64,000 nt of DNA from an uncultured Chloroflexia bacterium (lineage in GTDB: Bacteria > Chloroflexota > Ktedonobacteria > Ktedonobacterales > Ktedonobacteraceae): contig CAVYFA010000001.1 in assembly GCA_963767715.1 (NCBI GenBank), forward strand, positions 67,517 through 131,516, given 5' to 3'. Every line of letters begins with the position of its first letter. Position 1 is the stretch's first letter. This document shows, one piece after another, positions 1 to 64,000 of the stretch. Below the pieces are notes generated by a model, which worked only from the letters and a program-made list of their open reading frames with translations, did no database searches and had not been told where the DNA came from. The position numbers and the translations under genes are program-made.

Positions 1-32
1 AGCCACCAACAGATCAACTTGTATAAATATAT

Positions 33-944
33 TTGAGAAAGCTCGACGCTATGGTAAATCTAGGACTTGATTTCTGGCTCACCCAGTGGGACTGGGAACC
101 AACTATTTTAATCGGCACCGCGCTTATCCTCGGGGTATACCTGTACGCGATCGGGCCATTCCGCGAACGGCATGGCTTCGAAAGCGTTTCGAGGGCAAAG
201 GCCCTGGCCTTTGTGCTGGGCGTCGACATTATTTTCCTTGCGCTCGTCTCGCCGCTGGATAAATTGGGTGACAAATACCTGTTCAGCGCGCACATGGTGC
301 AGCACCTGCTGCTCACGATAGTCGGGCCGATGCTCATGGTCATCGGCACACCGGAGTGGTTCCTGCGCCCCATTGTGCGCAATAAGGTGTTGTTCGCCAT
401 CGCGCGCTTCCTCACCTACCCGGCTGTCGCGTTCGTGTTGTTCAACGGTGACTTTTTCCTGTGGCACGCCCCGGCCCTCTACGACGCTACACTGATAAAC
501 AGCACGCTGCACATCTTCGAGCATCTCACCTTCATCATTTTCGGCATACTCTTCTGGTGGCCGTTGCTCAGCCCCTCGAAGGACCTGCCGCGCCTCTCCA
601 TCGGAGGCCAGGTTCTCTATCTCTTCTTTGGCGGCATGCCATCCGTGCTACTCGGCGCGGGCCTGACCTTCGCGCCGCCGCTCTACACGCCCTATATCGC
701 CGCCCCGCGCGTCTGGGGCATCTCCGCCGCCACCGATCAGCAGCTAGGCGGGCTCATCATGTGGGTACCGGTGAACATCTCCTACATCATCGTCATGAGC
801 GTGCTGTTCCTGCGCTGGATGCAGAAGAAAGAGATGGAGCAGGCGACAAAGGAAAGGGAGATGTGGGAGCAGCAAGATGCAAAGGAAGCAACCGAGCCAG
901 GGCGACCGCAAGGGTACGCCCCTACCATGCCCGAAACGAACTGA
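33..944 (+). CDS. Polytopic membrane protein, CtaG-like cytochrome c oxidase (caa3) assembly factor; the 3' end overlaps a palindromic repeat element
   Basis: 303-aa ORF with multiple hydrophobic helices and the N-terminal pattern 'WLTQWDWEPT' typical of Caa3_CtaG-family proteins. The last ~14 codons are encoded by the repeat at 901-989. Confidence 0.45.
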   Translation: MRKLDAMVNLGLDFWLTQWDWEPTILIGTALILGVYLYAIGPFRERHGFESVSRAKALAFVLGVDIIFLALVSPLDKLGDKYLFSAHMVQHLLLTIVGPMLMVIGTPEWFLRPIVRNKVLFAIARFLTYPAVAFVLFNGDFFLWHAPALYDATLINSTLHIFEHLTFIIFGILFWWPLLSPSKDLPRLSIGGQVLYLFFGGMPSVLLGAGLTFAPPLYTPYIAAPRVWGISAATDQQLGGLIMWVPVNISYIIVMSVLFLRWMQKKEMEQATKEREMWEQQDAKEATEPGRPQGYAPTMPETN

Positions 945-989
945 CAGGTCTTAGACCGAGTATGGTAGAGGCGTACCCTTGCGGTCGCC
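901..989. repeat. Palindromic intergenic repeat element (arms GGCGACCGCAAGGGTACGCCCCTACCAT / ATGGTAGAGGCGTACCCTTGCGGTCGCC); same family as the 23040-23150 and 29176-29205 copies
   Basis: Direct reading: ~28-bp inverted arms separated by a ~33-nt loop. The core GGTAGGGGCGACCCTYGCGGTCGC recurs at two other intergenic loci. Confidence 0.6.
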
Positions 990-1097
990 CTTCAACCTCC
1001 CTTATCGCCACACTGGCCTGACCATGCTATAATGCGCCTTGAACATTTCCACTTTCTACAGAGAGCACAAGAATAAAGAAGGTGGAAGACCCTCAGC

Positions 1098-4000
1098 ATG
1101 TCGATTGGAAAGGGCTGCTGTATCATGCTCATTACACGCATCGAACTCGAGAATATCAAGAGTTATCGTCATCTCACTATCGATTTCAGGCGCGGCACCA
1201 CCGCCATCAGCGGGGCCAACGGCGCGGGCAAGACCACGCTGGTCGAGGCCATAGGCCATGCTTTATTTGATCACCTGTCATACAACCAGAGCCAGTTTAT
1301 ACGTGAGGGCGAGAAGTCCGGCAAGGTCGTCGTTCACCTGACCGGTAGCGATGACCGCCCTTACGTGGTCGAACGACGCTACGGCACCTCTGCCCACTGG
1401 AGTGTGTACGACTGTGAAGCCGACGATCGCGTCGAGCAGCGCAAAGATGTACTGGACAAGTTACATGATGTTTTCGGCATCGACCACGAGCGCCCGTTGG
1501 AAAGTCTATTCCGCGATGCGCTGGGTGTACCGCAGGGTACATTTACCGCTATTTTTCTGGAACCGGCCCGCATCCGCAAGGAAACCTTCAATGCCCTGCT
1601 GCAGATGGAGGATTACGAGACCGCTTTCAAATACCTGCTGCAGGTGAGCAATCACTACAAAGAGCAGGTTCAGGAGCAGAGGAGCGAGATCCAGCGCCTG
1701 GAGATCGAGACGCGCGAACTTCCCGAATGGCGCGCGGCGCTGAAGGCCAGGCGTGAAGAGGATGAGCAAAAGAAGCAGCAGAACGTGCAATTTACCGAGA
1801 GACTCGTAGTATGCGAAGCGCGCAGCCTGGTGCTCAAGCAGCAGCGCGAACAGCTCAACACGGCGCAGGCAGCTTATGTACAGCAGCAAACAAACGCCTC
1901 ACACGCCCGGCAACTGCTGGACAATAGCGAGCATTTGCTGCGGGATGCTCAGCAGGCGCAGCAGGCTATCGAGGGCAGCGAGGCAGATTACATGCGCTAC
2001 ACCCAGGCCGACTTGCTTTTGCAACAACTGCGCCAGGATGAGCGCAGGCGCAACGGGCTTTTGACGCAATCCAACGAATTATCGCATACGCTCGCCACGA
2101 TCGAGGCCAATATTCGCAATACGCAGGCGCACCTGCGCGATGTCGAAGTCGCACGCATTCGACTCGCCGAAATTATGCCCCTGGTGGAACAGCAGTATGA
2201 GATGGAAAACCGGCGCGATGCCCTGCAGCGGCAGGTACTCCAGTACGATGGGCTGGTCAAAGACATCAAACGCCTGGATGGGCAGCAGGTCAGCTTCCAG
2301 CAGAAAATCGATGGGCTCCAGCGCAGCATTGCAAGCATCGAACCTTTGCAGCAACTGGCCGCCCAGTTCAACGAGCGCCAGGAACGCTACACTGCTTTGC
2401 AGGTGCAGGCATCCGAGCGCAGCACAAAAAGACGCAGTTTCACCGAAAAAAGCGACCTGCTTCAGAAGAAGCTGGACGAAAAAGAACAGACCGCCTCAAA
2501 CCTGCGCAAAGCGGAAGATTTTCTGGTGGCACTGGAAGAACACCGCGCGGAAGCTGAGGAGATGCCCGCCTTGCAAAACCAGTCGCTCGATCTCACGGCG
2601 CAGATCAACCGGCTGGAGGGCAACATCAATGGCTATAGGAGATCTCGTAAGCTTTCTGCCGGGGGCCAGTGTCCCCTGCTGCACGAACCATGCCAGAATA
2701 TCAAGGCACGCGGGCTGGTGAGCCTGGAATTTTATTTCGACGACGAGATCAAGCGCGACCAGGCCGAAGTGGCCACGCTCACAGAGCAGTTGACAGCCGT
2801 TGACAGGCGCATGGGCCAGGTGAAATTATACGCCGACAAGTTAAGCCAGATCGGCTTCTATACCGAAAAGCGCGATGGGTATGCCGACAAACTGAGGCAA
2901 CTGGCGCACGAAATCACCCACCTGGAACGCGAGGTGAGCGATCTGCAGGCCGACCTGGATGCGCTCAAGAACATCGATGCGCAGATTACCCAGGCCAGGA
3001 AGGAACAGGAAGAGAGCCAGCGCGCCGATACCCAGGTGCGCACACTACCCAGCCTCTACCAGCAGGTGGAGGAGCTGCAGGCGCAGCTCGAACAGGCCAT
3101 CGCCGATATTCGAGAGCGCGGGCAGCAGGCTGAGGAATTGCGCGATAGCGCGGCGCAATTAGAGCAAGTCAAGCAAGAACTGGCACAACTCAACGACCCG
3201 CGTTCGCAGAGCAAGGTGCAGCAGGCTATCATTCAGCGCGAGGCCGAGTACCAGGGCCAACTGCGCCAGGAGCAGGAGAAACAGCAGCAGATCAAGCAGC
3301 GCCTGCAGGGGCTACAGCAACAGTTGGTGCAGTACAGGGACCTCGATGCTCACATCAGCGAGCAGGATGCTATCCGCCAGATGTGCCAGCAGGGATATAA
3401 CACGTACCTCAAGAACCAGGACATCGCTCACCAGCTCCCCGAACGCAGGCAGGCCTACCAGCGACGCGCTGCGCAACTCGGAACAGGCAACGCGAGATTT
3501 GCAAGCCGCTGAAATGGCCTTCAGAGAGGCAAAAGCTGCCTTCAACGAGGAGGAGCAGGTAGCCATCGAGCAGGAGATCTCATTCCTGAACCGCGAGATT
3601 TCGGCGATTGCGCGAGAGTTGAGCAATCTGCAGGAGAAAATCAACGATCTCGTGCAGAAGATCGAACACGCCGAGGCGCTGCGCATCGAACTGGAAGCGG
3701 CTGAGCAGGAGAAACACACGCTTGAAGACCTGACCAGGATGGTTGAACACTTCCGCAAGATCATCAAAGAGGCAGCGCCGTTCGTCTTGAAAGCCATGCT
3801 CACCGATATTTCGAGCGAGGCCAACCGCATCTTCAGCGAGATTATGGGCGACCGCAGCGCGCAGTTGACCTGGGAGCTGGATTACGAGGTCGTGCTGCGC
3901 CGCCAGGGCGTCGCCCGTACTTTCGCACAGTTGAGCGGCGGCGAGCAGATGAGCGCGGCGCTCGCCATCCGCCTGGCGCTGCTCAAAAAGCTCTCCACGC

Positions 4001-4242
4001 TGAACATCGCCTTCTTCGACGAGCCGACGCAGAACATGGATGAACTGCGCCGCATCAACCTGGCGGACCAGATTCGACGCGTGCGCGGCTTCGATCAGCT
4101 CATCGTCATCAGCCACGACGACACTTTCGAGCAGAGCCTGGACAGCATTGTACGCCTGCGCAAGAAGGACGGGGAGACGCGGCTGGTGACGGAGGATGAG
4201 GTGATGAGTGAGAGAGAGCAGGTCACTGTACATGCTTCATAA
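1098..4242 (+). CDS. sbcC: SbcC/Rad50-family DNA repair ATPase (~1045 aa) with a coiled coil and a CxxC zinc hook; split by one frameshift near 3460-3475
   Basis: N-terminal Walker A 'ISGANGAGKTTLVEAIGHALF'. Long Q/E/R-rich coiled coil. Central 'GGQCPLLHEPCQ' hook. The C-terminal ORF (3346-4242) carries the ABC signature 'LSGGEQMSAALAIRLALL', Walker B 'IAFFDEPTQNMD' and a D-loop/H-loop 'LIVISHDDTF'. The two ORFs are in different frames and overlap at 3346-3512. Confidence 0.8.
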
Positions 4243-5500
4243 AGGCAAACTCCAGGTGGCCCTGAATGCCAAACGGGGCCAATTCAGCGCCGACAACGGC
4301 ATGTTCTACGAGCAATTGCAGGCCTATCGCGACGCGCTCGAGACGCTTTACCTCAATTATGCTTCGGGTGAGCAGTTGGAGCAGCAATTGCCGCCCGCTG
4401 AAAGCAAGGTCTCGGCTGGTGCGCGGCCCAGCAGCATCGAATTTGATCGCTGGCTGGTCGGGGCTGCCTTCAGCGACTACCACGGTCCACTCTTCCCCTT
4501 CGGACGCGAGTTCGCCAATCACGAGCAGGCCCGCGAATGGGCCGAATGCATCGAGGGCATCACCACGCTGGCCGTCGATGGCAGCCAGTTGCAGCCCTGG
4601 CGCGACGCCTCGATCCCGGTGGCGCTGATCCAGATCGGACTGTTCGCCAACCCGCATTTACAGGGCAAGCCCTACACCAAAGATGTGCAGATGGAGGTGC
4701 TGGCGCCCGGCGAGATCATGGAACAGTCGCGCGTCGAAGAGAAGGACCCGGACAGCTACCCCTATTCGGAAATGGAGGTCACGCTGCGCCGCTATACGCT
4801 CGAAGCCGAGACACTCTGCCGCCAGATGGAGCAGTACGCGCGCACCAGGCGTGGTAACGATCCGGCCTACAGCCCGGTGGTCTTCTTCGATGGCTCGCTG
4901 GTGGTCTCCTTCGCCCTGACGATGCCCAGCCCCTACCGCGAGCGCTACATCGCCTCCGCCGTCTCGCTGCTGAAAACATCGGAGCGCTGCCGCGTCCCCC
5001 TGATCGGCTACATCGATACGAGCTATGCCCGCGACATCATCACCATGCTGCTGCGCCTCGACAGGATGCAGCCCCAGCCGCGCCTGCGCGAGACGAAGAA
5101 GATTCACGACGTCCTGCTCTGGAAGGACTCGATGCGCTGGGGAGACCGCACGCCCGCCATGATCTGCGCGCGTGGCGACGTGCTGGCCGACTACGGCGAG
5201 TACCGCGACAGCGTGGCCTTCTGCTACCTGAAAACAACCGCCACGCAACCACCCGCCCGCCTGGAATTCCCGCGCTGGCTGCTCGACGACGGCCTCCTCG
5301 ACCCCGTGCTGGACGTGGTGCGCGCCGAAGTCATCGCCGGCAACGGCTATCCCTACGCCATCGAAACCGCTGACGCGGTGTCCGTCATCACCCAGCAGGA
5401 CCGAATGGAGTTCTATGCACACTTCCAGGAATTCATGGAAAAGCAGGGGATGGAATTTTCGTTTTCACGCAAGGCGATAAGCAAGAGCCGAAGGAGGTAA
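4208..5500 (+). CDS. Hypothetical protein, possibly a NurA-like nuclease partner of the Rad50-like ATPase (the start is more likely the ATG at 4232)
   Basis: Overlaps the sbcC stop by a few nt, suggesting translational coupling. It contains 'LAVDGSQLQP' and 'VVFFDGSLVV' motifs reminiscent of the NurA catalytic DGS motifs. There is no metallophosphatase (SbcD) signature. Confidence 0.35.
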   Translation: MRESRSLYMLHKGKLQVALNAKRGQFSADNGMFYEQLQAYRDALETLYLNYASGEQLEQQLPPAESKVSAGARPSSIEFDRWLVGAAFSDYHGPLFPFGREFANHEQAREWAECIEGITTLAVDGSQLQPWRDASIPVALIQIGLFANPHLQGKPYTKDVQMEVLAPGEIMEQSRVEEKDPDSYPYSEMEVTLRRYTLEAETLCRQMEQYARTRRGNDPAYSPVVFFDGSLVVSFALTMPSPYRERYIASAVSLLKTSERCRVPLIGYIDTSYARDIITMLLRLDRMQPQPRLRETKKIHDVLLWKDSMRWGDRTPAMICARGDVLADYGEYRDSVAFCYLKTTATQPPARLEFPRWLLDDGLLDPVLDVVRAEVIAGNGYPYAIETADAVSVITQQDRMEFYAHFQEFMEKQGMEFSFSRKAISKSRRR

Positions 5501-5506
5501 AATGCC

Positions 5507-7234
5507 CTATTCATGTGAATTGGGCCTTAGTCCTTCGTTTTCCTTGAGTTTACTACGAATTTTACTTCTTGCTTGAGATGTGCGAGCAAAGATATATGTG
5601 CTATGACCTTCTTCGTCTTTGTTGACATCAAGCCAACCAGGATTTGGCCCAGGCCTTGGGCGAGAAGCTATAAGTTCTACGATTTCACCGTTATTCATGT
5701 GATAATCCAAGCGTACAATATGCCCATCGACTTTTGCACCCGTATACCGGTGTCCAAGATCAGTATGAATACGATAAGCAAAATCGAGAGGGGTTGAGCC
5801 CTTTGGGAAATCCAGGACATGTCCCTGCGGGGTAATCACATAAATCCGATCTTTCAGCAAGCCTTGTTGTAGTAGGTCTTTAGCTTCTTGCTGATTATTT
5901 ATATTTTTCCGCAGTTCAACCAGTTGCTTCCCCCAATTAACCTCTCTTGCTTTTGTAACCCTAGGAGTCTTACCTTTTCGATATATTTTCGGATCCTTAT
6001 AACGCCAGTGTTCAGCGGCAGCTCCAAATTCCGCCGTTTCGTGCATTTGCCGGGTACGAATTTGTATTTCTACAATTTTTCCCTCAATTTCAACAGTTGT
6101 GTGAAGGGATTGATACCCGTTCTCCTTCGGATGAGTTATCCAATCTCTTCCTACTTCTCCATCATAAAAGGATAAAATAGGAGGCCATTCACCAAAAACA
6201 ATTTCTTGAACATCATAGCACTCCCGGATTACTTCCTTATCATCATCAAACCCTTCTGATCTATCCACAATGATGCGTATTCCCAACAGATCATTGATCT
6301 GTTCCAACGTCAATTGCTTTGCTACCATCTTTTTATAAATGCCATAGATGTGCTTTGCTCTACCATTAACTTCGGCCTGAATCCCATAACCTTCGATTAG
6401 TGCTTCTATCAGGGCTATTATATTATTGACAGACCGCTCCCGCTCTCCCTTTCTTGCAGCGAGTTGGTCGGCTATAGCTCTATATGTCTCCCGGTCGAGC
6501 AATCTGAAGGACATATCTTCCAATTCTGACTTGAGTTGCCATAATCCCAGCCTGTCTGCCAGAGGAGCATAGACTGCCAACGTTATATGTGCCAGGCGAG
6601 AACAGTAAATTGCTCTCTTTTCCTCATCGGTGAGATATTTCAGGGATTTCATGAAGTATAGGCGCTCAGCAAGATTAATGATGAGCGCTCGAACATCAGT
6701 AACATTAGCAAGAAACATCCGAATAATATTCTCAACTTGCTTCTCTCGCTTCTGAAAATGAACCGCTTTTAGTAAGTTTTGCTCTGGATCTCCACTTTCT
6801 GCTCCCTCAATAGTTAGCAGATACATCTTTAGTAAGACTTCTTTTCTTACTCTAGCCTCTTTACCTTCTGAATGGTTAGGCCAGACATCCAATTCAAGAC
6901 CACTTACCGAGAATAGTTCTTCTACAAGCCGAACTAGCTCTAGTTGATCTGAGAAAATAGACTTGAGATCATCAAGAATGTCAGCATATTGTGGCAAGGG
7001 AGGATTGACAATGGTAGCAGCAACAACGATAGGGACAGAGCCAAGATCAACCAGTATCTTTGCAACTCGCAACATATATTCCAGGTAAGGTTTCCCCGTT
7101 GGATGCCGAGAAGAACCATAGTGACTTTCTGCAAAATCCCATGCCCGTCTAATAAGGTCTCTCTCATCAGGGAAGCACTTTAGGATATCTTCTATTAACT
7201 GTTCACTAGGCGCATAAATCTCTGTCGACATCAA
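5507..7234 (-). CDS. Short RelA/SpoT homologue (HD hydrolase + (p)ppGpp synthetase + TGS, no ACT) on an AT-rich island
   Basis: HD region 'HPTGKPYLEYMLRVAKILVDLG'. Synthetase motifs 'RAKHIYGIYKKMV', 'GIRIIVD', 'GYQSLHTTVEIEGKIVEIQIRTRQMHETAEFG'. TGS 'IYVITPQGHVLDFPKGSTPLDFAYRIHTDLGHRYTGAKVDG'. Local GC is clearly lower than the flanks. Confidence 0.85.
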   Translation of the reverse strand: MMSTEIYAPSEQLIEDILKCFPDERDLIRRAWDFAESHYGSSRHPTGKPYLEYMLRVAKILVDLGSVPIVVAATIVNPPLPQYADILDDLKSIFSDQLELVRLVEELFSVSGLELDVWPNHSEGKEARVRKEVLLKMYLLTIEGAESGDPEQNLLKAVHFQKREKQVENIIRMFLANVTDVRALIINLAERLYFMKSLKYLTDEEKRAIYCSRLAHITLAVYAPLADRLGLWQLKSELEDMSFRLLDRETYRAIADQLAARKGERERSVNNIIALIEALIEGYGIQAEVNGRAKHIYGIYKKMVAKQLTLEQINDLLGIRIIVDRSEGFDDDKEVIRECYDVQEIVFGEWPPILSFYDGEVGRDWITHPKENGYQSLHTTVEIEGKIVEIQIRTRQMHETAEFGAAAEHWRYKDPKIYRKGKTPRVTKAREVNWGKQLVELRKNINNQQEAKDLLQQGLLKDRIYVITPQGHVLDFPKGSTPLDFAYRIHTDLGHRYTGAKVDGHIVRLDYHMNNGEIVELIASRPRPGPNPGWLDVNKDEEGHSTYIFARTSQARSKIRSKLKENEGLRPNSHE

Positions 7235-8100
7235 ACCCTCCCAACAACCTCGTTACTTACAGAAAAAGAGCGCTTCGATAGATCATCGAATAACCGCTCA
7301 AGACCTACAAATAGCGGATTTCCATCTCGCTTGATTTGTAACATCTTCGCATAATGATCGTTCTTTGGACCTCCTCCAGCGAAGGAACTAACAAACATTA
7401 CATCATCAAACAGGAGTATCTTAAAATTAGGTGGCTCATCATAGCATTTGACCTCAAAGTTCCTAACGAGGCTCGTCAGATGCCTTAAGTAATCTACTAC
7501 TATGCGCATTTTATTCCTGATCTCCTCTGCCAATTCATGGTCGAGGTTGGTAGCCAGGTCATCCGATATGTGCTTGGAATCAGGACTCAGCACCAAAACC
7601 TCAATTGTGGCATCCTTGGGTCGTTTCGAAGTATATAGGGGATAAAGAAAGCTATTAGGCCCCAGGAAATATTTTTCACCTCGAATCGTCAGAACCTTGA
7701 CTTTCTTAGCGTTGCGGGCGGCTTCCCGTATGTGTGGCTCGCACGCTGCCTGATTCATGAACTCCACCACAGAGCTACTTTCCTCAAGCTGGACGCCAGC
7801 GTTTTCAAGCAGGAGTCGATCCACGATTTTCGCTTTGAAGGCCAACTTCTCTTTATCAGCTTCATTCTCCCCCACGTCTAAAGCTTGATCGAGAAATCGT
7901 TCTGTCAACTTCCTGCGAAACTTAGGGTAAGTATTTCTCGCAACTAGGAAAATTAGCGCAAAAGCAAAGAGAATGATACCACTAACCACAGATAATTTAG
8001 TGCCAAGGCCCAGGGTTTGTAATACAAAACCAACAGTAGTTGATAGCATGGTAGAGAAGATGGTTGCTATCAGATTCTCAAGTACACTACTCATTTGCAC
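7231..8100 (-). CDS. Membrane protein (2 N-terminal TM helices + ~220-aa cytoplasmic domain) that is translationally coupled upstream of the short RSH
   Basis: ATGA overlap with the RSH start at 7231-7234. Hydrophobic N-terminus 'LIATIFSTMLSTTVGFVLQTLGLGTKLSVVSGIILFAFALIFLV'. AT-rich codon usage matches the RSH gene. Confidence 0.5.
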   Translation of the reverse strand: MQMSSVLENLIATIFSTMLSTTVGFVLQTLGLGTKLSVVSGIILFAFALIFLVARNTYPKFRRKLTERFLDQALDVGENEADKEKLAFKAKIVDRLLLENAGVQLEESSSVVEFMNQAACEPHIREAARNAKKVKVLTIRGEKYFLGPNSFLYPLYTSKRPKDATIEVLVLSPDSKHISDDLATNLDHELAEEIRNKMRIVVDYLRHLTSLVRNFEVKCYDEPPNFKILLFDDVMFVSSFAGGGPKNDHYAKMLQIKRDGNPLFVGLERLFDDLSKRSFSVSNEVVGRV

Positions 8101-8382
8101 CTCGCGCTCTTGATATCCTGAACTGCTATATTAGATCCTCCGTACTCTCCACTCATCAATAGTGAAGTATATACTTTTAATGTACAAAATGCAACAAGAA
8201 AGCAGTAAATGGATACTCATTACTTTCAAACAAATGTTCCAGGTATCGTGTATTAGAGAGAGTAATACACCAAGTAGTACTTTAACATCTTCTACATTTG
8301 CAGTTATATAGACGTAGAAACTTAAAATAATACAAATTAATAGGTGATTCGTCCTATTCATCTAAATGTTTGAATTTTCCTC

Positions 8383-9135
8383 TTGCCTTCGTTAATGTGT
8401 TATACTTTCTCCAACATAATTTTGTCGATTACTGTATACTCTAGAACCAACCCTATGTCTCGTTCAACAACCTTACGGCTCGCCTGCTCCTGCGGGGAGC
8501 CGGTAACGATCACCATCTATGATTACGTCAATGTCGCACAGGACCCACAACTGCGCTATACAGTGCTGGTGGGACTGCTGAATACAACCGTCTGCCCGAA
8601 TTGCGGCCGGCGCACGGCGCTTGCACACCCGTTCATCTACTCTGACCCGGCGCACAATCTGCTGGCCTACGTGCATCCGCGCAGCGATGCGCCGGAGGAG
8701 GCACGCCAGGTCATCCTGGAACGCCTGCGGGAAACCTATATGAACATTGTGGAGAATGAAGAGCGCAAAGGTCCATCGGCCTCAACACGCGCTAACGGTC
8801 ACAACCATGCCAGTTCCAATGGCGCGAGCGCCTCGGGAAATGGCGCGACCACGTCAGAAATTCCGCCGTTGCAGGTCATTTTCGGCGTAGATCAACTAAG
8901 TGAAGTTATTAACGCTGTACTGAGCCAGGAAGAGCGACTCGGCAAGCTGGCTCTCAGCACGCAAAGCCGCGAAGAGGCTGAACGCGGACAAATGCTGCTG
9001 ATCGCGCGCAAGCTTGCCCAGGAGATGCAGTGCCAGGTCGAAGTGGAAGACCTGCCGGACGAATATACCGTCTGGCTATTCGGTTCGCGCCGCCAGATTG
9101 GCGCAATCATGCGCGAACTCGCCACCCGTTCGTAA
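8383..9135 (+). CDS. CpXC-domain protein (the start may be the internal Met at ~8455)
   Basis: Two Cys pairs 'CSCGEP...' and 'CPNCGRR' with the spacing and context typical of the CpXC domain. The C-terminal half is Ser/Ala/Gly-rich and acidic. Confidence 0.45.
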   Translation: MPSLMCYTFSNIILSITVYSRTNPMSRSTTLRLACSCGEPVTITIYDYVNVAQDPQLRYTVLVGLLNTTVCPNCGRRTALAHPFIYSDPAHNLLAYVHPRSDAPEEARQVILERLRETYMNIVENEERKGPSASTRANGHNHASSNGASASGNGATTSEIPPLQVIFGVDQLSEVINAVLSQEERLGKLALSTQSREEAERGQMLLIARKLAQEMQCQVEVEDLPDEYTVWLFGSRRQIGAIMRELATRS

Positions 9136-9150
9136 AACGAGGAAGAGAGA

Positions 9151-9639
9151 ATGATTACTGTTGGCGTACTCACTATCAGCGACAGCGGCGCGGTTGGCGC
9201 GCGGCAGGATACCAGCGGCGAGCATATCCGCGCGATGGTGACGGCGCAGTTGACAGGCGCAGTCATCTCGGCGGGCACGATTATCCCCGATGAGCGCGAT
9301 GTGATTGAGGGCACCCTGCGCGAGTGGAGCGATGAGAAGCAGCTCAACCTGATCCTCACCACAGGTGGCACCGGACTTGCGCCTCGCGACGTCACACCGG
9401 AGGCAACGCGCGCCATACTGGACCGCGAAGCGCCCGGCATCGCCGAGGCCATGCGCGCCACCAGCCTGCAACACACCCCTTTCGGCATGCTGTCGCGCGG
9501 CGTGGCGGGCACACGCGGGCGCACCTTGATTATCAACCTGCCAGGCAGCCCGAAAGCGGTCAGAGAATGCCTGGAATGCATTCTGCCCGTCCTGCCGCAC
9601 GCCATTAACCTGCTGACCGAGGGGCCGCGTGAGCATTGA
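9151..9639 (+). CDS. mogA: Molybdopterin adenylyltransferase MogA/MoaB family
   Basis: 'ITVGVLTISDSGA...LILTTGGTGLAPRDVTPEAT...GIAEAMR...LPGSPKAVRE' are the conserved MogA/MoaB motifs. Length is 162 aa. Confidence 0.8.
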   Translation: MITVGVLTISDSGAVGARQDTSGEHIRAMVTAQLTGAVISAGTIIPDERDVIEGTLREWSDEKQLNLILTTGGTGLAPRDVTPEATRAILDREAPGIAEAMRATSLQHTPFGMLSRGVAGTRGRTLIINLPGSPKAVRECLECILPVLPHAINLLTEGPREH

Positions 9640-9642
9640 GCT

Positions 9643-10596
9643 ATGAGCAACGACACAAGCGGCTCCGGGGATGGCAGCGACCCTCCTGAGAGCTTCACCT
9701 ATACGGGGCATAGCGACAACGTCTTCAGTGTCTCGTACTCACCCGGTGGCCAGCATATCGCCTCTGGCGCGCGCGATAGGACTGTGCACGTATGGCAGGT
9801 TTCAACAGGAGAAGACCACCTCGTCTACCGGGAACATGTTAGCCCTTTGCTTTCCGTCGCCTGGTCTCCCGATGGGCGCTATATTGCCTCCGGCGATACT
9901 CAGGGCATCGTCAATGTCTGGGATGTCTCTACAGGAAAAACCATTATCACCTACCGCGGTCATACCCGCTTAGTGCGCGGCCTTGCATGGTCGCCCGATG
10001 CCCACTACATCGCCTCCGGTGGAGATTATGGCGATAGTACGGCGCAGGTATGGGAAGCGCTCACGGGAAAGCTCGTCTACACCCATGCCCGGCAGTACCG
10101 CGTTTTCGCTGTAGGATGGGAACCTGGCGGCAAGCGAATTGCCTCGTGCAGCTTCGATGGCAGCGTACAGGTGTGGGATGCCTTCACTTGCGAACTAACC
10201 CTCACCTACCGAGAACACACCGGACCGGTCTACGCCGCCGCCTGGTCGCCTGACAGCATTGCGATTGCCTCCGGTGGGCAGGATGGCCTCGTGCGGGTAT
10301 GGGAGGCTGCCACCGGAAAGACGACGAGCACTTACGCGGGCCATACAAAAGCGGTCAAGGCGCTGGCATGGTCGCCCGACGGCCAGTACATCATTTCTGG
10401 CGGAGATGATCTGACCCTGCACATATGGCGGGCAGGTACAGGAGAACGTATAGCCCTCTATTCTGACTATACGAAATGGGTGCGATCTGTGGCATGGTCA
10501 TCGTTCGGGGATTTGGTCGCATCGGCGAGCGGCGAGATAGTCAAGATTGATTATCTATCTTTCAATCGCCCTTCAAGCCCCTTTTCAACTCGATAA
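9643..10596 (+). CDS. WD40-repeat protein (7 repeats)
   Basis: Repeated 'ASG..D.TV.VW...TG' / 'W(S/E)PDG..IASG' units throughout. It begins 4 nt after the mogA stop. Confidence 0.85.
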
Positions 10597-10894
10597 CAAA
10601 GCCGGCAACCCCTTCAAACCAGCTCATCTCCGGCTTGCGTTTAGGCTGTCGCTGAGCAGGGCGAGGGGAGCGCTGGCCACGCTGCGCGAACTGCGTATCG
10701 TACGCAGCGCGCTTTTGTGGGTCGCGCAGAATTTCGTAAGCCTGGTTGAGGCGCTTGATGAGGTCATCCCGGGCTTCCTTGTTCAGGTCGGGATGATGCA
10801 AGCGGGCAAGGCGGCGATAGGCGCTTTTGATTTCCTGCAGTGTCGCATCCGGCGTGACCCCCAGCATCGCATAATAATCTTGCATGTCTCTCAC
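10562..10894 (-). CDS. Small J-domain (DnaJ-like) protein
   Basis: '[33 protein letters not shown]...[18 protein letters not shown]' is a canonical J domain with HPD. It is 110 aa with no Gly/Phe or zinc-finger regions. Confidence 0.8.
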
Positions 10895-10903
10895 TTTTTT
10901 CGC

Positions 10904-11353
10904 CTAGAAACCCGTACTGCCGAAGCCGCCGCGCCCGGACCCCATCTCGTCTGCCTCGTTCCAGGTTGCGCGCGCAACGGGGATGAAAATGCCCTGGGCG
11001 ATACGCTCGCCTCGCTTGATCGTGACCGCTTCCTCACGGAAATTGAGAACCTGCACCCGCAGCTCATCGCCCTCGCCGCCATAATCCTGATCGATGATGC
11101 CGACGCCGTTGGGGATCAGTAAGCCCTTGCGGCGCGGTGTGCTGCTGCGCATGGTAAGCATCAGCATATATCCTGGCGGTATTTGAACAATCACGTTCGC
11201 CGGGATGAGCTCGATGCAGCGCGGCGCAATCTCTGTCTCTTCCCGGCAATAAAGATCGAAACCTACCGAACCCTGTGTCGCATACATGGGCAGCGGTAAG
11301 TCCTTATCAATGCGTTTGATTGTCACTTGCAACGGTTGCGGGGCTATGTCCAT
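10904..11353 (-). CDS. dut: dUTP diphosphatase
   Basis: dUTPase motifs 'GSVGFDL', 'PRRKGLLIPNGVGIIDQDYGGE', 'RGERIAQ'. The start is placed at the internal Met 'MDIAPQ', giving ~150 aa. It lies 9 nt upstream of the J-domain gene on the same strand. Confidence 0.8.
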   Translation of the reverse strand: MDIAPQPLQVTIKRIDKDLPLPMYATQGSVGFDLYCREETEIAPRCIELIPANVIVQIPPGYMLMLTMRSSTPRRKGLLIPNGVGIIDQDYGGEGDELRVQVLNFREEAVTIKRGERIAQGIFIPVARATWNEADEMGSGRGGFGSTGF

Positions 11354-11414
11354 ATCTGCTATTCTAGAGGAGAGAAAGCACATCGTCAAGACCAATCCTG
11401 GGAGTGTGGATAGA

Positions 11415-11837
11415 GTGAATACGCGTTTGAAATTGTTTATTACAGGCTTCCTGTTATGCATAGCGCTGGGAGTTGCGGTCTTCTGCGCGATCCAGACCGT
11501 CCAGGCGTTTCAACGTTTCCAGCAAGATCGTAAACTGGCGCTTTCCGGAGACGTGCGCACTATCCGCCCATGGATGACGCTCCCCTTCATTGCGCGTGTT
11601 TACCACGTACCAGAAAACTACCTGGACCAGCAACTGCATATCACCGATCCCCAGTCTGTACGCCGTACTTCCTTGCATACCCTCTCCCTGCGCTACAATC
11701 GTCCGGAAGACAGCTTCATTCACGATGTGCAGCAGGTCATACTCAACTATCGCAAGCAGCACCCGACCCGCACACCTCAGCCGGCAAGCACGAAGCACGC
11801 GAAGGATCCTCCTGCCAGCCGGAGGAAGGCTGCATGA
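11415..11837 (+). CDS. Hypothetical single-pass membrane protein (GTG start), translationally coupled to dedA
   Basis: GGAGTGTGG RBS ~6 nt upstream of the GTG. TM segment 'LKLFITGFLLCIALGVAVFCAI'. The stop TGA overlaps the dedA ATG (ATGA at 11834-11837). Confidence 0.35.
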   Translation: MNTRLKLFITGFLLCIALGVAVFCAIQTVQAFQRFQQDRKLALSGDVRTIRPWMTLPFIARVYHVPENYLDQQLHITDPQSVRRTSLHTLSLRYNRPEDSFIHDVQQVILNYRKQHPTRTPQPASTKHAKDPPASRRKAA

Positions 11838-12559
11838 GTGTATTCCTGTCCGATCTCCTGACTTTTTTTCAGACGTATGGATATCCAGCGCTGTGGGTTT
11901 CCGTCTTCATCGCCGCAGTTGGCATACCCCTGCCAATCGCGCTGGCACTCCTTGCGGCCGGCGCTTTCGCCGCGCTTGGCGATTTCAACGTCTATATCCT
12001 TACCCTCATCACCATCTCAGCTTCTGTTTGCGGTGATAACGTGGGCTACCTGATCGGTAGAAAATGGGGCAGTAAAGCCCTGGACTGGTTCGAACGCTCT
12101 CGTTTTGGCGCACGCGTTCTCCCGCCACGCGCTATTGCGCGTTCGCGTCTCTATTTCCAACGACGCGGTGGCTGGGCAATCTTTCTCAGCCGCTTCCTCG
12201 TTGCAGCCCTCGGCGGCGTTATCAACCTGATCTCCGGCTCGGAATTCTACCCCTATCGCTCATTTTTGACCTTCGACTTCGCCGGCGAGACGGTTGGAGC
12301 GGTAATACCGCTCGCTCTTGGCTTCGCGTATGGGGCGAGCTGGGAAGCAGTGGGCGATATTCTGGGAACGCTCTCACTTTTCTTCATCGCGCTACTTATC
12401 GCCATTGTCCTCTTTGTGCGATTGCTGCGCTACCTGCGCAGCACAAATCAGAAAGCGCGGGCCAGTGAAAATAAGAAAGCCGAGGCGCCAAGCATCCCTG
12501 GTATGGCACCCCTGATCGATCCTCCCGCGCCCTCTTCCGACCGGCTGTCACGCCCGTAA
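11834..12559 (+). CDS. DedA/SNARE-associated family membrane protein
   Basis: GGAGGAAGG RBS at 11821-11829. DedA motifs 'GYPALWVSVFIAAVGIPLP', 'GDNVGYLIGRKWG', 'GGWAIFLSRFL'. Confidence 0.75.
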   Translation: MSVFLSDLLTFFQTYGYPALWVSVFIAAVGIPLPIALALLAAGAFAALGDFNVYILTLITISASVCGDNVGYLIGRKWGSKALDWFERSRFGARVLPPRAIARSRLYFQRRGGWAIFLSRFLVAALGGVINLISGSEFYPYRSFLTFDFAGETVGAVIPLALGFAYGASWEAVGDILGTLSLFFIALLIAIVLFVRLLRYLRSTNQKARASENKKAEAPSIPGMAPLIDPPAPSSDRLSRP

Positions 12560-12650
12560 CTTTTTTAATATTCGCACGTATATAGAGTCATATATAGTGA
12601 TGATGGTAACGGAAGACGAATCGGGTTCACCGCTTCGCTGCTTAATCAGT

Positions 12651-12680
12651 TGATGAAAGCGCATTTTTGCGTTATAATTA
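12651..12680 (+). promoter_or_regulatory. Sigma-70-type promoter candidate (TTGATG, 17 bp, TATAAT) with a ~200-nt leader upstream of the sigma factor gene
   Basis: Direct reading shows 'TTGATGaaagcgcatttttgcgtTATAAT', a consensus -35 and -10 with 17-bp spacing. No CDS lies between it and 12883. Confidence 0.4.
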
Positions 12681-12882
12681 AGGAAGCGGCGGAATATTTT
12701 CGGCCTTTCCTGTGTTTCTATAGAGTAGAAAGACAGAATCAGTGCATCATAGACTTCCTCCCACTCGGTTTTCGGACAACGGGTCCCAATCGCAGGAACG
12801 CTTTCCCTGAGTACAGGACGGAACCGACGGAAGATACTGTTATCTTGCTGCTTGAGATACTACTGTTCATGGAGGGCGCGAT

Positions 12883-14115
12883 ATGATAGATATGAAGCCA
12901 GTCGCATCAGGCGCTACGCTTCTTGATAAAGATACACAATTGAATCCCAATCTGACCCAGCAGTACAGTGAGATTGTCGGGCGACTCCTACCAAAGGACC
13001 TTGAATTTATAGAGGGCGTTACCGAGGGCAATACCAAGAGCGCCTGCAAAGACGAACAGGAACTTGAGGAAGAGGATATCGCGAATATGGATACCGCGCC
13101 TCTCGAGCTAGATGAGATGCCTGACATGCAAGAAGAATTGACCCCGCTGCCTGCCTCGCCTGTTATGGAAACTTCTTCGATCCTTACTCTCCCGGCGATG
13201 GGCGCTGAAGATATTACTCCAACCCGCCGCGTATCCATGCGTCGCCGGCGCTCGGAGGATCAGGAAGAACATCCCGTCAATACGGCAGATGCGGGCGAGT
13301 CGGACGCGGTGATGACTTACCTGCGCGAAATCGGACGCGTGCCGATGATTACACACGAGCGTGAAATCGAGCTGGCGCAGCGCATCGAAGCCGGTGACCG
13401 CGAGGCGATGAAGCAGTTTATCCTGGCAAACCTGCGCCTGGTGGTCAGTATTGCCAAACGCTACGTGGGCCGGGGCCTGACCCTGCTCGACCTGATCCAG
13501 GAAGGCAACATCGGTCTGATTCGCGCCGTGCAGCGTTACGACTGGCGGCGTGGGCACCGCTTCTCCACGCATGCCACATGGTGGATTCGCCAGGCCATCA
13601 GCCGCGCGGTCGCCGACAAAGGCCGCACCATTCGCCTGCCCGTCTACGTCAACACTGCCTTGAACCGCATTCGCCGCGAACGCCAGCGCCTCTTACAGGA
13701 ACTTGGGCGCGAACCAACCGAGGAAGAGCTGGCGGAGGCAACCGGGCTCGACCCTATCCGCATGGTAGAACTGCAGGCAGCCCCGGGCGCACCCGTCTCG
13801 CTCGAATTGCCGGTTGGCGAAGATGAGGAGCAGGAACTGGGTGATGTGCTGGCCGATACCGAATCGGCCTCACCGGAAGATATTGCTACCACGCAAACAC
13901 TGAAAGACGAAGTGCAGCGCGTCCTCGAGTCAGTGTTGACACCCCGTGAACGCCTCGTGCTGCAACTGCGTTTCGGTCTTGGCAACAGCCAGGCGCATCC
14001 GCTCGAACAGGTCGGACGCGAACTTGGCATCACTCGCGAGCGCGTACGCCAGATCGAAGCCGGCGCCCTGGCAAAGCTGCGCCAGCCGCCCGTGCTGGAA
14101 CGTTTGCGCGGATAA
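12883..14115 (+). CDS. RNA polymerase sigma factor, sigma-70 family (group 1/2, RpoD/SigA-like)
   Basis: Region 1.2 'DAVMTYLREIGRVPMIT'. Region 2 'ANLRLVVSIAKRYVGRGLTLLDLIQEGNIGLIRAVQRYD...STHATWWIRQAI'. Region 3 and region 4 'LTPRERLVLQLRFGL...LEQVGRELGITRERVRQIE'. GGAGGG RBS is present. Confidence 0.9.
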   Translation: MIDMKPVASGATLLDKDTQLNPNLTQQYSEIVGRLLPKDLEFIEGVTEGNTKSACKDEQELEEEDIANMDTAPLELDEMPDMQEELTPLPASPVMETSSILTLPAMGAEDITPTRRVSMRRRRSEDQEEHPVNTADAGESDAVMTYLREIGRVPMITHEREIELAQRIEAGDREAMKQFILANLRLVVSIAKRYVGRGLTLLDLIQEGNIGLIRAVQRYDWRRGHRFSTHATWWIRQAISRAVADKGRTIRLPVYVNTALNRIRRERQRLLQELGREPTEEELAEATGLDPIRMVELQAAPGAPVSLELPVGEDEEQELGDVLADTESASPEDIATTQTLKDEVQRVLESVLTPRERLVLQLRFGLGNSQAHPLEQVGRELGITRERVRQIEAGALAKLRQPPVLERLRG

Positions 14116-14127
14116 AGAGATAAGATA

Positions 14128-14178
14128 CCACAATAAAAATCACACCACCGGCGGTGGTGTGATTTTTATTGTGGTATC
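14128..14178. terminator. Bidirectional intrinsic terminator (perfect 23-bp palindrome with A/T runs on both sides) between the convergent sigma factor and Rel genes
   Basis: 'CCACAATAAAAATCACACCACCGGCGGTGGTGTGATTTTTATTGTGG' can be read directly as a perfect hairpin with T-tracts in both orientations. Confidence 0.6.
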
Positions 14179-16623
14179 TTATCTCTTCTTGACCTTACCC
14201 AGGTCTCTTTCCACGCCGACCAGCCCCTTGACACGCTCAAGACGAGAAAAGACGCGCTGCAATTGTTCCATGCTATCGATCTCCAGCGTAACGCTGATGA
14301 GCGCCCTATCCTTCCCCACGCCAACGGTGGAGCTGACGGAGGTCATGTTAACGCCGATTTCGGAGACGACGCTGGCGATATCGCGGATAAGGCCGGAGCG
14401 GTCATGCGCGGTGATAGCTATGGGGGCCAGGTAACGCTGCTGCCCCATGCCGGTCCAGGTGACGTTCACCAGCCGCTCGCGGTCTCGTTCACGATAGCGT
14501 TCGATGTTGCGGCAATCGGCGCGGTGGATTATAGCGCCCTTACCGCGGCTGATGAAGCCCACGATCTCATCTCCGGGAAGCGGGTTGCAGCAGTTCGCCA
14601 GGCTGGTCATCAAGCCACTCACGCCAGCGACTTGCAGGCGTGCCGACGATGTGCCTTTGCTGGCCAGGGGCAGCAGGTCCAGGGCATCCTCTTCCTCTTT
14701 CTGCTCCCTGCCCTCTTTCTGCTCGCGCTCGCGCCAGTAGTCCACCAGCCTGACGGCGACGGCGTGCTGGCGAATTTCGTCGCCGCCAATCGCCACCAGC
14801 AAGTCATCGAAGCTCTGCTTCTGGAATTCGCCAAGCAGCCAGCCCTGTGCGTCGTCGTTCACCACTTCGATGCCGCGCACCCCCAGTATCTTGAGCTCGC
14901 GGTCGAGCCGTTCGCGCCCGATCTGGATGTTGATATCGCGCTCGTGCGTCTTGAGGTAGCGCCTGATCTTACTGCGCGCGGCGGCAGTACGCGCGAAGTT
15001 CATCCAGTCGCGCGTCGGGTGAGCCGTGCGGTTGGTCACAATATCGACGATATCGCCGCTGCGCAGTTCGTAGTCGAGCGGCACCAGGCGCGTCACCAGC
15101 CGCCCGCTCTCCCCATTCTGTGAGGTCACGCGCGCACCCGCGCAGCGATCACCGATCTTCGAATGGATGCGATAGGCAAAGTCAAGAGGCGTGGAGCCGG
15201 CAGGCAAGTCTTTCACCTCGCCCTTGGGAGTAAAGACGAAGATCTGCTCATCGAAGATCTCGTCGCGCACGGCTTCAATAAATTCGCTATCGGTGGTCGT
15301 AGCGGCACGCAGGTCGCGCTGCCAATCGGCGAGCTGGCGCAGCCACGAGAGTAGCTCTTTTGCCGACGAGGAAGCCTGGTCGCCCACGTCCTTATAGTGC
15401 CAGTGCATAGCAACGCCGTATTCCGCCAGTTCGTGCATGGAAAAGGTGCGAATCTGTATCTCGACCAACTGGTCTTCCAGGCAAAAAACGGTGGTATGTA
15501 GCGCCTGGTAGCCGTTGGGTTTGGGATTGGCGATGAAATCCTTGATGCGGCCATCCTTCGGCTTCCACAAACTGTGGACGTGGCCGAGCGCGATGTAGCA
15601 ATCGGGCGTCGTATCGACCAGGATGCGGAAAGCCACCAGGTCATGAATCTGGCTGAAATCCGCCGTCGCATTGAGATCCTCCAGGCGTTCGACATCCCCG
15701 GCATTGCGCCGCACCTTCTTATAAAAGCTGTAGAGATGCTTGACGCGCCCCGATACCTCGGCGTGCAGGCCCAGCGCCTGCATCTCGTCGCGCAGCACGC
15801 CGCAGACACGATCGACGTAGTCGCTCCACTGCGTTCGTTCAGCCTCGATCTGCTGTCGCGCCCAGGCATATTTTTCGGGTTCCAGCACCTCGAAGGCCAG
15901 GTCGTCCAGTTCGCTTTCGACGCGTGACATGCCCAGGCGCCCGGCCAGGGGCGCGTAAATCTCGCGCGTTTCCTGCGCCATGACCTGCATTTCCTGCGCA
16001 TCAACGGGGTACTGCTTCGCCACAATCAGCCGCATGGCATGCAGGCGATAGGCCAGCTTGAGCAAGACGACACGCGGGTCCTCCGCCATAGCGAAGAACA
16101 TTTTGCGCACCGTTTCGGCCTGCTGACGCTGCAAGGATTTGCGGATACGCTGCTTCTTCTGCTCGCGTGTGGCATCACCCTCGCCATTGGCGCTCTTGCG
16201 TACCTGGGCCATACTCTTCTTTTTGCGCTCAAGGATGTTCAGGCGCAGCATGCTGCCAACCACGCGTGCCACCGACACGCCCAGCGCCGTCTCGACTTGC
16301 TCGAGCGACAGCAGTTCGGCATCGATGGCCTCGAAGATCAGCCCCGACGCGACGCCTATGGCATCGATGTGCATCTCAGCCAGGATCATGGCAATCGCCA
16401 GGGCGTGCTCGATCAGCGCCAGGCGCTTATTGCCGCGCGTCTCCCCACAGGCCGCCTGCGCCAGGGAAAAGGCCTGCTCAATCGATGCGGCATCGTAGGA
16501 CGACATATATTGTCGTACAAGCTCAAACAAATGCCGGGCGTGTTCGAGCGCCGTTTCCGGCGTGATATCAGGCTGATTGATGGGTTGTATAGAATCGCTG
16601 ACTGGCATATCTATCATGGACAT
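14179..16623 (-). CDS. relA: Bifunctional (p)ppGpp synthetase/hydrolase, long RSH (HD-Synth-TGS-ACT), 814 aa
   Basis: HD domain. Synthetase 'RVKHLYSFYKKV...GYQALHTTVFCLEDQLVEIQIRTFSMHELAEYG'. TGS 'IFVFTPKGEVKDLPAGSTPLDFAYRIHSKIGDRCAGARV'. C-terminal ACT 'APIAITAHDRSGLIRDIASVV'. Confidence 0.9.
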   Translation of the reverse strand: MSMIDMPVSDSIQPINQPDITPETALEHARHLFELVRQYMSSYDAASIEQAFSLAQAACGETRGNKRLALIEHALAIAMILAEMHIDAIGVASGLIFEAIDAELLSLEQVETALGVSVARVVGSMLRLNILERKKKSMAQVRKSANGEGDATREQKKQRIRKSLQRQQAETVRKMFFAMAEDPRVVLLKLAYRLHAMRLIVAKQYPVDAQEMQVMAQETREIYAPLAGRLGMSRVESELDDLAFEVLEPEKYAWARQQIEAERTQWSDYVDRVCGVLRDEMQALGLHAEVSGRVKHLYSFYKKVRRNAGDVERLEDLNATADFSQIHDLVAFRILVDTTPDCYIALGHVHSLWKPKDGRIKDFIANPKPNGYQALHTTVFCLEDQLVEIQIRTFSMHELAEYGVAMHWHYKDVGDQASSSAKELLSWLRQLADWQRDLRAATTTDSEFIEAVRDEIFDEQIFVFTPKGEVKDLPAGSTPLDFAYRIHSKIGDRCAGARVTSQNGESGRLVTRLVPLDYELRSGDIVDIVTNRTAHPTRDWMNFARTAAARSKIRRYLKTHERDINIQIGRERLDRELKILGVRGIEVVNDDAQGWLLGEFQKQSFDDLLVAIGGDEIRQHAVAVRLVDYWREREQKEGREQKEEEDALDLLPLASKGTSSARLQVAGVSGLMTSLANCCNPLPGDEIVGFISRGKGAIIHRADCRNIERYRERDRERLVNVTWTGMGQQRYLAPIAITAHDRSGLIRDIASVVSEIGVNMTSVSSTVGVGKDRALISVTLEIDSMEQLQRVFSRLERVKGLVGVERDLGKVKKR

Positions 16624-16651
16624 TTCCGTTAAAGTGTACAGTTCAAAAACA

Positions 16652-19055
16652 TCAGGCCTGGACCCGCCGGCTGCGGTCCCGGCTCACGCTTACCACGTTC
16701 TTCACCTGACGCAGTCGCTCGAAAATCGGCTCGATCTGATCGATGCCGTCGATTTCCAGCGTGGCAGAGATGATGGCTTTCTGCAGCGAGGCATTGGTGG
16801 TGGATGCCACCGCCGTCATGTTGATGCCCGCATCGGCCACGACCGCCGCTACGTCGCGCAATAGTCCGGAGCGGTCATGCGCGGTGATAACGATAGGTGC
16901 CAGGTAGCGCTGCGGCTCGATCTGCAGCCAGTTGATCTCCAACAAACGCTCGACCTCCTGCCTGCGATAGCGGCGCAGAGTACGGCAATCGCTGGCATGC
17001 ACGATGATGCCCTTGCTCGGATTGAGCAGACCCACGATCGCGTCGCCCGGCAGAGGGCAGCAGCAGTGCGCCAGCTTGACCACCACCCGCGGCAGTTCAC
17101 CTTCGCCCACGCTGTGCGCAGAATGCCCGTTTTTGACGTACTTGGCGCTCTCCAGCTCGTGCTTCAACTCGCCTCTCTGCTGCAAGAGCGGAGCCAGGCA
17201 TTCCAACACTTCGCCAACTTGCAGGTCATCACGTCCCAGTGCTTCAAGCAGGTCTTCGGGTGAGTTATAGCGCTTCTTGACATCGACTCCCCGCAAATCC
17301 TCGTCCGCGAGGGTGCGCAAGCCCGTCGCGCCAAGCGCTTTCAGCGCGATATCCAGGCGCTCGCGCCCCAGTTGCAGGTTCACTTCGCGCTCATAGGTTT
17401 TCAGGTAGCGCCGGATCTTCGTGCGAGCCGATGTGGTACGTGCGAAGGCGAGCCACTCGCGCGTGGGATGCGCCTCCTCACTCGACCATGATATCTACGA
17501 TTTCGCCGCCCTTGAGTTCATAGTCCAGCGGAACAATGCGCGTAATCAGCCGCCCGTTCTCTTCCAGGTTGGTGATGATACGCGCCCCAACGCAGTGGTC
17601 GCCGATATCTGTGTGGATGCGGTAGGCCAGGTCAAGCGGCGTCGAGCCGCGCGGCAAATCCTTCACCTCACCTTTGGGGGTGAAGACGAAAATCTGCTCC
17701 TGGAAGATGTCGCCTTTGACGGCCTCCACAAACTCGTCAGCGTTCTCCGGCAGCTCACGCTGCCACTCGCGCAGTTGCTCGATCCACGTCACCATCTCGT
17801 GCGTGGACAACCTCGCCCCGCCGCGCTCGCGCAAGTACCAGTAGCTGGCGAGTCCATAATCGGCGATGCGCTCCATCTCGTGCGTGCGGATCTGTATCTC
17901 CGCCAACTGGTTGTCGAGGCAGAAGACGGTGGTGTGCAGCGCCTGGTAGCCGTTTACCTTTGGCGTAGCAATGAAATCCTTGATACGCCCATCCTTTGGC
18001 CGCCAGAGCGCGTGAATATGCCCCAGGGCCAGGTAGCAGTCATGCACCGAGTCAACCAGGATGCGGTAGGAGACCAGGTCGTGTATCTGGCTCAACTCCG
18101 CCCCACTTTGCTCCAACTTGCGATTGATGCTCGACAGGTGCTTCTGCCAGAAACCCACCTCGGCGGTGATGCCCGCCTTCTCCATCTCTTCGCGCAGCAT
18201 CCTGCATATCTCATCGATGACCGGCTGGCGCTTGCGCCGCTCCTCCTCTACCTCGCGCGCCAGTTGCGTAAATTTTTCAGGTTCCAGGTAGCTGAAGGCC
18301 AGGTCCTCGAGTTCCGCCTGCACCAGCGCCATGCCCAGCCGCCGGGCAAGGGGCGCGTAAATCTCCCTGGTTTCGCGCGCCTTGTTCTGCTGCTGCGCCT
18401 GGTCCATTACATCCAATGTGCGCATGTTGTGCAGTCGGTCGGCCAGCTTGAGAACGACGACGCGCGGGTCCTCGGCCATCGCCAGCAACATTTTGCGCAC
18501 CGTCTCTGACCTCTGTCGCCGCTTCATATCGCGCACCTGGCGCTGTCGCTGCTCGACCTGCTCAGGCATTTCGCTCGGGGCGGGATCGAACGAATCATCG
18601 CCGTTCTGCGAATGGGACGAGGACATCACAAATGGCGTCCCTACATTCTTGCCGGCCAGGGTGTCAAATTTGGTGACGCCGTCTACGATGCTGGCAACGG
18701 CATCGCCAAACTGGGCCCGCAGTTCGTCCAGGGTAAAATCGGTGTCTTCCACCACATCGTGCAGCAGCGCGGCAACGATGCCGTCGGCGTCGATGCGCAT
18801 ATCGGCCAGCAACAGGGCCACTTCCAGGGGATGCGCGATATAGGGTTCGCCCGAACGGCGCAAAACGCCCCCATGCGCCACATCCGCAACCTGAAAGGCG
18901 CGTTGAATGCGCTCCAGGTCGGATGGAGTAAGGTACTGGCGCGTTTCCGCCAGCAGGTCTTCAAGTGTCACATGAGAAATCGTCACAGACTCATTCGGGT
19001 TTAAAGCTATCATAGGGCGACCATGGGCAATCCGGGCTGCCAGACTGCTCTTCAT
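16652..19055 (-). CDS. Second long RSH (Rel) paralogue in tandem, ~800 aa, split by a 1-nt frameshift at ~17470-17477
   Basis: The 525-aa ORF holds HD, synthetase ('GYQALHTTVFCLDNQLAEIQIRTHEMERIADYG') and TGS. The 243-aa ORF holds the helical linker and ACT ('APIVITAHDRSGLLRDVAAVV'). Shifting one base after 'IVDIMVE' gives 'EEAHPTREWLAFARTTSARTKIRRYLKTYE', collinear with the upstream paralogue. Confidence 0.85.
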
Positions 19056-19185
19056 TAATACATAGTGTAGTTCACAGAAGCCGACATTGCAATGAATGTG
19101 TTCTCACTAAATATAACACTTGGTACGAACAATCTATGCCATACGTAACAGCATTGCCCATATTGTATCGACGCGTAAGAGTGAA

Positions 19186-19226
19186 CAAAAAAAAGACAAG
19201 GCCGAGAACACACCTTGGCCTTATCT
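19186..19226 (-). terminator. Rho-independent terminator for the zinc-ribbon gene (minus strand)
   Basis: Stem 'AAGGCCgagaacacaccttGGCCTT' followed by an 8-nt T-run on the minus strand (aaaaaaaa at 19187-19194 on the plus strand). Confidence 0.5.
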
Positions 19227-19276
19227 CTTGATGATTTAAGTACAGGCTAATTGCCCGTTTGCGCTCTGAACAGGGC

Positions 19277-19582
19277 TTAACCGCGCGTTACACGCACCTT
19301 GTCGTAGCAGGTACTGCAATAGACGGGGCGATCGTTCTTCGGCAAGAACGGCACCTGCGTTTCCACGCCGCACTCGGCGCAGATTACAGTATGCATTTCG
19401 CGTGGGGCACGCTCGCCACGACTACCCATCCCGCCCGATGCACGACGCGCCGAACGGCACGAAGGACAGCGACTGGGCTGGTTCATCAAGCCTTTTTGCT
19501 GGTAAAACTCTTGTTCACCCGCAGTGAATACGAAATCGTTTCCGCATTCTCGACACCTAAGGGTTTTGTCAACGAAGTTCAA
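19277..19582 (-). CDS. Small protein with tandem zinc-ribbon motifs (CxxC...CxxC twice)
   Basis: 'RCRECGNDFVFTAGEQEFYQQKGLMNQPSRCPSCR' and 'VICAECGVETQVPFLPKNDRPVYCSTCY' form two Cys4 ribbons. Its own terminator lies downstream. Confidence 0.55.
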   Translation of the reverse strand: MNFVDKTLRCRECGNDFVFTAGEQEFYQQKGLMNQPSRCPSCRSARRASGGMGSRGERAPREMHTVICAECGVETQVPFLPKNDRPVYCSTCYDKVRVTRG

Positions 19583-19966
19583 CTAGAGACCTCCTTGTGA
19601 TATGATGGTATTCTTCCGGGTCCATATCCTTGCAGAGTCACCAGTTTGTGTTACCCCTAGCAGCGCGGGCCTATTCTTCTGGAAGAGCACTGAACGCCAG
19701 ACCGAGATCGGATACCGCCTCCAAGCATACACGCTTTTCCAATAATTTGCAAGCCCTTTTGTTCCGCAATTTATCAAATTACCGGCATTTTTATATATTT
19801 TTTATGTGTACTTTGTACACTAAGCCGTTTTGAAGGCTGCCACCCCTCCCCGGCCTTGTCTCAATGCGATAAAATTGCTATGGTTTGGCTACTGTCGATG
19901 CCATCATTCGTTATGCATAGAGATGTATGATAAACCAGGCTAAAGGGCAGAAGAGAATCAGTTGCA

Positions 19967-21674
19967 ATGGAAAAATACGTTGAGGCTCCCCCATCTCCTC
20001 CCGAACCGACTGAGCAAAAGCGGGAGAGGCCATCATTTGCGGCCCCGCTCGTGACGCTTTTCGGCATGCTTGCATTAATCCTGTGCACGCTATTTATGGC
20101 CGCGCCCATGACGCGCCTGGCGGGTACGCCGGTGAGCGCGCTGATCCCCGGGGGAAGCATGCTTGTGCATGCCGGCTCCTGGCTGCCCAGAAACTTGCAT
20201 ATAGCTTCAGATGCCTACAGCAACCAGATTGGGACGGGGAACGTCGAATTTTTGCTGCTCATGGCCATAGCTTTCGGCGTCTACGGCGTTTGCGCGCTGT
20301 TAACGCAACTATTCCTGCGCCGGTCTACCCGGCGGGGCATCCTCGCGATGATCTGGCTGGGAGCGATTGTGGCCGGCCTCATTTTTCTCTTGACTCCGGC
20401 GCTGCTTTCCCACGATCTATTCGTCTACGCCGGATATGGTCGCCTCATGGATGCTTATCACGCCAATCCCTATTTTGTGCCGCTCTCCGCCTACCGGCAT
20501 GACCCGATCTATCCTCTCGATGACTGGGGAGCCTACACATCCGCCTATGGCCCGCTGTGGATGGTAGTGTGCTCGATCGGTCTCGTTCATTGCGGGTGCG
20601 CACCCTTTGAGGTATATTCTCCTCTTCCGACTCCTGGGATTACTCGCTCATCTCGTCAATATCCAACTGGTGTTCCTCATCCTGCGCAAGATGGAGCGCT
20701 CGCCGCGCATGGTCATACTCGGTACGATGCTGTATGCCTGGAACCCGCTGGTCCTGTTAGAGAGCAGCCAGGGCGCGCACAACGACATCTTCATGATTAC
20801 GTTCATACTGCTGGGCATCTTTTTTCTGGTTCAAGTAGAAAAGGAAACGCCAATGCGTTGGAGAAGCGCGATCCTGCCCATCGTCGCGCTAACGCTGGCC
20901 GCGCTGGTGAAATACACGACTATTCCCCTGGTCGCCCTGGCCATTATCATGCTGGTTTTCCGAGCGCTGCGCGCGGATACAAGCGGCTCCCACAAAGCAC
21001 GCGAGATGATCGCCCGCCGCTGGAAACCTGCTCTGCTGGTGGGACTAACCGGATGCATCACGAGCGGCATTGTGATTCTTGCATTTTACGGCCCATTCTT
21101 TTTCGGACACAGCTTCCGGGCAATTGTAGATAGCTTTACTAATCCACCCTCCTCGCGTGGGTCCCATAAGTCGATCCTCGACGCCATCGTTCTGCAGTTG
21201 ACAAATGCTCCCCCACCACCTCACACCTGGCTCCATGGGCTGCTATCCCGCTTATCAAGTCTAAAGCTCTGGGACCTCATTAACATTATCACGCTTGCAG
21301 GTGACCTCATCATCGACGCGATCTGGCTCTGGCGAAAACCCACCACGCGCACATTCGTCCTGGCATCCCTTCTGACGCTGGGCGCCTTCTTGCTTGTCGC
21401 CCCCTGGTTCTTGCCCTGGTATGCAACCTGGCTGGTTGCCCTGGCCGCGGTGAGCCTGCCGGTCAGCCGCAGCCCTATCGCGCGCGGACTGGTGGCGTTT
21501 GCTCTGACCTTCTCGGTCTCAGTATTCATTCTCTACCTGTACAATGGGCATCCTCCTTACAATATCTGGAACCTGTTGAGCTGCCTGTACACGTTCGTGC
21601 CGCCGGTCGTGGCCTTCTTCATCGCGCTGCTCCCCTGGCCCCGCATAGCGCGCCCGGTAATGGCGACCGCGTAA
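19967..21674 (+). CDS. Polytopic membrane protein (~570 aa), possibly a GT-C-type glycosyltransferase or DUF2029-like; one frameshift at ~20577-20590
   Basis: More than 12 predicted TM helices. The frame switches after 'WMVVCSIG' into 'VSFIAGAHPLRYILLFRLLGLLAHLVN', apparently from an extra G in 'atcggtc'. The motif 'YAWNPLVLLESSQGAHND' is reminiscent of membrane mannosyltransferase-like families. Confidence 0.45.
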
Positions 21675-21746
21675 TTTAAGAGGTCTAGAGGTCGCGCGCC
21701 TTGACGCATATGCGACAATACAAACACAGTTAAGAACATAAGCCCA

Positions 21747-22955
21747 ATGGTCTATAAAATCATGTCACCATCCTTTTCGTTTCGCATCGAGGCTGAATGC
21801 CCTGACAACTGGGCACGCGCGTGTACCATCCAGACCCCGCACGGTACCATCTCGACGCCCATCTTCATGCCCGTCGGCACGCAGGCTACCGTCAAGAGCG
21901 TCTCGCCGGAAGAACTGCGCGAGGCGAGCGCGCAGATCATCCTCGCCAACACCTACCACCTGATGCTGCGGCCCGGCTCGAAGCTGATCCAGGAGTTCGG
22001 CGGCCTGCATTCGTTCATGCACTGGGATGGACCCATCCTGACCGACAGCGGCGGCTTCCAGGTCTTCAGCCTGGGCCACCTGCGCAAGTTGAGCGAGGAA
22101 GGCGCCGCCTTCAAGTCGCACCTCGACGGCTCGGCGCACATGCTCACGCCGGAAAGCGTCATGCAGATCGAGGCCGAACTGGGTGCGGACATCATCCTGC
22201 CGCTCGACATCTGCGCTGCCTATCCCTGCACGTCCGCAGATGCGCGCCAGGCGATGGAGCGCACGCATCGTTGGGCAGAGCGCGCGCTGGCCGCGAAGGA
22301 GCAGTACCGCCCTGAGCAAACACTTTTCGGCATCGTGCAGGGCGCTTTCGAAGCAGAACTGCGCGAGGAGAGCGCGCGCTACATCGGCGGCCTGCCGTTT
22401 CCCGGCCTCTCCATCGGCGGCCTTTCGGTCGGCGAACCCAAAGCGATGATGTGGGAGATGCTGCGCTGCGTCACACCCATGCTCCCGCGAGAGAAGCCGC
22501 GCCACCTGCTCGGAGTCGGCTCGCCCGAAGACCTGGTGATCGGTGTGGGACTTGGTATGGATATGTTCGACTGCGCCCTGCCGACGCGCGTGGCCCGGCA
22601 CGGCGGCCTGTTCACGCGCTCCGGTCGCGTAAACATCAAGGGAGCGCGCTTCCGCACGGAACATGGCCCTATCGAGGAGGGCTGCGATTGCTACACCTGT
22701 CGCAACTACAGCGCGGCCTACGTGCATCACCTTCTGCGCGCCGGGGAGCAACTGTACTATCGTTTAGCGACCATTCATAACATTCGTTTCATGCTGCGGC
22801 TGGCCGCTGATATGCGCGCCGCCATCCTCGCGGGCAGCTACGCCGCCTTCCGCGACGACTTCCTGGCACGCTACACACCCGCGTCGGAACAGGTGCGCGA
22901 CGAGCAGCGCGAAAAATGGCGGGCGGCACGATTGCGTCTCGATGCATTACATTAA
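21747..22955 (+). CDS. tgt: Queuine tRNA-ribosyltransferase
   Basis: 'TPHGTISTPIFMPVGTQATVK', 'ILANTYHLMLRPG', 'DGPILTDSGGFQVFSL' and the zinc site 'CDCYTCRNYSAAYVHHL'. Confidence 0.92.
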   Translation: MVYKIMSPSFSFRIEAECPDNWARACTIQTPHGTISTPIFMPVGTQATVKSVSPEELREASAQIILANTYHLMLRPGSKLIQEFGGLHSFMHWDGPILTDSGGFQVFSLGHLRKLSEEGAAFKSHLDGSAHMLTPESVMQIEAELGADIILPLDICAAYPCTSADARQAMERTHRWAERALAAKEQYRPEQTLFGIVQGAFEAELREESARYIGGLPFPGLSIGGLSVGEPKAMMWEMLRCVTPMLPREKPRHLLGVGSPEDLVIGVGLGMDMFDCALPTRVARHGGLFTRSGRVNIKGARFRTEHGPIEEGCDCYTCRNYSAAYVHHLLRAGEQLYYRLATIHNIRFMLRLAADMRAAILAGSYAAFRDDFLARYTPASEQVRDEQREKWRAARLRLDALH

Positions 22956-22959
22956 GTAC

Positions 22960-23150
22960 ATAGGGGGCGACGATGCCAGGGCGGCTGCGAGTTATCGATC
23001 ACCGGCACGTCGCCCGAGGTCGGCCCGTATATAGAGCGACGATGCCAGGGCGACCGCGAGGGTCGCCCCTACAATATACGATGACATGTCCTACCCGTAT
23101 AGGGTAGGGGCGACCCTCGCGGTCGCTCTGAAAACTGAAAACTGGAAACA
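22960..23150. repeat. Composite palindromic repeat element: a direct repeat of GGCGACGATGCCAGGGCG (x2) plus a 23-bp inverted repeat GCGACCGCGAGGGTCGCCCCTAC / GTAGGGGCGACCCTCGCGGTCGC
   Basis: Direct reading. Same core as the elements at 901-989 and 29176-29205. It sits between the tgt stop and the lplA-like start. Confidence 0.6.
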
Positions 23151-23161
23151 GGGGAACAACA

Positions 23162-23983
23162 ATGTCCGCCTACCGCTTTCTAAATACCGGCGTCCTGGAC
23201 GCCGCGACGAATATGGCAATCGACGAGGCTGTGCTGCTGCACCTCCTGCGTGGTGACTCGCCGCCCACGCTGCGTGTCTTTCGCTGGTCCGTCCCTTCCA
23301 TCTCGCTGGGGCGCTTCCAGAGCATCGAGCGCGAAATCCTGACCGATGTCTGCCGGCAGCAAGGAGTAGCGCTTGTGCGGCGACCAACGGGCGGGCGCGC
23401 CGTCTATCACCGCGACGAATTTACCTACAGCATCGTCATCGGAAAGCGGCACGGCGTGCCGTCCGGCATTGTCCCCGCTTATGCCTATCTCGCACAGGGC
23501 CTGCTGGCCGCGCTGGACAGGCTGGGCGTCCACGCAGAATTAAGCGACGAGCGCGTCAGCAAGCACCCATCTGCCGCCTGCTTCGCCTCCTCCACCCAGG
23601 CCGACCTGACGAGCGGCGGCTTCAAGCTGATCGGCAGCGCGCAGGTGTGGAAAGACGATGCCCTGCTGCAACAGGGTTCGCTACCCCTGGATGATCGCGC
23701 GGCGGAATTTTTCGCCATGCTGCGCTACCCAGACGAGGCCGCGCGCTCTGAGGCGCTGGCCCTCTATCGCGAGAAAACCACGCCCCTGCACTCCTTCGCT
23801 CCAAGCGTTACGTGGGAAGATGTCGCCCAGGCTTTCCGCGAAGGCTTCAGCGGCGCGCTGCACGTCGAATTTGTCCCGGGTCAGTTGAGCGCATCCGAAT
23901 GGGAATTGACGAGGCAACTGGTGGAGGAGAAGTACAGCAAGCTGGATTGGCGCAGGGAGCGCGTAAATCTGATCGGCGCGTAG
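23162..23983 (+). CDS. Lipoate-protein ligase A / octanoyltransferase family (BPL_LplA_LipB domain)
   Basis: 'NMAIDEAVL', 'LRVFRWSVPSISLGRFQ', 'RRPTGGRAVYHRDEFTYSIV', 'GGFKLIGSAQVW' are the LplA/LipM-type catalytic-domain motifs. Confidence 0.8.
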   Translation: MSAYRFLNTGVLDAATNMAIDEAVLLHLLRGDSPPTLRVFRWSVPSISLGRFQSIEREILTDVCRQQGVALVRRPTGGRAVYHRDEFTYSIVIGKRHGVPSGIVPAYAYLAQGLLAALDRLGVHAELSDERVSKHPSAACFASSTQADLTSGGFKLIGSAQVWKDDALLQQGSLPLDDRAAEFFAMLRYPDEAARSEALALYREKTTPLHSFAPSVTWEDVAQAFREGFSGALHVEFVPGQLSASEWELTRQLVEEKYSKLDWRRERVNLIGA

Positions 23984-24069
23984 CGGCAGAGGCGGTTTTC
24001 CGGAATACTGCCTTTCTTCCATAGAACTAATGAAACTTTTTCCAATGGCAATCCGTAATCCATTCAGGT

Positions 24070-24465
24070 ATGGTATTTACCCACTACCAGACCGGATACC
24101 CACTTGAACCTTTCGGGAATGCTGGCAGGTATCATCCCCCGATACCTGCCAGCATTCCAATTTGGCTCAGCCCATATGCGACACATCGCCACCCTGATTT
24201 TTGGGAGAAGCCTGAGGTGTTTGACCCGGAACGCTTCTCGCCCGAACGCGCCGCCGGTCGTCAACACTTCGCCTACTTTCCGTTCGGTGGTGGACCGCGC
24301 CTCTGCATCGGCAGCAACTTCGCCATGATGGAGGCGCAACTGATTCTGGCGACAATCGCCCAGCGCTACTGCCTGCGTGTGATGCCCGGCCACCGCGTCG
24401 AACCGGAAGTCCTGCTCACCATGCGCCCCCGCAATGGTCTGCCAATGTTGCTTCAGGAACGCTAA
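24070..24465 (+). pseudogene. Cytochrome P450 C-terminal fragment (heme-binding loop only); the N-terminal ~300 aa are absent
   Basis: 'HRHPDFWEKPEVFDPERF...FAYFPFGGGPRLCIGSNFAMMEAQLILATIAQRY' is the P450 Cys-ligand loop and L-helix. There is no upstream I-helix or K-helix coding sequence. Confidence 0.7.
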
Positions 24466-24558
24466 CTGCTCAAAAGACAGAGGCCCGGCTTACCCTTCCA
24501 AAATAGGGAGCCTAATCCCAAATCCCGTAGGAGCCGGTTTACCGTGCTCAGAGCCGAT

Positions 24559-26016
24559 TTATCGGCGCGAATCCTCATCGATTTGACGGAGTCCTGACTT
24601 CCCTCCCCATCCGTCTGGTTCCAGCCGCTTCGCCTGTTCTCTGGCGCCACGTCCAGTGGTAGGACGCAGCCACAGCGAGACATGCGCCGGCTGCATCGTC
24701 TCCTCCACGACAGCCAGCAGGTGCTCGCTCAATTGTTGCATGTCCACCTCATTGCGAAGGGTGGTGCTGAAGGCCGCCAGCGTGCGAGTCGCGTCGTACT
24801 TTTTCCGATAAAAGCGGCGATCAATGATGCTCTGTATGCGCCGACGAAGGGGTTGGAAGAGCGCGGCAATGGCTAGCGTGGAGACAACGAGCGCGACGGC
24901 GTTTGTCTGGTGGAGCAGCCCACCGAGCAGGGCTTGCAGGCCAAGTATCAAGCCAACGTAGACGGCAGCTAACAGCGTGGACAGCAGGCCATAGACCAGC
25001 GCCTTGTTGATGATAGCATCGATGTCCCACAGGCGATAGCGCAGGATGGCGATGGCGAGCGAAAGCGGCAAGAGGAAGAATAGCAGGGCACCGCCGTTGA
25101 AGATAAGGGCATCAAGGAAGACGTTATGCTGAATGGACAGGAGCGTGGGAGCGATTGCGAGCGCCACGGTTGAGATAACCACCACCACAAAGAAACTGAA
25201 GGCGAACCACTTGGTTTGCTGCCGTTCTACAGGGGTAGATACCCGAAAGTAGCGATAGAGCTGCGCCAGCGTTAGAACGAACAAGCTGCCGAACCAGGTA
25301 ATCGCATTACCCAGGTTGTTAAAGAGCAGCGCGGCGGGGAGGTGCAGCAGGAGCATGGGTATCAGGTAGCAGATCGTATACACAGGATAGATCGGCGCAA
25401 CCCAACGCGACCAGCGCGGTACGAAGCGCCCGTTGGGGAAAAGAGCGAGCGTATACAGTATAGCCACGCTCTCGATCAGTAATACGGCATTTGCCAGCAC
25501 CACCCAGATCGAAGAGCCATACTCCAAAGGGCCGGTTATAGCGTTTGCACCGGTACTGACACCCATCAGCGCCACCAGCAGCGCCATCCAGTCGTCCGAT
25601 TTGCGCCAGAAAATGATGCCACCCAGCACAATAGAGGCGAGCGCATTAAATCCACTAAAGCCGAGGTACTGCCAGGCATGAGCATCCAGTGAGAACCCAT
25701 ACTTCGCAAGATCCCGAATCTGGCTTGCAGTCAGCAATTGGCTGCCATTACAATTCACGCTGCCGAACGGACAGGGCCTGTGCAGAAACGCGAACACTGC
25801 CGGCACGCTGGCGATGGCGGCGCCCACCACGAAGAGCGCCAGGACGATCCACACGAGGCGGGCCAGCAGCAGCCAGCGCCCGGATAGACGTGTGGTCGCG
25901 GGTATGCTCAAGCGGGCCTGTCCTATCACGCGCGCCGGTAGATGCCAGAAACTCATGCGCATCCCTCCTCTTCCAGGTGCAGGTGAGATGACAAAACGCC
26001 GAAATGAGTGCAACAA
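24559..26016 (-). CDS. Polytopic membrane protein with a C-terminal sensor-like cytoplasmic segment (no kinase domain)
   Basis: About 12 TM helices. The C-terminal 'IDRRFYRKKYDATRTLAAFSTTLRNEVDMQQLSEHLLAVVEETMQPAHVSLWL' resembles the juxtamembrane linker seen ahead of output domains in sensor proteins, but the ORF ends there. Confidence 0.45.
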   Translation of the reverse strand: MLHSFRRFVISPAPGRGGMRMSFWHLPARVIGQARLSIPATTRLSGRWLLLARLVWIVLALFVVGAAIASVPAVFAFLHRPCPFGSVNCNGSQLLTASQIRDLAKYGFSLDAHAWQYLGFSGFNALASIVLGGIIFWRKSDDWMALLVALMGVSTGANAITGPLEYGSSIWVVLANAVLLIESVAILYTLALFPNGRFVPRWSRWVAPIYPVYTICYLIPMLLLHLPAALLFNNLGNAITWFGSLFVLTLAQLYRYFRVSTPVERQQTKWFAFSFFVVVVISTVALAIAPTLLSIQHNVFLDALIFNGGALLFFLLPLSLAIAILRYRLWDIDAIINKALVYGLLSTLLAAVYVGLILGLQALLGGLLHQTNAVALVVSTLAIAALFQPLRRRIQSIIDRRFYRKKYDATRTLAAFSTTLRNEVDMQQLSEHLLAVVEETMQPAHVSLWLRPTTGRGAREQAKRLEPDGWGGKSGLRQIDEDSRR

Positions 26017-26053
26017 CCACTTCTAAAGTAATGAGACACCGCGCGCCCTAGCC

Positions 26054-27112
26054 TTGGATGAACAATACAGCAGCCAACGGGGGCAAGCCTATTTGAACGT
26101 GATTGATGTGCACAGTGGACAAGTCTGGGCCAGCATTCCTCCGGTAGCGGTTAACGGCGAAAGTTGGACCTTGCTGTTGTGGTATTTGCAGGAGCAAGGC
26201 ATCACCCGTTCGGGTACGGTAAGTGATGGAGGGCGGGCAATCCAGGAAGCCGTGCGTCAAGTTCGCGCAGAGAGCGGGCACCAAAGGGACGTCTGGCACC
26301 TCTTCCATGTGGCGGCGCAAGTCCAAGGACGCCTGGATCGGGCGGTCCAAGGCGAACAGGAGCGGTTGTGCACCATCCAGCGGCACGCCGAACGAGCCGC
26401 AAAGGGCATCCGAACACGCGGCAGGTGTCCCAAAACGACCATGGCTCAACAGAAGGCCCGCCTTGCTCAGATGAGCTATGTCGCTGATGGGGTGCGCTAT
26501 CTCTGCCACGAATTGCACACCTTGTTGGAGGTGGTTGTGCCCCAGTCTGACCGCTTGCTCAGCAGTGAACTCCGTCAAGGCAAGATCGTCACCGTGCTGG
26601 ATTTGTTGGATGAGCTGGTCCCATCTGCCACGTCGGCGCTGCAAGGGCAGCTTCAGATGCTCGCCAAGCAGGTCCGTTTGGCTTTGCCTCAGACGCTGTT
26701 GTTTGCGCGACGACTGGATGTGATACAGGAACAAGCAAACCAGCACTTGGGACCCAAGGCCGTCGCTTTGTTGGCGTGGGCCTGGTTGCGTCGATCCGTG
26801 TTGGGTCCGACCACTCATGACTTGCTGCAAAGCATTGACCCGGCCTGGCAAGCCGGTGCGCAAACGCTTCTGTCCTGCTGGGATCAAGCCGTGCGGGCCA
26901 GTAGTGCCGTCGAAAATTGGCATAGCATTGTCCGACCTCATTTGGCCGTTCATCGCACCTTGTCGGCGGACTTCCTGGCGTTGTTGGCTGTTTGGCATAA
27001 CCATCGCCAGGCTCCACGAGGACCACATCAGGGTTTGTTAAGAAGCGTTTACTCAAACATTATAGTACCATATGCCCGTTACGAAAACGTTACAGAGGCC
27101 AGCAAAGTATGA
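26054..27112 (+). mobile_element. Truncated DDE-type transposase (C-terminal ~350 aa; the N-terminal catalytic region is missing)
   Basis: 'TVSDGGRAIQEAV' is a candidate second-D region. The C-terminal 'SSAVENWHSIVRPHLAVHRTLS' resembles the conserved transposase C-terminal helix (IS4/IS701-like). There is no plausible N-terminus or inverted repeats, and it abuts other gene fragments. Confidence 0.4.
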
Positions 27113-27160
27113 ATGGGGTGTCAGGAGTAGGGGGAAGAGAAATATTCGGGCTCTTTTCTT

Positions 27161-27412
27161 TTAGCCCTCAGTCTCCTTCCATACAGAGGCAAAAAACTGC
27201 TCTACATGCACTAACAACCCGGACACGATCTGTGAGGGAAGCGTTGCCTTGCCACGATAGACGCCCTGTGAATGATAATCCCCTTCGTCTAATATTAGCA
27301 CCTCTATGGTGCCTGCATCAGGATCGACAATCCAGTACTCCGGTACACCTGCGCGAGCATAGGCATCTATTTTTCTGTGCCTGTCGTGGGTTTCGCTGCC
27401 GGGTGAAACACC
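27161..27412 (-). pseudogene. Uma2-family (DUF820) endonuclease C-terminal fragment
   Basis: The minus-strand translation 'GVSPGSETHDRHRKIDAYARAGVPEYWIVDPDAGTIEVLILDEGDYHSQGVYRGKATLPS' matches the Uma2 signature (SPSxxxxDxxxKxxxYxxxGVxEYWIVD). The frame opens right after a TAG and no N-terminal half is present. Confidence 0.65.
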
Positions 27413-27520
27413 CTATAGCCAAGCCGCCCAAAATACAGTACAATAGCATCAATATTCCTATGCGAAATCTTTGGGCGGCTGAGCGGATGGTTCGACTCCG
27501 TCGTCGATAAGGAGCGAGTT

Positions 27521-28222
27521 GTGAGCATTTCGATAGAGGTAGCGCGCCGTGTGATGGAGGCCTGCAAGCAGCGCGCGCATGAATTACGTAGCCCCGTCAG
27601 CATCGCTATCGTTGACTCCGGGGGGCACCTGGTGCTGTATGAGCGTATGATGGCGCCGTACGGCTGGGCGACGGGCAATATCAGCATCGCCAAGGCCAGC
27701 ACGGCCGTAATGTTCAATCAATCGACCGACGCTGTGGCGCAGTGGGGATCGGGCATCCCTGGTTTTGCCGCGAGCATGGCCAGCATGGCCCAGGGCAAGT
27801 TCATCATGGCGGCCGGTGGATGGCCAATTCGCCAGGGAGGAACGACTATCGGCGGCGTAGGGGTGAGTGGAGGCAATGCCCCTGGCCGCGACGATGATAT
27901 CGCGCGCGCCGGGCTGGCAGCGCTCGAAGCGGCGCTGGCCCCGCATTCCAGCTACGTGCCTCACTCGCCGCAGCCCCCCGTTCCCGCGCAGGCAGTCAGA
28001 CCGGCTCAACAAGGACAGGTGGCATCGCCCACTCCTCTGCAAGCGGCTCCGGCCTACCCATCGATCTCGCAAGCCCAGGTAATTCCACTGCAGCCGCCGC
28101 AGGGAGCCAGCTTCAGCTCGCCCATGCAGCCCGCTGCCAGTTCTTATCTTGATAATAATGCGGAACAGGAAAATAGCGACGAACAGAAACCGTTAAATGA
28201 CGAACAAGAATCGTCACTTTAA
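27521..28222 (+). CDS. GlcG/HbpS-like (DUF336) heme-binding-family protein with a ~90-aa Pro/Gln/Ala-rich C-terminal tail (GTG start)
   Basis: AAGGAG RBS at 27508-27513. 'SIAIVDSGGHLVLYERM', 'NISIAKASTAVMF', 'GGVGVSGGNAPGRDDDIARAGL' are GlcG-family motifs. The tail is 'SPQPPVPAQAVRPAQQGQVASPTPLQAAPAYP...'. Confidence 0.7.
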   Translation: MSISIEVARRVMEACKQRAHELRSPVSIAIVDSGGHLVLYERMMAPYGWATGNISIAKASTAVMFNQSTDAVAQWGSGIPGFAASMASMAQGKFIMAAGGWPIRQGGTTIGGVGVSGGNAPGRDDDIARAGLAALEAALAPHSSYVPHSPQPPVPAQAVRPAQQGQVASPTPLQAAPAYPSISQAQVIPLQPPQGASFSSPMQPAASSYLDNNAEQENSDEQKPLNDEQESSL

Positions 28223-28296
28223 GCTGCTCTTATTCTGACCGGCAGTGCACTGCTTTCTACCTGTACTCATCCGGTCGGAGATGTTGGAGGTCAACA

Positions 28297-29124
28297 ATGA
28301 ACCAGAATGCAAATAACGGCTCGACGCCCAGCGCGCAAGACGCGCAGCAGCCGGGCAAGGCGGCCACCTATAAACGCTCAAACCGCCAGGGACGCAACCG
28401 GCCCATGCTTATCACCCCTACCGATGGGGAGCAACCAACCGCCATAACGCGGCAATCGGATATCGACGAGGCGCTCCCGGCAGCTTCCGCCGCTACCATT
28501 GGCACGCCGGAGAAAAAGGGCCGCCCGAAATTTTTCTCGACCCTTGGCAGGAAAGAGGCTGCCGGCGAAACGATAACGGCCGACCCGGATGCCGCGCGTC
28601 TCGCGCGTGCCATACGAGGAAAAACTGCTTCAACCGCGAAATCCGACGAGAAAAAGCAAGAGGCGAGTACGCACGCGAAGGCCGTCGCGCCGGCGAAGAG
28701 CAATGCCGCGCGTCCAGCGCAGCCCGCCCGCAGGGGAGGGTTCAAGCCCCGCCACTTGATCGGCATCCTCCTCTACTTGATCGTGGCAGACGTGGCGGGC
28801 CTATATGAAAAGCAGTTGCTGGTGAACGGTGGCCTTGAAAAATTGCTCTTCACCATCGGCCCGGTCCAGGTCTACCTTTCGACCGTGACGTTCCTGCTCA
28901 CGCTGGTCGTGCTGCTGGTCGTCCTGGCACGCTTCGACCTGGTGCCGCGCAGCCTGGCGCCCGCTTCTACGCAGGCTCGACCTGCAAGCAAAGGGCAGGC
29001 GCAAACGCCTTCCAACAGCACCGACACGGGGATGAGGCAGGGAGTCAAAGGCGCGGATGACAATCTTTACCAGGAATATCGCCAGAACCAGCGTTACTGG
29101 CAGCGCAAGGACCGCAAAAAATAG
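28297..29124 (+). CDS. Hypothetical protein with a low-complexity basic N-terminal region and one C-terminal TM segment
   Basis: GGAGGTCAACA RBS then ATG. Ala/Lys/Pro-rich N-terminus. TM 'LSTVTFLLTLVVLLVVLA'. Confidence 0.4.
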   Translation: MNQNANNGSTPSAQDAQQPGKAATYKRSNRQGRNRPMLITPTDGEQPTAITRQSDIDEALPAASAATIGTPEKKGRPKFFSTLGRKEAAGETITADPDAARLARAIRGKTASTAKSDEKKQEASTHAKAVAPAKSNAARPAQPARRGGFKPRHLIGILLYLIVADVAGLYEKQLLVNGGLEKLLFTIGPVQVYLSTVTFLLTLVVLLVVLARFDLVPRSLAPASTQARPASKGQAQTPSNSTDTGMRQGVKGADDNLYQEYRQNQRYWQRKDRKK

Positions 29125-29175
29125 TTTCCAGCGCAACCCTATACGTATTGGCGGGTAGAATGGACTATCGTCGTA

Positions 29176-29205
29176 GGGTAGGGGCGACCCTTGCGGTCGC
29201 TCTGG
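29176..29205. repeat. Half-copy of the palindromic repeat family (GTAGGGTAGGGGCGACCCTTGCGGTCGCTCTGG)
   Basis: Direct match to the right arm of the elements at 901-989 and 23040-23150. Confidence 0.55.
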
Positions 29206-29411
29206 AAATACGATACCTCGACTCGAATCATATACGTATGGTATACTTTTACAAATAAGTATACTAGGAAGAGTTATATTCCCAACTTGTAGGGGACGCG
29301 CTGGATAGCGTCCTCACTGGCAAAGCGGCCCGGTACAGGCGATCATATTCCGACCGGCATTAGACTGCGTCTATTCTAAGTGTTAGCCGATCGGAACAGT
29401 AGCAGGAGGGG

Positions 29412-30041
29412 ATGAATGGCATCTCCGTGGATGAACATGACATGAACGAGGAGCAAGAGAATACCGCTATGCCGACACGCATTATTATTGCAGACGACGA
29501 AACCATCCAGCGCATGGACCTGAAAGATATCCTGACCAAGCAGGGCTACCTGGTGGTGGGCGAGGCCGGTGATGGCTCTAGCGCCGTCAACCTGGCGCGG
29601 GAAGTGCGCCCGGACCTTGTGATTATGGATATTCGCATGCCCGATATGGACGGCATCGCGGCGGCAGAAGCGCTCACCCAGGAAAAGATTGCGCCGGTGC
29701 TGCTGTTGACCGCTTTTGGCGATCAGCAACTGGTGGAGCGAGCCAAAGAAGCAGGTGTTGTCAACTACATTGTCAAGCCCCTGCGCGAAAGTGAAGTCAG
29801 CCCTGCTATTGAGGTTGCGCTCGCCCGCTACAACGAGTTCCGCGCCATGGAGGAGAAGGCTAGAACGCTCTCCGATCAGCTTGAGACGCGCAAGGTCGTC
29901 GAGCGCGCCAAGGGGCTGTTGATGGAAAAACAGGGCCTTTCCGAGCAGGAGGCCTTCCGCAAGATACAGAAAGCCAGCATGAATAATCGCAAGTCGATGC
30001 GCGAAGTAGCGGAGGCGATCTTGCTGACGAACGAAATGTAG
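29412..30041 (+). CDS. Response regulator with a receiver domain and a C-terminal ANTAR RNA-binding domain (AmiR/NasT type)
   Basis: Receiver 'RIIIADDETIQRMDLKDIL...DLVIMDIRMPDMDGI...VLLLTAF'. ANTAR 'LETRKVVERAKGLLMEKQGLSEQEAFRKIQKASMNNRKSMREVAEAIL'. AGGAGGGG RBS is present. Confidence 0.85.
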   Translation: MNGISVDEHDMNEEQENTAMPTRIIIADDETIQRMDLKDILTKQGYLVVGEAGDGSSAVNLAREVRPDLVIMDIRMPDMDGIAAAEALTQEKIAPVLLLTAFGDQQLVERAKEAGVVNYIVKPLRESEVSPAIEVALARYNEFRAMEEKARTLSDQLETRKVVERAKGLLMEKQGLSEQEAFRKIQKASMNNRKSMREVAEAILLTNEM

Positions 30042-30063
30042 AGATGCTAGTATTGGAGCTTTT

Positions 30064-31161
30064 ATGTCTCCAACTGTTACTACCGATGATGCAGTCGTAA
30101 CCATAGTTGGTATTCGTTTTCGGCCTGCCGGACGTATCTACTATTTTGATCCGCGCGGGCAGGCATATACGACCGGTCAGTACGTCATCGTCGAAACGGT
30201 ACGCGGGGTAGAAGCCGGGCGCGTGGTGATCGCGCCAAAGAAGATTCCCGAACGGGAGTTGAGCGATCCACTCAAGCCCGTGCAGCGCCTGGCCAGCGAA
30301 GATGAACTGCGCATGATGCTCTCCTACAAGGGGAAAGAGAAGGAGGCGCTGGCGCAGTGCGACCGGCAGGTGAAACAGCATAAGCTGCCAATGAAGTTGG
30401 TGGAGGCCGAATATACTTTTGATGGGAGCCGCCTGACCTTTTATTTTGTCGCCGAAGAGCGCGTGGATTTTCGCGCGCTGGTGCGCGACCTGGCAGCAAC
30501 CTTTCGCACGCGCATCGAGCTGCGCCAGATCGGAGCCAGGGACCAGGCCAAGCTGCAGGGCGGCGTTGGCATCTGCGGGAAAACTCTGTGTTGCAGTTCG
30601 TGGATTACCGATTTCGGCGTGGTCTCCATCAAAATGGCGAAGGAGCAGGATTTACCGCTCAACCCCGCCAAGATTTCGGGCGTGTGTGGACGATTGCTGT
30701 GTTGCCTGGCTTACGAAAACGACACATACGCGCAAGCCAAGCAGACTATGCCGCCTGTCGGCTCAATCATGGATACTCCAAGTGGCACGGGCCGGGTCGT
30801 TTCGATCAATGTGCCGCGCTCTTCCATCGAAGTGATGCTGGAAAGCGGGGTTATTATCCAGGTGCCGGTATCCCAATCGGCTAAAAGCGGGATGTGCTGC
30901 GCATCTGGAGCATGCGGCATTGCAGCCGCTAAAGCGGGCGACGCGAGCAATAGTGGCGCGGGTGGCTCGTGCGCCACCGGCGGATGCGGGAAGCCAGGCT
31001 GCGGCTCGGGTGGGAGCTGCGGATGCGGGAAAGGCGCTGCGGCCAGCGTGGAGGGCAGCAATATGGATAACGCGACGGGCAGCGTAATGACCAGCTCTAG
31101 AGGATGTGGCACTTGCGGCTTAAAACGAAAGACAACTCCTCGCGTGCTGGCTGAAGCATAG
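30064..31161 (+). CDS. ricT: PSP1 C-terminal domain protein (RicT/YaaT-like) with an unusual Cys/Gly-rich C-terminal tail
   Basis: 'VVTIVGIRFRPAGRIYYFDP...YVIVETVRGVEAGRV' and 'GGVGICGKTLCCSSWITDFGVVSIKMAKEQDLPLNPAKISGVCGRLLCCLAYE' are PSP1 hallmarks. The tail is 'CCASGACGIAAAKAG...GSCATGGCGKPGCGSGGSCGCGKG...GCGTCG'. Confidence 0.8.
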   Translation: MSPTVTTDDAVVTIVGIRFRPAGRIYYFDPRGQAYTTGQYVIVETVRGVEAGRVVIAPKKIPERELSDPLKPVQRLASEDELRMMLSYKGKEKEALAQCDRQVKQHKLPMKLVEAEYTFDGSRLTFYFVAEERVDFRALVRDLAATFRTRIELRQIGARDQAKLQGGVGICGKTLCCSSWITDFGVVSIKMAKEQDLPLNPAKISGVCGRLLCCLAYENDTYAQAKQTMPPVGSIMDTPSGTGRVVSINVPRSSIEVMLESGVIIQVPVSQSAKSGMCCASGACGIAAAKAGDASNSGAGGSCATGGCGKPGCGSGGSCGCGKGAAASVEGSNMDNATGSVMTSSRGCGTCGLKRKTTPRVLAEA

Positions 31162-31183
31162 AGTTTGCTGTAAAAGCAAGCGA

Positions 31184-32782
31184 TTGCTTAAAATTTTACA
31201 GAGGGGAGAACAGTTTCCATTGGACGATCAAAAACGCGCCGTCAATGCCAATACTATTCTCACAGGTCAGGAAGTCGATCAGGGAGCTACTCCACCCGGC
31301 CAGTCCAGTGCTGGGGGAGGGGGGCATCAGCCAGCGGGTGACGACAGTAATGCGACCCTCTGGCAAGAGCTCTCACCGATCCTTGCTCCGATCCCATTCG
31401 CCATCGTTATCTTCCTTTTTTCCTTGCTCGCCAATGCCCGTGGTATCTACTATATCACCCCCTTACCACTCGGCATGATCTTGCTCGCCCTGGTCGTCAT
31501 CCAGGGGACCTGCCTGTATTACGCCGGCAACCGACAGACGCTCTGGATGTTGTCACTCATCGGCGGCTACGTGTTGTTCGTGCTGGTCGGGGCGTATGTC
31601 TTCTTCGGCCTGGGCGGCAGCCTGTTCACCCTCGTGTTGCTCATCATCCTGGGGTTGCTCTTTGGCCGCCGCTTCACTCGCCAGGTGCCGGTGGGCTATG
31701 TCGACGTGGTCGTGACACCCAGCGGGCGCAGTCACACCCTGACTTCTGGCTTCAACTTGATTTACCCCTGGGAAAAAACCCTTGTGCGCCTGCCCACCAA
31801 AGAGATCAGGTGGAGGACCACTCCCCCGGTGCATGTCACGATTTCGCGCGATCAGGAGGCCGATATCGTCGCCGACATCACGTATCAACTGGCAGAGGAT
31901 GTCGCCGATATTGCCGTGCTGCACATGGCGAGTTGGGAAGAGGATTTGCACCAGTATTTTCTCGCCGATTTGAAGAGTATCATCAATGACATCCCTTCTA
32001 ACGAGATCTTAAGCTGGGCCGATCATTTCCATGACCACTCCGCCGTAAGCGACGATCCGGCCAACCCCGTAGTCGAGACGCGCTGGGATCGCTTGAATAA
32101 GAAACTGCTGTGGCATTTGCAAAGTGAGATGGCGCAGCGCGGCATCCAGGTCAACATGGTCCATGTGCAGGATATTACGGTGCTCTCGCACCACTCCTTC
32201 GCCAATGCGCCGACGCGCCCAATGATGGATACGGTGCCGTATCGCGGCCAACAGCCACAACAGCCACGTCAGCCACAGCCGCAGCGGCAGTATTCCGTGC
32301 CGCCATCTCCACCACCTCAATTACAGCCGCATCTACCTCAACAGCCACCTACCGAGACTTTCAAGGCGCCAGCACCCCCGCCGGTGCAAGCGCAGCAAGC
32401 ACCTCAGGAACAGGCGACTCAGTCTCCCAGGATAGTGCTGCCAGCATCAACCGTGAATGTGTCGGCCCCCTTGCGTCCAGGCGTAATCCAGGGCATGCTC
32501 AATTCGTACAAGGCAGTCAACGATCAGCTCATCAATGACCCGAATTTCATCATGGAGCTGGCGGCACGCTTCAAGGCGGTCGCCGATAACCCCGAAGCCA
32601 ATGCGCAATTTCCCGTTGACGCTGAGAAAGCTGCCTACAACCTGCTCCGTCGCGCCAACTTGATCCTGGAATCGGAAGAACACCATCACCACGGCGGCCA
32701 GGCTCCGGCCGCCGTGCCGGTAGAACGCAAGCCACACCGCCCGCCTAACCCGCCCAACGATAACCTGGCGTATGGAGGGTAG
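31184..32782 (+). CDS. Membrane protein with an SPFH/band-7-like domain and a Pro/Gln-rich C-terminal low-complexity region
   Basis: Three to four N-terminal TM helices. 'VPVGYVDVVVTPSGRSHTLTSGFNLIYPWEKTLVRLPTKEIRW...VTISRDQEADIVADITYQL' resembles the SPFH fold. The C-terminus is 'QQPQQPRQPQPQRQYSVPPSPPPQLQPHLPQQPP'. Confidence 0.45.
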   Translation: MLKILQRGEQFPLDDQKRAVNANTILTGQEVDQGATPPGQSSAGGGGHQPAGDDSNATLWQELSPILAPIPFAIVIFLFSLLANARGIYYITPLPLGMILLALVVIQGTCLYYAGNRQTLWMLSLIGGYVLFVLVGAYVFFGLGGSLFTLVLLIILGLLFGRRFTRQVPVGYVDVVVTPSGRSHTLTSGFNLIYPWEKTLVRLPTKEIRWRTTPPVHVTISRDQEADIVADITYQLAEDVADIAVLHMASWEEDLHQYFLADLKSIINDIPSNEILSWADHFHDHSAVSDDPANPVVETRWDRLNKKLLWHLQSEMAQRGIQVNMVHVQDITVLSHHSFANAPTRPMMDTVPYRGQQPQQPRQPQPQRQYSVPPSPPPQLQPHLPQQPPTETFKAPAPPPVQAQQAPQEQATQSPRIVLPASTVNVSAPLRPGVIQGMLNSYKAVNDQLINDPNFIMELAARFKAVADNPEANAQFPVDAEKAAYNLLRRANLILESEEHHHHGGQAPAAVPVERKPHRPPNPPNDNLAYGG

Positions 32783-32819
32783 TGTTTGGGGATGTGTAGC
32801 TTGTTGGGAATCTACTCAA

Positions 32820-34827
32820 CTATTTCGAATCCTCACGAGTTTGTTCGATCAAGGTCGTAATTTCCTTTATAAGGGCCTTCTCGATAGAATAGGGGATAAC
32901 CTCGTGCAGACATTGTTCTGCAAGTGAAATGATATACATTTTGCTCTTATCATCCGCCGTGTGAAAAACTTTGAGAAGTTCTCTCATTATGCGATTCGTG
33001 ATACTTCTATCTTTACGGCTTAAATATGCTACAGCGAGCAAAAATGGTTCCCACCAGGTTTTATCAGGGTAAGATCCTTTAGTAACCAAATCCCTAACTA
33101 CGAACGAGCGAGCACGCCGATGATTGATGTTGCGAATGATATAGCGAGCAGCAAAATATTCTTGAAAAGTCTGATGATAAAATCCATATTCATTACCTAC
33201 ACAACGAACAAAAAGGCCACTGCGTTCACGAATACGCTCTAAAAATTGCTCAGCATCTTGCACTAAGTTAGTATTCATTGAGTGCCTTAGTGAAAGAATA
33301 ACTTCATCATGAGGTATAAATTTACGACCTTCTGACTGCATCGTTACAGCAAGGTCACCAAGACAGTTTATGGCCCAAGATTCTCGATTGGTGGAAGCGC
33401 CCTGCTTTCGCTATGACCTTCTAGTAGAAGACTTGTAGCTACTTCAAATAGTTCAATGCGTTGGCTAGGGAAATCCACTTTCTCCTCCCGAAAAAAAACC
33501 ACTACTAACAAGTAAAGCAACAAAGGATTGCTTGCTAGGTATTCCAAGTGAACATCACTATTAATAGCATCACCCAGGGTTTTCGCTCTTTTCTTTGCTT
33601 CGTCCAAAACCTCATTTTGTCTTAAATGAAAGCCTGGATTATTGGTAGCAAATTCGCGGCAATAGTCATTTAATAATTGTTCGATCTGAGTCCGTGTCAA
33701 GAGCGCGAGGGTGTAGAAAAAACATTCTACATCAGGAAATGCGTTGTGATCGAAACAAGCGGCTCGTGAAGTAATAAGGAAGCGATTATAAAAAGCAAGG
33801 CGTCCTCTCTTATAATATTTGATAAAACCATTGATGTCTCTCTGGACCCGAATGCGAATTTCTCTACCTACCTCGTCTAAACCATCAAATAACACAATGC
33901 ATCTCCCATCTTTCAGATACCTTTGAAGGATAGGAAAATGATCTTTCCAGTTTTCCTGCAAATATGATGTGATGGTAGCATCCATATGTCCGTCCTCGAT
34001 AAATTTAACATACTCTCTTAAGTTCAACAATATAGGAAATAATAGGGGATGAAGGCTTTGAAATACAGACAAATTGTAAATAAAATCGCTGCTCTTAAGA
34101 ATTGACGCTGCATTATTTAATCTGAGAAGCACGAGCATTCGCTCAGCAATATCATGCCAGCGATTTAGATGCTTAGTGGCCATATGGAAAGCAAGCCCTG
34201 CTAAGAGGGTGCTTTTCCCCATACCAGGATAACCGAGAATGACAGCTACCGGTCTTTCTCTCGTCAATCCATTCCAAATATAAGGAAAGTTGATTCTATT
34301 ATCCTCTTCAAGAGGTCCATACCAGCTTTTCTCATTCTTGAATAGCAGATACTCCTCAAATAGAGAGTTATTATTAATAGGAAATTCGTCATCGGCGTAT
34401 TCGGGTAGAAATCAGGAGAGGAAAAAATTGTCTTTAGCAAGGCGCTTCGACCTCTTATGTAAGTAGGGAGTCCTTCTGGAATAAGCATTTCCGTTTCCAC
34501 CTTCACGGAATGGAGATAATCACTCAACAACTTTCTTTGTGAAGGAGGGATTTCGACATCTCTTACTAAGAAGAAAAGGAATCGCAAGAGAAAGAGTATC
34601 AAAAATAGTAGGATGACGCTAATTGGATTTTGAAAACTCCATTCAAAAGCAGATCGGAGGTGATTAAGCCATAATTGGGGTAATGGTATAATTGGGCTTA
34701 CAGTATTGGCTACTATATCCACGAAAACGGCAAGAATAACAGAAATAAATACAAAATTTATGATAGGATTTAAAGTGCGGGATACTTTTGCAAGGAAAAC
34801 ACGTTGAGTAGAATCTTTATCTTGCAC
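32820..34827 (-). CDS. STAND NTPase (NACHT-like) with an N-terminal transmembrane region, on AT-rich DNA; currently split into three ORFs (34264-34827, 33368-34267, 32820-33341)
   Basis: Walker A 'VAVILGYPGMGKSTLLAGL', Walker B 'CIVLFDGLDEV', 'FLITSRAACF' (the NACHT arginine/sensor region) and a helical C-terminal extension. The upstream ORF encodes about four TM helices and overlaps by ATGA. GC is far lower than the surrounding genome. Confidence 0.6.
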
Positions 34828-35126
34828 GTTCGAACCCTTTCTACTGCAGAAACACGTTGTCTTTTCGGCTTATCAGATCAAGCTAGCAATTCGTTTTTCA
34901 GTGTAAAATGGTAGTGACGTTTGCGTTGTTTCGTGTAATAGCATTTACACAAGAGTAATAGAATGCTTGACACGAAATATTAATCAGAATATACTACCAA
35001 AGTATAAATAAATCAATTAAGGAATTGGGTTGAATTTGTTTTCGGATTAGTAGAAGGCGCTTTCTACAGAGGAAAAAGGCTTATGGAGCCCTATAACTTG
35101 TCGGCAAAAAGAGAGGAATAGTACTT

Positions 35127-35752
35127 ATGGAAGACCTCGAATCCCAGGATAGCCACGATTCACTATCTTTCGAACCTGCCAGTTCAGCAGTCGAAACCGC
35201 TGAGATGGAAGTTGCTAATTCATCCTCCATGGGGATATACCGGGATGTAATCGAGCAGGCGATTTTGCCACTACTTGTGGAATTGCGCGAACTTCGCCAG
35301 GACTTCGATACCAAGATCAAGTATGACGAGAGCAAAGAACGTCAGGTAGACAGCCTCCACAGAGAGTTGCAAAGCTACCGTGAGGGACTGCATTTTAAGA
35401 TTTACGCCCCCTCTTCATCGACCTCATCGCTGTGTATGATGATTTTGCTAAGCTCACAGAGAGTATGTCACTCCTTGAGTCGAATGATATCTCAAGTCAA
35501 ACCGTTGACAATCTGAGGTCATTCCAGGAAACGATTGAAGATATTTTAAATCGTAATGGGGTCGAGTCCTATAGCGTTGAAGGAGATAATTATATTCCCA
35601 ACCGGCAGCGCGTCTTGCAGGTCGTTGACACATTCGACCCTGCACAGGATAGGCTGGTTGCACGCCGAATACGTAAGGGTTTTGAGTATGAGGGCCGGGT
35701 GATACGTCCTGAAATCATCGCAACGTATAAAACTAGACAGGACAAAGAATAA
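35127..35752 (+). CDS. GrpE-like nucleotide exchange factor (frameshift at the CCCCC run ~35405)
   Basis: The C-terminal ORF 'FDPAQDRLVARRIRKGFEYEGRVIRPEIIATYK' matches the GrpE β-domain. N-terminal helical region is present. The frame break coincides with a 5-C homopolymer. Confidence 0.6.
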
Positions 35753-35808
35753 CCATTTCCTTTAACTAGAAAGTGATTCAGATAAAATTTAGATACTAGA
35801 GAGGAAGA

Positions 35809-37482
35809 ATGATAATGAGCAACGAGGAAACCGTAGTATTCGGGATCGACCTCGGTACAACCTATTCGTGTATCGCTTATGTTGATGAGTATGGCAAGCC
35901 GGAAGTCGTCACAAATGAAGAGGGTGAACGTACAACCCCCTCTGTCGTTTTGTTTGAAAGCGCTGATGAAAGGGTCGTGGGTAAGGTCGCCAAAGAAAGT
36001 GCGGTGCTCTACCCAACGAAAGTGATCCAGATGGTGAAACGACATATGGGTGAGGAGAACTGGGAGCTCGAGTGTGATGGATTGCATTTCACCGCCGAGG
36101 AAATATCTTCCTACATTCTGCGCAAGCTGGCAAAGGATACAGAAGCTCAACTCGGCCGCCCGGTCACAGACGTGGTGATTACTTGCCCTGCCTATTTTGG
36201 TATTGCTGAGCGCGAGGCTACCGCCAACGCCGGAGAAATAGCCGGGCTGAACGTGCGTGAGGTGATTAACGAGCCAACCGCAGCAGCTATTGTTTACGGC
36301 CTCCAGAATGAACAGGATCAGGTTGTACTTGTCTATGACTTGGGCGGTGGTACCTTTGATATCACGGTGATCGAGATTAAAGCTGGCACAATTACCGTTG
36401 TGGCTACGGGCGGTGACCACAATCTGGGAGGCAAAGATTGGGATGCCGTAATTGTGGAATATCTGGCGCAGCAATGGATGGATGAGGCTAGTTCCTCGGA
36501 CGATCCCACAAGTTCTGAGGAGACATTACAGGACCTGTGGTTACGCGCGGAATCAGCAAAGCGGACACTCTCCGCTAAACAGGAAACCAATGTTCCTGTC
36601 ACTCATGCAGGCCAGCGCAAGGGAATTGTATTAACACGCGACAAATTCAACGAACTGACTAACAATTTGCTCGAAAGAACTATAGATTTTACCAAATCAA
36701 CGATTGAGGCAGCGAAGAGTCGCGGCTACACGCAATTTGATCAAATTTTGCTGGTGGGTGGCTCGACTCGCATGCCTCAGGTACAGGAACGCTTGAAGGC
36801 AGAGTTTAGTATCCCACTCAAGATGCATGATCCTGATGAGTCGGTCGCGAAAGGCGCCGCGATCTACGCACAGAAACTGACGCTCGATCAGAAGATCCAG
36901 CATAAAATTGCTGAGCTAACAGGCACAAAGATTGATAATGTTGATCAATCCAAGGTCTCTGAGCAGGTGCTGGAGCGTGCGCAACAGGAAGTAGCTCGCG
37001 ATTTCAGGCTTAAAAATCGGCATGGTGAAAAAGTACGCCGAGATGGAAGTTACCAACGTGGCAAGCCACAGTTTCGGTATTATCGCGATAGATGCAAGGA
37101 CAAACTCGGAGGTCATCTCCAACATTGTGCTTGCCAACCAACCCGTCCCCGCTTTCCAGACGAAAACATTCCATACCCTTGAAGCGGGGCAGCGTGAAGC
37201 CGACTCAAAGTCATGGAGAACGGATACGAGACTGAGGTCGTCAACGACATCACTGCTGGTGAAGAGATTGGCAAAGCGTTGCTGTCATTGCCTTCTGGAT
37301 TGCCCATCAATACACCGGTCGAGGTCACGTTTGAGCTAAACCGAGAAGGGAGGCTCCAGGTGATCGGTCGAGAACCAAGAAGCAATGCAACTATCGAGGT
37401 TACTGTACAGACGAAGCGGGGAATGTCTGAAGAAGAGGTGGAGCAGGCGAAGACTCGTGCAAACCGTGTAGCCATTTCATAG
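35809..37482 (+). CDS. Divergent Hsp70/DnaK-family ATPase (#1), ~555 aa, two apparent frameshifts in the substrate-binding-like region (~37030-37210)
   Basis: NBD motifs 'VFGIDLGTTYSCIAY', 'DLGGGTFDITVIEI', 'GGSTRMPQVQERL', 'DPDESVAKGAAIYA'. The C-terminal β-rich segment continues in ORFs 37022-37339 and 37213-37482. Confidence 0.85.
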
Positions 37483-37567
37483 TCGGTGCGTAATAATTTT
37501 GTAAAAATGTAATTGACGACATCTAGTTTAAGTACCAATCAGGGGCCTTCCCTAGAGGGAGGATAGG

Positions 37568-39645
37568 TTGAATAGTTTTGTCGGCATCGATCTCGGAACA
37601 ACTTACTCCGTGATTGCCTTCATCAATGCAAACGGCAAGCCAGAAATTATCCCTAACGAGTATGGACATGCGACGACTCCTTCAGTCGTCTACCTTGGTG
37701 GCGAGAAGCTGGTTGTCGGCGAAGATGCCAAAGAATTCCAGGCCATGGGGAAACAGGAGGTTGCCTCTTTTTTCAAGCGCAACATGGACGATATCTACTT
37801 TATGCTGTCGTTCAATGGAAGAACTACACTCCTGTAGACCTCTCAGCAGAAGTTCTTGCGTATATGAAAGCCCAGGCAGAGCGTCATTTGGGCAGTCCGG
37901 TAATCGATGCCGTGATTACTGTTCCTGCCTATTTCACACACGTGCAACGTTCCGCAACAATCAAAGCCGGGCGTAAGGCGGGCTTGAACGTCCTTAAGAT
38001 TATAAGCGAACCTACTGCCGCCGCACTGGCCTATGGGTTGCGCCCCAGCAACGAAAGACAGCGCGTGCTGGTTTACGACCTTGGTGGTGGCACCTTTGAC
38101 ATTTCGTTAGTTGAGATTACTCCCAACGAAATCAAAGTGCTGACCACTAATGGAGATCACAATCTGGGTGGCAAAGACTGGGATGATCGCTTAATAGAAT
38201 ACGTCGATAGCCTGTTCCGTGCGGAATTCAGCACGGACCTGATTGGGGACGACTTTAGCGAGTTGCGCATCCAGTCTGAAAGACTTAAGCAAACACTCTC
38301 TTCGCGCCAAAGCGGGGAGGTCCGCGTGCAGGCAGCAGGCAATGCCGGTACCTATTCAGTGACAAGGGAGAAGTTCGAGGAGCTTACGCTCGACTTAATG
38401 GAACGCACACAAATGCTGACAGAGCTTGTCTTGTCTGAAAAAGGCCTGACCTGGCAAGACCTCGATGGCGTTTTGCCCGTTGGCGGTTCGACCCGGATGC
38501 CAATGGTGCGTAACTATATCCAGCGTATGTCGGGGAAACCTCCCATGGCGGGCATCAATCCCGACGAAGCGGTTGCTCTGGGCGCTGCCATTCAAGCAGG
38601 CATGGAGATAGAGACGGGGCGAGATGCCAATCAGCCGATTTTTCGCCTAGCTGGGCGTAAATCCACCACAGACGTGATCGCTCACAGCCTGGGCATGATT
38701 GCAGTAAACGACGACCGTACGCGCTATATCAATAGTATTCTAATCGGAAAAGACCTGGAAATACCCTCAGCAAAAACACGACCTTACACAATGAACATCC
38801 GCCAACGGAGCGAGACGGAAATGGAGGTCTTTTTGACGCAGGGCGAGAGCGAAGACCCCCAGCAATGCGCCTATCTTGGCCGATATATCTTCTCAGATTT
38901 TCCGCCCATTGCCAGTAAAACAACGCCTGTGGATGTAACCTATGAGTACGATAAAAATGGTGTCGTGCACGTCTCCGCTGTCGAACGTTCAGCCGGTACG
39001 CCCTTGAAATTGCGTGTCGAGCCGGTTCCTCCTGATGTACCAGCGCGTTTTACCGGGTCGCCTAAAGATCAAGAAGTGCGCGAACATTTAACGGTATACC
39101 TGGCCTTCGACCTTTCTGGCAGTATGAGCGGTCGCCCACTTAAAGAAGCGAAGCGAGCCGCCGAGAAATTTGTCAGTCAGTGCGACTTGTCCTCTACCTC
39201 GCTAGGCTTGATCTCCTTCTCGGATAGCGTACAAGTTGACCAGAGCGCAACTCAAAATGGGAGAGAGATCATGCGGGCCATTGCCGGTCTCACCATCGGG
39301 CGAACCGGATATGGAAACCTCGGTCACCCCTTTAATGAATTATATAATCGCCTGATGCAGGCTCCAGGTATACGTTATGCAATCGTGTTGGCCGATGGTG
39401 TCTGGTCCCACCAGGACACCGCTATCAAGCACGCGAAACATTGCCATGAGGCTGGCATTGAAATAATCGCCATCGGCTTTGGAGGAGCCGATCGCGCATT
39501 CCTTGCGAAAATCGCATCGTCGTCCGAACAGAGTTTTTTCACAGACATGAGTCGGCTGGCAGAAACATTCAGCACCATCGCTCAGGAACTGACAGAGTCG
39601 GGAGGCGAAAAACGGCCCTTTGGAAAATTGGGCTGGAAGCCTTAA
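37568..39645 (+). CDS. Hsp70/DnaK-family ATPase (#2) fused to a C-terminal von Willebrand factor A (vWA) domain; one frameshift ~37815-37825 (aaa to aa)
   Basis: NBD 'FVGIDLGTTYSVIAF', 'DLGGGTFDISLVEI', 'GGSTRMPMVRNY', 'NPDEAVALGAAIQA'. C-terminal MIDAS 'VYLAFDLSGSMSG' plus 'IVLADGVW'. GGGAGGA RBS with a TTG start. Confidence 0.85.
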
Positions 39646-39681
39646 ACGAGAGTAGTTATAGAAGCGGAGATCTCGTAAAAA

Positions 39682-42600
39682 ATGGCTGGAGAGCAAACGA
39701 CCGCCAAACCTAACTTTTTCATTCTGCTCGGGTTCCATCCCGATGATCCCTGGGATCAGAAGAAGTTTGAGGAGACGCTGAAAGCGAAACGCGGTGAATG
39801 GTCGCGCAAAAGCAGCGGCGTAGGTAATGTGGAATGGAGGCCAGGAGAAATCTCGCGCTCTACGGTGAGATTAAGCAGTCATGGCCGACAAGACCAGGCG
39901 CGACGCCGAGGCAGAAGCAGCCAGAAAGGAACGGCTGGCGGGGCAAAGCGCGAAAATAGACCAGTTCGAGCGGCAGGTAGAAATGCTCGCCAGAAAAAGC
40001 TTTCTGGAACAAACCGAAGTTGACAGACTGGTTGCTGACTTTAAGGATGTTCTCACAGAACGAGAGATCAGAGCCGTATTAAAGTGCCGGTTAAAGCATC
40101 CGATCCCCAGGTCGGAAAAACGCAACAACAACTTGAGCCAGCGACTGTCAAGGCCATCAACCAGCGGCTCCAACCGCTCCAAAAGAAAGACCTCTATGAC
40201 TTGCTGGGGATGTCACCGAGCGTCTCAAGCGATCAACTTCTCAAGGCCGCACAAGCACTGGCCGAAGATATGCTGCGCCGCCAGCCAAAGACGCAGGAAG
40301 TCACCATGCAGGCGGAACTGGCGGGTCACGCAAAAACGATTTTCAAAACCCAGGAGATGCGCCAGAAGTACAACGAATCTTTGCGTTATAGCACTCTGAA
40401 TGCGCTTTTAGAGGAGTTTGAGCAAACCGTCGCCATTCAAAAGGGTCGCCTTTATGCCGGGCAGGTGGCCACGTTTCTGGAACAGGCAGCCCGCGCGCGC
40501 TGGTCAAAGGAAGAAGCGCGCGCCAAGTTGAACGAGTATGCCAAAAAGCGAAGTTGGTTGTCGAGGTGCCGACTATCGAGATCGGCAACGAGAAACAGCG
40601 CTGCGGTGACTGTGAAACGATGAACGACAAAGGGCGCGAATATTGTGTCAAGTGCAACGGTCAACTCCGTTTCACCTGCCCAGATTGCGGCAACGCTGTT
40701 AGCTCTGACGAAGTTGGATGCGGCAAATGTGGTTTTCCCGTTGGCAATCGCTACTGGGTCGATAGCCTTCTCACTGAATGCCAGACGCTGCTGACTCAGC
40801 ACGATCTGAAGGCTGCCAATGAGCAACTCATGCTGGCGGAAGAGGCCTGGACGCCAAAGAAACCCGATACCCGTCTCAAGCGGATCCAGGAGTATCGCGC
40901 CGAAATCCGCCGCCATGAGCAGGCTCAACAGCAGAATATTGAGCAACTGAAAGCATATATCAATAAGCACCAATTCTTCACCGCGCGCGATTACCTGGCA
41001 CAGCAGCCACCGGATGCCCTCCCCGATAAAGAGAGCTATCTGCAAATCATCACGGGCGAAATTACCCAGGCCCAGGCACTGCTTAAAAAGACCAGGACAA
41101 TCACCGATACTACTCAGAAGTTTGATCTGTGTGTTCAGGCGCTGCGCATCTGCACAGATTATCAAGAGGCGCGAGATGTCTTGAGCACTACCCCACCTTC
41201 CCCCCCCAAGAATCTCAGCGTAAAGGTTGGCGACTCCACAATCAGCTTACAGTGGAACCCCTCGCCGACACGCGACGTCAGCTACATAATTGTGCGTAAA
41301 ACGCGCTCGCGGCCGGTATCGGTGAAAGACGGGCAAATTCTCGCAAGGGTCGGCGGGCGCATGTACGATGACACACAACCGGAAATTGGCATATCGACCT
41401 TCTACTCCGTTTTTGCTGCCTTTGAAGATATTACTTCTATCGAGGCCGCCACACTGCAGCACCCCATTATGCTTACAGCAGAAGTGGAAGACATAAAAAA
41501 GCGTATTGACAATCGGCTGGTCGAGCTGACCTGGAAAGCTCCTCAAAATGTTCATACAATCATGGTTGTGCGCAAGGAGAAAATGGCTCCTGCTTCCGTC
41601 GAGGACGGGGTAAAGGTCGCGCCGCTAGACCTGCAGCACTTGGTTGATCGAACCGTGAAAAACGAGTGCCTCTACTTTTATAGCATTTTCTGTCAGTTCA
41701 AAGATCATGATGCACGCATTATCACAACGACAGGGATGACGGTAAACGCAACACCAGAAACGCCTCCTGAGATCATCCGGCGTTGGATATTTCGAGCCAG
41801 AAAGTTGTCAAGGGCTACGATGTAAAGCTGCGTTGGGCCACACCCCCCAAGGGTGAGGTCGTCATACTTAAATCAGCGCAGCCTCTTGCTGTGAGAGCCG
41901 GTGAAGCACTGGCGATACGCGAACTCACCCGCTTTGGAAATTTACTGAAAGAACATCCCGATTCCTGCACCGATCGAGAGGCACATCCAGGTGTCGCATA
42001 CTACACGCCGGTCGTTATTTTTCAGGGTACCGCCTATGTCGGTGCGGCGCAACGTCTTGCGTTGATAGACGACGTGAGCGATCTCAGATATCAAAATCTC
42101 GGCTCGGCCATACGTTTAAACTGGAACTGGCCCGCGAATTGCCAGGAGGCTATAGTCGCCTTCGACTATAATGGGTATCCGCAGTTAAACGGCAGAACGC
42201 CCAATGCGCACAAAGTGATGCGCGCAGAATATGAGCACAGAGGATTTTATGATATTCGCGGAAACATGGAGCGAGATCACTATATCGTCGTGGCGGCAGT
42301 AATCCGGCAGGGCAATGACGAGATAATTGGTCCTGGCGCACGGGTGCAGGCTCGCCTGATCAGCAAGATTGTTCTGAGCTATGAGATCAAGCTTCCACGC
42401 TTGTTCGGCCCAAAGAAGCGTATACTCAGCATCTCATCGCGTACGGCAGGCAAATTGCCCAACCTGCTACTGGTGAGCAAACAGGGCCGATTGCCCTTGC
42501 GCCGGGAGGAAGGTGAAGCCTATTTTCGCCTGCAGGGGCCAATCCCGATTGAGAGTACGCTGGAATTTGAATTGCCGGACAAGTCGTTCGGCCCTAAAAC

Positions 42601-42688
42601 GTTCGGCAAACTCTATCTTGAAGATGATGGACTGTATGAGATGGTGACGATTCACCATCCCAGCGAAGATAAGTTGAGGCTTTCATAA
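39682..42688 (+). CDS. Large multidomain protein (~1000 aa, 3-4 frameshifts): degenerate J-like N-terminal segments, a double zinc ribbon and four FN3-like β-sandwich repeats
   Basis: 'NFFILLGFHPDDPWDQKKFEETLKAKRGEW' and 'DLYDLLGMSPSVSSDQLLKAAQAL' look like J-domain helices but lack HPD. 'CGDCETMN...CVKCNG...CPDCGNAV...CGKCGFPV' is a double zinc ribbon. Repeats are marked by 'PPKNLSVKVGDSTISLQWNPS', 'LVELTWKAPQN', 'VKLRWATPPKG', 'IRLNWNWPAN'. Confidence 0.45.
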
Positions 42689-42692
42689 TGCA

Positions 42693-43861
42693 ATGTTAGG
42701 CCAAAAGATTATCTGCCCATTCTGCTTCGAATCATTTTCGGTCCAGGAAATACAATTTCGCTGCCTCAATCCCAGTTGCACTGGACGAGCGGTCGATCAG
42801 ATCTATGCCGAAGCGCGAAATGTCCCACCATTGCAGATGGGCCACGTAATCAGCGCAAAAAAGACCTCTTTCGGGGTGGCCCGTACGGTCGATTGTGATG
42901 TGTGCAAGAAGGAAGCGCGCACGCGCCTCTGTCCCAGGTGCCATTTTGAGCTTTCCCACGATGTAGGGCAGGTCGATCAAAAAATCATTGCGATTATCGG
43001 CGGCAGCAATACCGGTAAGAGCCACTACATCGCTTCGCTAATCACTCGTTTGCAGCATGTCGTTGGCGGGAACTTCAATTTCGCCGTCTCTATGCTCGGT
43101 GACGGCACAAGAGAACGCTGGCACAGGGATTTCTACACGCCCCTCTTTGAGAACAAGCGGGTGCTTCAGCCAACACAGCGCTCAACTGTCGATACCATTG
43201 TAAAGACCCCACTGATCTTCCGGCTGACATTCAAAGATGGCAACAACATACGAGCATTGAATATCAGCTTCTTCGATACTGCAGGTGAGGATATGTCCAA
43301 ACTACAGGTCGATGCCCTCTCAGTTGAAGCCCGTTATATCTGCAAAGCTGATGGGTTGATCGTTTTGCTCGACCCTCTCCAGATCGAAAGCGTTCGCCAA
43401 CAATTACCCAACATACAAAAGCCATAGCCAGACCCGATGGCACGCCCCGAATTTATCGTTGAGCGTCTACGCGAGCTGATGGAAGGCTATCATAATCTGT
43501 CCGGTTCGAAAAAAATTTCTATTCCGGTCGCTTTCACTTTCTCCAAAGTCGATACGCTCAGGAGCATTGTTGCTCCTGATTCGGCATTCTCCAGCACAGC
43601 ACGCACTATGGTGAGCTTGACCTCCCCGACGTACAATCGGTGAGTACCGAAATCGGTAACTACGTGCAAGCCTGGATTAATACCGGTTTCTACAATGAGA
43701 TCGATTATAAATTCGCCAACTATCGTTTCTTCGGCGTCTCTTCCCTGGGCAACCAACCTGATTCTTCTGGACAGGTCAAGGTCGAGCCGCTGCGCGTTGA
43801 GGACCCTTTCCTGTGGATACTGCATCAGTTTAAGATGGTCAAAGGGAAGAAAGGGAGGTAA
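42693..43861 (+). CDS. Double-zinc-ribbon-fused P-loop GTPase (~390 aa; frameshifts at ~43430 and ~43640)
   Basis: N-terminal 'CPFCFE...CLNPSCTG...CDVCKKE...CPRCHFE'. G1 'IIGGSNTGKSH', G3 'FFDTAGED', G4 'FTFSKVD', G5-like 'GVSSLG'. The C-terminal 'VEDPFLWIL' is shared with the 47122 paralogue. It starts 4 nt after the previous stop. Confidence 0.65.
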
Positions 43862-43863
43862 TT

Positions 43864-46800
43864 ATGGCGGTTTTCCAGCATTATTACACATCATACGTCA
43901 ATAGGGAGACAGGAAGCGCGGGATTTCAGGTCAAAGCGATGTCGCCCGGAATCGCCGCCGATACGCAATCGACCATTACACGCCTGATATCATATCGTAT
44001 TCCTTCCAGGCTTGACGAGTACGCTATCTCTACACATCCCGTGGCTTTGCGTTACTACTATCGAAATCCGCAAGAAGCGATTTTACTGTGCAGTCAATCC
44101 AATGGGACTGACGAAAATGGGCGTCCCGGCAATTTTTTTGCGCATAGCCTGGTAGTCGAGCCCGACTTTTTCGCCAGTATGCCGCCTATTTTATACTGGC
44201 GCAGCCCTTTCTGGCGTACAAAGGACCCAGGATCAAGCGCGGTGATAGAGCCGATAGAAAGCCTGGAAGAGATCGCAACAGCGCTTGATATCGAGGGGGT
44301 ATGGCATTTCCTCGCTCAAGGAAAACGCATCGAACAATTCCATAAGCTCATGAGCGCCGTCGTGCATTGCAACAGTACACAACGCCGCATTGTGATTATT
44401 GACAACGCAGATAACGTTGCGCAGTGGATCGCGGCGATCACGATCATGTTGCCGCCCGACTACCGGCCATTACTCAGTTTTGCCACCTATCATCATGATC
44501 CCTACCAGTCGCAATTTATGGTGACGGGCACGACCAGCGATTCTTCGTTCCGCGCTTCGCCTGAAGAGTATATGAGCTACTTCATACTGAACACACAGAA
44601 CGGCAAGATCAGTGATGTCGAAGCTTCGCCTTACGCCGATGAAGCTGTCAGAGCTGCTCGCTCTTATGAAATCTACGAGTCGAAACTGCTCTCTCTTATC
44701 ACAGATACCGTGCCGCGTTTCCAGCGTCCAACCCGCATTGATGAGCAACTCGATTCAATGGCGTTGTATGCAGGGATGCTCGAGCCAAACCACGCGTTCT
44801 CTTTAAACAGAGAAGAACTGGAAGCAATAAGTGTAGTCCTGACAACATTTGAACAGATGCGCGTTTTTACGCAAGAAGACCTGGACGAAGTGCGACAGAT
44901 AAGCTATCTGCTCCAGGAAACATCTTGGTCCCAGAGTGCTGAGGATATCGATGTCGAAAGCCGGCGTGTGGTCACTCTGCTCAGAAAACATAAAGCGCCA
45001 ACAGAACAGTCAGCGCTACGTGAGATAAAGTATATCACACAGCACCTTATCAACGATGTAGATATATCGTCATCACTCCAACGCCTGGAAAACATGCGCC
45101 AGATTTACGGCGAAGATCTATTGATCGATATTGTCAACAGTACTAACTACCTACAATGGCTGAACAAGCTTGCCGAAACAATCAATGCAGCACAACTGTC
45201 ACAAATCTGGAAATACCTGGCTGTTTATCTCAATCCAGGCCCCCACAGCCAACCTTTTACGATAGCCAGTTTAACAATCGTGGGGATACTCTGGAGTGAC
45301 AAACAGGCCCAGAAAGACGTAAGAAGGGCGATCGAGGCTATGGTACAGGCAATGGCTGGACAGGAAGCTGCCTGGCTGGAACTAATTGCGGCAAACTACA
45401 ATGTGCTGCCAGACGGGATACTCCTTCGTTACTACTGCTGGATGATGGTTGGCCGATTCCCTCTTGACAACCGCCTACCCTATCGAGAGATTGTGCAGCG
45501 TGTGATTCCCCACATCATTAAAAATGAGCTTGTCCACGAAATCTCTAAAGCCGGTGAAGCCAATAGTCTTGCGATACTGGAGGAATGGGTTGATCATGCC
45601 AGAAAGAATCACTTGGTATCGCTCACAGATTTGCTGATCGAAGGTATTAAACGTATCTTGAGGAATACCCCAGATGGAAAAGCGCCAGAGATGGCAGCGA
45701 AAATTTTAGTGAATGAAAGGTTGGCGCCACTGCCAACGGAATTGGAGAATGATCTTGTTTCTACAGCCATATCACAGGTTTCACTGAGCCATTACTCGCC
45801 CTTAGTGCTGGAGTTATGTAAGAAGTACAGAAACCGGCATGGCCTCTCATCCGATATTCGCGCCGTCATGGATGGGCTGATAGCCATGTCAAGCGGAGAG
45901 TTGGATGAGGAACTCGCGAAGCGCCTGCAAGACAGATTTGCTAGCATGCGACCAGAAGCGTACGAGGCGGATACAAAGAGCTTTGTAACTCGATTTCTCC
46001 AGGTTTGTACCACGGGTCGCTCTCATCAGCTCATGATAAATACCTTCTTCGATTGGGATTACCCTAAGACATTTTGGCAAGTCTACTGGCGTGCATTCAC
46101 GGGATTGCTAACCTATCCAGATACCTCAAGAGTGGATCAGGCGATGAAACTCTTGTCGTTCTGGTTCAGTGCTAGACCGGATGACTTTGAAAGCGCGTAT
46201 CTCTTACACAACTTTCTCATGGATTTACCTCAAAAACTTGAAGAGGTGCAGGAGACCCGCGGCTTCCAAGAGGCAGCACGATATATCAATTCTAGGGCCG
46301 AATCAGAGCGATGGTATCCTCTGGTGCAGGATTACTTTTCGGGTCGAACTAGTGCTTTGCAGACAGTAGGGCGAACCCTGGCTACGCATATCCAGAAACT
46401 CAGAGCAGAAGATAGTGAAAAGGCCGCCCGACAGGCAGAAAAAGAGCAGAGAGAACGCGCAGCCCTTGATGAGCGCATCTCAGCGATGTTTGATAAGAGG
46501 AAATCGAGCCAGTATCATCTTCGGATAGTTGGCGATGTCTATGAATGGCAACAGCGTGAGCTTTTCTGGTCAATTTATTGGAGCCATTTCAAATCTTTGT
46601 TCACCTCTGAGAATAATGCGCAGTGCATTCTTGATCTCTTCCACTTCTGGTTTGACGACTCGTTCTCAGTTCTGCCACAGAAAGGATATATTCCCCGGCA
46701 GTTCTTCCTCAAATTGCACGATGCTTTGATGGAGGCGCAGAAAGAGCGAGGTTTCCGTGAGCTCGCTCGCAACATCTTTAGAATAGGAAAGCAACAGGTG

Positions 46801-46878
46801 CAAGTCTACCCATGGTTTGTATTGATACAACCCTACCTTGAGGAACAGGAAAAGCGGTTTGGTATCTTCAGGCGATAA
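43864..46878 (+). CDS. Large (1004 aa) predominantly α-helical protein of unknown function; candidate GTPase-associated component
   Basis: GGAGG RBS. Uninterrupted ORF. N-terminal α/β-like region 'MAVFQHYYTSYVNRETGSAGFQVKAMSPGI' followed by ~800 aa of helical repeats. It lies between the two DZR-GTPase genes. Confidence 0.55.
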   Translation: MAVFQHYYTSYVNRETGSAGFQVKAMSPGIAADTQSTITRLISYRIPSRLDEYAISTHPVALRYYYRNPQEAILLCSQSNGTDENGRPGNFFAHSLVVEPDFFASMPPILYWRSPFWRTKDPGSSAVIEPIESLEEIATALDIEGVWHFLAQGKRIEQFHKLMSAVVHCNSTQRRIVIIDNADNVAQWIAAITIMLPPDYRPLLSFATYHHDPYQSQFMVTGTTSDSSFRASPEEYMSYFILNTQNGKISDVEASPYADEAVRAARSYEIYESKLLSLITDTVPRFQRPTRIDEQLDSMALYAGMLEPNHAFSLNREELEAISVVLTTFEQMRVFTQEDLDEVRQISYLLQETSWSQSAEDIDVESRRVVTLLRKHKAPTEQSALREIKYITQHLINDVDISSSLQRLENMRQIYGEDLLIDIVNSTNYLQWLNKLAETINAAQLSQIWKYLAVYLNPGPHSQPFTIASLTIVGILWSDKQAQKDVRRAIEAMVQAMAGQEAAWLELIAANYNVLPDGILLRYYCWMMVGRFPLDNRLPYREIVQRVIPHIIKNELVHEISKAGEANSLAILEEWVDHARKNHLVSLTDLLIEGIKRILRNTPDGKAPEMAAKILVNERLAPLPTELENDLVSTAISQVSLSHYSPLVLELCKKYRNRHGLSSDIRAVMDGLIAMSSGELDEELAKRLQDRFASMRPEAYEADTKSFVTRFLQVCTTGRSHQLMINTFFDWDYPKTFWQVYWRAFTGLLTYPDTSRVDQAMKLLSFWFSARPDDFESAYLLHNFLMDLPQKLEEVQETRGFQEAARYINSRAESERWYPLVQDYFSGRTSALQTVGRTLATHIQKLRAEDSEKAARQAEKEQRERAALDERISAMFDKRKSSQYHLRIVGDVYEWQQRELFWSIYWSHFKSLFTSENNAQCILDLFHFWFDDSFSVLPQKGYIPRQFFLKLHDALMEAQKERGFRELARNIFRIGKQQVQVYPWFVLIQPYLEEQEKRFGIFRR

Positions 46879-46906
46879 AAGTGTCGCAGAAAGGAAAGAG
46901 TTTACA

Positions 46907-47104
46907 ATGGACGATGGGTGCGTAGCAATCCTTGGCTTTATCGTGATTGCTGCTATTGCGATTGCTCTGATCGTGTATGTGGTTTTACCACTAAGTTTGT
47001 TCTTACTTGGTAGCGTTGTTGCCGCTGGAACGGTCTCTGGAGTAGGGGTAGCAGGGAAAAACTTTTACGAATTACTCGTAGAAGCTCACAAAACCATAAA
47101 GTAA
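46907..47104 (+). CDS. Small (65 aa) two-TM membrane protein
   Basis: AGGAAAGAG RBS. 'CVAILGFIVIAAIAIALIVYVVLPLSLFLLGSVVAAGTVSGVGVAG'. Confidence 0.4.
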   Translation: MDDGCVAILGFIVIAAIAIALIVYVVLPLSLFLLGSVVAAGTVSGVGVAGKNFYELLVEAHKTIK

Positions 47105-47121
47105 GTAGAAAGGGATGCCAT

Positions 47122-48654
47122 ATGGCTATTTTCGAACCCCAACCCGCATTTAAGATATACGCGTTTGAACGGGGCTGGCGCATAATGAAATATGTCACAG
47201 AGAACCTCTTCAAGCGCACCGATGTTGCTGCTCGCTGGTGGTTTACAAAGGCGGAAGATGCTAAGACGCGCAGTACAACTCAGGGAGCATTTGTAAAGTA
47301 CTGGATGTATGTATATATGGCAGGGCTGTATCTGGCTGGTGGTGCGCAGTACGTTTCCGCCATGATACTGGCTGCTCTATTTCTGCTAGTACAGTCAATC
47401 CTCCTCTCGCTCTGGGTTGTGTTCTCTATCATTACCATAGGCATCCTTTGGCTCTGTACATTTGCCTACTCGCGCCTCTATCGCATATTCTACCGCTGCC
47501 CTGACTGTCACAAGGAAATGAGCATCCCCACCTTCATTTGCCCGAACTGTAGCGAGAAGCATTCGCAATTGTGGCCCAGTATCTACGGCATCGTCTCACA
47601 TTGTTGCATCAAGTGCAATACCAGGCTCCCCACATTGCGCATAGATATTCCGGGGATGAAACTCAAGAAACGCGATAGCCTCGTTCGCATTTGCCCAAAT
47701 TGCTCCAGTCAGATCAACGCAGCCATTGGAACGGGGACAAATATTCATTTCCCAGTTGTAGGAGGACCTTCCACAGGTAAATCAAACTTCATCGTCATGG
47801 CCACGAAAGAATTTATCCAAACCTATGGCGATGAGCATCACTACTCGATCTCCTTCACTGATAGTAGGCACGAGCTAGATTTCAATGAGAATGTCAGGCG
47901 ACTCTCGACCGGACACGCGCTAGTCGCGACGACGGAGGTTGTGGCTCGGGCCTATAACCTGAAGATCCAATCTCCGAAAGCGCATGTGCCGAAGATTGCC
48001 TACATATACGATGCCGCAGGTGAGGCATACAACACCAGTGAGAACACCTCACAGCAAGAATATTACAAGTATATCGATGGGATAATCTTCGTGATTGATC
48101 CTTTCTCTATTCCGACTTACCGCAGCCAGCATGTCCAGGCAATTGAACACTATCAGAATCTGATCCGCCCAAGTTCGCTGGATGTAATGCAGGCATACGA
48201 GCGCATGTTCAATATGTTTGAAGATTTTGCAGGCTTGCGCAAGGGACGTCGCTTTACTCATCCGATCGCGGTCGTGGTGACAAAAGTCGATGCGCTCAAC
48301 CTGGAATTTGAGATTGGATCAATTGCCGCTCAGCAGACAATGAGTACCACTCCTTCTCTAGCATCTGAGGGCGATGCAATTAATTTGCTGGTACGCAACT
48401 TCCTGTGCCAGAACGACCTTGATCACTTCGTCCGCGATATCGAAATGCAATTCTCTAATGTGCGCTACTTCTCCTGTTCTGCACTTGGACGTATGCCGGT
48501 GCAAGAGGATAACCGCAGCTTCATGCCCGTGCGCGTCAGTGACCCGTTTATCTGGCTACTAGCACGCACTAAAGCTATCGACGCCATACCGAATACCGGA
48601 AGGGTAACGCGCGTCCTCGGCCCACAAGTCATGACTATGCGACAAGAGAACTAA
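47122..48654 (+). CDS. Membrane-anchored double-zinc-ribbon GTPase (paralogue of the 42693 gene), 510 aa, intact
   Basis: TM helices 'YLAGGAQYVSAMILAALFLLVQSILLSLWVVFSIITIGILWL'. 'CPDCHKE...CPNCSEKH...CCIKCNT...CPNCSSQ'. G1 'VVGGPSTGKSN', G3 'IYDAAGEA', G4 'VVTKVDA', G5 'CSALG'. C-terminal 'VSDPFIWLL'. Confidence 0.7.
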   Translation: MAIFEPQPAFKIYAFERGWRIMKYVTENLFKRTDVAARWWFTKAEDAKTRSTTQGAFVKYWMYVYMAGLYLAGGAQYVSAMILAALFLLVQSILLSLWVVFSIITIGILWLCTFAYSRLYRIFYRCPDCHKEMSIPTFICPNCSEKHSQLWPSIYGIVSHCCIKCNTRLPTLRIDIPGMKLKKRDSLVRICPNCSSQINAAIGTGTNIHFPVVGGPSTGKSNFIVMATKEFIQTYGDEHHYSISFTDSRHELDFNENVRRLSTGHALVATTEVVARAYNLKIQSPKAHVPKIAYIYDAAGEAYNTSENTSQQEYYKYIDGIIFVIDPFSIPTYRSQHVQAIEHYQNLIRPSSLDVMQAYERMFNMFEDFAGLRKGRRFTHPIAVVVTKVDALNLEFEIGSIAAQQTMSTTPSLASEGDAINLLVRNFLCQNDLDHFVRDIEMQFSNVRYFSCSALGRMPVQEDNRSFMPVRVSDPFIWLLARTKAIDAIPNTGRVTRVLGPQVMTMRQEN

Positions 48655-48663
48655 AGGCCGTTT

Positions 48664-48882
48664 GTGTTAATGAAGAAAGGAGAGAAGAGAGTGATGAGTG
48701 AACGCGATGCAATGAAGGCAACAGACAATTCAGGAGTACGATACAAGCAAAACGATGGAGCTAACCGCTCTGGAGCTAGACGCCGCGAGGGACTGGCTAA
48801 GGAGACAGATGCGTTCGAGGCGCGCAGGAAGAGCGCTGAAAATCTGAAGAAACGCAGCCGCCACGAAACCTTTAGGCAGTAA
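48664..48882 (+). CDS. Small highly charged hypothetical protein (72 aa)
   Basis: Composition resembles the 49137-49391 segment (R/E/K/A/N-rich). AGGAGAGAAG precedes the start. Weak call. Confidence 0.25.
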   Translation: MLMKKGEKRVMSERDAMKATDNSGVRYKQNDGANRSGARRREGLAKETDAFEARRKSAENLKKRSRHETFRQ

Positions 48883-49136
48883 GAGCGGGAAAAATATCTG
48901 ATCCAGCGAACGGGAAGTTTTCTTGCATTATAAAGAGGGCACAACTCAAGTGATGCAAGGCAACAACTAGCAGCACGAGGTCGACACCAGGCAATTAGAG
49001 AGGAGCGTGTGCAGAAGCCGGAGCGAGTATGAGAGGAACTGCTCAAGGGCAAGCAAAAGGGGAGAGGTTTATTTCGTTCCAACCGGAGCAAAGTTAGAGC
49101 TTGTGTTCAGTTGATAGGGATTGAGAGAAATGATGA

Positions 49137-49903
49137 TTGATTATGCATAATCGTGAAGGGGCAGAATTTACCGAGAGGCAATCTCAAAGTAAGGATAATG
49201 CATTTGAAAGACGTCACGCAGGCTTCAGGTCTAGTAGAGATGCAGGAGCTCAAAGTGACGCATATAACGCTAATGAGCGAGTTAAAACGGCATCAAGCAG
49301 ACTGGAAGATGGTAATCGGCATCGGGTTTTTAGATCGGAGGAGACTTCTACCAAAGCCCAGCAAGATAAAGTCATGAGTATTCTGACCTGAGTGGCCAGG
49401 AAACAGAGAGAAGACAATTTTCTACAATTGAAGGACGCACTGTTCGGTTATCCCAGGAGGAAATCAAAGCGGTCAAATCGGCACTGGCTACTGAGCAAAG
49501 TATAGACAAAAACCGGTTTCCGCCTGAAAAGACGGCTGCGGCTGTTGAAGGTGGACCCTGCACCCTTAGTGGATGGGAACATGGGAAAGAGGATTTTGTA
49601 CAGGCAATGGAAGATGTGAGAATACGCTCTCAGCAAATTGGGCACGAGCTGAGGCCCCACAAGCTATTCGATAGAGGAGTTCCTGGACGATTCAATGCAT
49701 CTCATGCAGAGAAGCAGATATCAGTCGTTGCTCCTGATAAACCAATTGCTGTCTCAAAGCCAATGTGCTCAGATTGCCAATCATATTTTCGAGCCACCGC
49801 ACGATACACAGAGAAATCGCAAGTCGTTGCTGATTCTCGTGTAGTGAGGATTTTTTATCCTGATGGTAGAGTTGTAGAGTTACCAAAAAGTACATTTGCA
49901 TAA
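49137..49903 (+). CDS. Candidate toxin: charged N-terminal region joined (frameshift ~49388) to a C-terminal deaminase-fold-like domain (HAE...PMCxxC)
   Basis: 'GRFNASHAEKQISVVAPDKPIAVSKPMCSDCQSYF' has the zinc-ligand spacing (H-x-E, then ~24 aa, then PC-xx-C) of the nucleic-acid/nucleotide deaminase superfamily. The reading frame is open from 49388 without an ATG and continues the 49137 ORF after a 1-nt shift. Confidence 0.35.
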
Positions 49904-49916
49904 TAGGAGCAAAATA

Positions 49917-50582
49917 ATGTCGCTTCCAACTGAATTGACCCAGGTCATCAAGAATGCGCAGGATGCTGTGGAGAAGCATCCATACCACGATTTAAATCTT
50001 GGTTATCGACAGGCTATCTGGGCCGCTCTTGGGCCTTCTCTAAAAACATCTCAAAGAGGTGGTAACAATGCCGGTTTAAAGAGGCGCGCCTTTTTAGCAA
50101 TACTAACAACGCGATATGTCTTGCCAATTTGGGAACGGGTCAGGCCAGAAGATCATATCCTACAAGACCTGCTTGCCGAAGCGGAGCAGGTTTTGACCGG
50201 CACTGTTGACAAGGAAACGGCCTGGAATGATAGAGACCGGTTTTGGGTATATTTTGTTGATATGGGGAACGAAGATGAAAAAAAACAAATCATTTCAGGC
50301 GTGGGTTTTGCTGCAGTTCATGCTCTTACTGTTGCGTTGCAGGATGAAAGTTTTGATCCTTCTAACATAAACTACAATCTCACGGATGCTGACATAGACC
50401 CGGACGAGATGGACTCCTCCTTCTTCGCTGCCTCTACCTATGCCAATGGTCCGGTTTCGGAACCAGATTCTGATGCTGAGAAACGACGAGATTTTTGGGA
50501 GTGGTGGTCAACCAGGCCGTTCCTGCTGCCTGGAATGCTGCTTCTTAAAGAGCGCATAGTAATGCTTGACTCAAGCGTATAG
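49917..50582 (+). CDS. Candidate immunity protein (acidic, helical, ~220 aa), overlapping the end of the deaminase-like gene
   Basis: AGGAG RBS inside the last codons of the upstream gene, with ATG at 49917. The operonic overlap is typical of toxin-immunity pairs. There is no recognisable catalytic motif. Confidence 0.4.
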   Translation: MSLPTELTQVIKNAQDAVEKHPYHDLNLGYRQAIWAALGPSLKTSQRGGNNAGLKRRAFLAILTTRYVLPIWERVRPEDHILQDLLAEAEQVLTGTVDKETAWNDRDRFWVYFVDMGNEDEKKQIISGVGFAAVHALTVALQDESFDPSNINYNLTDADIDPDEMDSSFFAASTYANGPVSEPDSDAEKRRDFWEWWSTRPFLLPGMLLLKERIVMLDSSV

Positions 50583-50605
50583 GCTGACTGATAGGAGAAC
50601 CGACA

Positions 50606-51534
50606 ATGCCATACATAAAATGTACTACTTGTAATTATAAAATCCAGCTTCCACAACCAAAACCGGTATGTCCTGCCTGCGGTAGGCCTTTCACCGTCCC
50701 AGGTTCGGGATCAACCGCGAAGCCTGTTCCTGTGCCAGCTCCAACCGGCTCCGCTATCCGCCTGTGCCGGTACCTCCACCAGTCCCCCCAATACCAACGC
50801 CGTCAGGTGCACCAGTCCCGCCGGTTCCAACATCAACTGTTTCGGCGCTTGGACCATTGCCACCCGGAATGCCATCTCGCGTACCGGATTTAGAGGGGGA
50901 GATAGCCCTTCCGCCTAAACGGGCCCCAACAAATTCCACTCGACTGGTCCCAAAAGATACTAAAAGGACTGTTCTTCCCTTTCTTCATGCGAGAGATGCA
51001 AAAACAGGTTCTCTCCCCAAACCCACCATGACGGTACATCAATGGCAAATCGAGCGCGCTGGCGATGGGGCCAGCCGCGAGGCTCGCATCGAAGGTGATC
51101 TTGTAGCGGGCCAGCCCAGCCTGCATCAGAAGGTTTCTCTGTGGGGACGTTATCGAGGGGGCCTGCTGATCGTGAAACAGGGCTACAATCATGACACGGC
51201 ACGAAATTCGCGTTCATCGCCCGGTAACGCTCTGGCTCTCACGAGCGGCTGTCGTGGCCTTGCCCCTCTTCATTCTGGCCGCTTTGCTTTTTTCCCGGCC
51301 TCATCCAGTCCGCGATCAGCACGATAGGAGGGCTGATTATCATCGGCATTATCTTTTACGTGGTGATGGGTTTCATCGCTCCCTGGATGCCCAAACGTAT
51401 CCTGAATTTCCTCGTTTTAGCGTTTCTACTCTATCTTGTGGCGGTTGTTTCTTCATGGCTTTGGCGGTACACAACCTCACTAACAGCGAGGAGACCTTAT
51501 GTTTTCTGGTTTTGACCCGAAGTGGATAGAAGAG
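50606..51534 (+). CDS. Zinc-ribbon / Pro-rich linker / C-terminal TM protein (~300 aa, three or more frameshifts)
   Basis: 'CTTCNYKIQLPQPKPVCPACG' ribbon. 'PVPPPVPPIPTPSGAPVPPVP' linker. TM helices 'LWLSRAAVVALPLFILAALLF' and 'GLIIIGIIFYVVMGFIAPW...LVLAFLLYLVAVVSSWLW' lie in alternating frames. Confidence 0.35.
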
Positions 51535-51580
51535 CTGCGGGGAAAAAATTGAAACACTGGAACATGCTTCTTTAGACAGC

Positions 51581-54500
51581 ATGACACCCCACAAATTCGC
51601 CCTGGCCGACGTGTTTGATGAGCATGAGCATACCTTCTACTCGATTCAGGGACTGGCAAACTTCTGGAACAATAATCCAGATGTCGATTTTGGGCAGCGT
51701 ATTACAGACCTTGTGATCGGGGCGCACAACCAGCTTCAATCAGATCTGGTGTTAGTGATAGCCGGTACTGCTCAAAAATTGTCAGTGTATATTTCCTTAG
51801 GAAACCCGGCAACGACACTGAGTATGCTCGAGGGTATTCTTCCTGGTATCCATATCGAACCGGCTCCTGTAAAAAATCTGGCTCGCTATTTATATCCGCA
51901 TTTTCAGGTACAGGGCATCATCACGGGCATACCCAGTCATAAAGCGGCGAAGGAAGGCTCCCCGGCTGTCCCCGTTGAGCGCTGATGCTGGTTCTTCCGG
52001 CCTGTCTACTACAAGCCTGAGCAGCGCTCCCACCACAGGTTAATCGCAGTTGGAACGCGTTGTGCGTGGCATGTATAGAGCAAACTGGGTCTACGTTGTC
52101 AAAGCTCATCCACGTTCCCGGTATGCGGTAGCTCAGGACAGGCTGGAGATGCTTGACCTGCTGGCGCGTGTCGCGTCTCAATCGCGTATTCAAATGCAGG
52201 TCACGGAACAAGGTACTAAACAGGAAACGGAAGTCAATTACAGGTGGCATACAGAAGCGTTGAGCAGTGAAAAGGTGAATTACCGCGCACAGTATCTTAT
52301 GCGACTACTGGAACGAGAGCTGGAACGACTCAACCAATCAGCAGCCTCGGGACAATGGATCGTGCAGACCTACTTCGGGGCCAGCACTCCCGGTGATGCG
52401 CAAAGGCTGGCTTCGCTGCTCGTAGGAGCGCTGGCCGGTAAGGATTCGCGCCCAAATCCTCTCCGTGCCTTCACCTGCCGTGATGGAGGGACGCCGCTGT
52501 CCAACTTTACAACGTATCTCTCCTCAGATGAGGTGGCAACCCTTATCCAACTTCCGCGCGAAGAAGTGCCCGGTTATGCCATCTCCGACTTTGTGCGCTT
52601 TGATGTTGATTTTCGCTTCTCGAACCATACTGCGCGGGTCCGCCTCTTTCCCTCGGGCATATTCAACATAATGGACAGGATGCTGAACCCTACCAGATCG
52701 ATCTTGATGACCTTGCCAAACACGGAGTCGTGGTGGGTGTAACCGGCAGCGGGAAGACCACCACGGTGATGAATTTGCTGGATTCTCGTGGTCTGAAAGG
52801 AAGCCATTTCTAGTGATCGAACCTGCTAAAACCGAATATCGCGCTTTACGCAGTTCGCTTCTGGAAAAGCAGACGTGCGCATCTATACGCTTGGCAATGA
52901 GAACATCGCACCGTTTCGCCTCAACCCATTTGAATTTGAGACAGATGATACTCCTGGCAGCGCCTCGGTTGTGAACCATATCGACTTCTTGAAGGCTGTC
53001 TTCAATGCGGCCTTTATTCTCTATGCTCCAATGCCCTATGTCCTGGAAATAGCCTTGCACGAAATCTACGAAGACAAAGGCTGGGACTTAGCTACCGGCA
53101 TGAATACGCGCCTGCCCAAATGGTCCGAGCATGATCTCCACCCGATTTTTCCCACACTGACGGATCTGTACTGTAAGGTGGAAGCAGTCGTCGATCGACT
53201 CAGGTATGATACCCAGACCGAGCAGATGGTCAAAGCGGGGCTGAAAGCCCGTATTGGCTCGATGCGCATGGGTGCAAAGGGCTAGATGCTGGATACAGCG
53301 CGGGGTATACCCATGCAGCAATTGCTCTTCATCCCACCATCCTGGAAATGGAAAATATCGGCGGTGACGATGAAAAGACCTTTCTCATGGGTATACTGCT
53401 CACAAAACTCTACGAATTTCGACGCCTGCAAGCGGCCTCCGGTTTAACGCCCGGCAATTGCAACACTTAATCGTCTTTGAAGAGGCTCATCGCCTCTTAA
53501 AGAATACCGAGACACAGGTGGATACAGATCATCTAATATGCGTGCGCAGGCTATTGAAGTTTTTACCAACATGCTCTCGGAGGTGCGCGCCTATGGACAA
53601 GGCGTGCTGGTAGCGGAACAGATACCCGCTAAGCTGGCTCCCGACGTACTGAAAAATACCAATCTCAAAATCGCCCATCGTCTCGTCGCGCAGGATGATC
53701 GGCAAAGCGTCGGCTACAGAATGAATCTCAACACGGAACAAATGAACCACCTGGGTATCCTTTCGCCGGGCATGGCCGTCGTGTATGCTGAAGGGGCGGA
53801 TCATGCCTATAAGGTACGCCTGGATAATTACAAGAGCGCCTTACCAACCCTGACCGATGTGCAGTTAAAAACCTCCAGCGTGAGCTATGCCTCGGTAAAA
53901 GACTACCAGCTTATCCTTGATCTTCATCGCTATAATATTCATCGTTCCGAGTTCGGCGGCCCGGATGCTCTTCTCTGCCAGCATGCTGCCCGGCTGTTAG
54001 CCACCGAAAAAGGCCGTGGCTTCTCTCGCACCTGCTATTGCGTACCGTCTTTAGCCGATCACAGGTGTCCCAGGCCATCCAGATGTTGGAGCAATATATC
54101 GAGCTGGTGATTCCTTCGCTGCAAACCAGCCCCCATATGCAGGAAGCAACGTTAAAAATGATGCTCGTTCGAGGCGGCGCCGAAGTTTTGCACAGACATG
54201 GGGCATTGTTCGGCTGGACATACCCTCTCGTCGAAGAGTTGCGCGTTCCGCTGACACAAGGCTTGCTGACATTTATTCAGAAAAGAGACCTTGCACTTGT
54301 CAGTAGCGATCTTGATCGCTTTGCGCGTCGCTACGAAAAGCTTTTAGAGCGAAACCAGGGACCATTTGCAGGTTGTGAACATTGTCGCACAAAATGTCTG
54401 TATCGTTTAGAGACCCGCGTCCTCCTCTTGCCACCAGACAAGGAGTGGATTGATGGGGAACTCCAGACAAATCATCCCACGCCGGCAGATACCTATGCTG

Positions 54501-54673
54501 CTATAGCCAGGGCGGCTCAAACTATCGTCAGCAACTGGCTTGGCGAGTCAAAGAATGCTGCTCTCCCGGACCTGGCCTATTGCGCCGCCCTTCATGTAGA
54601 GTCAGAGACAGGATTGACCGAGTATGAACAGAGGAAGTTCGGAGAATCGCTCAGCACGGAATTGCTCACCTAG
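51581..54673 (+). CDS. HerA/FtsK-superfamily (DUF87-like) ATPase, ~1000 aa, fragmented by several frameshifts
   Basis: Walker A in an alternate frame at ~52700-52760 'IDLDDLAKHGVVVGVTGSGKTTTVMNLL'. 'VIFEEAHRLL' (53465-53500). 'EVRAYGQGVLVAEQIPAKLAPDVLKNTNLKIAHRLVAQDDRQSV' matches the HerA-type 'EGRKyGvgl..SQRPs.l...vlsqcnt.ialrl' block. The ~210-aa C-terminal helical domain is intact. Confidence 0.55.
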
Positions 54674-54946
54674 AGCTTTCTCATTGCTTATATAATCTGA
54701 TAGAGTATTCAAAAAGCGGTAGTCACTCTCGATTGAGATGATGTACCTTTAAAGCCATCTCAAACATACAAGAAGCGATCTTAAGAATCCCTCTGGAAAC
54801 GAGATCGTTTCATTTGACACATGTTTTGCGCCTCACCCCATTACTATAATACGGAAGAAGAGATCGACCACGTTCTGGAACTGCTCGCAACTCTAAAGTA
54901 ACTGCAGCAAATATACAGCGCAGCTTTTTCAGCGTCGGTATCGTCG

Positions 54947-55004
54947 CAGCTAGACAGAAAGAGCAGGATAGAGAACTCCTGCTCTTTCTGTCTAGCTGCG
55001 GTTA
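54947..55004. terminator. Strong bidirectional hairpin (22-bp perfect stem) between the island and convergent ppdK
   Basis: 'GCAGCTAGACAGAAAGAGCAGGatagagaactCCTGCTCTTTCTGTCTAGCTGC' read directly. It ends 18 nt from the ppdK stop. Confidence 0.55.
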
Positions 55005-55021
55005 GTCACAGGCAAGATTAC

Positions 55022-57801
55022 TTATCCTTCTCCGCTCCCGTCAGCGCCGCCTGAGCGGCCGCAATCCTGGCCACGGGCACGCGGAAGGGCGAGCAACTGA
55101 CGTAGTCGAGGCCGACCATGTGGCAGAACTCGATGCTGTCGGGGTCGCCGCCGTGTTCGCCGCAGATGCCCAGTTCCAGGTGGGCATTGGTCTTGCGGCC
55201 CTTCTCGACGGCCATGCGCACCAGCTGGCCGACGCCGTCGCGGTCGAGCGTCTGGAATGGGTTGAGGGGCAGAATCTTGACGCGTTCCTTCAGTCCTGGC
55301 TCCTCCAGGCCATCGACATACTTGCAGCAGGAATTTGCCCTCGGCGTCGTCGCGGCTGATGCCGAAGGTGGTCTGCGTCAGGTCGTTGGTGCCGAAGCTG
55401 AAGAAGTCGGCGACGGTGGCGATCTGGTCGGCGGTCAGAGCGGCGCGCGGCAGCTCGATCATCGTGCCGAACTTGTACTCGATGGGCGCGCCCGCCTCGG
55501 CGGTGATCTCCTTTGCCACCGCTTCGAGCTGGCGGCGCACCTCCTTCAGTTCGTTGACATGCCCGACCAGCGGGATCATGATCTTGGGCTGCAATTTCTT
55601 GCCCTGCTTCGCCAGTTCGCTCGCGGCTTCGAGGATGGCACGCGTCTGCATGACGTTGATCTCCGGGAAGAGCAGGCCCAGGCGGCAGCCGCGCAGGCCC
55701 AGCATGGGGTTCATCTCGCGCATGGCTCCCACGGCTTCGAGCATCTTGCGCTTCTCTGCCAGCTCCTTTTCGTGGCCGCCCAGCGTCTCCAGGCGCGTCA
55801 CCTCGACCAGCAGCTCTTCATACGAGGGCAGGAACTCGTGCAGCGGCGGGTCGATCAGGCGGATGACGACCGGGTAGCCCTCGCCCGTCTCCGGATTGAC
55901 CATGGCCTCGAAGATGCCCTTGAAGTCGCTGCGCTGGAACGGCAGCAGTTGATCGAGCGCGGCCTGGCGCTCCTCTTTCGTCTCGGCCAGGATCATCTTC
56001 TGCACGATGGGCAGGCGCTCCTGCTCCATAAACATATGCTCGGTGCGGCAGAGGCCGATGCCCTGCGGCGCCGAAGGTGACGGCGCGCCGGGCGTCGCGC
56101 GGGTAGTCCGCGTTGGCCCACACGCCCAGCCGGCGGTACTTATCGGCCCAGCCCAGCAGCGTCTTCAGGTCAACTTCCCGGTCGAAATCGGGGTCCACCG
56201 TGCGGATGATGCCCGCGAAGACCTCGCCGGTCGTGCCGTCGATGGAGATATCGTCGCCCTCGCGAATCACAGTATCTTTGCCGACGACGCGGAAAAGGCG
56301 CTCCTCTTCGTCGACGCGGATGCCCTCGGTACCGGCGACGCAGGGCAGGCCCAGGCCACGCGCCACCACCGCCGCGTGGCTGGTCGCGCCGCCGCGCGCC
56401 GTCAGAATGCCCTTAGCCACCAGCATGCCATGCACATCGTCGGGACTGGTCTCCGGGCGCACCAGCACCACCGGCGTGCCCGCCTTGCCCAACTGCTCGG
56501 CGCGGTCGGCATCGAAGACGGCCTTGCCGCTGGCCGCGCCCGGGCGAGGCATTCAGACCTTTCGCCAGCAGGCGGCCCTCCTGTTCGGCGCGTTTCTTCT
56601 CCTCCTCGTCGAAACGCGGCAGCAGCAGTTGGTAGACCTGGAATGGATCGACGCGCTTGATGGCCTCTTGCTCGGTAATCAGGCCCTCCTCCACCATATC
56701 GACGGCGACCTTGACGGCCGCAGGAGCGGAACGCTTGGCGGAGCGGGTCTGCAGCATGTAGAGGCGGCCCTTTTCGATGGTGAACTCGAGGTCCTGCATG
56801 TCGCGATAGTGCTGTTCGAGGCGCTGGGCGATCTCCTGGAACTGCTGGTAGACATGCGGCAGTTCTTCCTGCAGGCGGCTGATCCTGGAGGGCGTGCGAA
56901 TACCGGCGACCACGTCTTCGCCCTGCGCGTTGAGCAGGTATTCGCCGTAGAGCTGCTTCTCGCCTGTGCTGGGGTTGCGCGTGAAGGCCACGCCGGTGCC
57001 GCTGTCGTTGCCCATATTGCCGAAGACCATGCTCTGCACGTTGACGGCGGTGCCCAGGTCGTGCGGGATCTTGTTGAAGTTGCGATAGTCGATGGCGCGC
57101 CGGTTGTTCCACGAGGAGAAGACGGCTTCGATGGCTTTGTGCAACTGCTGGTAGACATCGGTGGGGAAGGGCTCGCCGGACTGGCGCTCAGCGATCTGCT
57201 TGAACTCGCCAACCATCTTCTTGAGGGCGTCGGCGGGAATTTCGGCATCGGTTTGTACGCCGGCCTGCTCTTTATACTGATCCAGCTTCTGCTCGAAGTC
57301 GCGCGGGTCGGTGTCCAGCACGATCTTACTGAACATCTGGATGAAGCGGCGATAGGCGTCGTAGGCGAAACGCTCGTCGCCGGTCAGCTTGACCAGCCCC
57401 AGTACCGTCTCGTCGTTGATGCCCAGGTTCAGCACGGTATCCATCATACCGGGCATCGAAAATTTCGCGCCGGAGCGCACGGAGACCAGCAGGGGATTCT
57501 CCTGCTTGCCGAAGCCCTTGCCGGTCTGCTCTTCGACGATCTTCAAGGCCGTCAGAGCCTGTTCCCACATGCCCTGCGGGAACTGCTTGCCCGCGTCGTA
57601 GTAGGCGTTGCAGGCCTCGGTGGTAATCGTAAATCCGGGAGGGACGGGCAAGCCCGCGTTGGTCATCTCGGCCACGCCCGCGCCCTTGCCGCCGAGCAGG
57701 TCGCGCATCCCGGCGTTGCCCTCGCTGAATAAATACACCCATTTCCTGGGGGACTGTTTCACTGCTTCATCAAATTCAGTACTTGCAATTTGCTGTGTCA
57801 C
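55022..57801 (-). CDS. ppdK: Pyruvate, phosphate dikinase (~920 aa) in three or four frame-shifted pieces
   Basis: N-terminal ATP-grasp '[28 protein letters not shown]'. Central phosphohistidine domain '[21 protein letters not shown]'. C-terminal PEP-utilising TIM barrel 'NEL...GTNDLTQ' and the last exon '[23 protein letters not shown]'. All are collinear on the minus strand. Confidence 0.9.
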
Positions 57802-57866
57802 TCATAGCCTCCATTTGTTGTTTGTGTGAAATGTGCCGAATGGTGTAAAAACGATCGAACGTGCGG

Positions 57867-58373
57867 TTACGCATTCAATACAATGCTTCTCGCCCAGCGC
57901 AATATGTGTCGCGCATACGTAAGATAAATACCGGCCGCCTCGGCGCTGATGACCTCGTCGGCCTGCTCGGGCGGCGTATCGACATAAAACGCTTCGGGGT
58001 GAAACGGGGTCAGCGCGGCCAGTTCGCCTTGAATATCCGGGGGCGCGCCAACACGCTCGCCCAGCGCGCGCAAGTCATGGTCGTACATCTGGCGACGCCC
58101 GAAACGCAGCAGGCTGACCGCCTGGGCCGACTTTTCGGCGACCTGGTTGCAATAATCGGCGCAGGCGAAATGGCGGCCCAATCCAAGCTCTACGCTGGCC
58201 GTAGCCGCGTCCTGCGCAGCCTCCGCGAACAGGCCCAGCGCACCCTGAAGATCTCCCGTGGAAGCAACCCCGTCTTCTTCGCCCTCGTCCTCCTCCGTAT
58301 AAGATGGCCTGGACGGAGAGGAAGCTGTGAACTGGCTATCCTGGCCATGTAGAGTACGTTCCTGCTCGCTCAC
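57867..58373 (-). CDS. HEPN-domain protein (168 aa) with an acidic N-terminal region
   Basis: 'FACADYCNQVAEKSAQAVSLLRFGRRQMYDHDLRAL' fits the HEPN helix pattern (QxxEKxxKAxL...xHDL). No adjacent nucleotidyltransferase was found. Confidence 0.45.
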   Translation of the reverse strand: MSEQERTLHGQDSQFTASSPSRPSYTEEDEGEEDGVASTGDLQGALGLFAEAAQDAATASVELGLGRHFACADYCNQVAEKSAQAVSLLRFGRRQMYDHDLRALGERVGAPPDIQGELAALTPFHPEAFYVDTPPEQADEVISAEAAGIYLTYARHILRWARSIVLNA

Positions 58374-58822
58374 GCCCTCTAGAATAAGCCGCTCCAGGTC
58401 TTCCAGGCTCTCCCGAATTCGTAGGGTCTGGATTATTCGCAGACATCTGGGACATCCTATCTCACTCCTTAGTACTACCGTGCTTAATATTATTCCTCGC
58501 GAGACGTTGTGTCAATGTTAGCACACGAAAGGGGCAGCGAGATAAAAGATGACCCCTACCATCCTGCATGGCATAATCTACACCACAGCGGCGGTCTCAG
58601 GCCGTTTTGCGCCCAGCGCCTTACACGAGCTGCGCGAGCATGATGGTAAACTGTCCTTCTCGTTCCCGGTGACCGAAACAGGCAGCGTCGCGCCCCCCAC
58701 CATTGCGTAGATAGGGGAACTTCTACTTTGCATCCCGCGTCTTCCTATTAAGGTGATACATATGCCGTAGGGGCTGGGGACACAATTCAAATTAATAGGG
58801 CTGGATTAGAAGGAGCTATACC

Positions 58823-60383
58823 ATGCAGACTCAGCGACCAGTTGGTTCTGGAACCATAGAGAAACAGTCAACGCCTTCATCTACATCTATTCCACCTCGC
58901 AGGCGGCATCGATGGCGGGCCGGCCTGGGAGCCCTGCTCGTCGTCGGACTCGTGATTGCCTCCAGTATCGTTGTCTTCTCGCTGGCGGGCAAGTCTCATA
59001 CGCCCGGGAAACCGCAGGTACCTCCCGCCGGGCAATGGAAAGCGGTGCAGCAGGGCTACCTGTTCCTCTCCATCAGGTCAGCCGCCAGTAATCCCAGTGT
59101 GCCGTATGCCTGCGCAACCAAGTCCGCCGCGGTCTCCAACCAGGGCAACTCGGGCGCGGTGACGATCCTGCGCAGTTCTGATAGCGGCGATACCTGGCAG
59201 AACATCGGCGCGAACTTGTTGCAGGGCAGCGCCTGCCAGCTAGCCGTCAATCCTGCCAACAGCGAAGATATCTACGTGTTTAGCGGCGGAAACACCTCTC
59301 AGGCGCCCGCAGTGCTGCACCACAGCAGCGATGGCGGCAAGACCTGGCAGGCGATCCAGCCATCACTTACCGCTCCTTCGATACCCACCACGCAACGCCT
59401 CTACTTGCAGCAACTGGAATTCGCGGGGAACAGCCTGCTGGCCATCGACCTGAGCATCAGGCCCCTCCCGATCGCATCGCCTCCAGGCGTTCCACTCGCC
59501 CTCTCGCGCCTAGTCAGAAGCGCCGATGGCGGGCATACCTGGACGATCATCGACAACCAGTTTAGCGCGCAGGGATTGGCCGCGCAGAGCTACGCGGTCG
59601 ATCCCAGCGCGGGCCACCACCACGTATGAATTACTTGGGCATTCCTGGCTGCCCATCGAGCGTGTCCAACCGGACGGGACGCTGCCCATCTACGGCATCA
59701 ACCAGCAGCTTTACAAGACGACTGACGGGGGCGCTCACTGGACGCTGATGCTGGCTCAGGCGCCGTTCGGGTCCTCAGTGCAGCTCGCCGCCAGCAATCC
59801 GGCCATCGTCTACGTCGGCGGCGTGCTCGGTCCGATCCCCCTGTCTGCGCAAACGCCAAAGGGGGTCACAGGCCCAACGCTGCTTCAACCAGCCGGCGGT
59901 TTTCACCTGATGGTTAGCCTCGATGGCGGGGCAAGCTGGAATACAGTCGCGACGCCGTTAAACCAGCAGACGATCCTTAACTGGTTCGTGAGCGCGGATG
60001 GCCGCGTATTCGCCTCGCCGACGACGCCATTCATTTCGCCGAGCGCCTCGGCGACCACCATCGTAGGAACGACCGTGCCCGTTCTTCCCGTGACGCCTCA
60101 GAGCGGTACCGGACGGCCACCGCTTTCCGGCACGTCACAGAGCGTCTCGGTAAACAGCAGTAGCAGCGCATCTCCTCCAAGCGATGTTTCACCACCACCG
60201 GGGAAAAGCTATATTATGAGTTACAGCCCCGCCAGCAATAGCTGGAGCAAGGTGACAACGCCGCCGCAGAATGGTGAAATGCTGGCGGTGACCCCTGCCG
60301 GCACAGGCGGTGGAGCAGTGCTGTGGTTCATAGGTACGGGAACTAGCGGCACGAGCTACACGCTGTTCAGATACGTTGTCTGA
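58823..60383 (+). CDS. Secreted/anchored BNR (Asp-box) repeat protein, ~520 aa; frameshift ~59600
   Basis: N-terminal TM 'ALLVVGLVIASSIVVFSLA'. Five Asp-boxes: 'SSDSGDTW', 'SSDGGKTW', 'SADGGHTW', 'TTDGGAHW', 'SLDGGASW'. AGGAG RBS. Confidence 0.7.
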
Positions 60384-60395
60384 TAGACGACGCGC

Positions 60396-61514
60396 TTATG
60401 CTCGCCACTTCCAGGCCAGTTGTCCCGTCAAATTGAGATACAGGTTCCCATATGTCACGCCTGGTTCGATCATTGAGCCCTCAAACCATTCGTTGTAGCT
60501 GGTGATGGTGATCCAGTCGGGGTTGCTTGCAATAGCGCCTCCCCAGCTCATACGCTCGGTCGCGCCATTGTTGCGCTGGACGATATAGGTACCTTTCCGG
60601 CCTGGCACCTTCGTATCGTTGTAGCCGGGCAGTACGCCTGCGGCCCAGATTTTCTGCGTATGATGCGCCTTGTTGTAAGCATCGATCTCGGCGCGAAAGC
60701 CCTGGTCAACAGCGACGATGTTGTTGTGCTGGATGCCCCAGTAGGCCGCGCTGTAGAGGTGGATGCCGTCAAAGACTGACAGCGCGCTCAGATTGGTACC
60801 TTCCGCCGACCAGATCATCGTATTGTGCGGGTCAACCTGGCGGCGCACACTGGCCCACATGGAGAGCGTGCGCCCGTTCCCGAGCGGATTCCAGAAGAAA
60901 ATGACCGGCTTGCCGTGCCAGTGAAAGAAATAGCGGTTGCTCGCATAGGTTGAGATCAGGTAGCGCAGTTGCTTGACGATGTTAGCCTGCCCTTTCAAGG
61001 CGGGGGCGTCGCTTTCAAAGTAGATCGTTGAGGCGAACTGGAGATGCGTTGTCTTCTCCAGGGTTGCCGAGTACGCCAGCACCTTCGCAAAGTTTTTGTC
61101 GGTAGGGTCTCCCTGACCCCACCACGAGGAAATGAAGCCCGTGACACCGGCATGCGCCGCTGAACTGACCTGCCGCTCTATCGTGGCTTCATCATCGGAG
61201 TTGTATTTGATGGTCGGCAGGTCAGACATGGTGCAGGAACACCATGTCTTGGGGTTATACCAGGCATAGTAAAAGGCCAGCACAGGCCGGTTGAAATTGA
61301 TCGGCGCAGCAGGAACAGTTGGTGTGGCTGTCAACTTCTTCCCGGCGATAGGATGACTGGATCGAATTCCGCCAGGCGACCCTTGAGTATAGTTCGCGTG
61401 CGCACCGAGCGCATCGTATCCGCCAACTACAACCGCCGCAAGCACCAGCAGGAGCAGCAAAAGCGTAACGGCATACTTCAGCAGGGTCATTTGAGATATT
61501 CGCGAACGTCGCAC
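60396..61514 (-). CDS. Secreted glycoside-hydrolase-like protein (GH99-like endo-α-mannosidase family suspected)
   Basis: Signal/TM 'LLKYAVTLLLLLLVLAAVVVG'. 'VLAFYYAWYNPKTW...GFISSWWGQGD' resembles the N-terminal signature of GH99/DUF4038-type hydrolases. Weak assignment. Confidence 0.4.
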   Translation of the reverse strand: MRRSRISQMTLLKYAVTLLLLLLVLAAVVVGGYDALGAHANYTQGSPGGIRSSHPIAGKKLTATPTVPAAPINFNRPVLAFYYAWYNPKTWCSCTMSDLPTIKYNSDDEATIERQVSSAAHAGVTGFISSWWGQGDPTDKNFAKVLAYSATLEKTTHLQFASTIYFESDAPALKGQANIVKQLRYLISTYASNRYFFHWHGKPVIFFWNPLGNGRTLSMWASVRRQVDPHNTMIWSAEGTNLSALSVFDGIHLYSAAYWGIQHNNIVAVDQGFRAEIDAYNKAHHTQKIWAAGVLPGYNDTKVPGRKGTYIVQRNNGATERMSWGGAIASNPDWITITSYNEWFEGSMIEPGVTYGNLYLNLTGQLAWKWRA

Positions 61515-61694
61515 GGCAGATTGTCTCCTTTAGAACAGTCTATCCTGTATCATAGCATATCAATCTATATTATCGTATGCCGCGTGGAAAACAATATAGG
61601 AAAAAGGTCACAGAGCCCACAAATTCAGAAGCACACGAACAAGCGCAACGGGTATCGCTCGTTGCGCTTGTTCGTGTGCTTCCCAATATATGCA

Positions 61695-64000
61695 CTACCC
61701 ACCCGTATAGCCGATGACATCGGTGCCACCCGTGTCGCCACTGTAGTTGAAGTACAACGGGCGCTCCGCTACGATAGGAGCAGTAGACTCGATATCCATC
61801 GAGACGTTGTAACCCAGGTAGACCGGGTTGGTGGGATACGCGCTTGCCATGGGCGCCACCAGGGAATTAATGAACACGGTTGTGCGGCTGTGGGGCAGCA
61901 GTTCCAGTCGTTCCTCGACGATGGTGTTATCGGCAAAGAGCGTGATGTTGACAAGGTTGGACGAATTCGACGGGTTCTGCAACGTCAGATACTCGTAGAA
62001 GTTCGTGTTGGTATAGCCCTCCGCGAAGGCGAAGTTCACCTTGCTCGCCGGGCCTGCCTGCCCAACCACGTCCGTTGCGCCCGACAGAAACTGTGACCCA
62101 TAGTGGAAGTACATCAGGCGCTCTGCCACGATGGATGGCGTGCTGGCGGTCACCTCGGCTGAGACCGATGTCGTGGGAGAGCAGCCGCAGCCAGAGGCAG
62201 GATTGTTGAAGGCGTTGTTCACATCGAAGTAGACCTGGCTGAGTGCGGATACCGTGACCGGCACCGTTTGCAGCGTGCCGTTAGTATATTCGAGCTTCAC
62301 ATTAGCCTGGGCACTCGAGGTGGTGAAGTTCGCCAGCACCAGGTATTCCTGGAAATTTGGCCCGGTGTAGCCTTCCGCGAATAACCAGTCGCTGCCGCTA
62401 TTAGGACCGAGCGTCGTCGCGCCGACGGCTGAAGCCGCCCCGCTTGTCGCTCCGCCAGCCGTCGGAATGAAGTCGGTGAAGTACATCGGGCGTTCTACAA
62501 CGACGCCGATTGTCGAGGTCACCATGGCCGAGAATTGCTGGTGAACCGGCGGGATAATCGTTCCGCGATACAGCGGCGGCACGCTAATCGTCGATGTCAG
62601 GCAGGCCGGCTGGCCAGACAGCCCGCATGAGCCGGTGTAGAACGTCGCCGTGACGTTGGCGTGCTGGATGCTGCTTGGATTCAGTACGGTGATGAAGGTA
62701 CTGTAGTGCGCATTGCCGCTCTGCCGGTTATCGCCTTCGGCAAAGTAGAAGCTCGTACTGGTCGCATTCGTAGCGCCCAGCACATCCGTTCCGCTCTTGA
62801 CACCGCGATAGTTGAAGTACATCGGTCGCTCCGCCACGACGGGAACTACAGGGGTGGAGCCAACCCCGATCGACTGTACGATCATCGAAATGGCCTGCTG
62901 CGGAGCATTCGTGGCGACGCCCAGGTCGCTATTCACATTGACGGTGAAGCGCGTGCTCGGCAGAATCTGGTGCTGTTTGATGACCGCGGGCTTATTCTGG
63001 AAGAGGTAGGTCACATTGACGGTGGCCATAGTGACCGCGTCGGGATTGAGCAGGGTAAGATACTCGGTGAAACTCCCGCCGACGCTGCCCTCTGCGAAGT
63101 ACCAGATCGCGTTGGCCTCGTTCGTGCGCAGTGCGCCGTTGGACTTGACGATCAATTCCACGTCGTTAGCCAGGTTCAAGGCGTTATAGCTGCCCAGCCC
63201 CGTCGCCATATCATAATCGGTTGTAGCGGGGTATGTATATGTATTATCTATCGTGTCGTTATCGCCGCTCGTGACGTCATGAAAGCCGCCGGCGTAGCTG
63301 GTCGAATGTAAATTCTGGTCGATGCTGTACAGATCACCATTCAGGAAGCCGGCGTTGAAGTAGCCATCGTGGAGCAATTTCTGATTCAACAGCGCGGCCA
63401 TCGCTGCCCACATCGGCGCAGCCGCGGATGTGCCGCCGGCAAAAATCCAGGTGCCACTCCCACAAGCAGCTATCACCGTACAATAGATGGGATAGCCCAC
63501 CGATGGATCGGCATTGAAAGAGACATCCGGCACTTCGCGGCAGTACGAACCGGACGGGGCGCCACATGGCACACGAGTACTATAGGTCGGGTTGATCGTG
63601 TGAGCGTCCCCACTCTGGTAGGATGGCATGCTCCAGAGGCTGCTCACCCCGCCACCGCCAGCATGGTCATTGTTGTTATTCCATACAGACTCAGAACCAT
63701 AGCCGTTGCCTGGTCCAAGGGTGAGTGATGTGCCTCCTACGCCTGTCACATAGGGCTGCGATGCGGGATCATCGACCGATTTTGTTGAATTCAGGCAATC
63801 GTTTGTTCCGGAATCCCCAGAGGCAGCAAAAATTGTCTGGCCCTGTAAGACCGCCGTTTGAAAGAGCGTGTTCTCCTGCGCATAGACCGCCTGGGCAAAT
63901 GAACTCGACTCACAACTACCCCAACTGGTACTGACTACAGGCACCGCATCATTGACGATTTGCGCCCAGTCTGCGAGCAAACCGGCGTCGCTATTCGCAG
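61695..64000 (-). CDS. Sedolisin (S53) family serine peptidase with C-terminal repeated β-domains; the N-terminus lies beyond the window end
   Basis: 'VVSTSWGSCE', 'AASGDSGTNDC', 'TGVGGTSL', 'IFAGGTSAAAPMWAAMAALLNQ' (the catalytic Ser motif GTSAAAP). Downstream come three repeated ~110-aa modules beginning 'ERPMYF...'. The ORF runs past position 63980. Confidence 0.7.
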   Translation of the reverse strand, partial: ANSDAGLLADWAQIVNDAVPVVSTSWGSCESSSFAQAVYAQENTLFQTAVLQGQTIFAASGDSGTNDCLNSTKSVDDPASQPYVTGVGGTSLTLGPGNGYGSESVWNNNNDHAGGGGVSSLWSMPSYQSGDAHTINPTYSTRVPCGAPSGSYCREVPDVSFNADPSVGYPIYCTVIAACGSGTWIFAGGTSAAAPMWAAMAALLNQKLLHDGYFNAGFLNGDLYSIDQNLHSTSYAGGFHDVTSGDNDTIDNTYTYPATTDYDMATGLGSYNALNLANDVELIVKSNGALRTNEANAIWYFAEGSVGGSFTEYLTLLNPDAVTMATVNVTYLFQNKPAVIKQHQILPSTRFTVNVNSDLGVATNAPQQAISMIVQSIGVGSTPVVPVVAERPMYFNYRGVKSGTDVLGATNATSTSFYFAEGDNRQSGNAHYSTFITVLNPSSIQHANVTATFYTGSCGLSGQPACLTSTISVPPLYRGTIIPPVHQQFSAMVTSTIGVVVERPMYFTDFIPTAGGATSGAASAVGATTLGPNSGSDWLFAEGYTGPNFQEYLVLANFTTSSAQANVKLEYTNGTLQTVPVTVSALSQVYFDVNNAFNNPASGCGCSPTTSVSAEVTASTPSIVAERLMYFHYGSQFLSGATDVVGQAGPASKVNFAFAEGYTNTNFYEYLTLQNPSNSSNLVNITLFADNTIVEERLELLPHSRTTVFINSLVAPMASAYPTNPVYLGYNVSMDIESTAPIVAERPLYFNYSGDTGGTDVIGYTGG

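Follow-up and report, generated by a model that had tools for sequence, protein, structure and literature searches.

A stand-alone SsdA-type deaminase toxin and its Imm5 immunity gene as the likely interchangeable payload of a GAP1-N2/HSP70/HerA system

The segment at positions 49137-50582 of a 64,000-nucleotide stretch of DNA from an uncultured Chloroflexia bacterium (the whole stretch is called the window here, and all coordinates refer to it) raises the question of whether a candidate deaminase toxin and the gene that follows it form an effector-immunity pair, and whether such a pair serves the GTPase, HSP70 and HerA genes among which it lies. A sequence-only reading had proposed the pair and had raised the second point as a possibility. 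The interpretation reached here, which we consider likely, is that the locus encodes a stand-alone SsdA/BaDTF2-type toxin with an Imm5 immunity protein, most likely the interchangeable payload of a GAP1-N2/HSP70/HerA system, and that the break in the toxin frame is an error.

The toxin frame at 49370-49903 matched the Pfam family SsdA_C with 59.5 bits (E 5.1e-16), the curated cut-off of that family being 27 bits. When compared with the PDB, the domain was aligned over its whole length with residues 47-162 of the SsdA chain 7jtu_A (E 2.4e-28) and also matched 9c63_A (E 1.6e-27). The proposed deaminase-fold toxin was therefore upheld by comparison with deaminase families. The catalytic and zinc-binding HAE motif (49703-49711, + strand) is the same in SsdA, and the zinc-binding PCxxC motif, here PMCSDC (49760-49777, +), is aligned with PMCTDC of SsdA; both had been named in the sequence-only reading, but the 24 residues said to lie between them are in fact 16. 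An SGW motif (49565-49573, +), which lies inside TLSGW (49562-49576), corresponds to the invariant S58, G59 and W60 of alignment A2. SGW, HAEKQ and CxxC were invariant throughout that alignment, and conservation of HAE and CxxC was checked in six homologues and found in all six. The C-terminus of the toxin (...RVVELPKSTFA) carries neither a DYW tripeptide nor the CxC of a second zinc site. BaDTF2 proteins are set apart from the plant DYW editors by an SGW motif in an insertion near the active site and by the lack of DYW and CxC; SGW is specific to the BaDTF2 toxins, and in the structure of SsdA with SsdAI the immunity protein contacts it (PMC7901873). By homology, the toxin is an SsdA/BaDTF2-type deaminase of the DYW-like clade, and so belongs to a known family.

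The gene directly downstream (49917-50582, +) encodes a product that matched Pfam Imm5 with 125.6 bits (E 3.3e-36; cut-off 25) and the SsdAI chain 7jtu_B (E 2.6e-13). Toxin and immunity protein thus matched chains A and B, respectively, of one complex, PDB 7JTU, and with solved structures of SsdA and SsdAI as sequence matches the fold is settled. Imm5 is the published immunity family of the DYW-like toxin deaminases (PMC3239186). As sequenced, the product has 221 amino acids and a pI of 4.69, in agreement with the acidic protein of ~220 amino acids that had been predicted. Frameshift-aware alignment placed a single-base frame break near 50508, and the conserved Imm5 C-terminus, ...WEWW-NQAVPAAWNAAS, runs on in the +1 frame to a TAA at 50546-50548. 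The arrangement of the two genes differs from the one first described, in which they overlapped and the ribosome-binding site lay inside the last toxin codons: 13 nt separate the toxin TAA (49901-49903) from the immunity ATG at 49917, and the AGGAG ribosome-binding site (49905-49909, +), read from the sequence, is found a little downstream of where the toxin ends. The TTG at 49896, given as the start in a mechanical list of open reading frames, is unused by homologues. Between the toxin and immunity genes, no promoter or terminator rose above shuffle expectation. Imm5 genes 40-81% identical to that of the window follow the deaminase in L001, L006-L008, L010-L013, L015-L017 and L045, and the pairing is also kept in L019. 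The product of the 49917 gene is, on its homology to SsdAI, an Imm5 immunity protein, and the effector-immunity pair that had been suggested is supported. The pair itself is of a known kind. Pfam has curated models for both families, and the crystal structure of a homologous complex exists.

Directly upstream of the pair lies a DO-GTPase2 gene (47122-48654, +; Pfam E 4.5e-11), whose product combines a GTPase domain with zinc ribbons and with transmembrane (TM) segments at its N-terminus; a second Pfam match to DO-GTPase2 was found at 42693-43427. A GAP1 protein of the N2 type is encoded at 43864-46878 (+; GAP1-N2 E 1.4e-23, GAP1-M E 2.9e-15). The cluster also contains two HSP70 paralogues, one of them fused to vWA, and small TM proteins. 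Downstream, the immunity stop codon is followed after 23 nt by the gene for ZnR263, a zinc-ribbon, proline-rich TM protein (50606-51330, +) which is split over several frames and was delineated by tblastn and frameshift-aware alignment; it is conserved beside HerA, and homologues from L001, L024 and L029 were aligned. Next comes a HerA/FtsK-type ATPase of the DUF87 family (51499-54673, +; about 1050 amino acids, with nine frame breaks), in which the Walker A (GVTGSGKTT) and Walker B (VFEEAH) motifs are present. The pair is thus placed between a DO-GTPase2 gene on one side and the ZnR membrane protein with a HerA-type ATPase on the other. No match to GrpE, DnaJ or FNIII was found among the open reading frames scanned, and the HerA protein was the sole match to PADLOC models in the system.

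The order DO-GTPase2, SsdA_C, Imm5, ZnR, HerA was found again in L001-L005 and L045, in which the DO-GTPase2 proteins are only 54-58% identical to that of the window; three divergent lineages besides that of the window show it. Other genes take the same position in related loci: a 317-amino-acid protein with Imm49 in L035, two CdiA-CT-like proteins (PDB 6d7y, E 6e-5) with an 88-amino-acid protein in L029, and DUF6883 with a weakly DUF4926-like protein in L043 and L044, while a small charged protein stands alone in L024 and L048. Toxins and immunity genes of this slot vary between loci, and the leaders of the toxins are weakly alike. In a tree of DO-GTPase2 the deaminase-bearing loci are scattered, and those nearest to the window carry DUF6883 or nothing, which indicates that cassettes have been exchanged. 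The suggestion that the pair could be the effector arm of the neighbouring system gains support from this synteny, conserved in divergent lineages, and from the other toxin/immunity pairs that take the same slot. As the pair lies in a variable effector/immunity slot, it is most probably the toxic payload that the system carries in exchangeable form.

The deaminase and Imm5 genes were also found together outside such systems, in 13 genomes where none of GAP1, DO-GTPase and HerA lies in the vicinity, belonging to cyanobacteria, Gemmatales, Pelotomaculum, actinobacteria and a betaproteobacterium; some of these deaminases are the C-termini of toxins of 815 and 1664 amino acids. The presence of the cassette in genomes without the system indicates mobility, and the cassette might be no more than a passenger. 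The two genes might accordingly be a selfish or hitch-hiking cassette of the addiction type, lodged in an intergenic gap and independent of the GTPase, HSP70 and HerA genes, and the wide range of unrelated contexts, from cyanobacteria to a betaproteobacterium, would fit such an origin, as would L024 and L048, where the system has no toxin in its slot. This explanation appears unlikely: at least four types of toxin and immunity gene occupy one position, from DO-GTPase2 to ZnR/HerA, in divergent systems, the downstream genes follow at a short distance, and the toxins linked to the system are short and have similar charged leaders, whereas long N-termini are found elsewhere.

The reading frame of the toxin itself is interrupted. 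The stretch 49137-49903 is not a single open reading frame: leader and deaminase lie in different frames, a break that the first reading missed. Frame 0 runs from the ATG at 49143 to a TGA at 49389-49391 (part 1, 49143-49391, +). The N-terminal leader that it encodes (MHNREGAEFTERQS...) is charged and of low complexity, and its ATG and first 48 codons are colinear in alignment with protein P0001 of L006, the closest relative (79% identity). The remainder of the leader and the deaminase domain, which spans about 49541-49885, are encoded in frame 2 (part 2, 49370-49903, +), a frame that is open only from 49370 and ends with the toxin TAA. Its first start codon, the ATG at 49607, is downstream of SGW, and frames 0 and 2 can be joined solely within 49370-49388. 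DNA alignment A1 with L006 revealed a 110-nt insertion at 49287-49396 (+), which, being of length 3n-1, separates the frame of the leader from that of the deaminase. Read in frame 0, the insertion encodes a second copy of a motif of the leader (NRHRVFRSE, compare RRHAGFRSS). A mobile element or an RNA was rejected as the source of the insertion on the grounds of its leader-like coding and of its single copy: no second copy was present within the window, and neither a repeat family, a flanking duplication nor an Rfam match was found. Programmed frameshifting was likewise rejected, inspection of 49370-49388 (AGTCATGAGTATTCTGACC) having found no slippery heptamer. After repair of the single frame break the toxin would have ~253 amino acids, made up of a ~130-amino-acid leader and a ~115-amino-acid deaminase domain.

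Some 25 deletions, each of one base, are spread along the window from 37.8 to 57.8 kb. Frameshift-aware alignments located one break in the HSP70-vWA gene, five in a gene of 1008 amino acids, one in DO-GTPase b, one in Imm5, up to five in ZnR and the nine in HerA; nearly all consist of one missing base, with amino-acid conservation otherwise normal. The neighbouring housekeeping gene for PPDK is in at least three pieces. GAP1 and DO-GTPase2, 4.5 kb together, contain no frame breaks (DO-GTPase2 was compared with L024), so the error rate is uneven. As such deletions are scattered over this stretch, PPDK included, the toxin break is probably one of many sequence errors of this kind, and the organism itself probably carries an intact gene.

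A genuine pseudogene would have to be invoked if the 110-nt insertion had broken the frame in the organism itself, leaving a dead toxin, an orphan-like immunity gene and a decaying system. No continuous reading frame exists, SGW has no start codon upstream of it in the deaminase frame, the insertion is not a multiple of three, breaks affect the adjoining ZnR and HerA genes as well, and the breaks are unevenly spread, with GAP1 and DO-GTPase2 spared; all of this would fit decay. The breaks are, however, almost all single missing bases, the fragments are as conserved as intact genes (52-55% identity to relatives), and PPDK and upstream genes are hit as well, a pattern that systematic deletion errors leave behind. 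The insertion, moreover, is open in the leader frame, where it encodes the second motif copy, and leader length varies naturally among relatives, from 99 to about 185 amino acids. A true pseudogene thus seems improbable.

That the gene encodes a housekeeping nucleotide or RNA-editing deaminase instead of a toxin would agree with the generic HxE...PCxxC pattern taken alone, which is common to all cytidine-deaminase-fold enzymes, but is effectively refuted by significant matches limited to the toxin family SsdA_C and SsdA structures, by the toxin-specific SGW, by a dedicated immunity homologue directly after the gene and by an NCBIfam search of the locus, housekeeping families included, that returned no match.

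SsdA is a cytosine deaminase of single-stranded DNA, and SsdAI neutralises it at the surface formed by SGW and the active site (PMC7901873). By homology, the window toxin would deaminate C to U in single-stranded DNA in a zinc-dependent manner, with lethal or mutagenic effect, and the helical, acidic immunity protein may block the active site around SGW. The synteny of the pair with the system is an observation; its functional coupling to that system and its mode of deployment are what we infer.

The leader is rich in charge (35% charged, 16% hydrophobic residues) and is probably disordered. It had no match in Pfam, and neither a signal peptide-like hydrophobic stretch nor a WXG, LXG, PAAR or RHS domain was found in the toxin. 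The system-linked deaminase toxins of relatives have 214-291 amino acids. Similarity between the leaders of slot proteins was weak, with pairwise E-values of 0.005-0.02 in a tiny database. From seven proteins a motif of the form [SAT]F[KRH]PG or F[KRH][PS], lying near residue 28, was derived post hoc. Four new slot proteins reproduced it only partly, L045 having LGRPETG and L043 MRPGEEG; the motif around F-[KRH]-P-G is best regarded as no more than a lead.

A bolder reading, which we think doubtful, takes the constant part of the system as a new machine that delivers or releases small, leader-bearing polymorphic toxins, and not as an intracellular abortive-infection device. That part comprises the TM/zinc-ribbon DO-GTPases, GAP1-N2, HSP70, HSP70-vWA, the ZnR protein and the HerA/FtsK-type ATPase. 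The short charged leader with its F-[KRH]-P-G motif would then be a recognition signal, and Imm5, Imm49 and the others would protect kin. If true, polymorphic toxins would have a trafficking route not recognised before.

Returning to the interchangeable payload, what appears to be new is the context of the pair, a swappable toxin slot in a GTPase/HSP70/HerA conflict system, which we did not find described. Deaminases, Imm5, Imm49 and HerA are unmentioned in connection with GAP1-N2 systems in the text and one supplement of Kaur et al. (2020), and a literature search on the terms of the system yielded no other relevant paper on such a context. A slot that exchanges toxins with their immunity genes links the work on BaDTF2 toxins with that on GAP1-N2 conflict systems, and a toxin with a known assay offers a tractable handle on what these large, uncharacterised GTPase/HSP70/HerA systems do. 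Short homologues of SsdA, ~50-60% identical in the catalytic domain, also widen the natural diversity of a deaminase that has already been engineered into compact base editors.

Among known systems, the pair is closest in its proteins to SsdA-SsdAI of Pseudomonas syringae (7JTU, 9C63), with which it has in common a homologous whole toxin domain, the SGW, HAEKQ and PMCxDC motifs and an all-helical immunity homologue directly downstream. It differs in sitting inside a GAP1-N2/DO-GTPase/HSP70/HerA cluster. BaDTF2 proteins have been described as universally tied to pathways of interbacterial antagonism (PMC7901873); the window toxin departs from that description in being short and stand-alone, with a charged leader and no recognisable trafficking domain, and Pfam detected no interbacterial delivery module (T6SS, T7SS, Rhs, PAAR and the like) on it. 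The DYW-like toxin deaminases with Imm5 are of the same clade and have the same immunity family, and are alike in being mobile cassettes, related loci exchanging them for other pairs. Iyer et al. listed T2SS, T6SS, T7SS and PrsW-related routes for these toxins, with PAAR/RHS repeats and HINT/PrsW peptidases (PMC3239186), all of which are absent from the window locus.

Type VII export of LXG/WXG toxins (EssC/YueA) offers a resemblance by analogy only, in that an FtsK/HerA-family ATPase and membrane proteins lie beside small immunity-paired toxins, as they do here. The window locus differs in having no WXG or LXG domains, and its ATPase is a single-domain HerA/DUF87 protein with a long N-terminal region, whereas EssC is multi-domain.

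The surrounding genes resemble the HSP70 theme of the GAP1-N2 systems (Kaur, Burroughs, Iyer and Aravind, 2020), in which the HSP70 paralogues occur with GrpE and a DnaJ/TPR-FNIII protein. GAP1-N2 systems have been described as free of classical enzymatic effectors against nucleic acids and of signs of secretion; those authors counted effectors of that enzymatic type as the minority and reported no sign of effector secretion for most systems. In common with the window are GAP1-N2 with GAP1-M, a pair of DO-GTPases that carry zinc ribbons as well as TM segments, further small proteins with TM segments, and two HSP70 paralogues, one of them fused to vWA. GAP1-N2 systems combine a constant core with a variable component, and the slot of the window follows the same plan.

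The frame encoding the deaminase matched Pfam SsdA_C (PF24120) with 59.5 bits (E 5.1e-16; family cut-off 27 bits), and its only matches in the PDB were to SsdA, a Pseudomonas syringae toxin (7jtu_A, E 2.4e-28; 9c63_A, E 1.6e-27). The structural match spans the entire toxin domain and the SHAEKQ and SKPMCxDCQ segments are identical; SGW, HAEKQ and both cysteines were invariant in an alignment of the window with five metagenomic homologues. The SGW motif is unique to BaDTF2 toxins, the SsdA-type family of the DYW-like clade, and is contacted by the immunity protein in the SsdA structure (de Moraes et al., PMC7901873). The downstream gene, from ATG 49917, encodes a product of 221 aa with a pI of 4.69, as the sequence-only reading had described (acidic, ~220 aa), which matched Pfam Imm5 (E 3.3e-36) and SsdAI, the immunity chain of the SsdA crystal complex (7jtu_B, E 2.6e-13). 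Imm5 was assigned as the immunity family of DYW-like toxin deaminases by Iyer et al. 2011 (PMC3239186). The start of this gene had been placed within the last codons of the toxin, together with its ribosome binding site; both the AGGAG (49905-49909, forward strand) and the ATG follow the toxin stop, and the genes are closely coupled without overlap. As a deaminase-family match was found and the HAE and PCxxC residues are conserved, the interpretation of these genes as a toxin-immunity pair, matching two chains of one complex, therefore stands and is correct.

The region 49137-49903, previously taken as a single toxin ORF, contains more than one, with the leader (the charged N-terminal part) and the deaminase motifs in different frames. 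Frame 0 runs on the forward strand from ATG 49143, where the closest homologue also starts, to TGA 49389-49391 and encodes MHNREGAEFTERQSQSKDNAFERRHAGFRSS..., while the deaminase frame on the same strand is open only from 49370 and ends with TAA at 49901-49903. HAE (49703-49711, forward) and PMCSDC (49760-49777, forward) are separated by 16 residues, not the 24 first counted. The first ATG, GTG or TTG in this frame is ATG 49607, and the 98-aa ORF starting there, without the SGW motif, is unlikely to be the functional product. Only within 49370-49388 could the two frames be joined; restoring one missing base there would yield an uninterrupted protein of about 253 aa. The closest relative is P0001 (214 aa, 79% identity), encoded on the related locus L006; from the ATG on, it aligns colinearly with the window apart from 110 nt inserted in the window at 49287-49396. 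In the leader frame this insertion encodes a second copy of a leader motif, GNRHRVFRSEE (compare ERRHAGFRSSRD). The insertion is unique, with no further copy detected within the window, and neither a repeat signature nor an Rfam match was found in it. Leader length among relatives ranges naturally from 99 to about 185 aa.

Upstream of the pair are genes for HSP70 (35809-37182), HSP70-vWA (about 37556-39645), a large zinc-ribbon protein (about 39682-42688), a DO-GTPase (42693-43858), GAP1 with N2 and M domains (43864-46878), a small TM protein and DO-GTPase2 with TM segments and zinc ribbons (47122-48654). Downstream are ZnR, a zinc-ribbon/proline-rich/TM protein (50606 to about 51330), and, at about 51499-54673, an ATPase of the HerA/FtsK type (about 1050 aa) in which Walker A and Walker B motifs are present. 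By the definition of Kaur et al. 2020 the cluster is a GAP1-N2-type GTPase-centric system with an HSP70 theme. The 32-54.7 kb block as a whole has a lower GC content than the DNA around it, suggestive of an island acquired by horizontal transfer. GC is low at 32000-36000 (41-48% versus 57-63% in the flanks), where ORFs lie at 33368-34267 and 34264-34827 (both minus strand) and a fragmentary minus-strand match to a NACHT/STAND NTPase P-loop is located just upstream of the HSP70 genes. A second local dip (43%, 6001-8000) overlaps minus-strand ORFs at 5507-7234 and 7231-8100. Elsewhere in the window, an SMC_N-like ATPase ORF (3346-4242, forward) precedes a NurA-domain protein (4208-5500, forward; E 9e-35); this nuclease/ATPase pair is separate and has no relation to the toxin.

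Comparison with intact homologues, using a frameshift-aware protein-to-DNA alignment written for this analysis, located about 25 frame breaks over 37800-57800, toxin included, which were unevenly spread. Nine were in the HerA-type gene, up to five in the ZnR gene, five in the 1008-aa zinc-ribbon gene and one each in the HSP70-vWA gene (37823), the second DO-GTPase (43587) and the Imm5 gene (about 50508), where the conserved tail ...NQAVPAAWNAAS runs on in the +1 frame; GAP1 and DO-GTPase2 had none. The housekeeping PPDK gene adjoining the cluster (55018-57801, minus strand) is broken into three or more pieces. Nearly all breaks are a single missing base and conservation is otherwise normal, a pattern that looks like systematic deletion errors of the assembly rather than decay. 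The toxin gene is therefore probably intact in the organism, and the break in its frame probably an artefact of the sequence.

The order DO-GTPase2, SsdA_C protein, Imm5, ZnR and HerA was also found in the related loci L001-L005 and L045/L046, with DO-GTPase2 proteins only 54-57% identical to that of the window. Other relatives retained the core and varied in the slot between DO-GTPase2 and ZnR/HerA, which was occupied in L035 by a 317-aa protein with a D...ExK-like motif and Imm49 (E 1.4e-47), the published partner of Tox-REase-1/6; in L029 by two paralogous proteins with C-termini matching a CdiA-CT structure (6d7y, E 6e-5) and an 88-aa ORF; in L043/L044 by DUF6883 (E 4e-16) and a weakly DUF4926-like 79-aa protein; and in L024 and L048 by a small charged protein only. 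In L031-L034 a CHAT protein directly after DO-GTPase2 replaces the ZnR/HerA module. The L029 paralogues (2841-4942), small toxins of 158 and 185 aa, flank the ZnR gene, and the 88-aa candidate immunity gene follows the second only. Large CHAT-domain (caspase-like) proteins are encoded at 16311-20792 of L024, after the HerA gene, and at 11514-15191 of L033; such positions after or instead of HerA suggest alternative output modules of one core.

System-linked toxins are short (158-317 aa) and start with a charged low-complexity region (30-41% D/E/K/R, few hydrophobics), often with [SAT]F[KRH]PG near residue 25-29. This motif was reproduced only partly in new loci (LGRPETG, MRPGEEG), pairwise similarity between leaders is weak and the motif is regarded as a lead only. 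Directly after DO-GTPase2 in the window, a small charged ORF (48664-48882, forward) encodes 72 aa, or 62 aa from an internal MSE start; at the equivalent position, L024, L043 and L048 encode proteins of 154, 131 and 134 aa, respectively, which have the MSE start and a terminal RHxSFR in common. This ORF could belong to the slot protein set as a member consisting of a leader alone.

Deaminase-bearing loci were not monophyletic in a DO-GTPase2 tree, in which the nearest relatives of the window have DUF6883 or nothing in the slot. The deaminase and Imm5 cassette was also present outside the system, in 13 genomes that lack GAP1, DO-GTPase and HerA; in two of these the deaminase forms the C-terminus of a longer toxin (815 and 1664 aa), and several cyanobacterial examples are short and have no leader. 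Taken together, the varied slot contents, the non-monophyly and the occurrences outside the system indicate that the cassette is a mobile polymorphic-toxin module, apparently taken up, either several times or long ago, into a variable slot dedicated to such modules in this system. The proposal that the pair is the effector arm of the adjacent system is supported at the level of synteny. The short leaderless forms (cyanobacterial L011, L012, L013, L016 and L017, also L020; about 147-157 aa) have doubtful start codons and could be orphan cassettes; in L020, HAEK is interrupted by an in-frame stop, and L019 has two deaminase copies.

The analysis itself shows the homology, the motifs, the order of the genes and the variability of the slot. 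By inference from SsdA, the toxin would catalyse zinc-dependent C-to-U deamination of ssDNA, and Imm5 would neutralise it by binding over the SGW/active-site surface (PMC7901873). The toxin may act inside the cell as a suicide or anti-invader effector, freed from its immunity protein by the GTPase/HSP70 switch, as in the model of Kaur et al. Alternatively, the HerA/FtsK-type ATPase may, together with the membrane components, export or release the toxin toward neighbours, which would be in keeping with the presence of immunity families from polymorphic-toxin systems.

The text of Kaur et al. 2020 makes no mention of deaminases, Imm families or HerA in GAP1-N2 systems, and neither later literature on GAP1-N2-type systems of this kind nor a published description of a toxin/immunity slot in a GAP1-N2/HSP70/HerA system was found. 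BaDTF2/SsdA with Imm5 is a family already known; the new element is its context, a swappable toxin/immunity slot within such a system.
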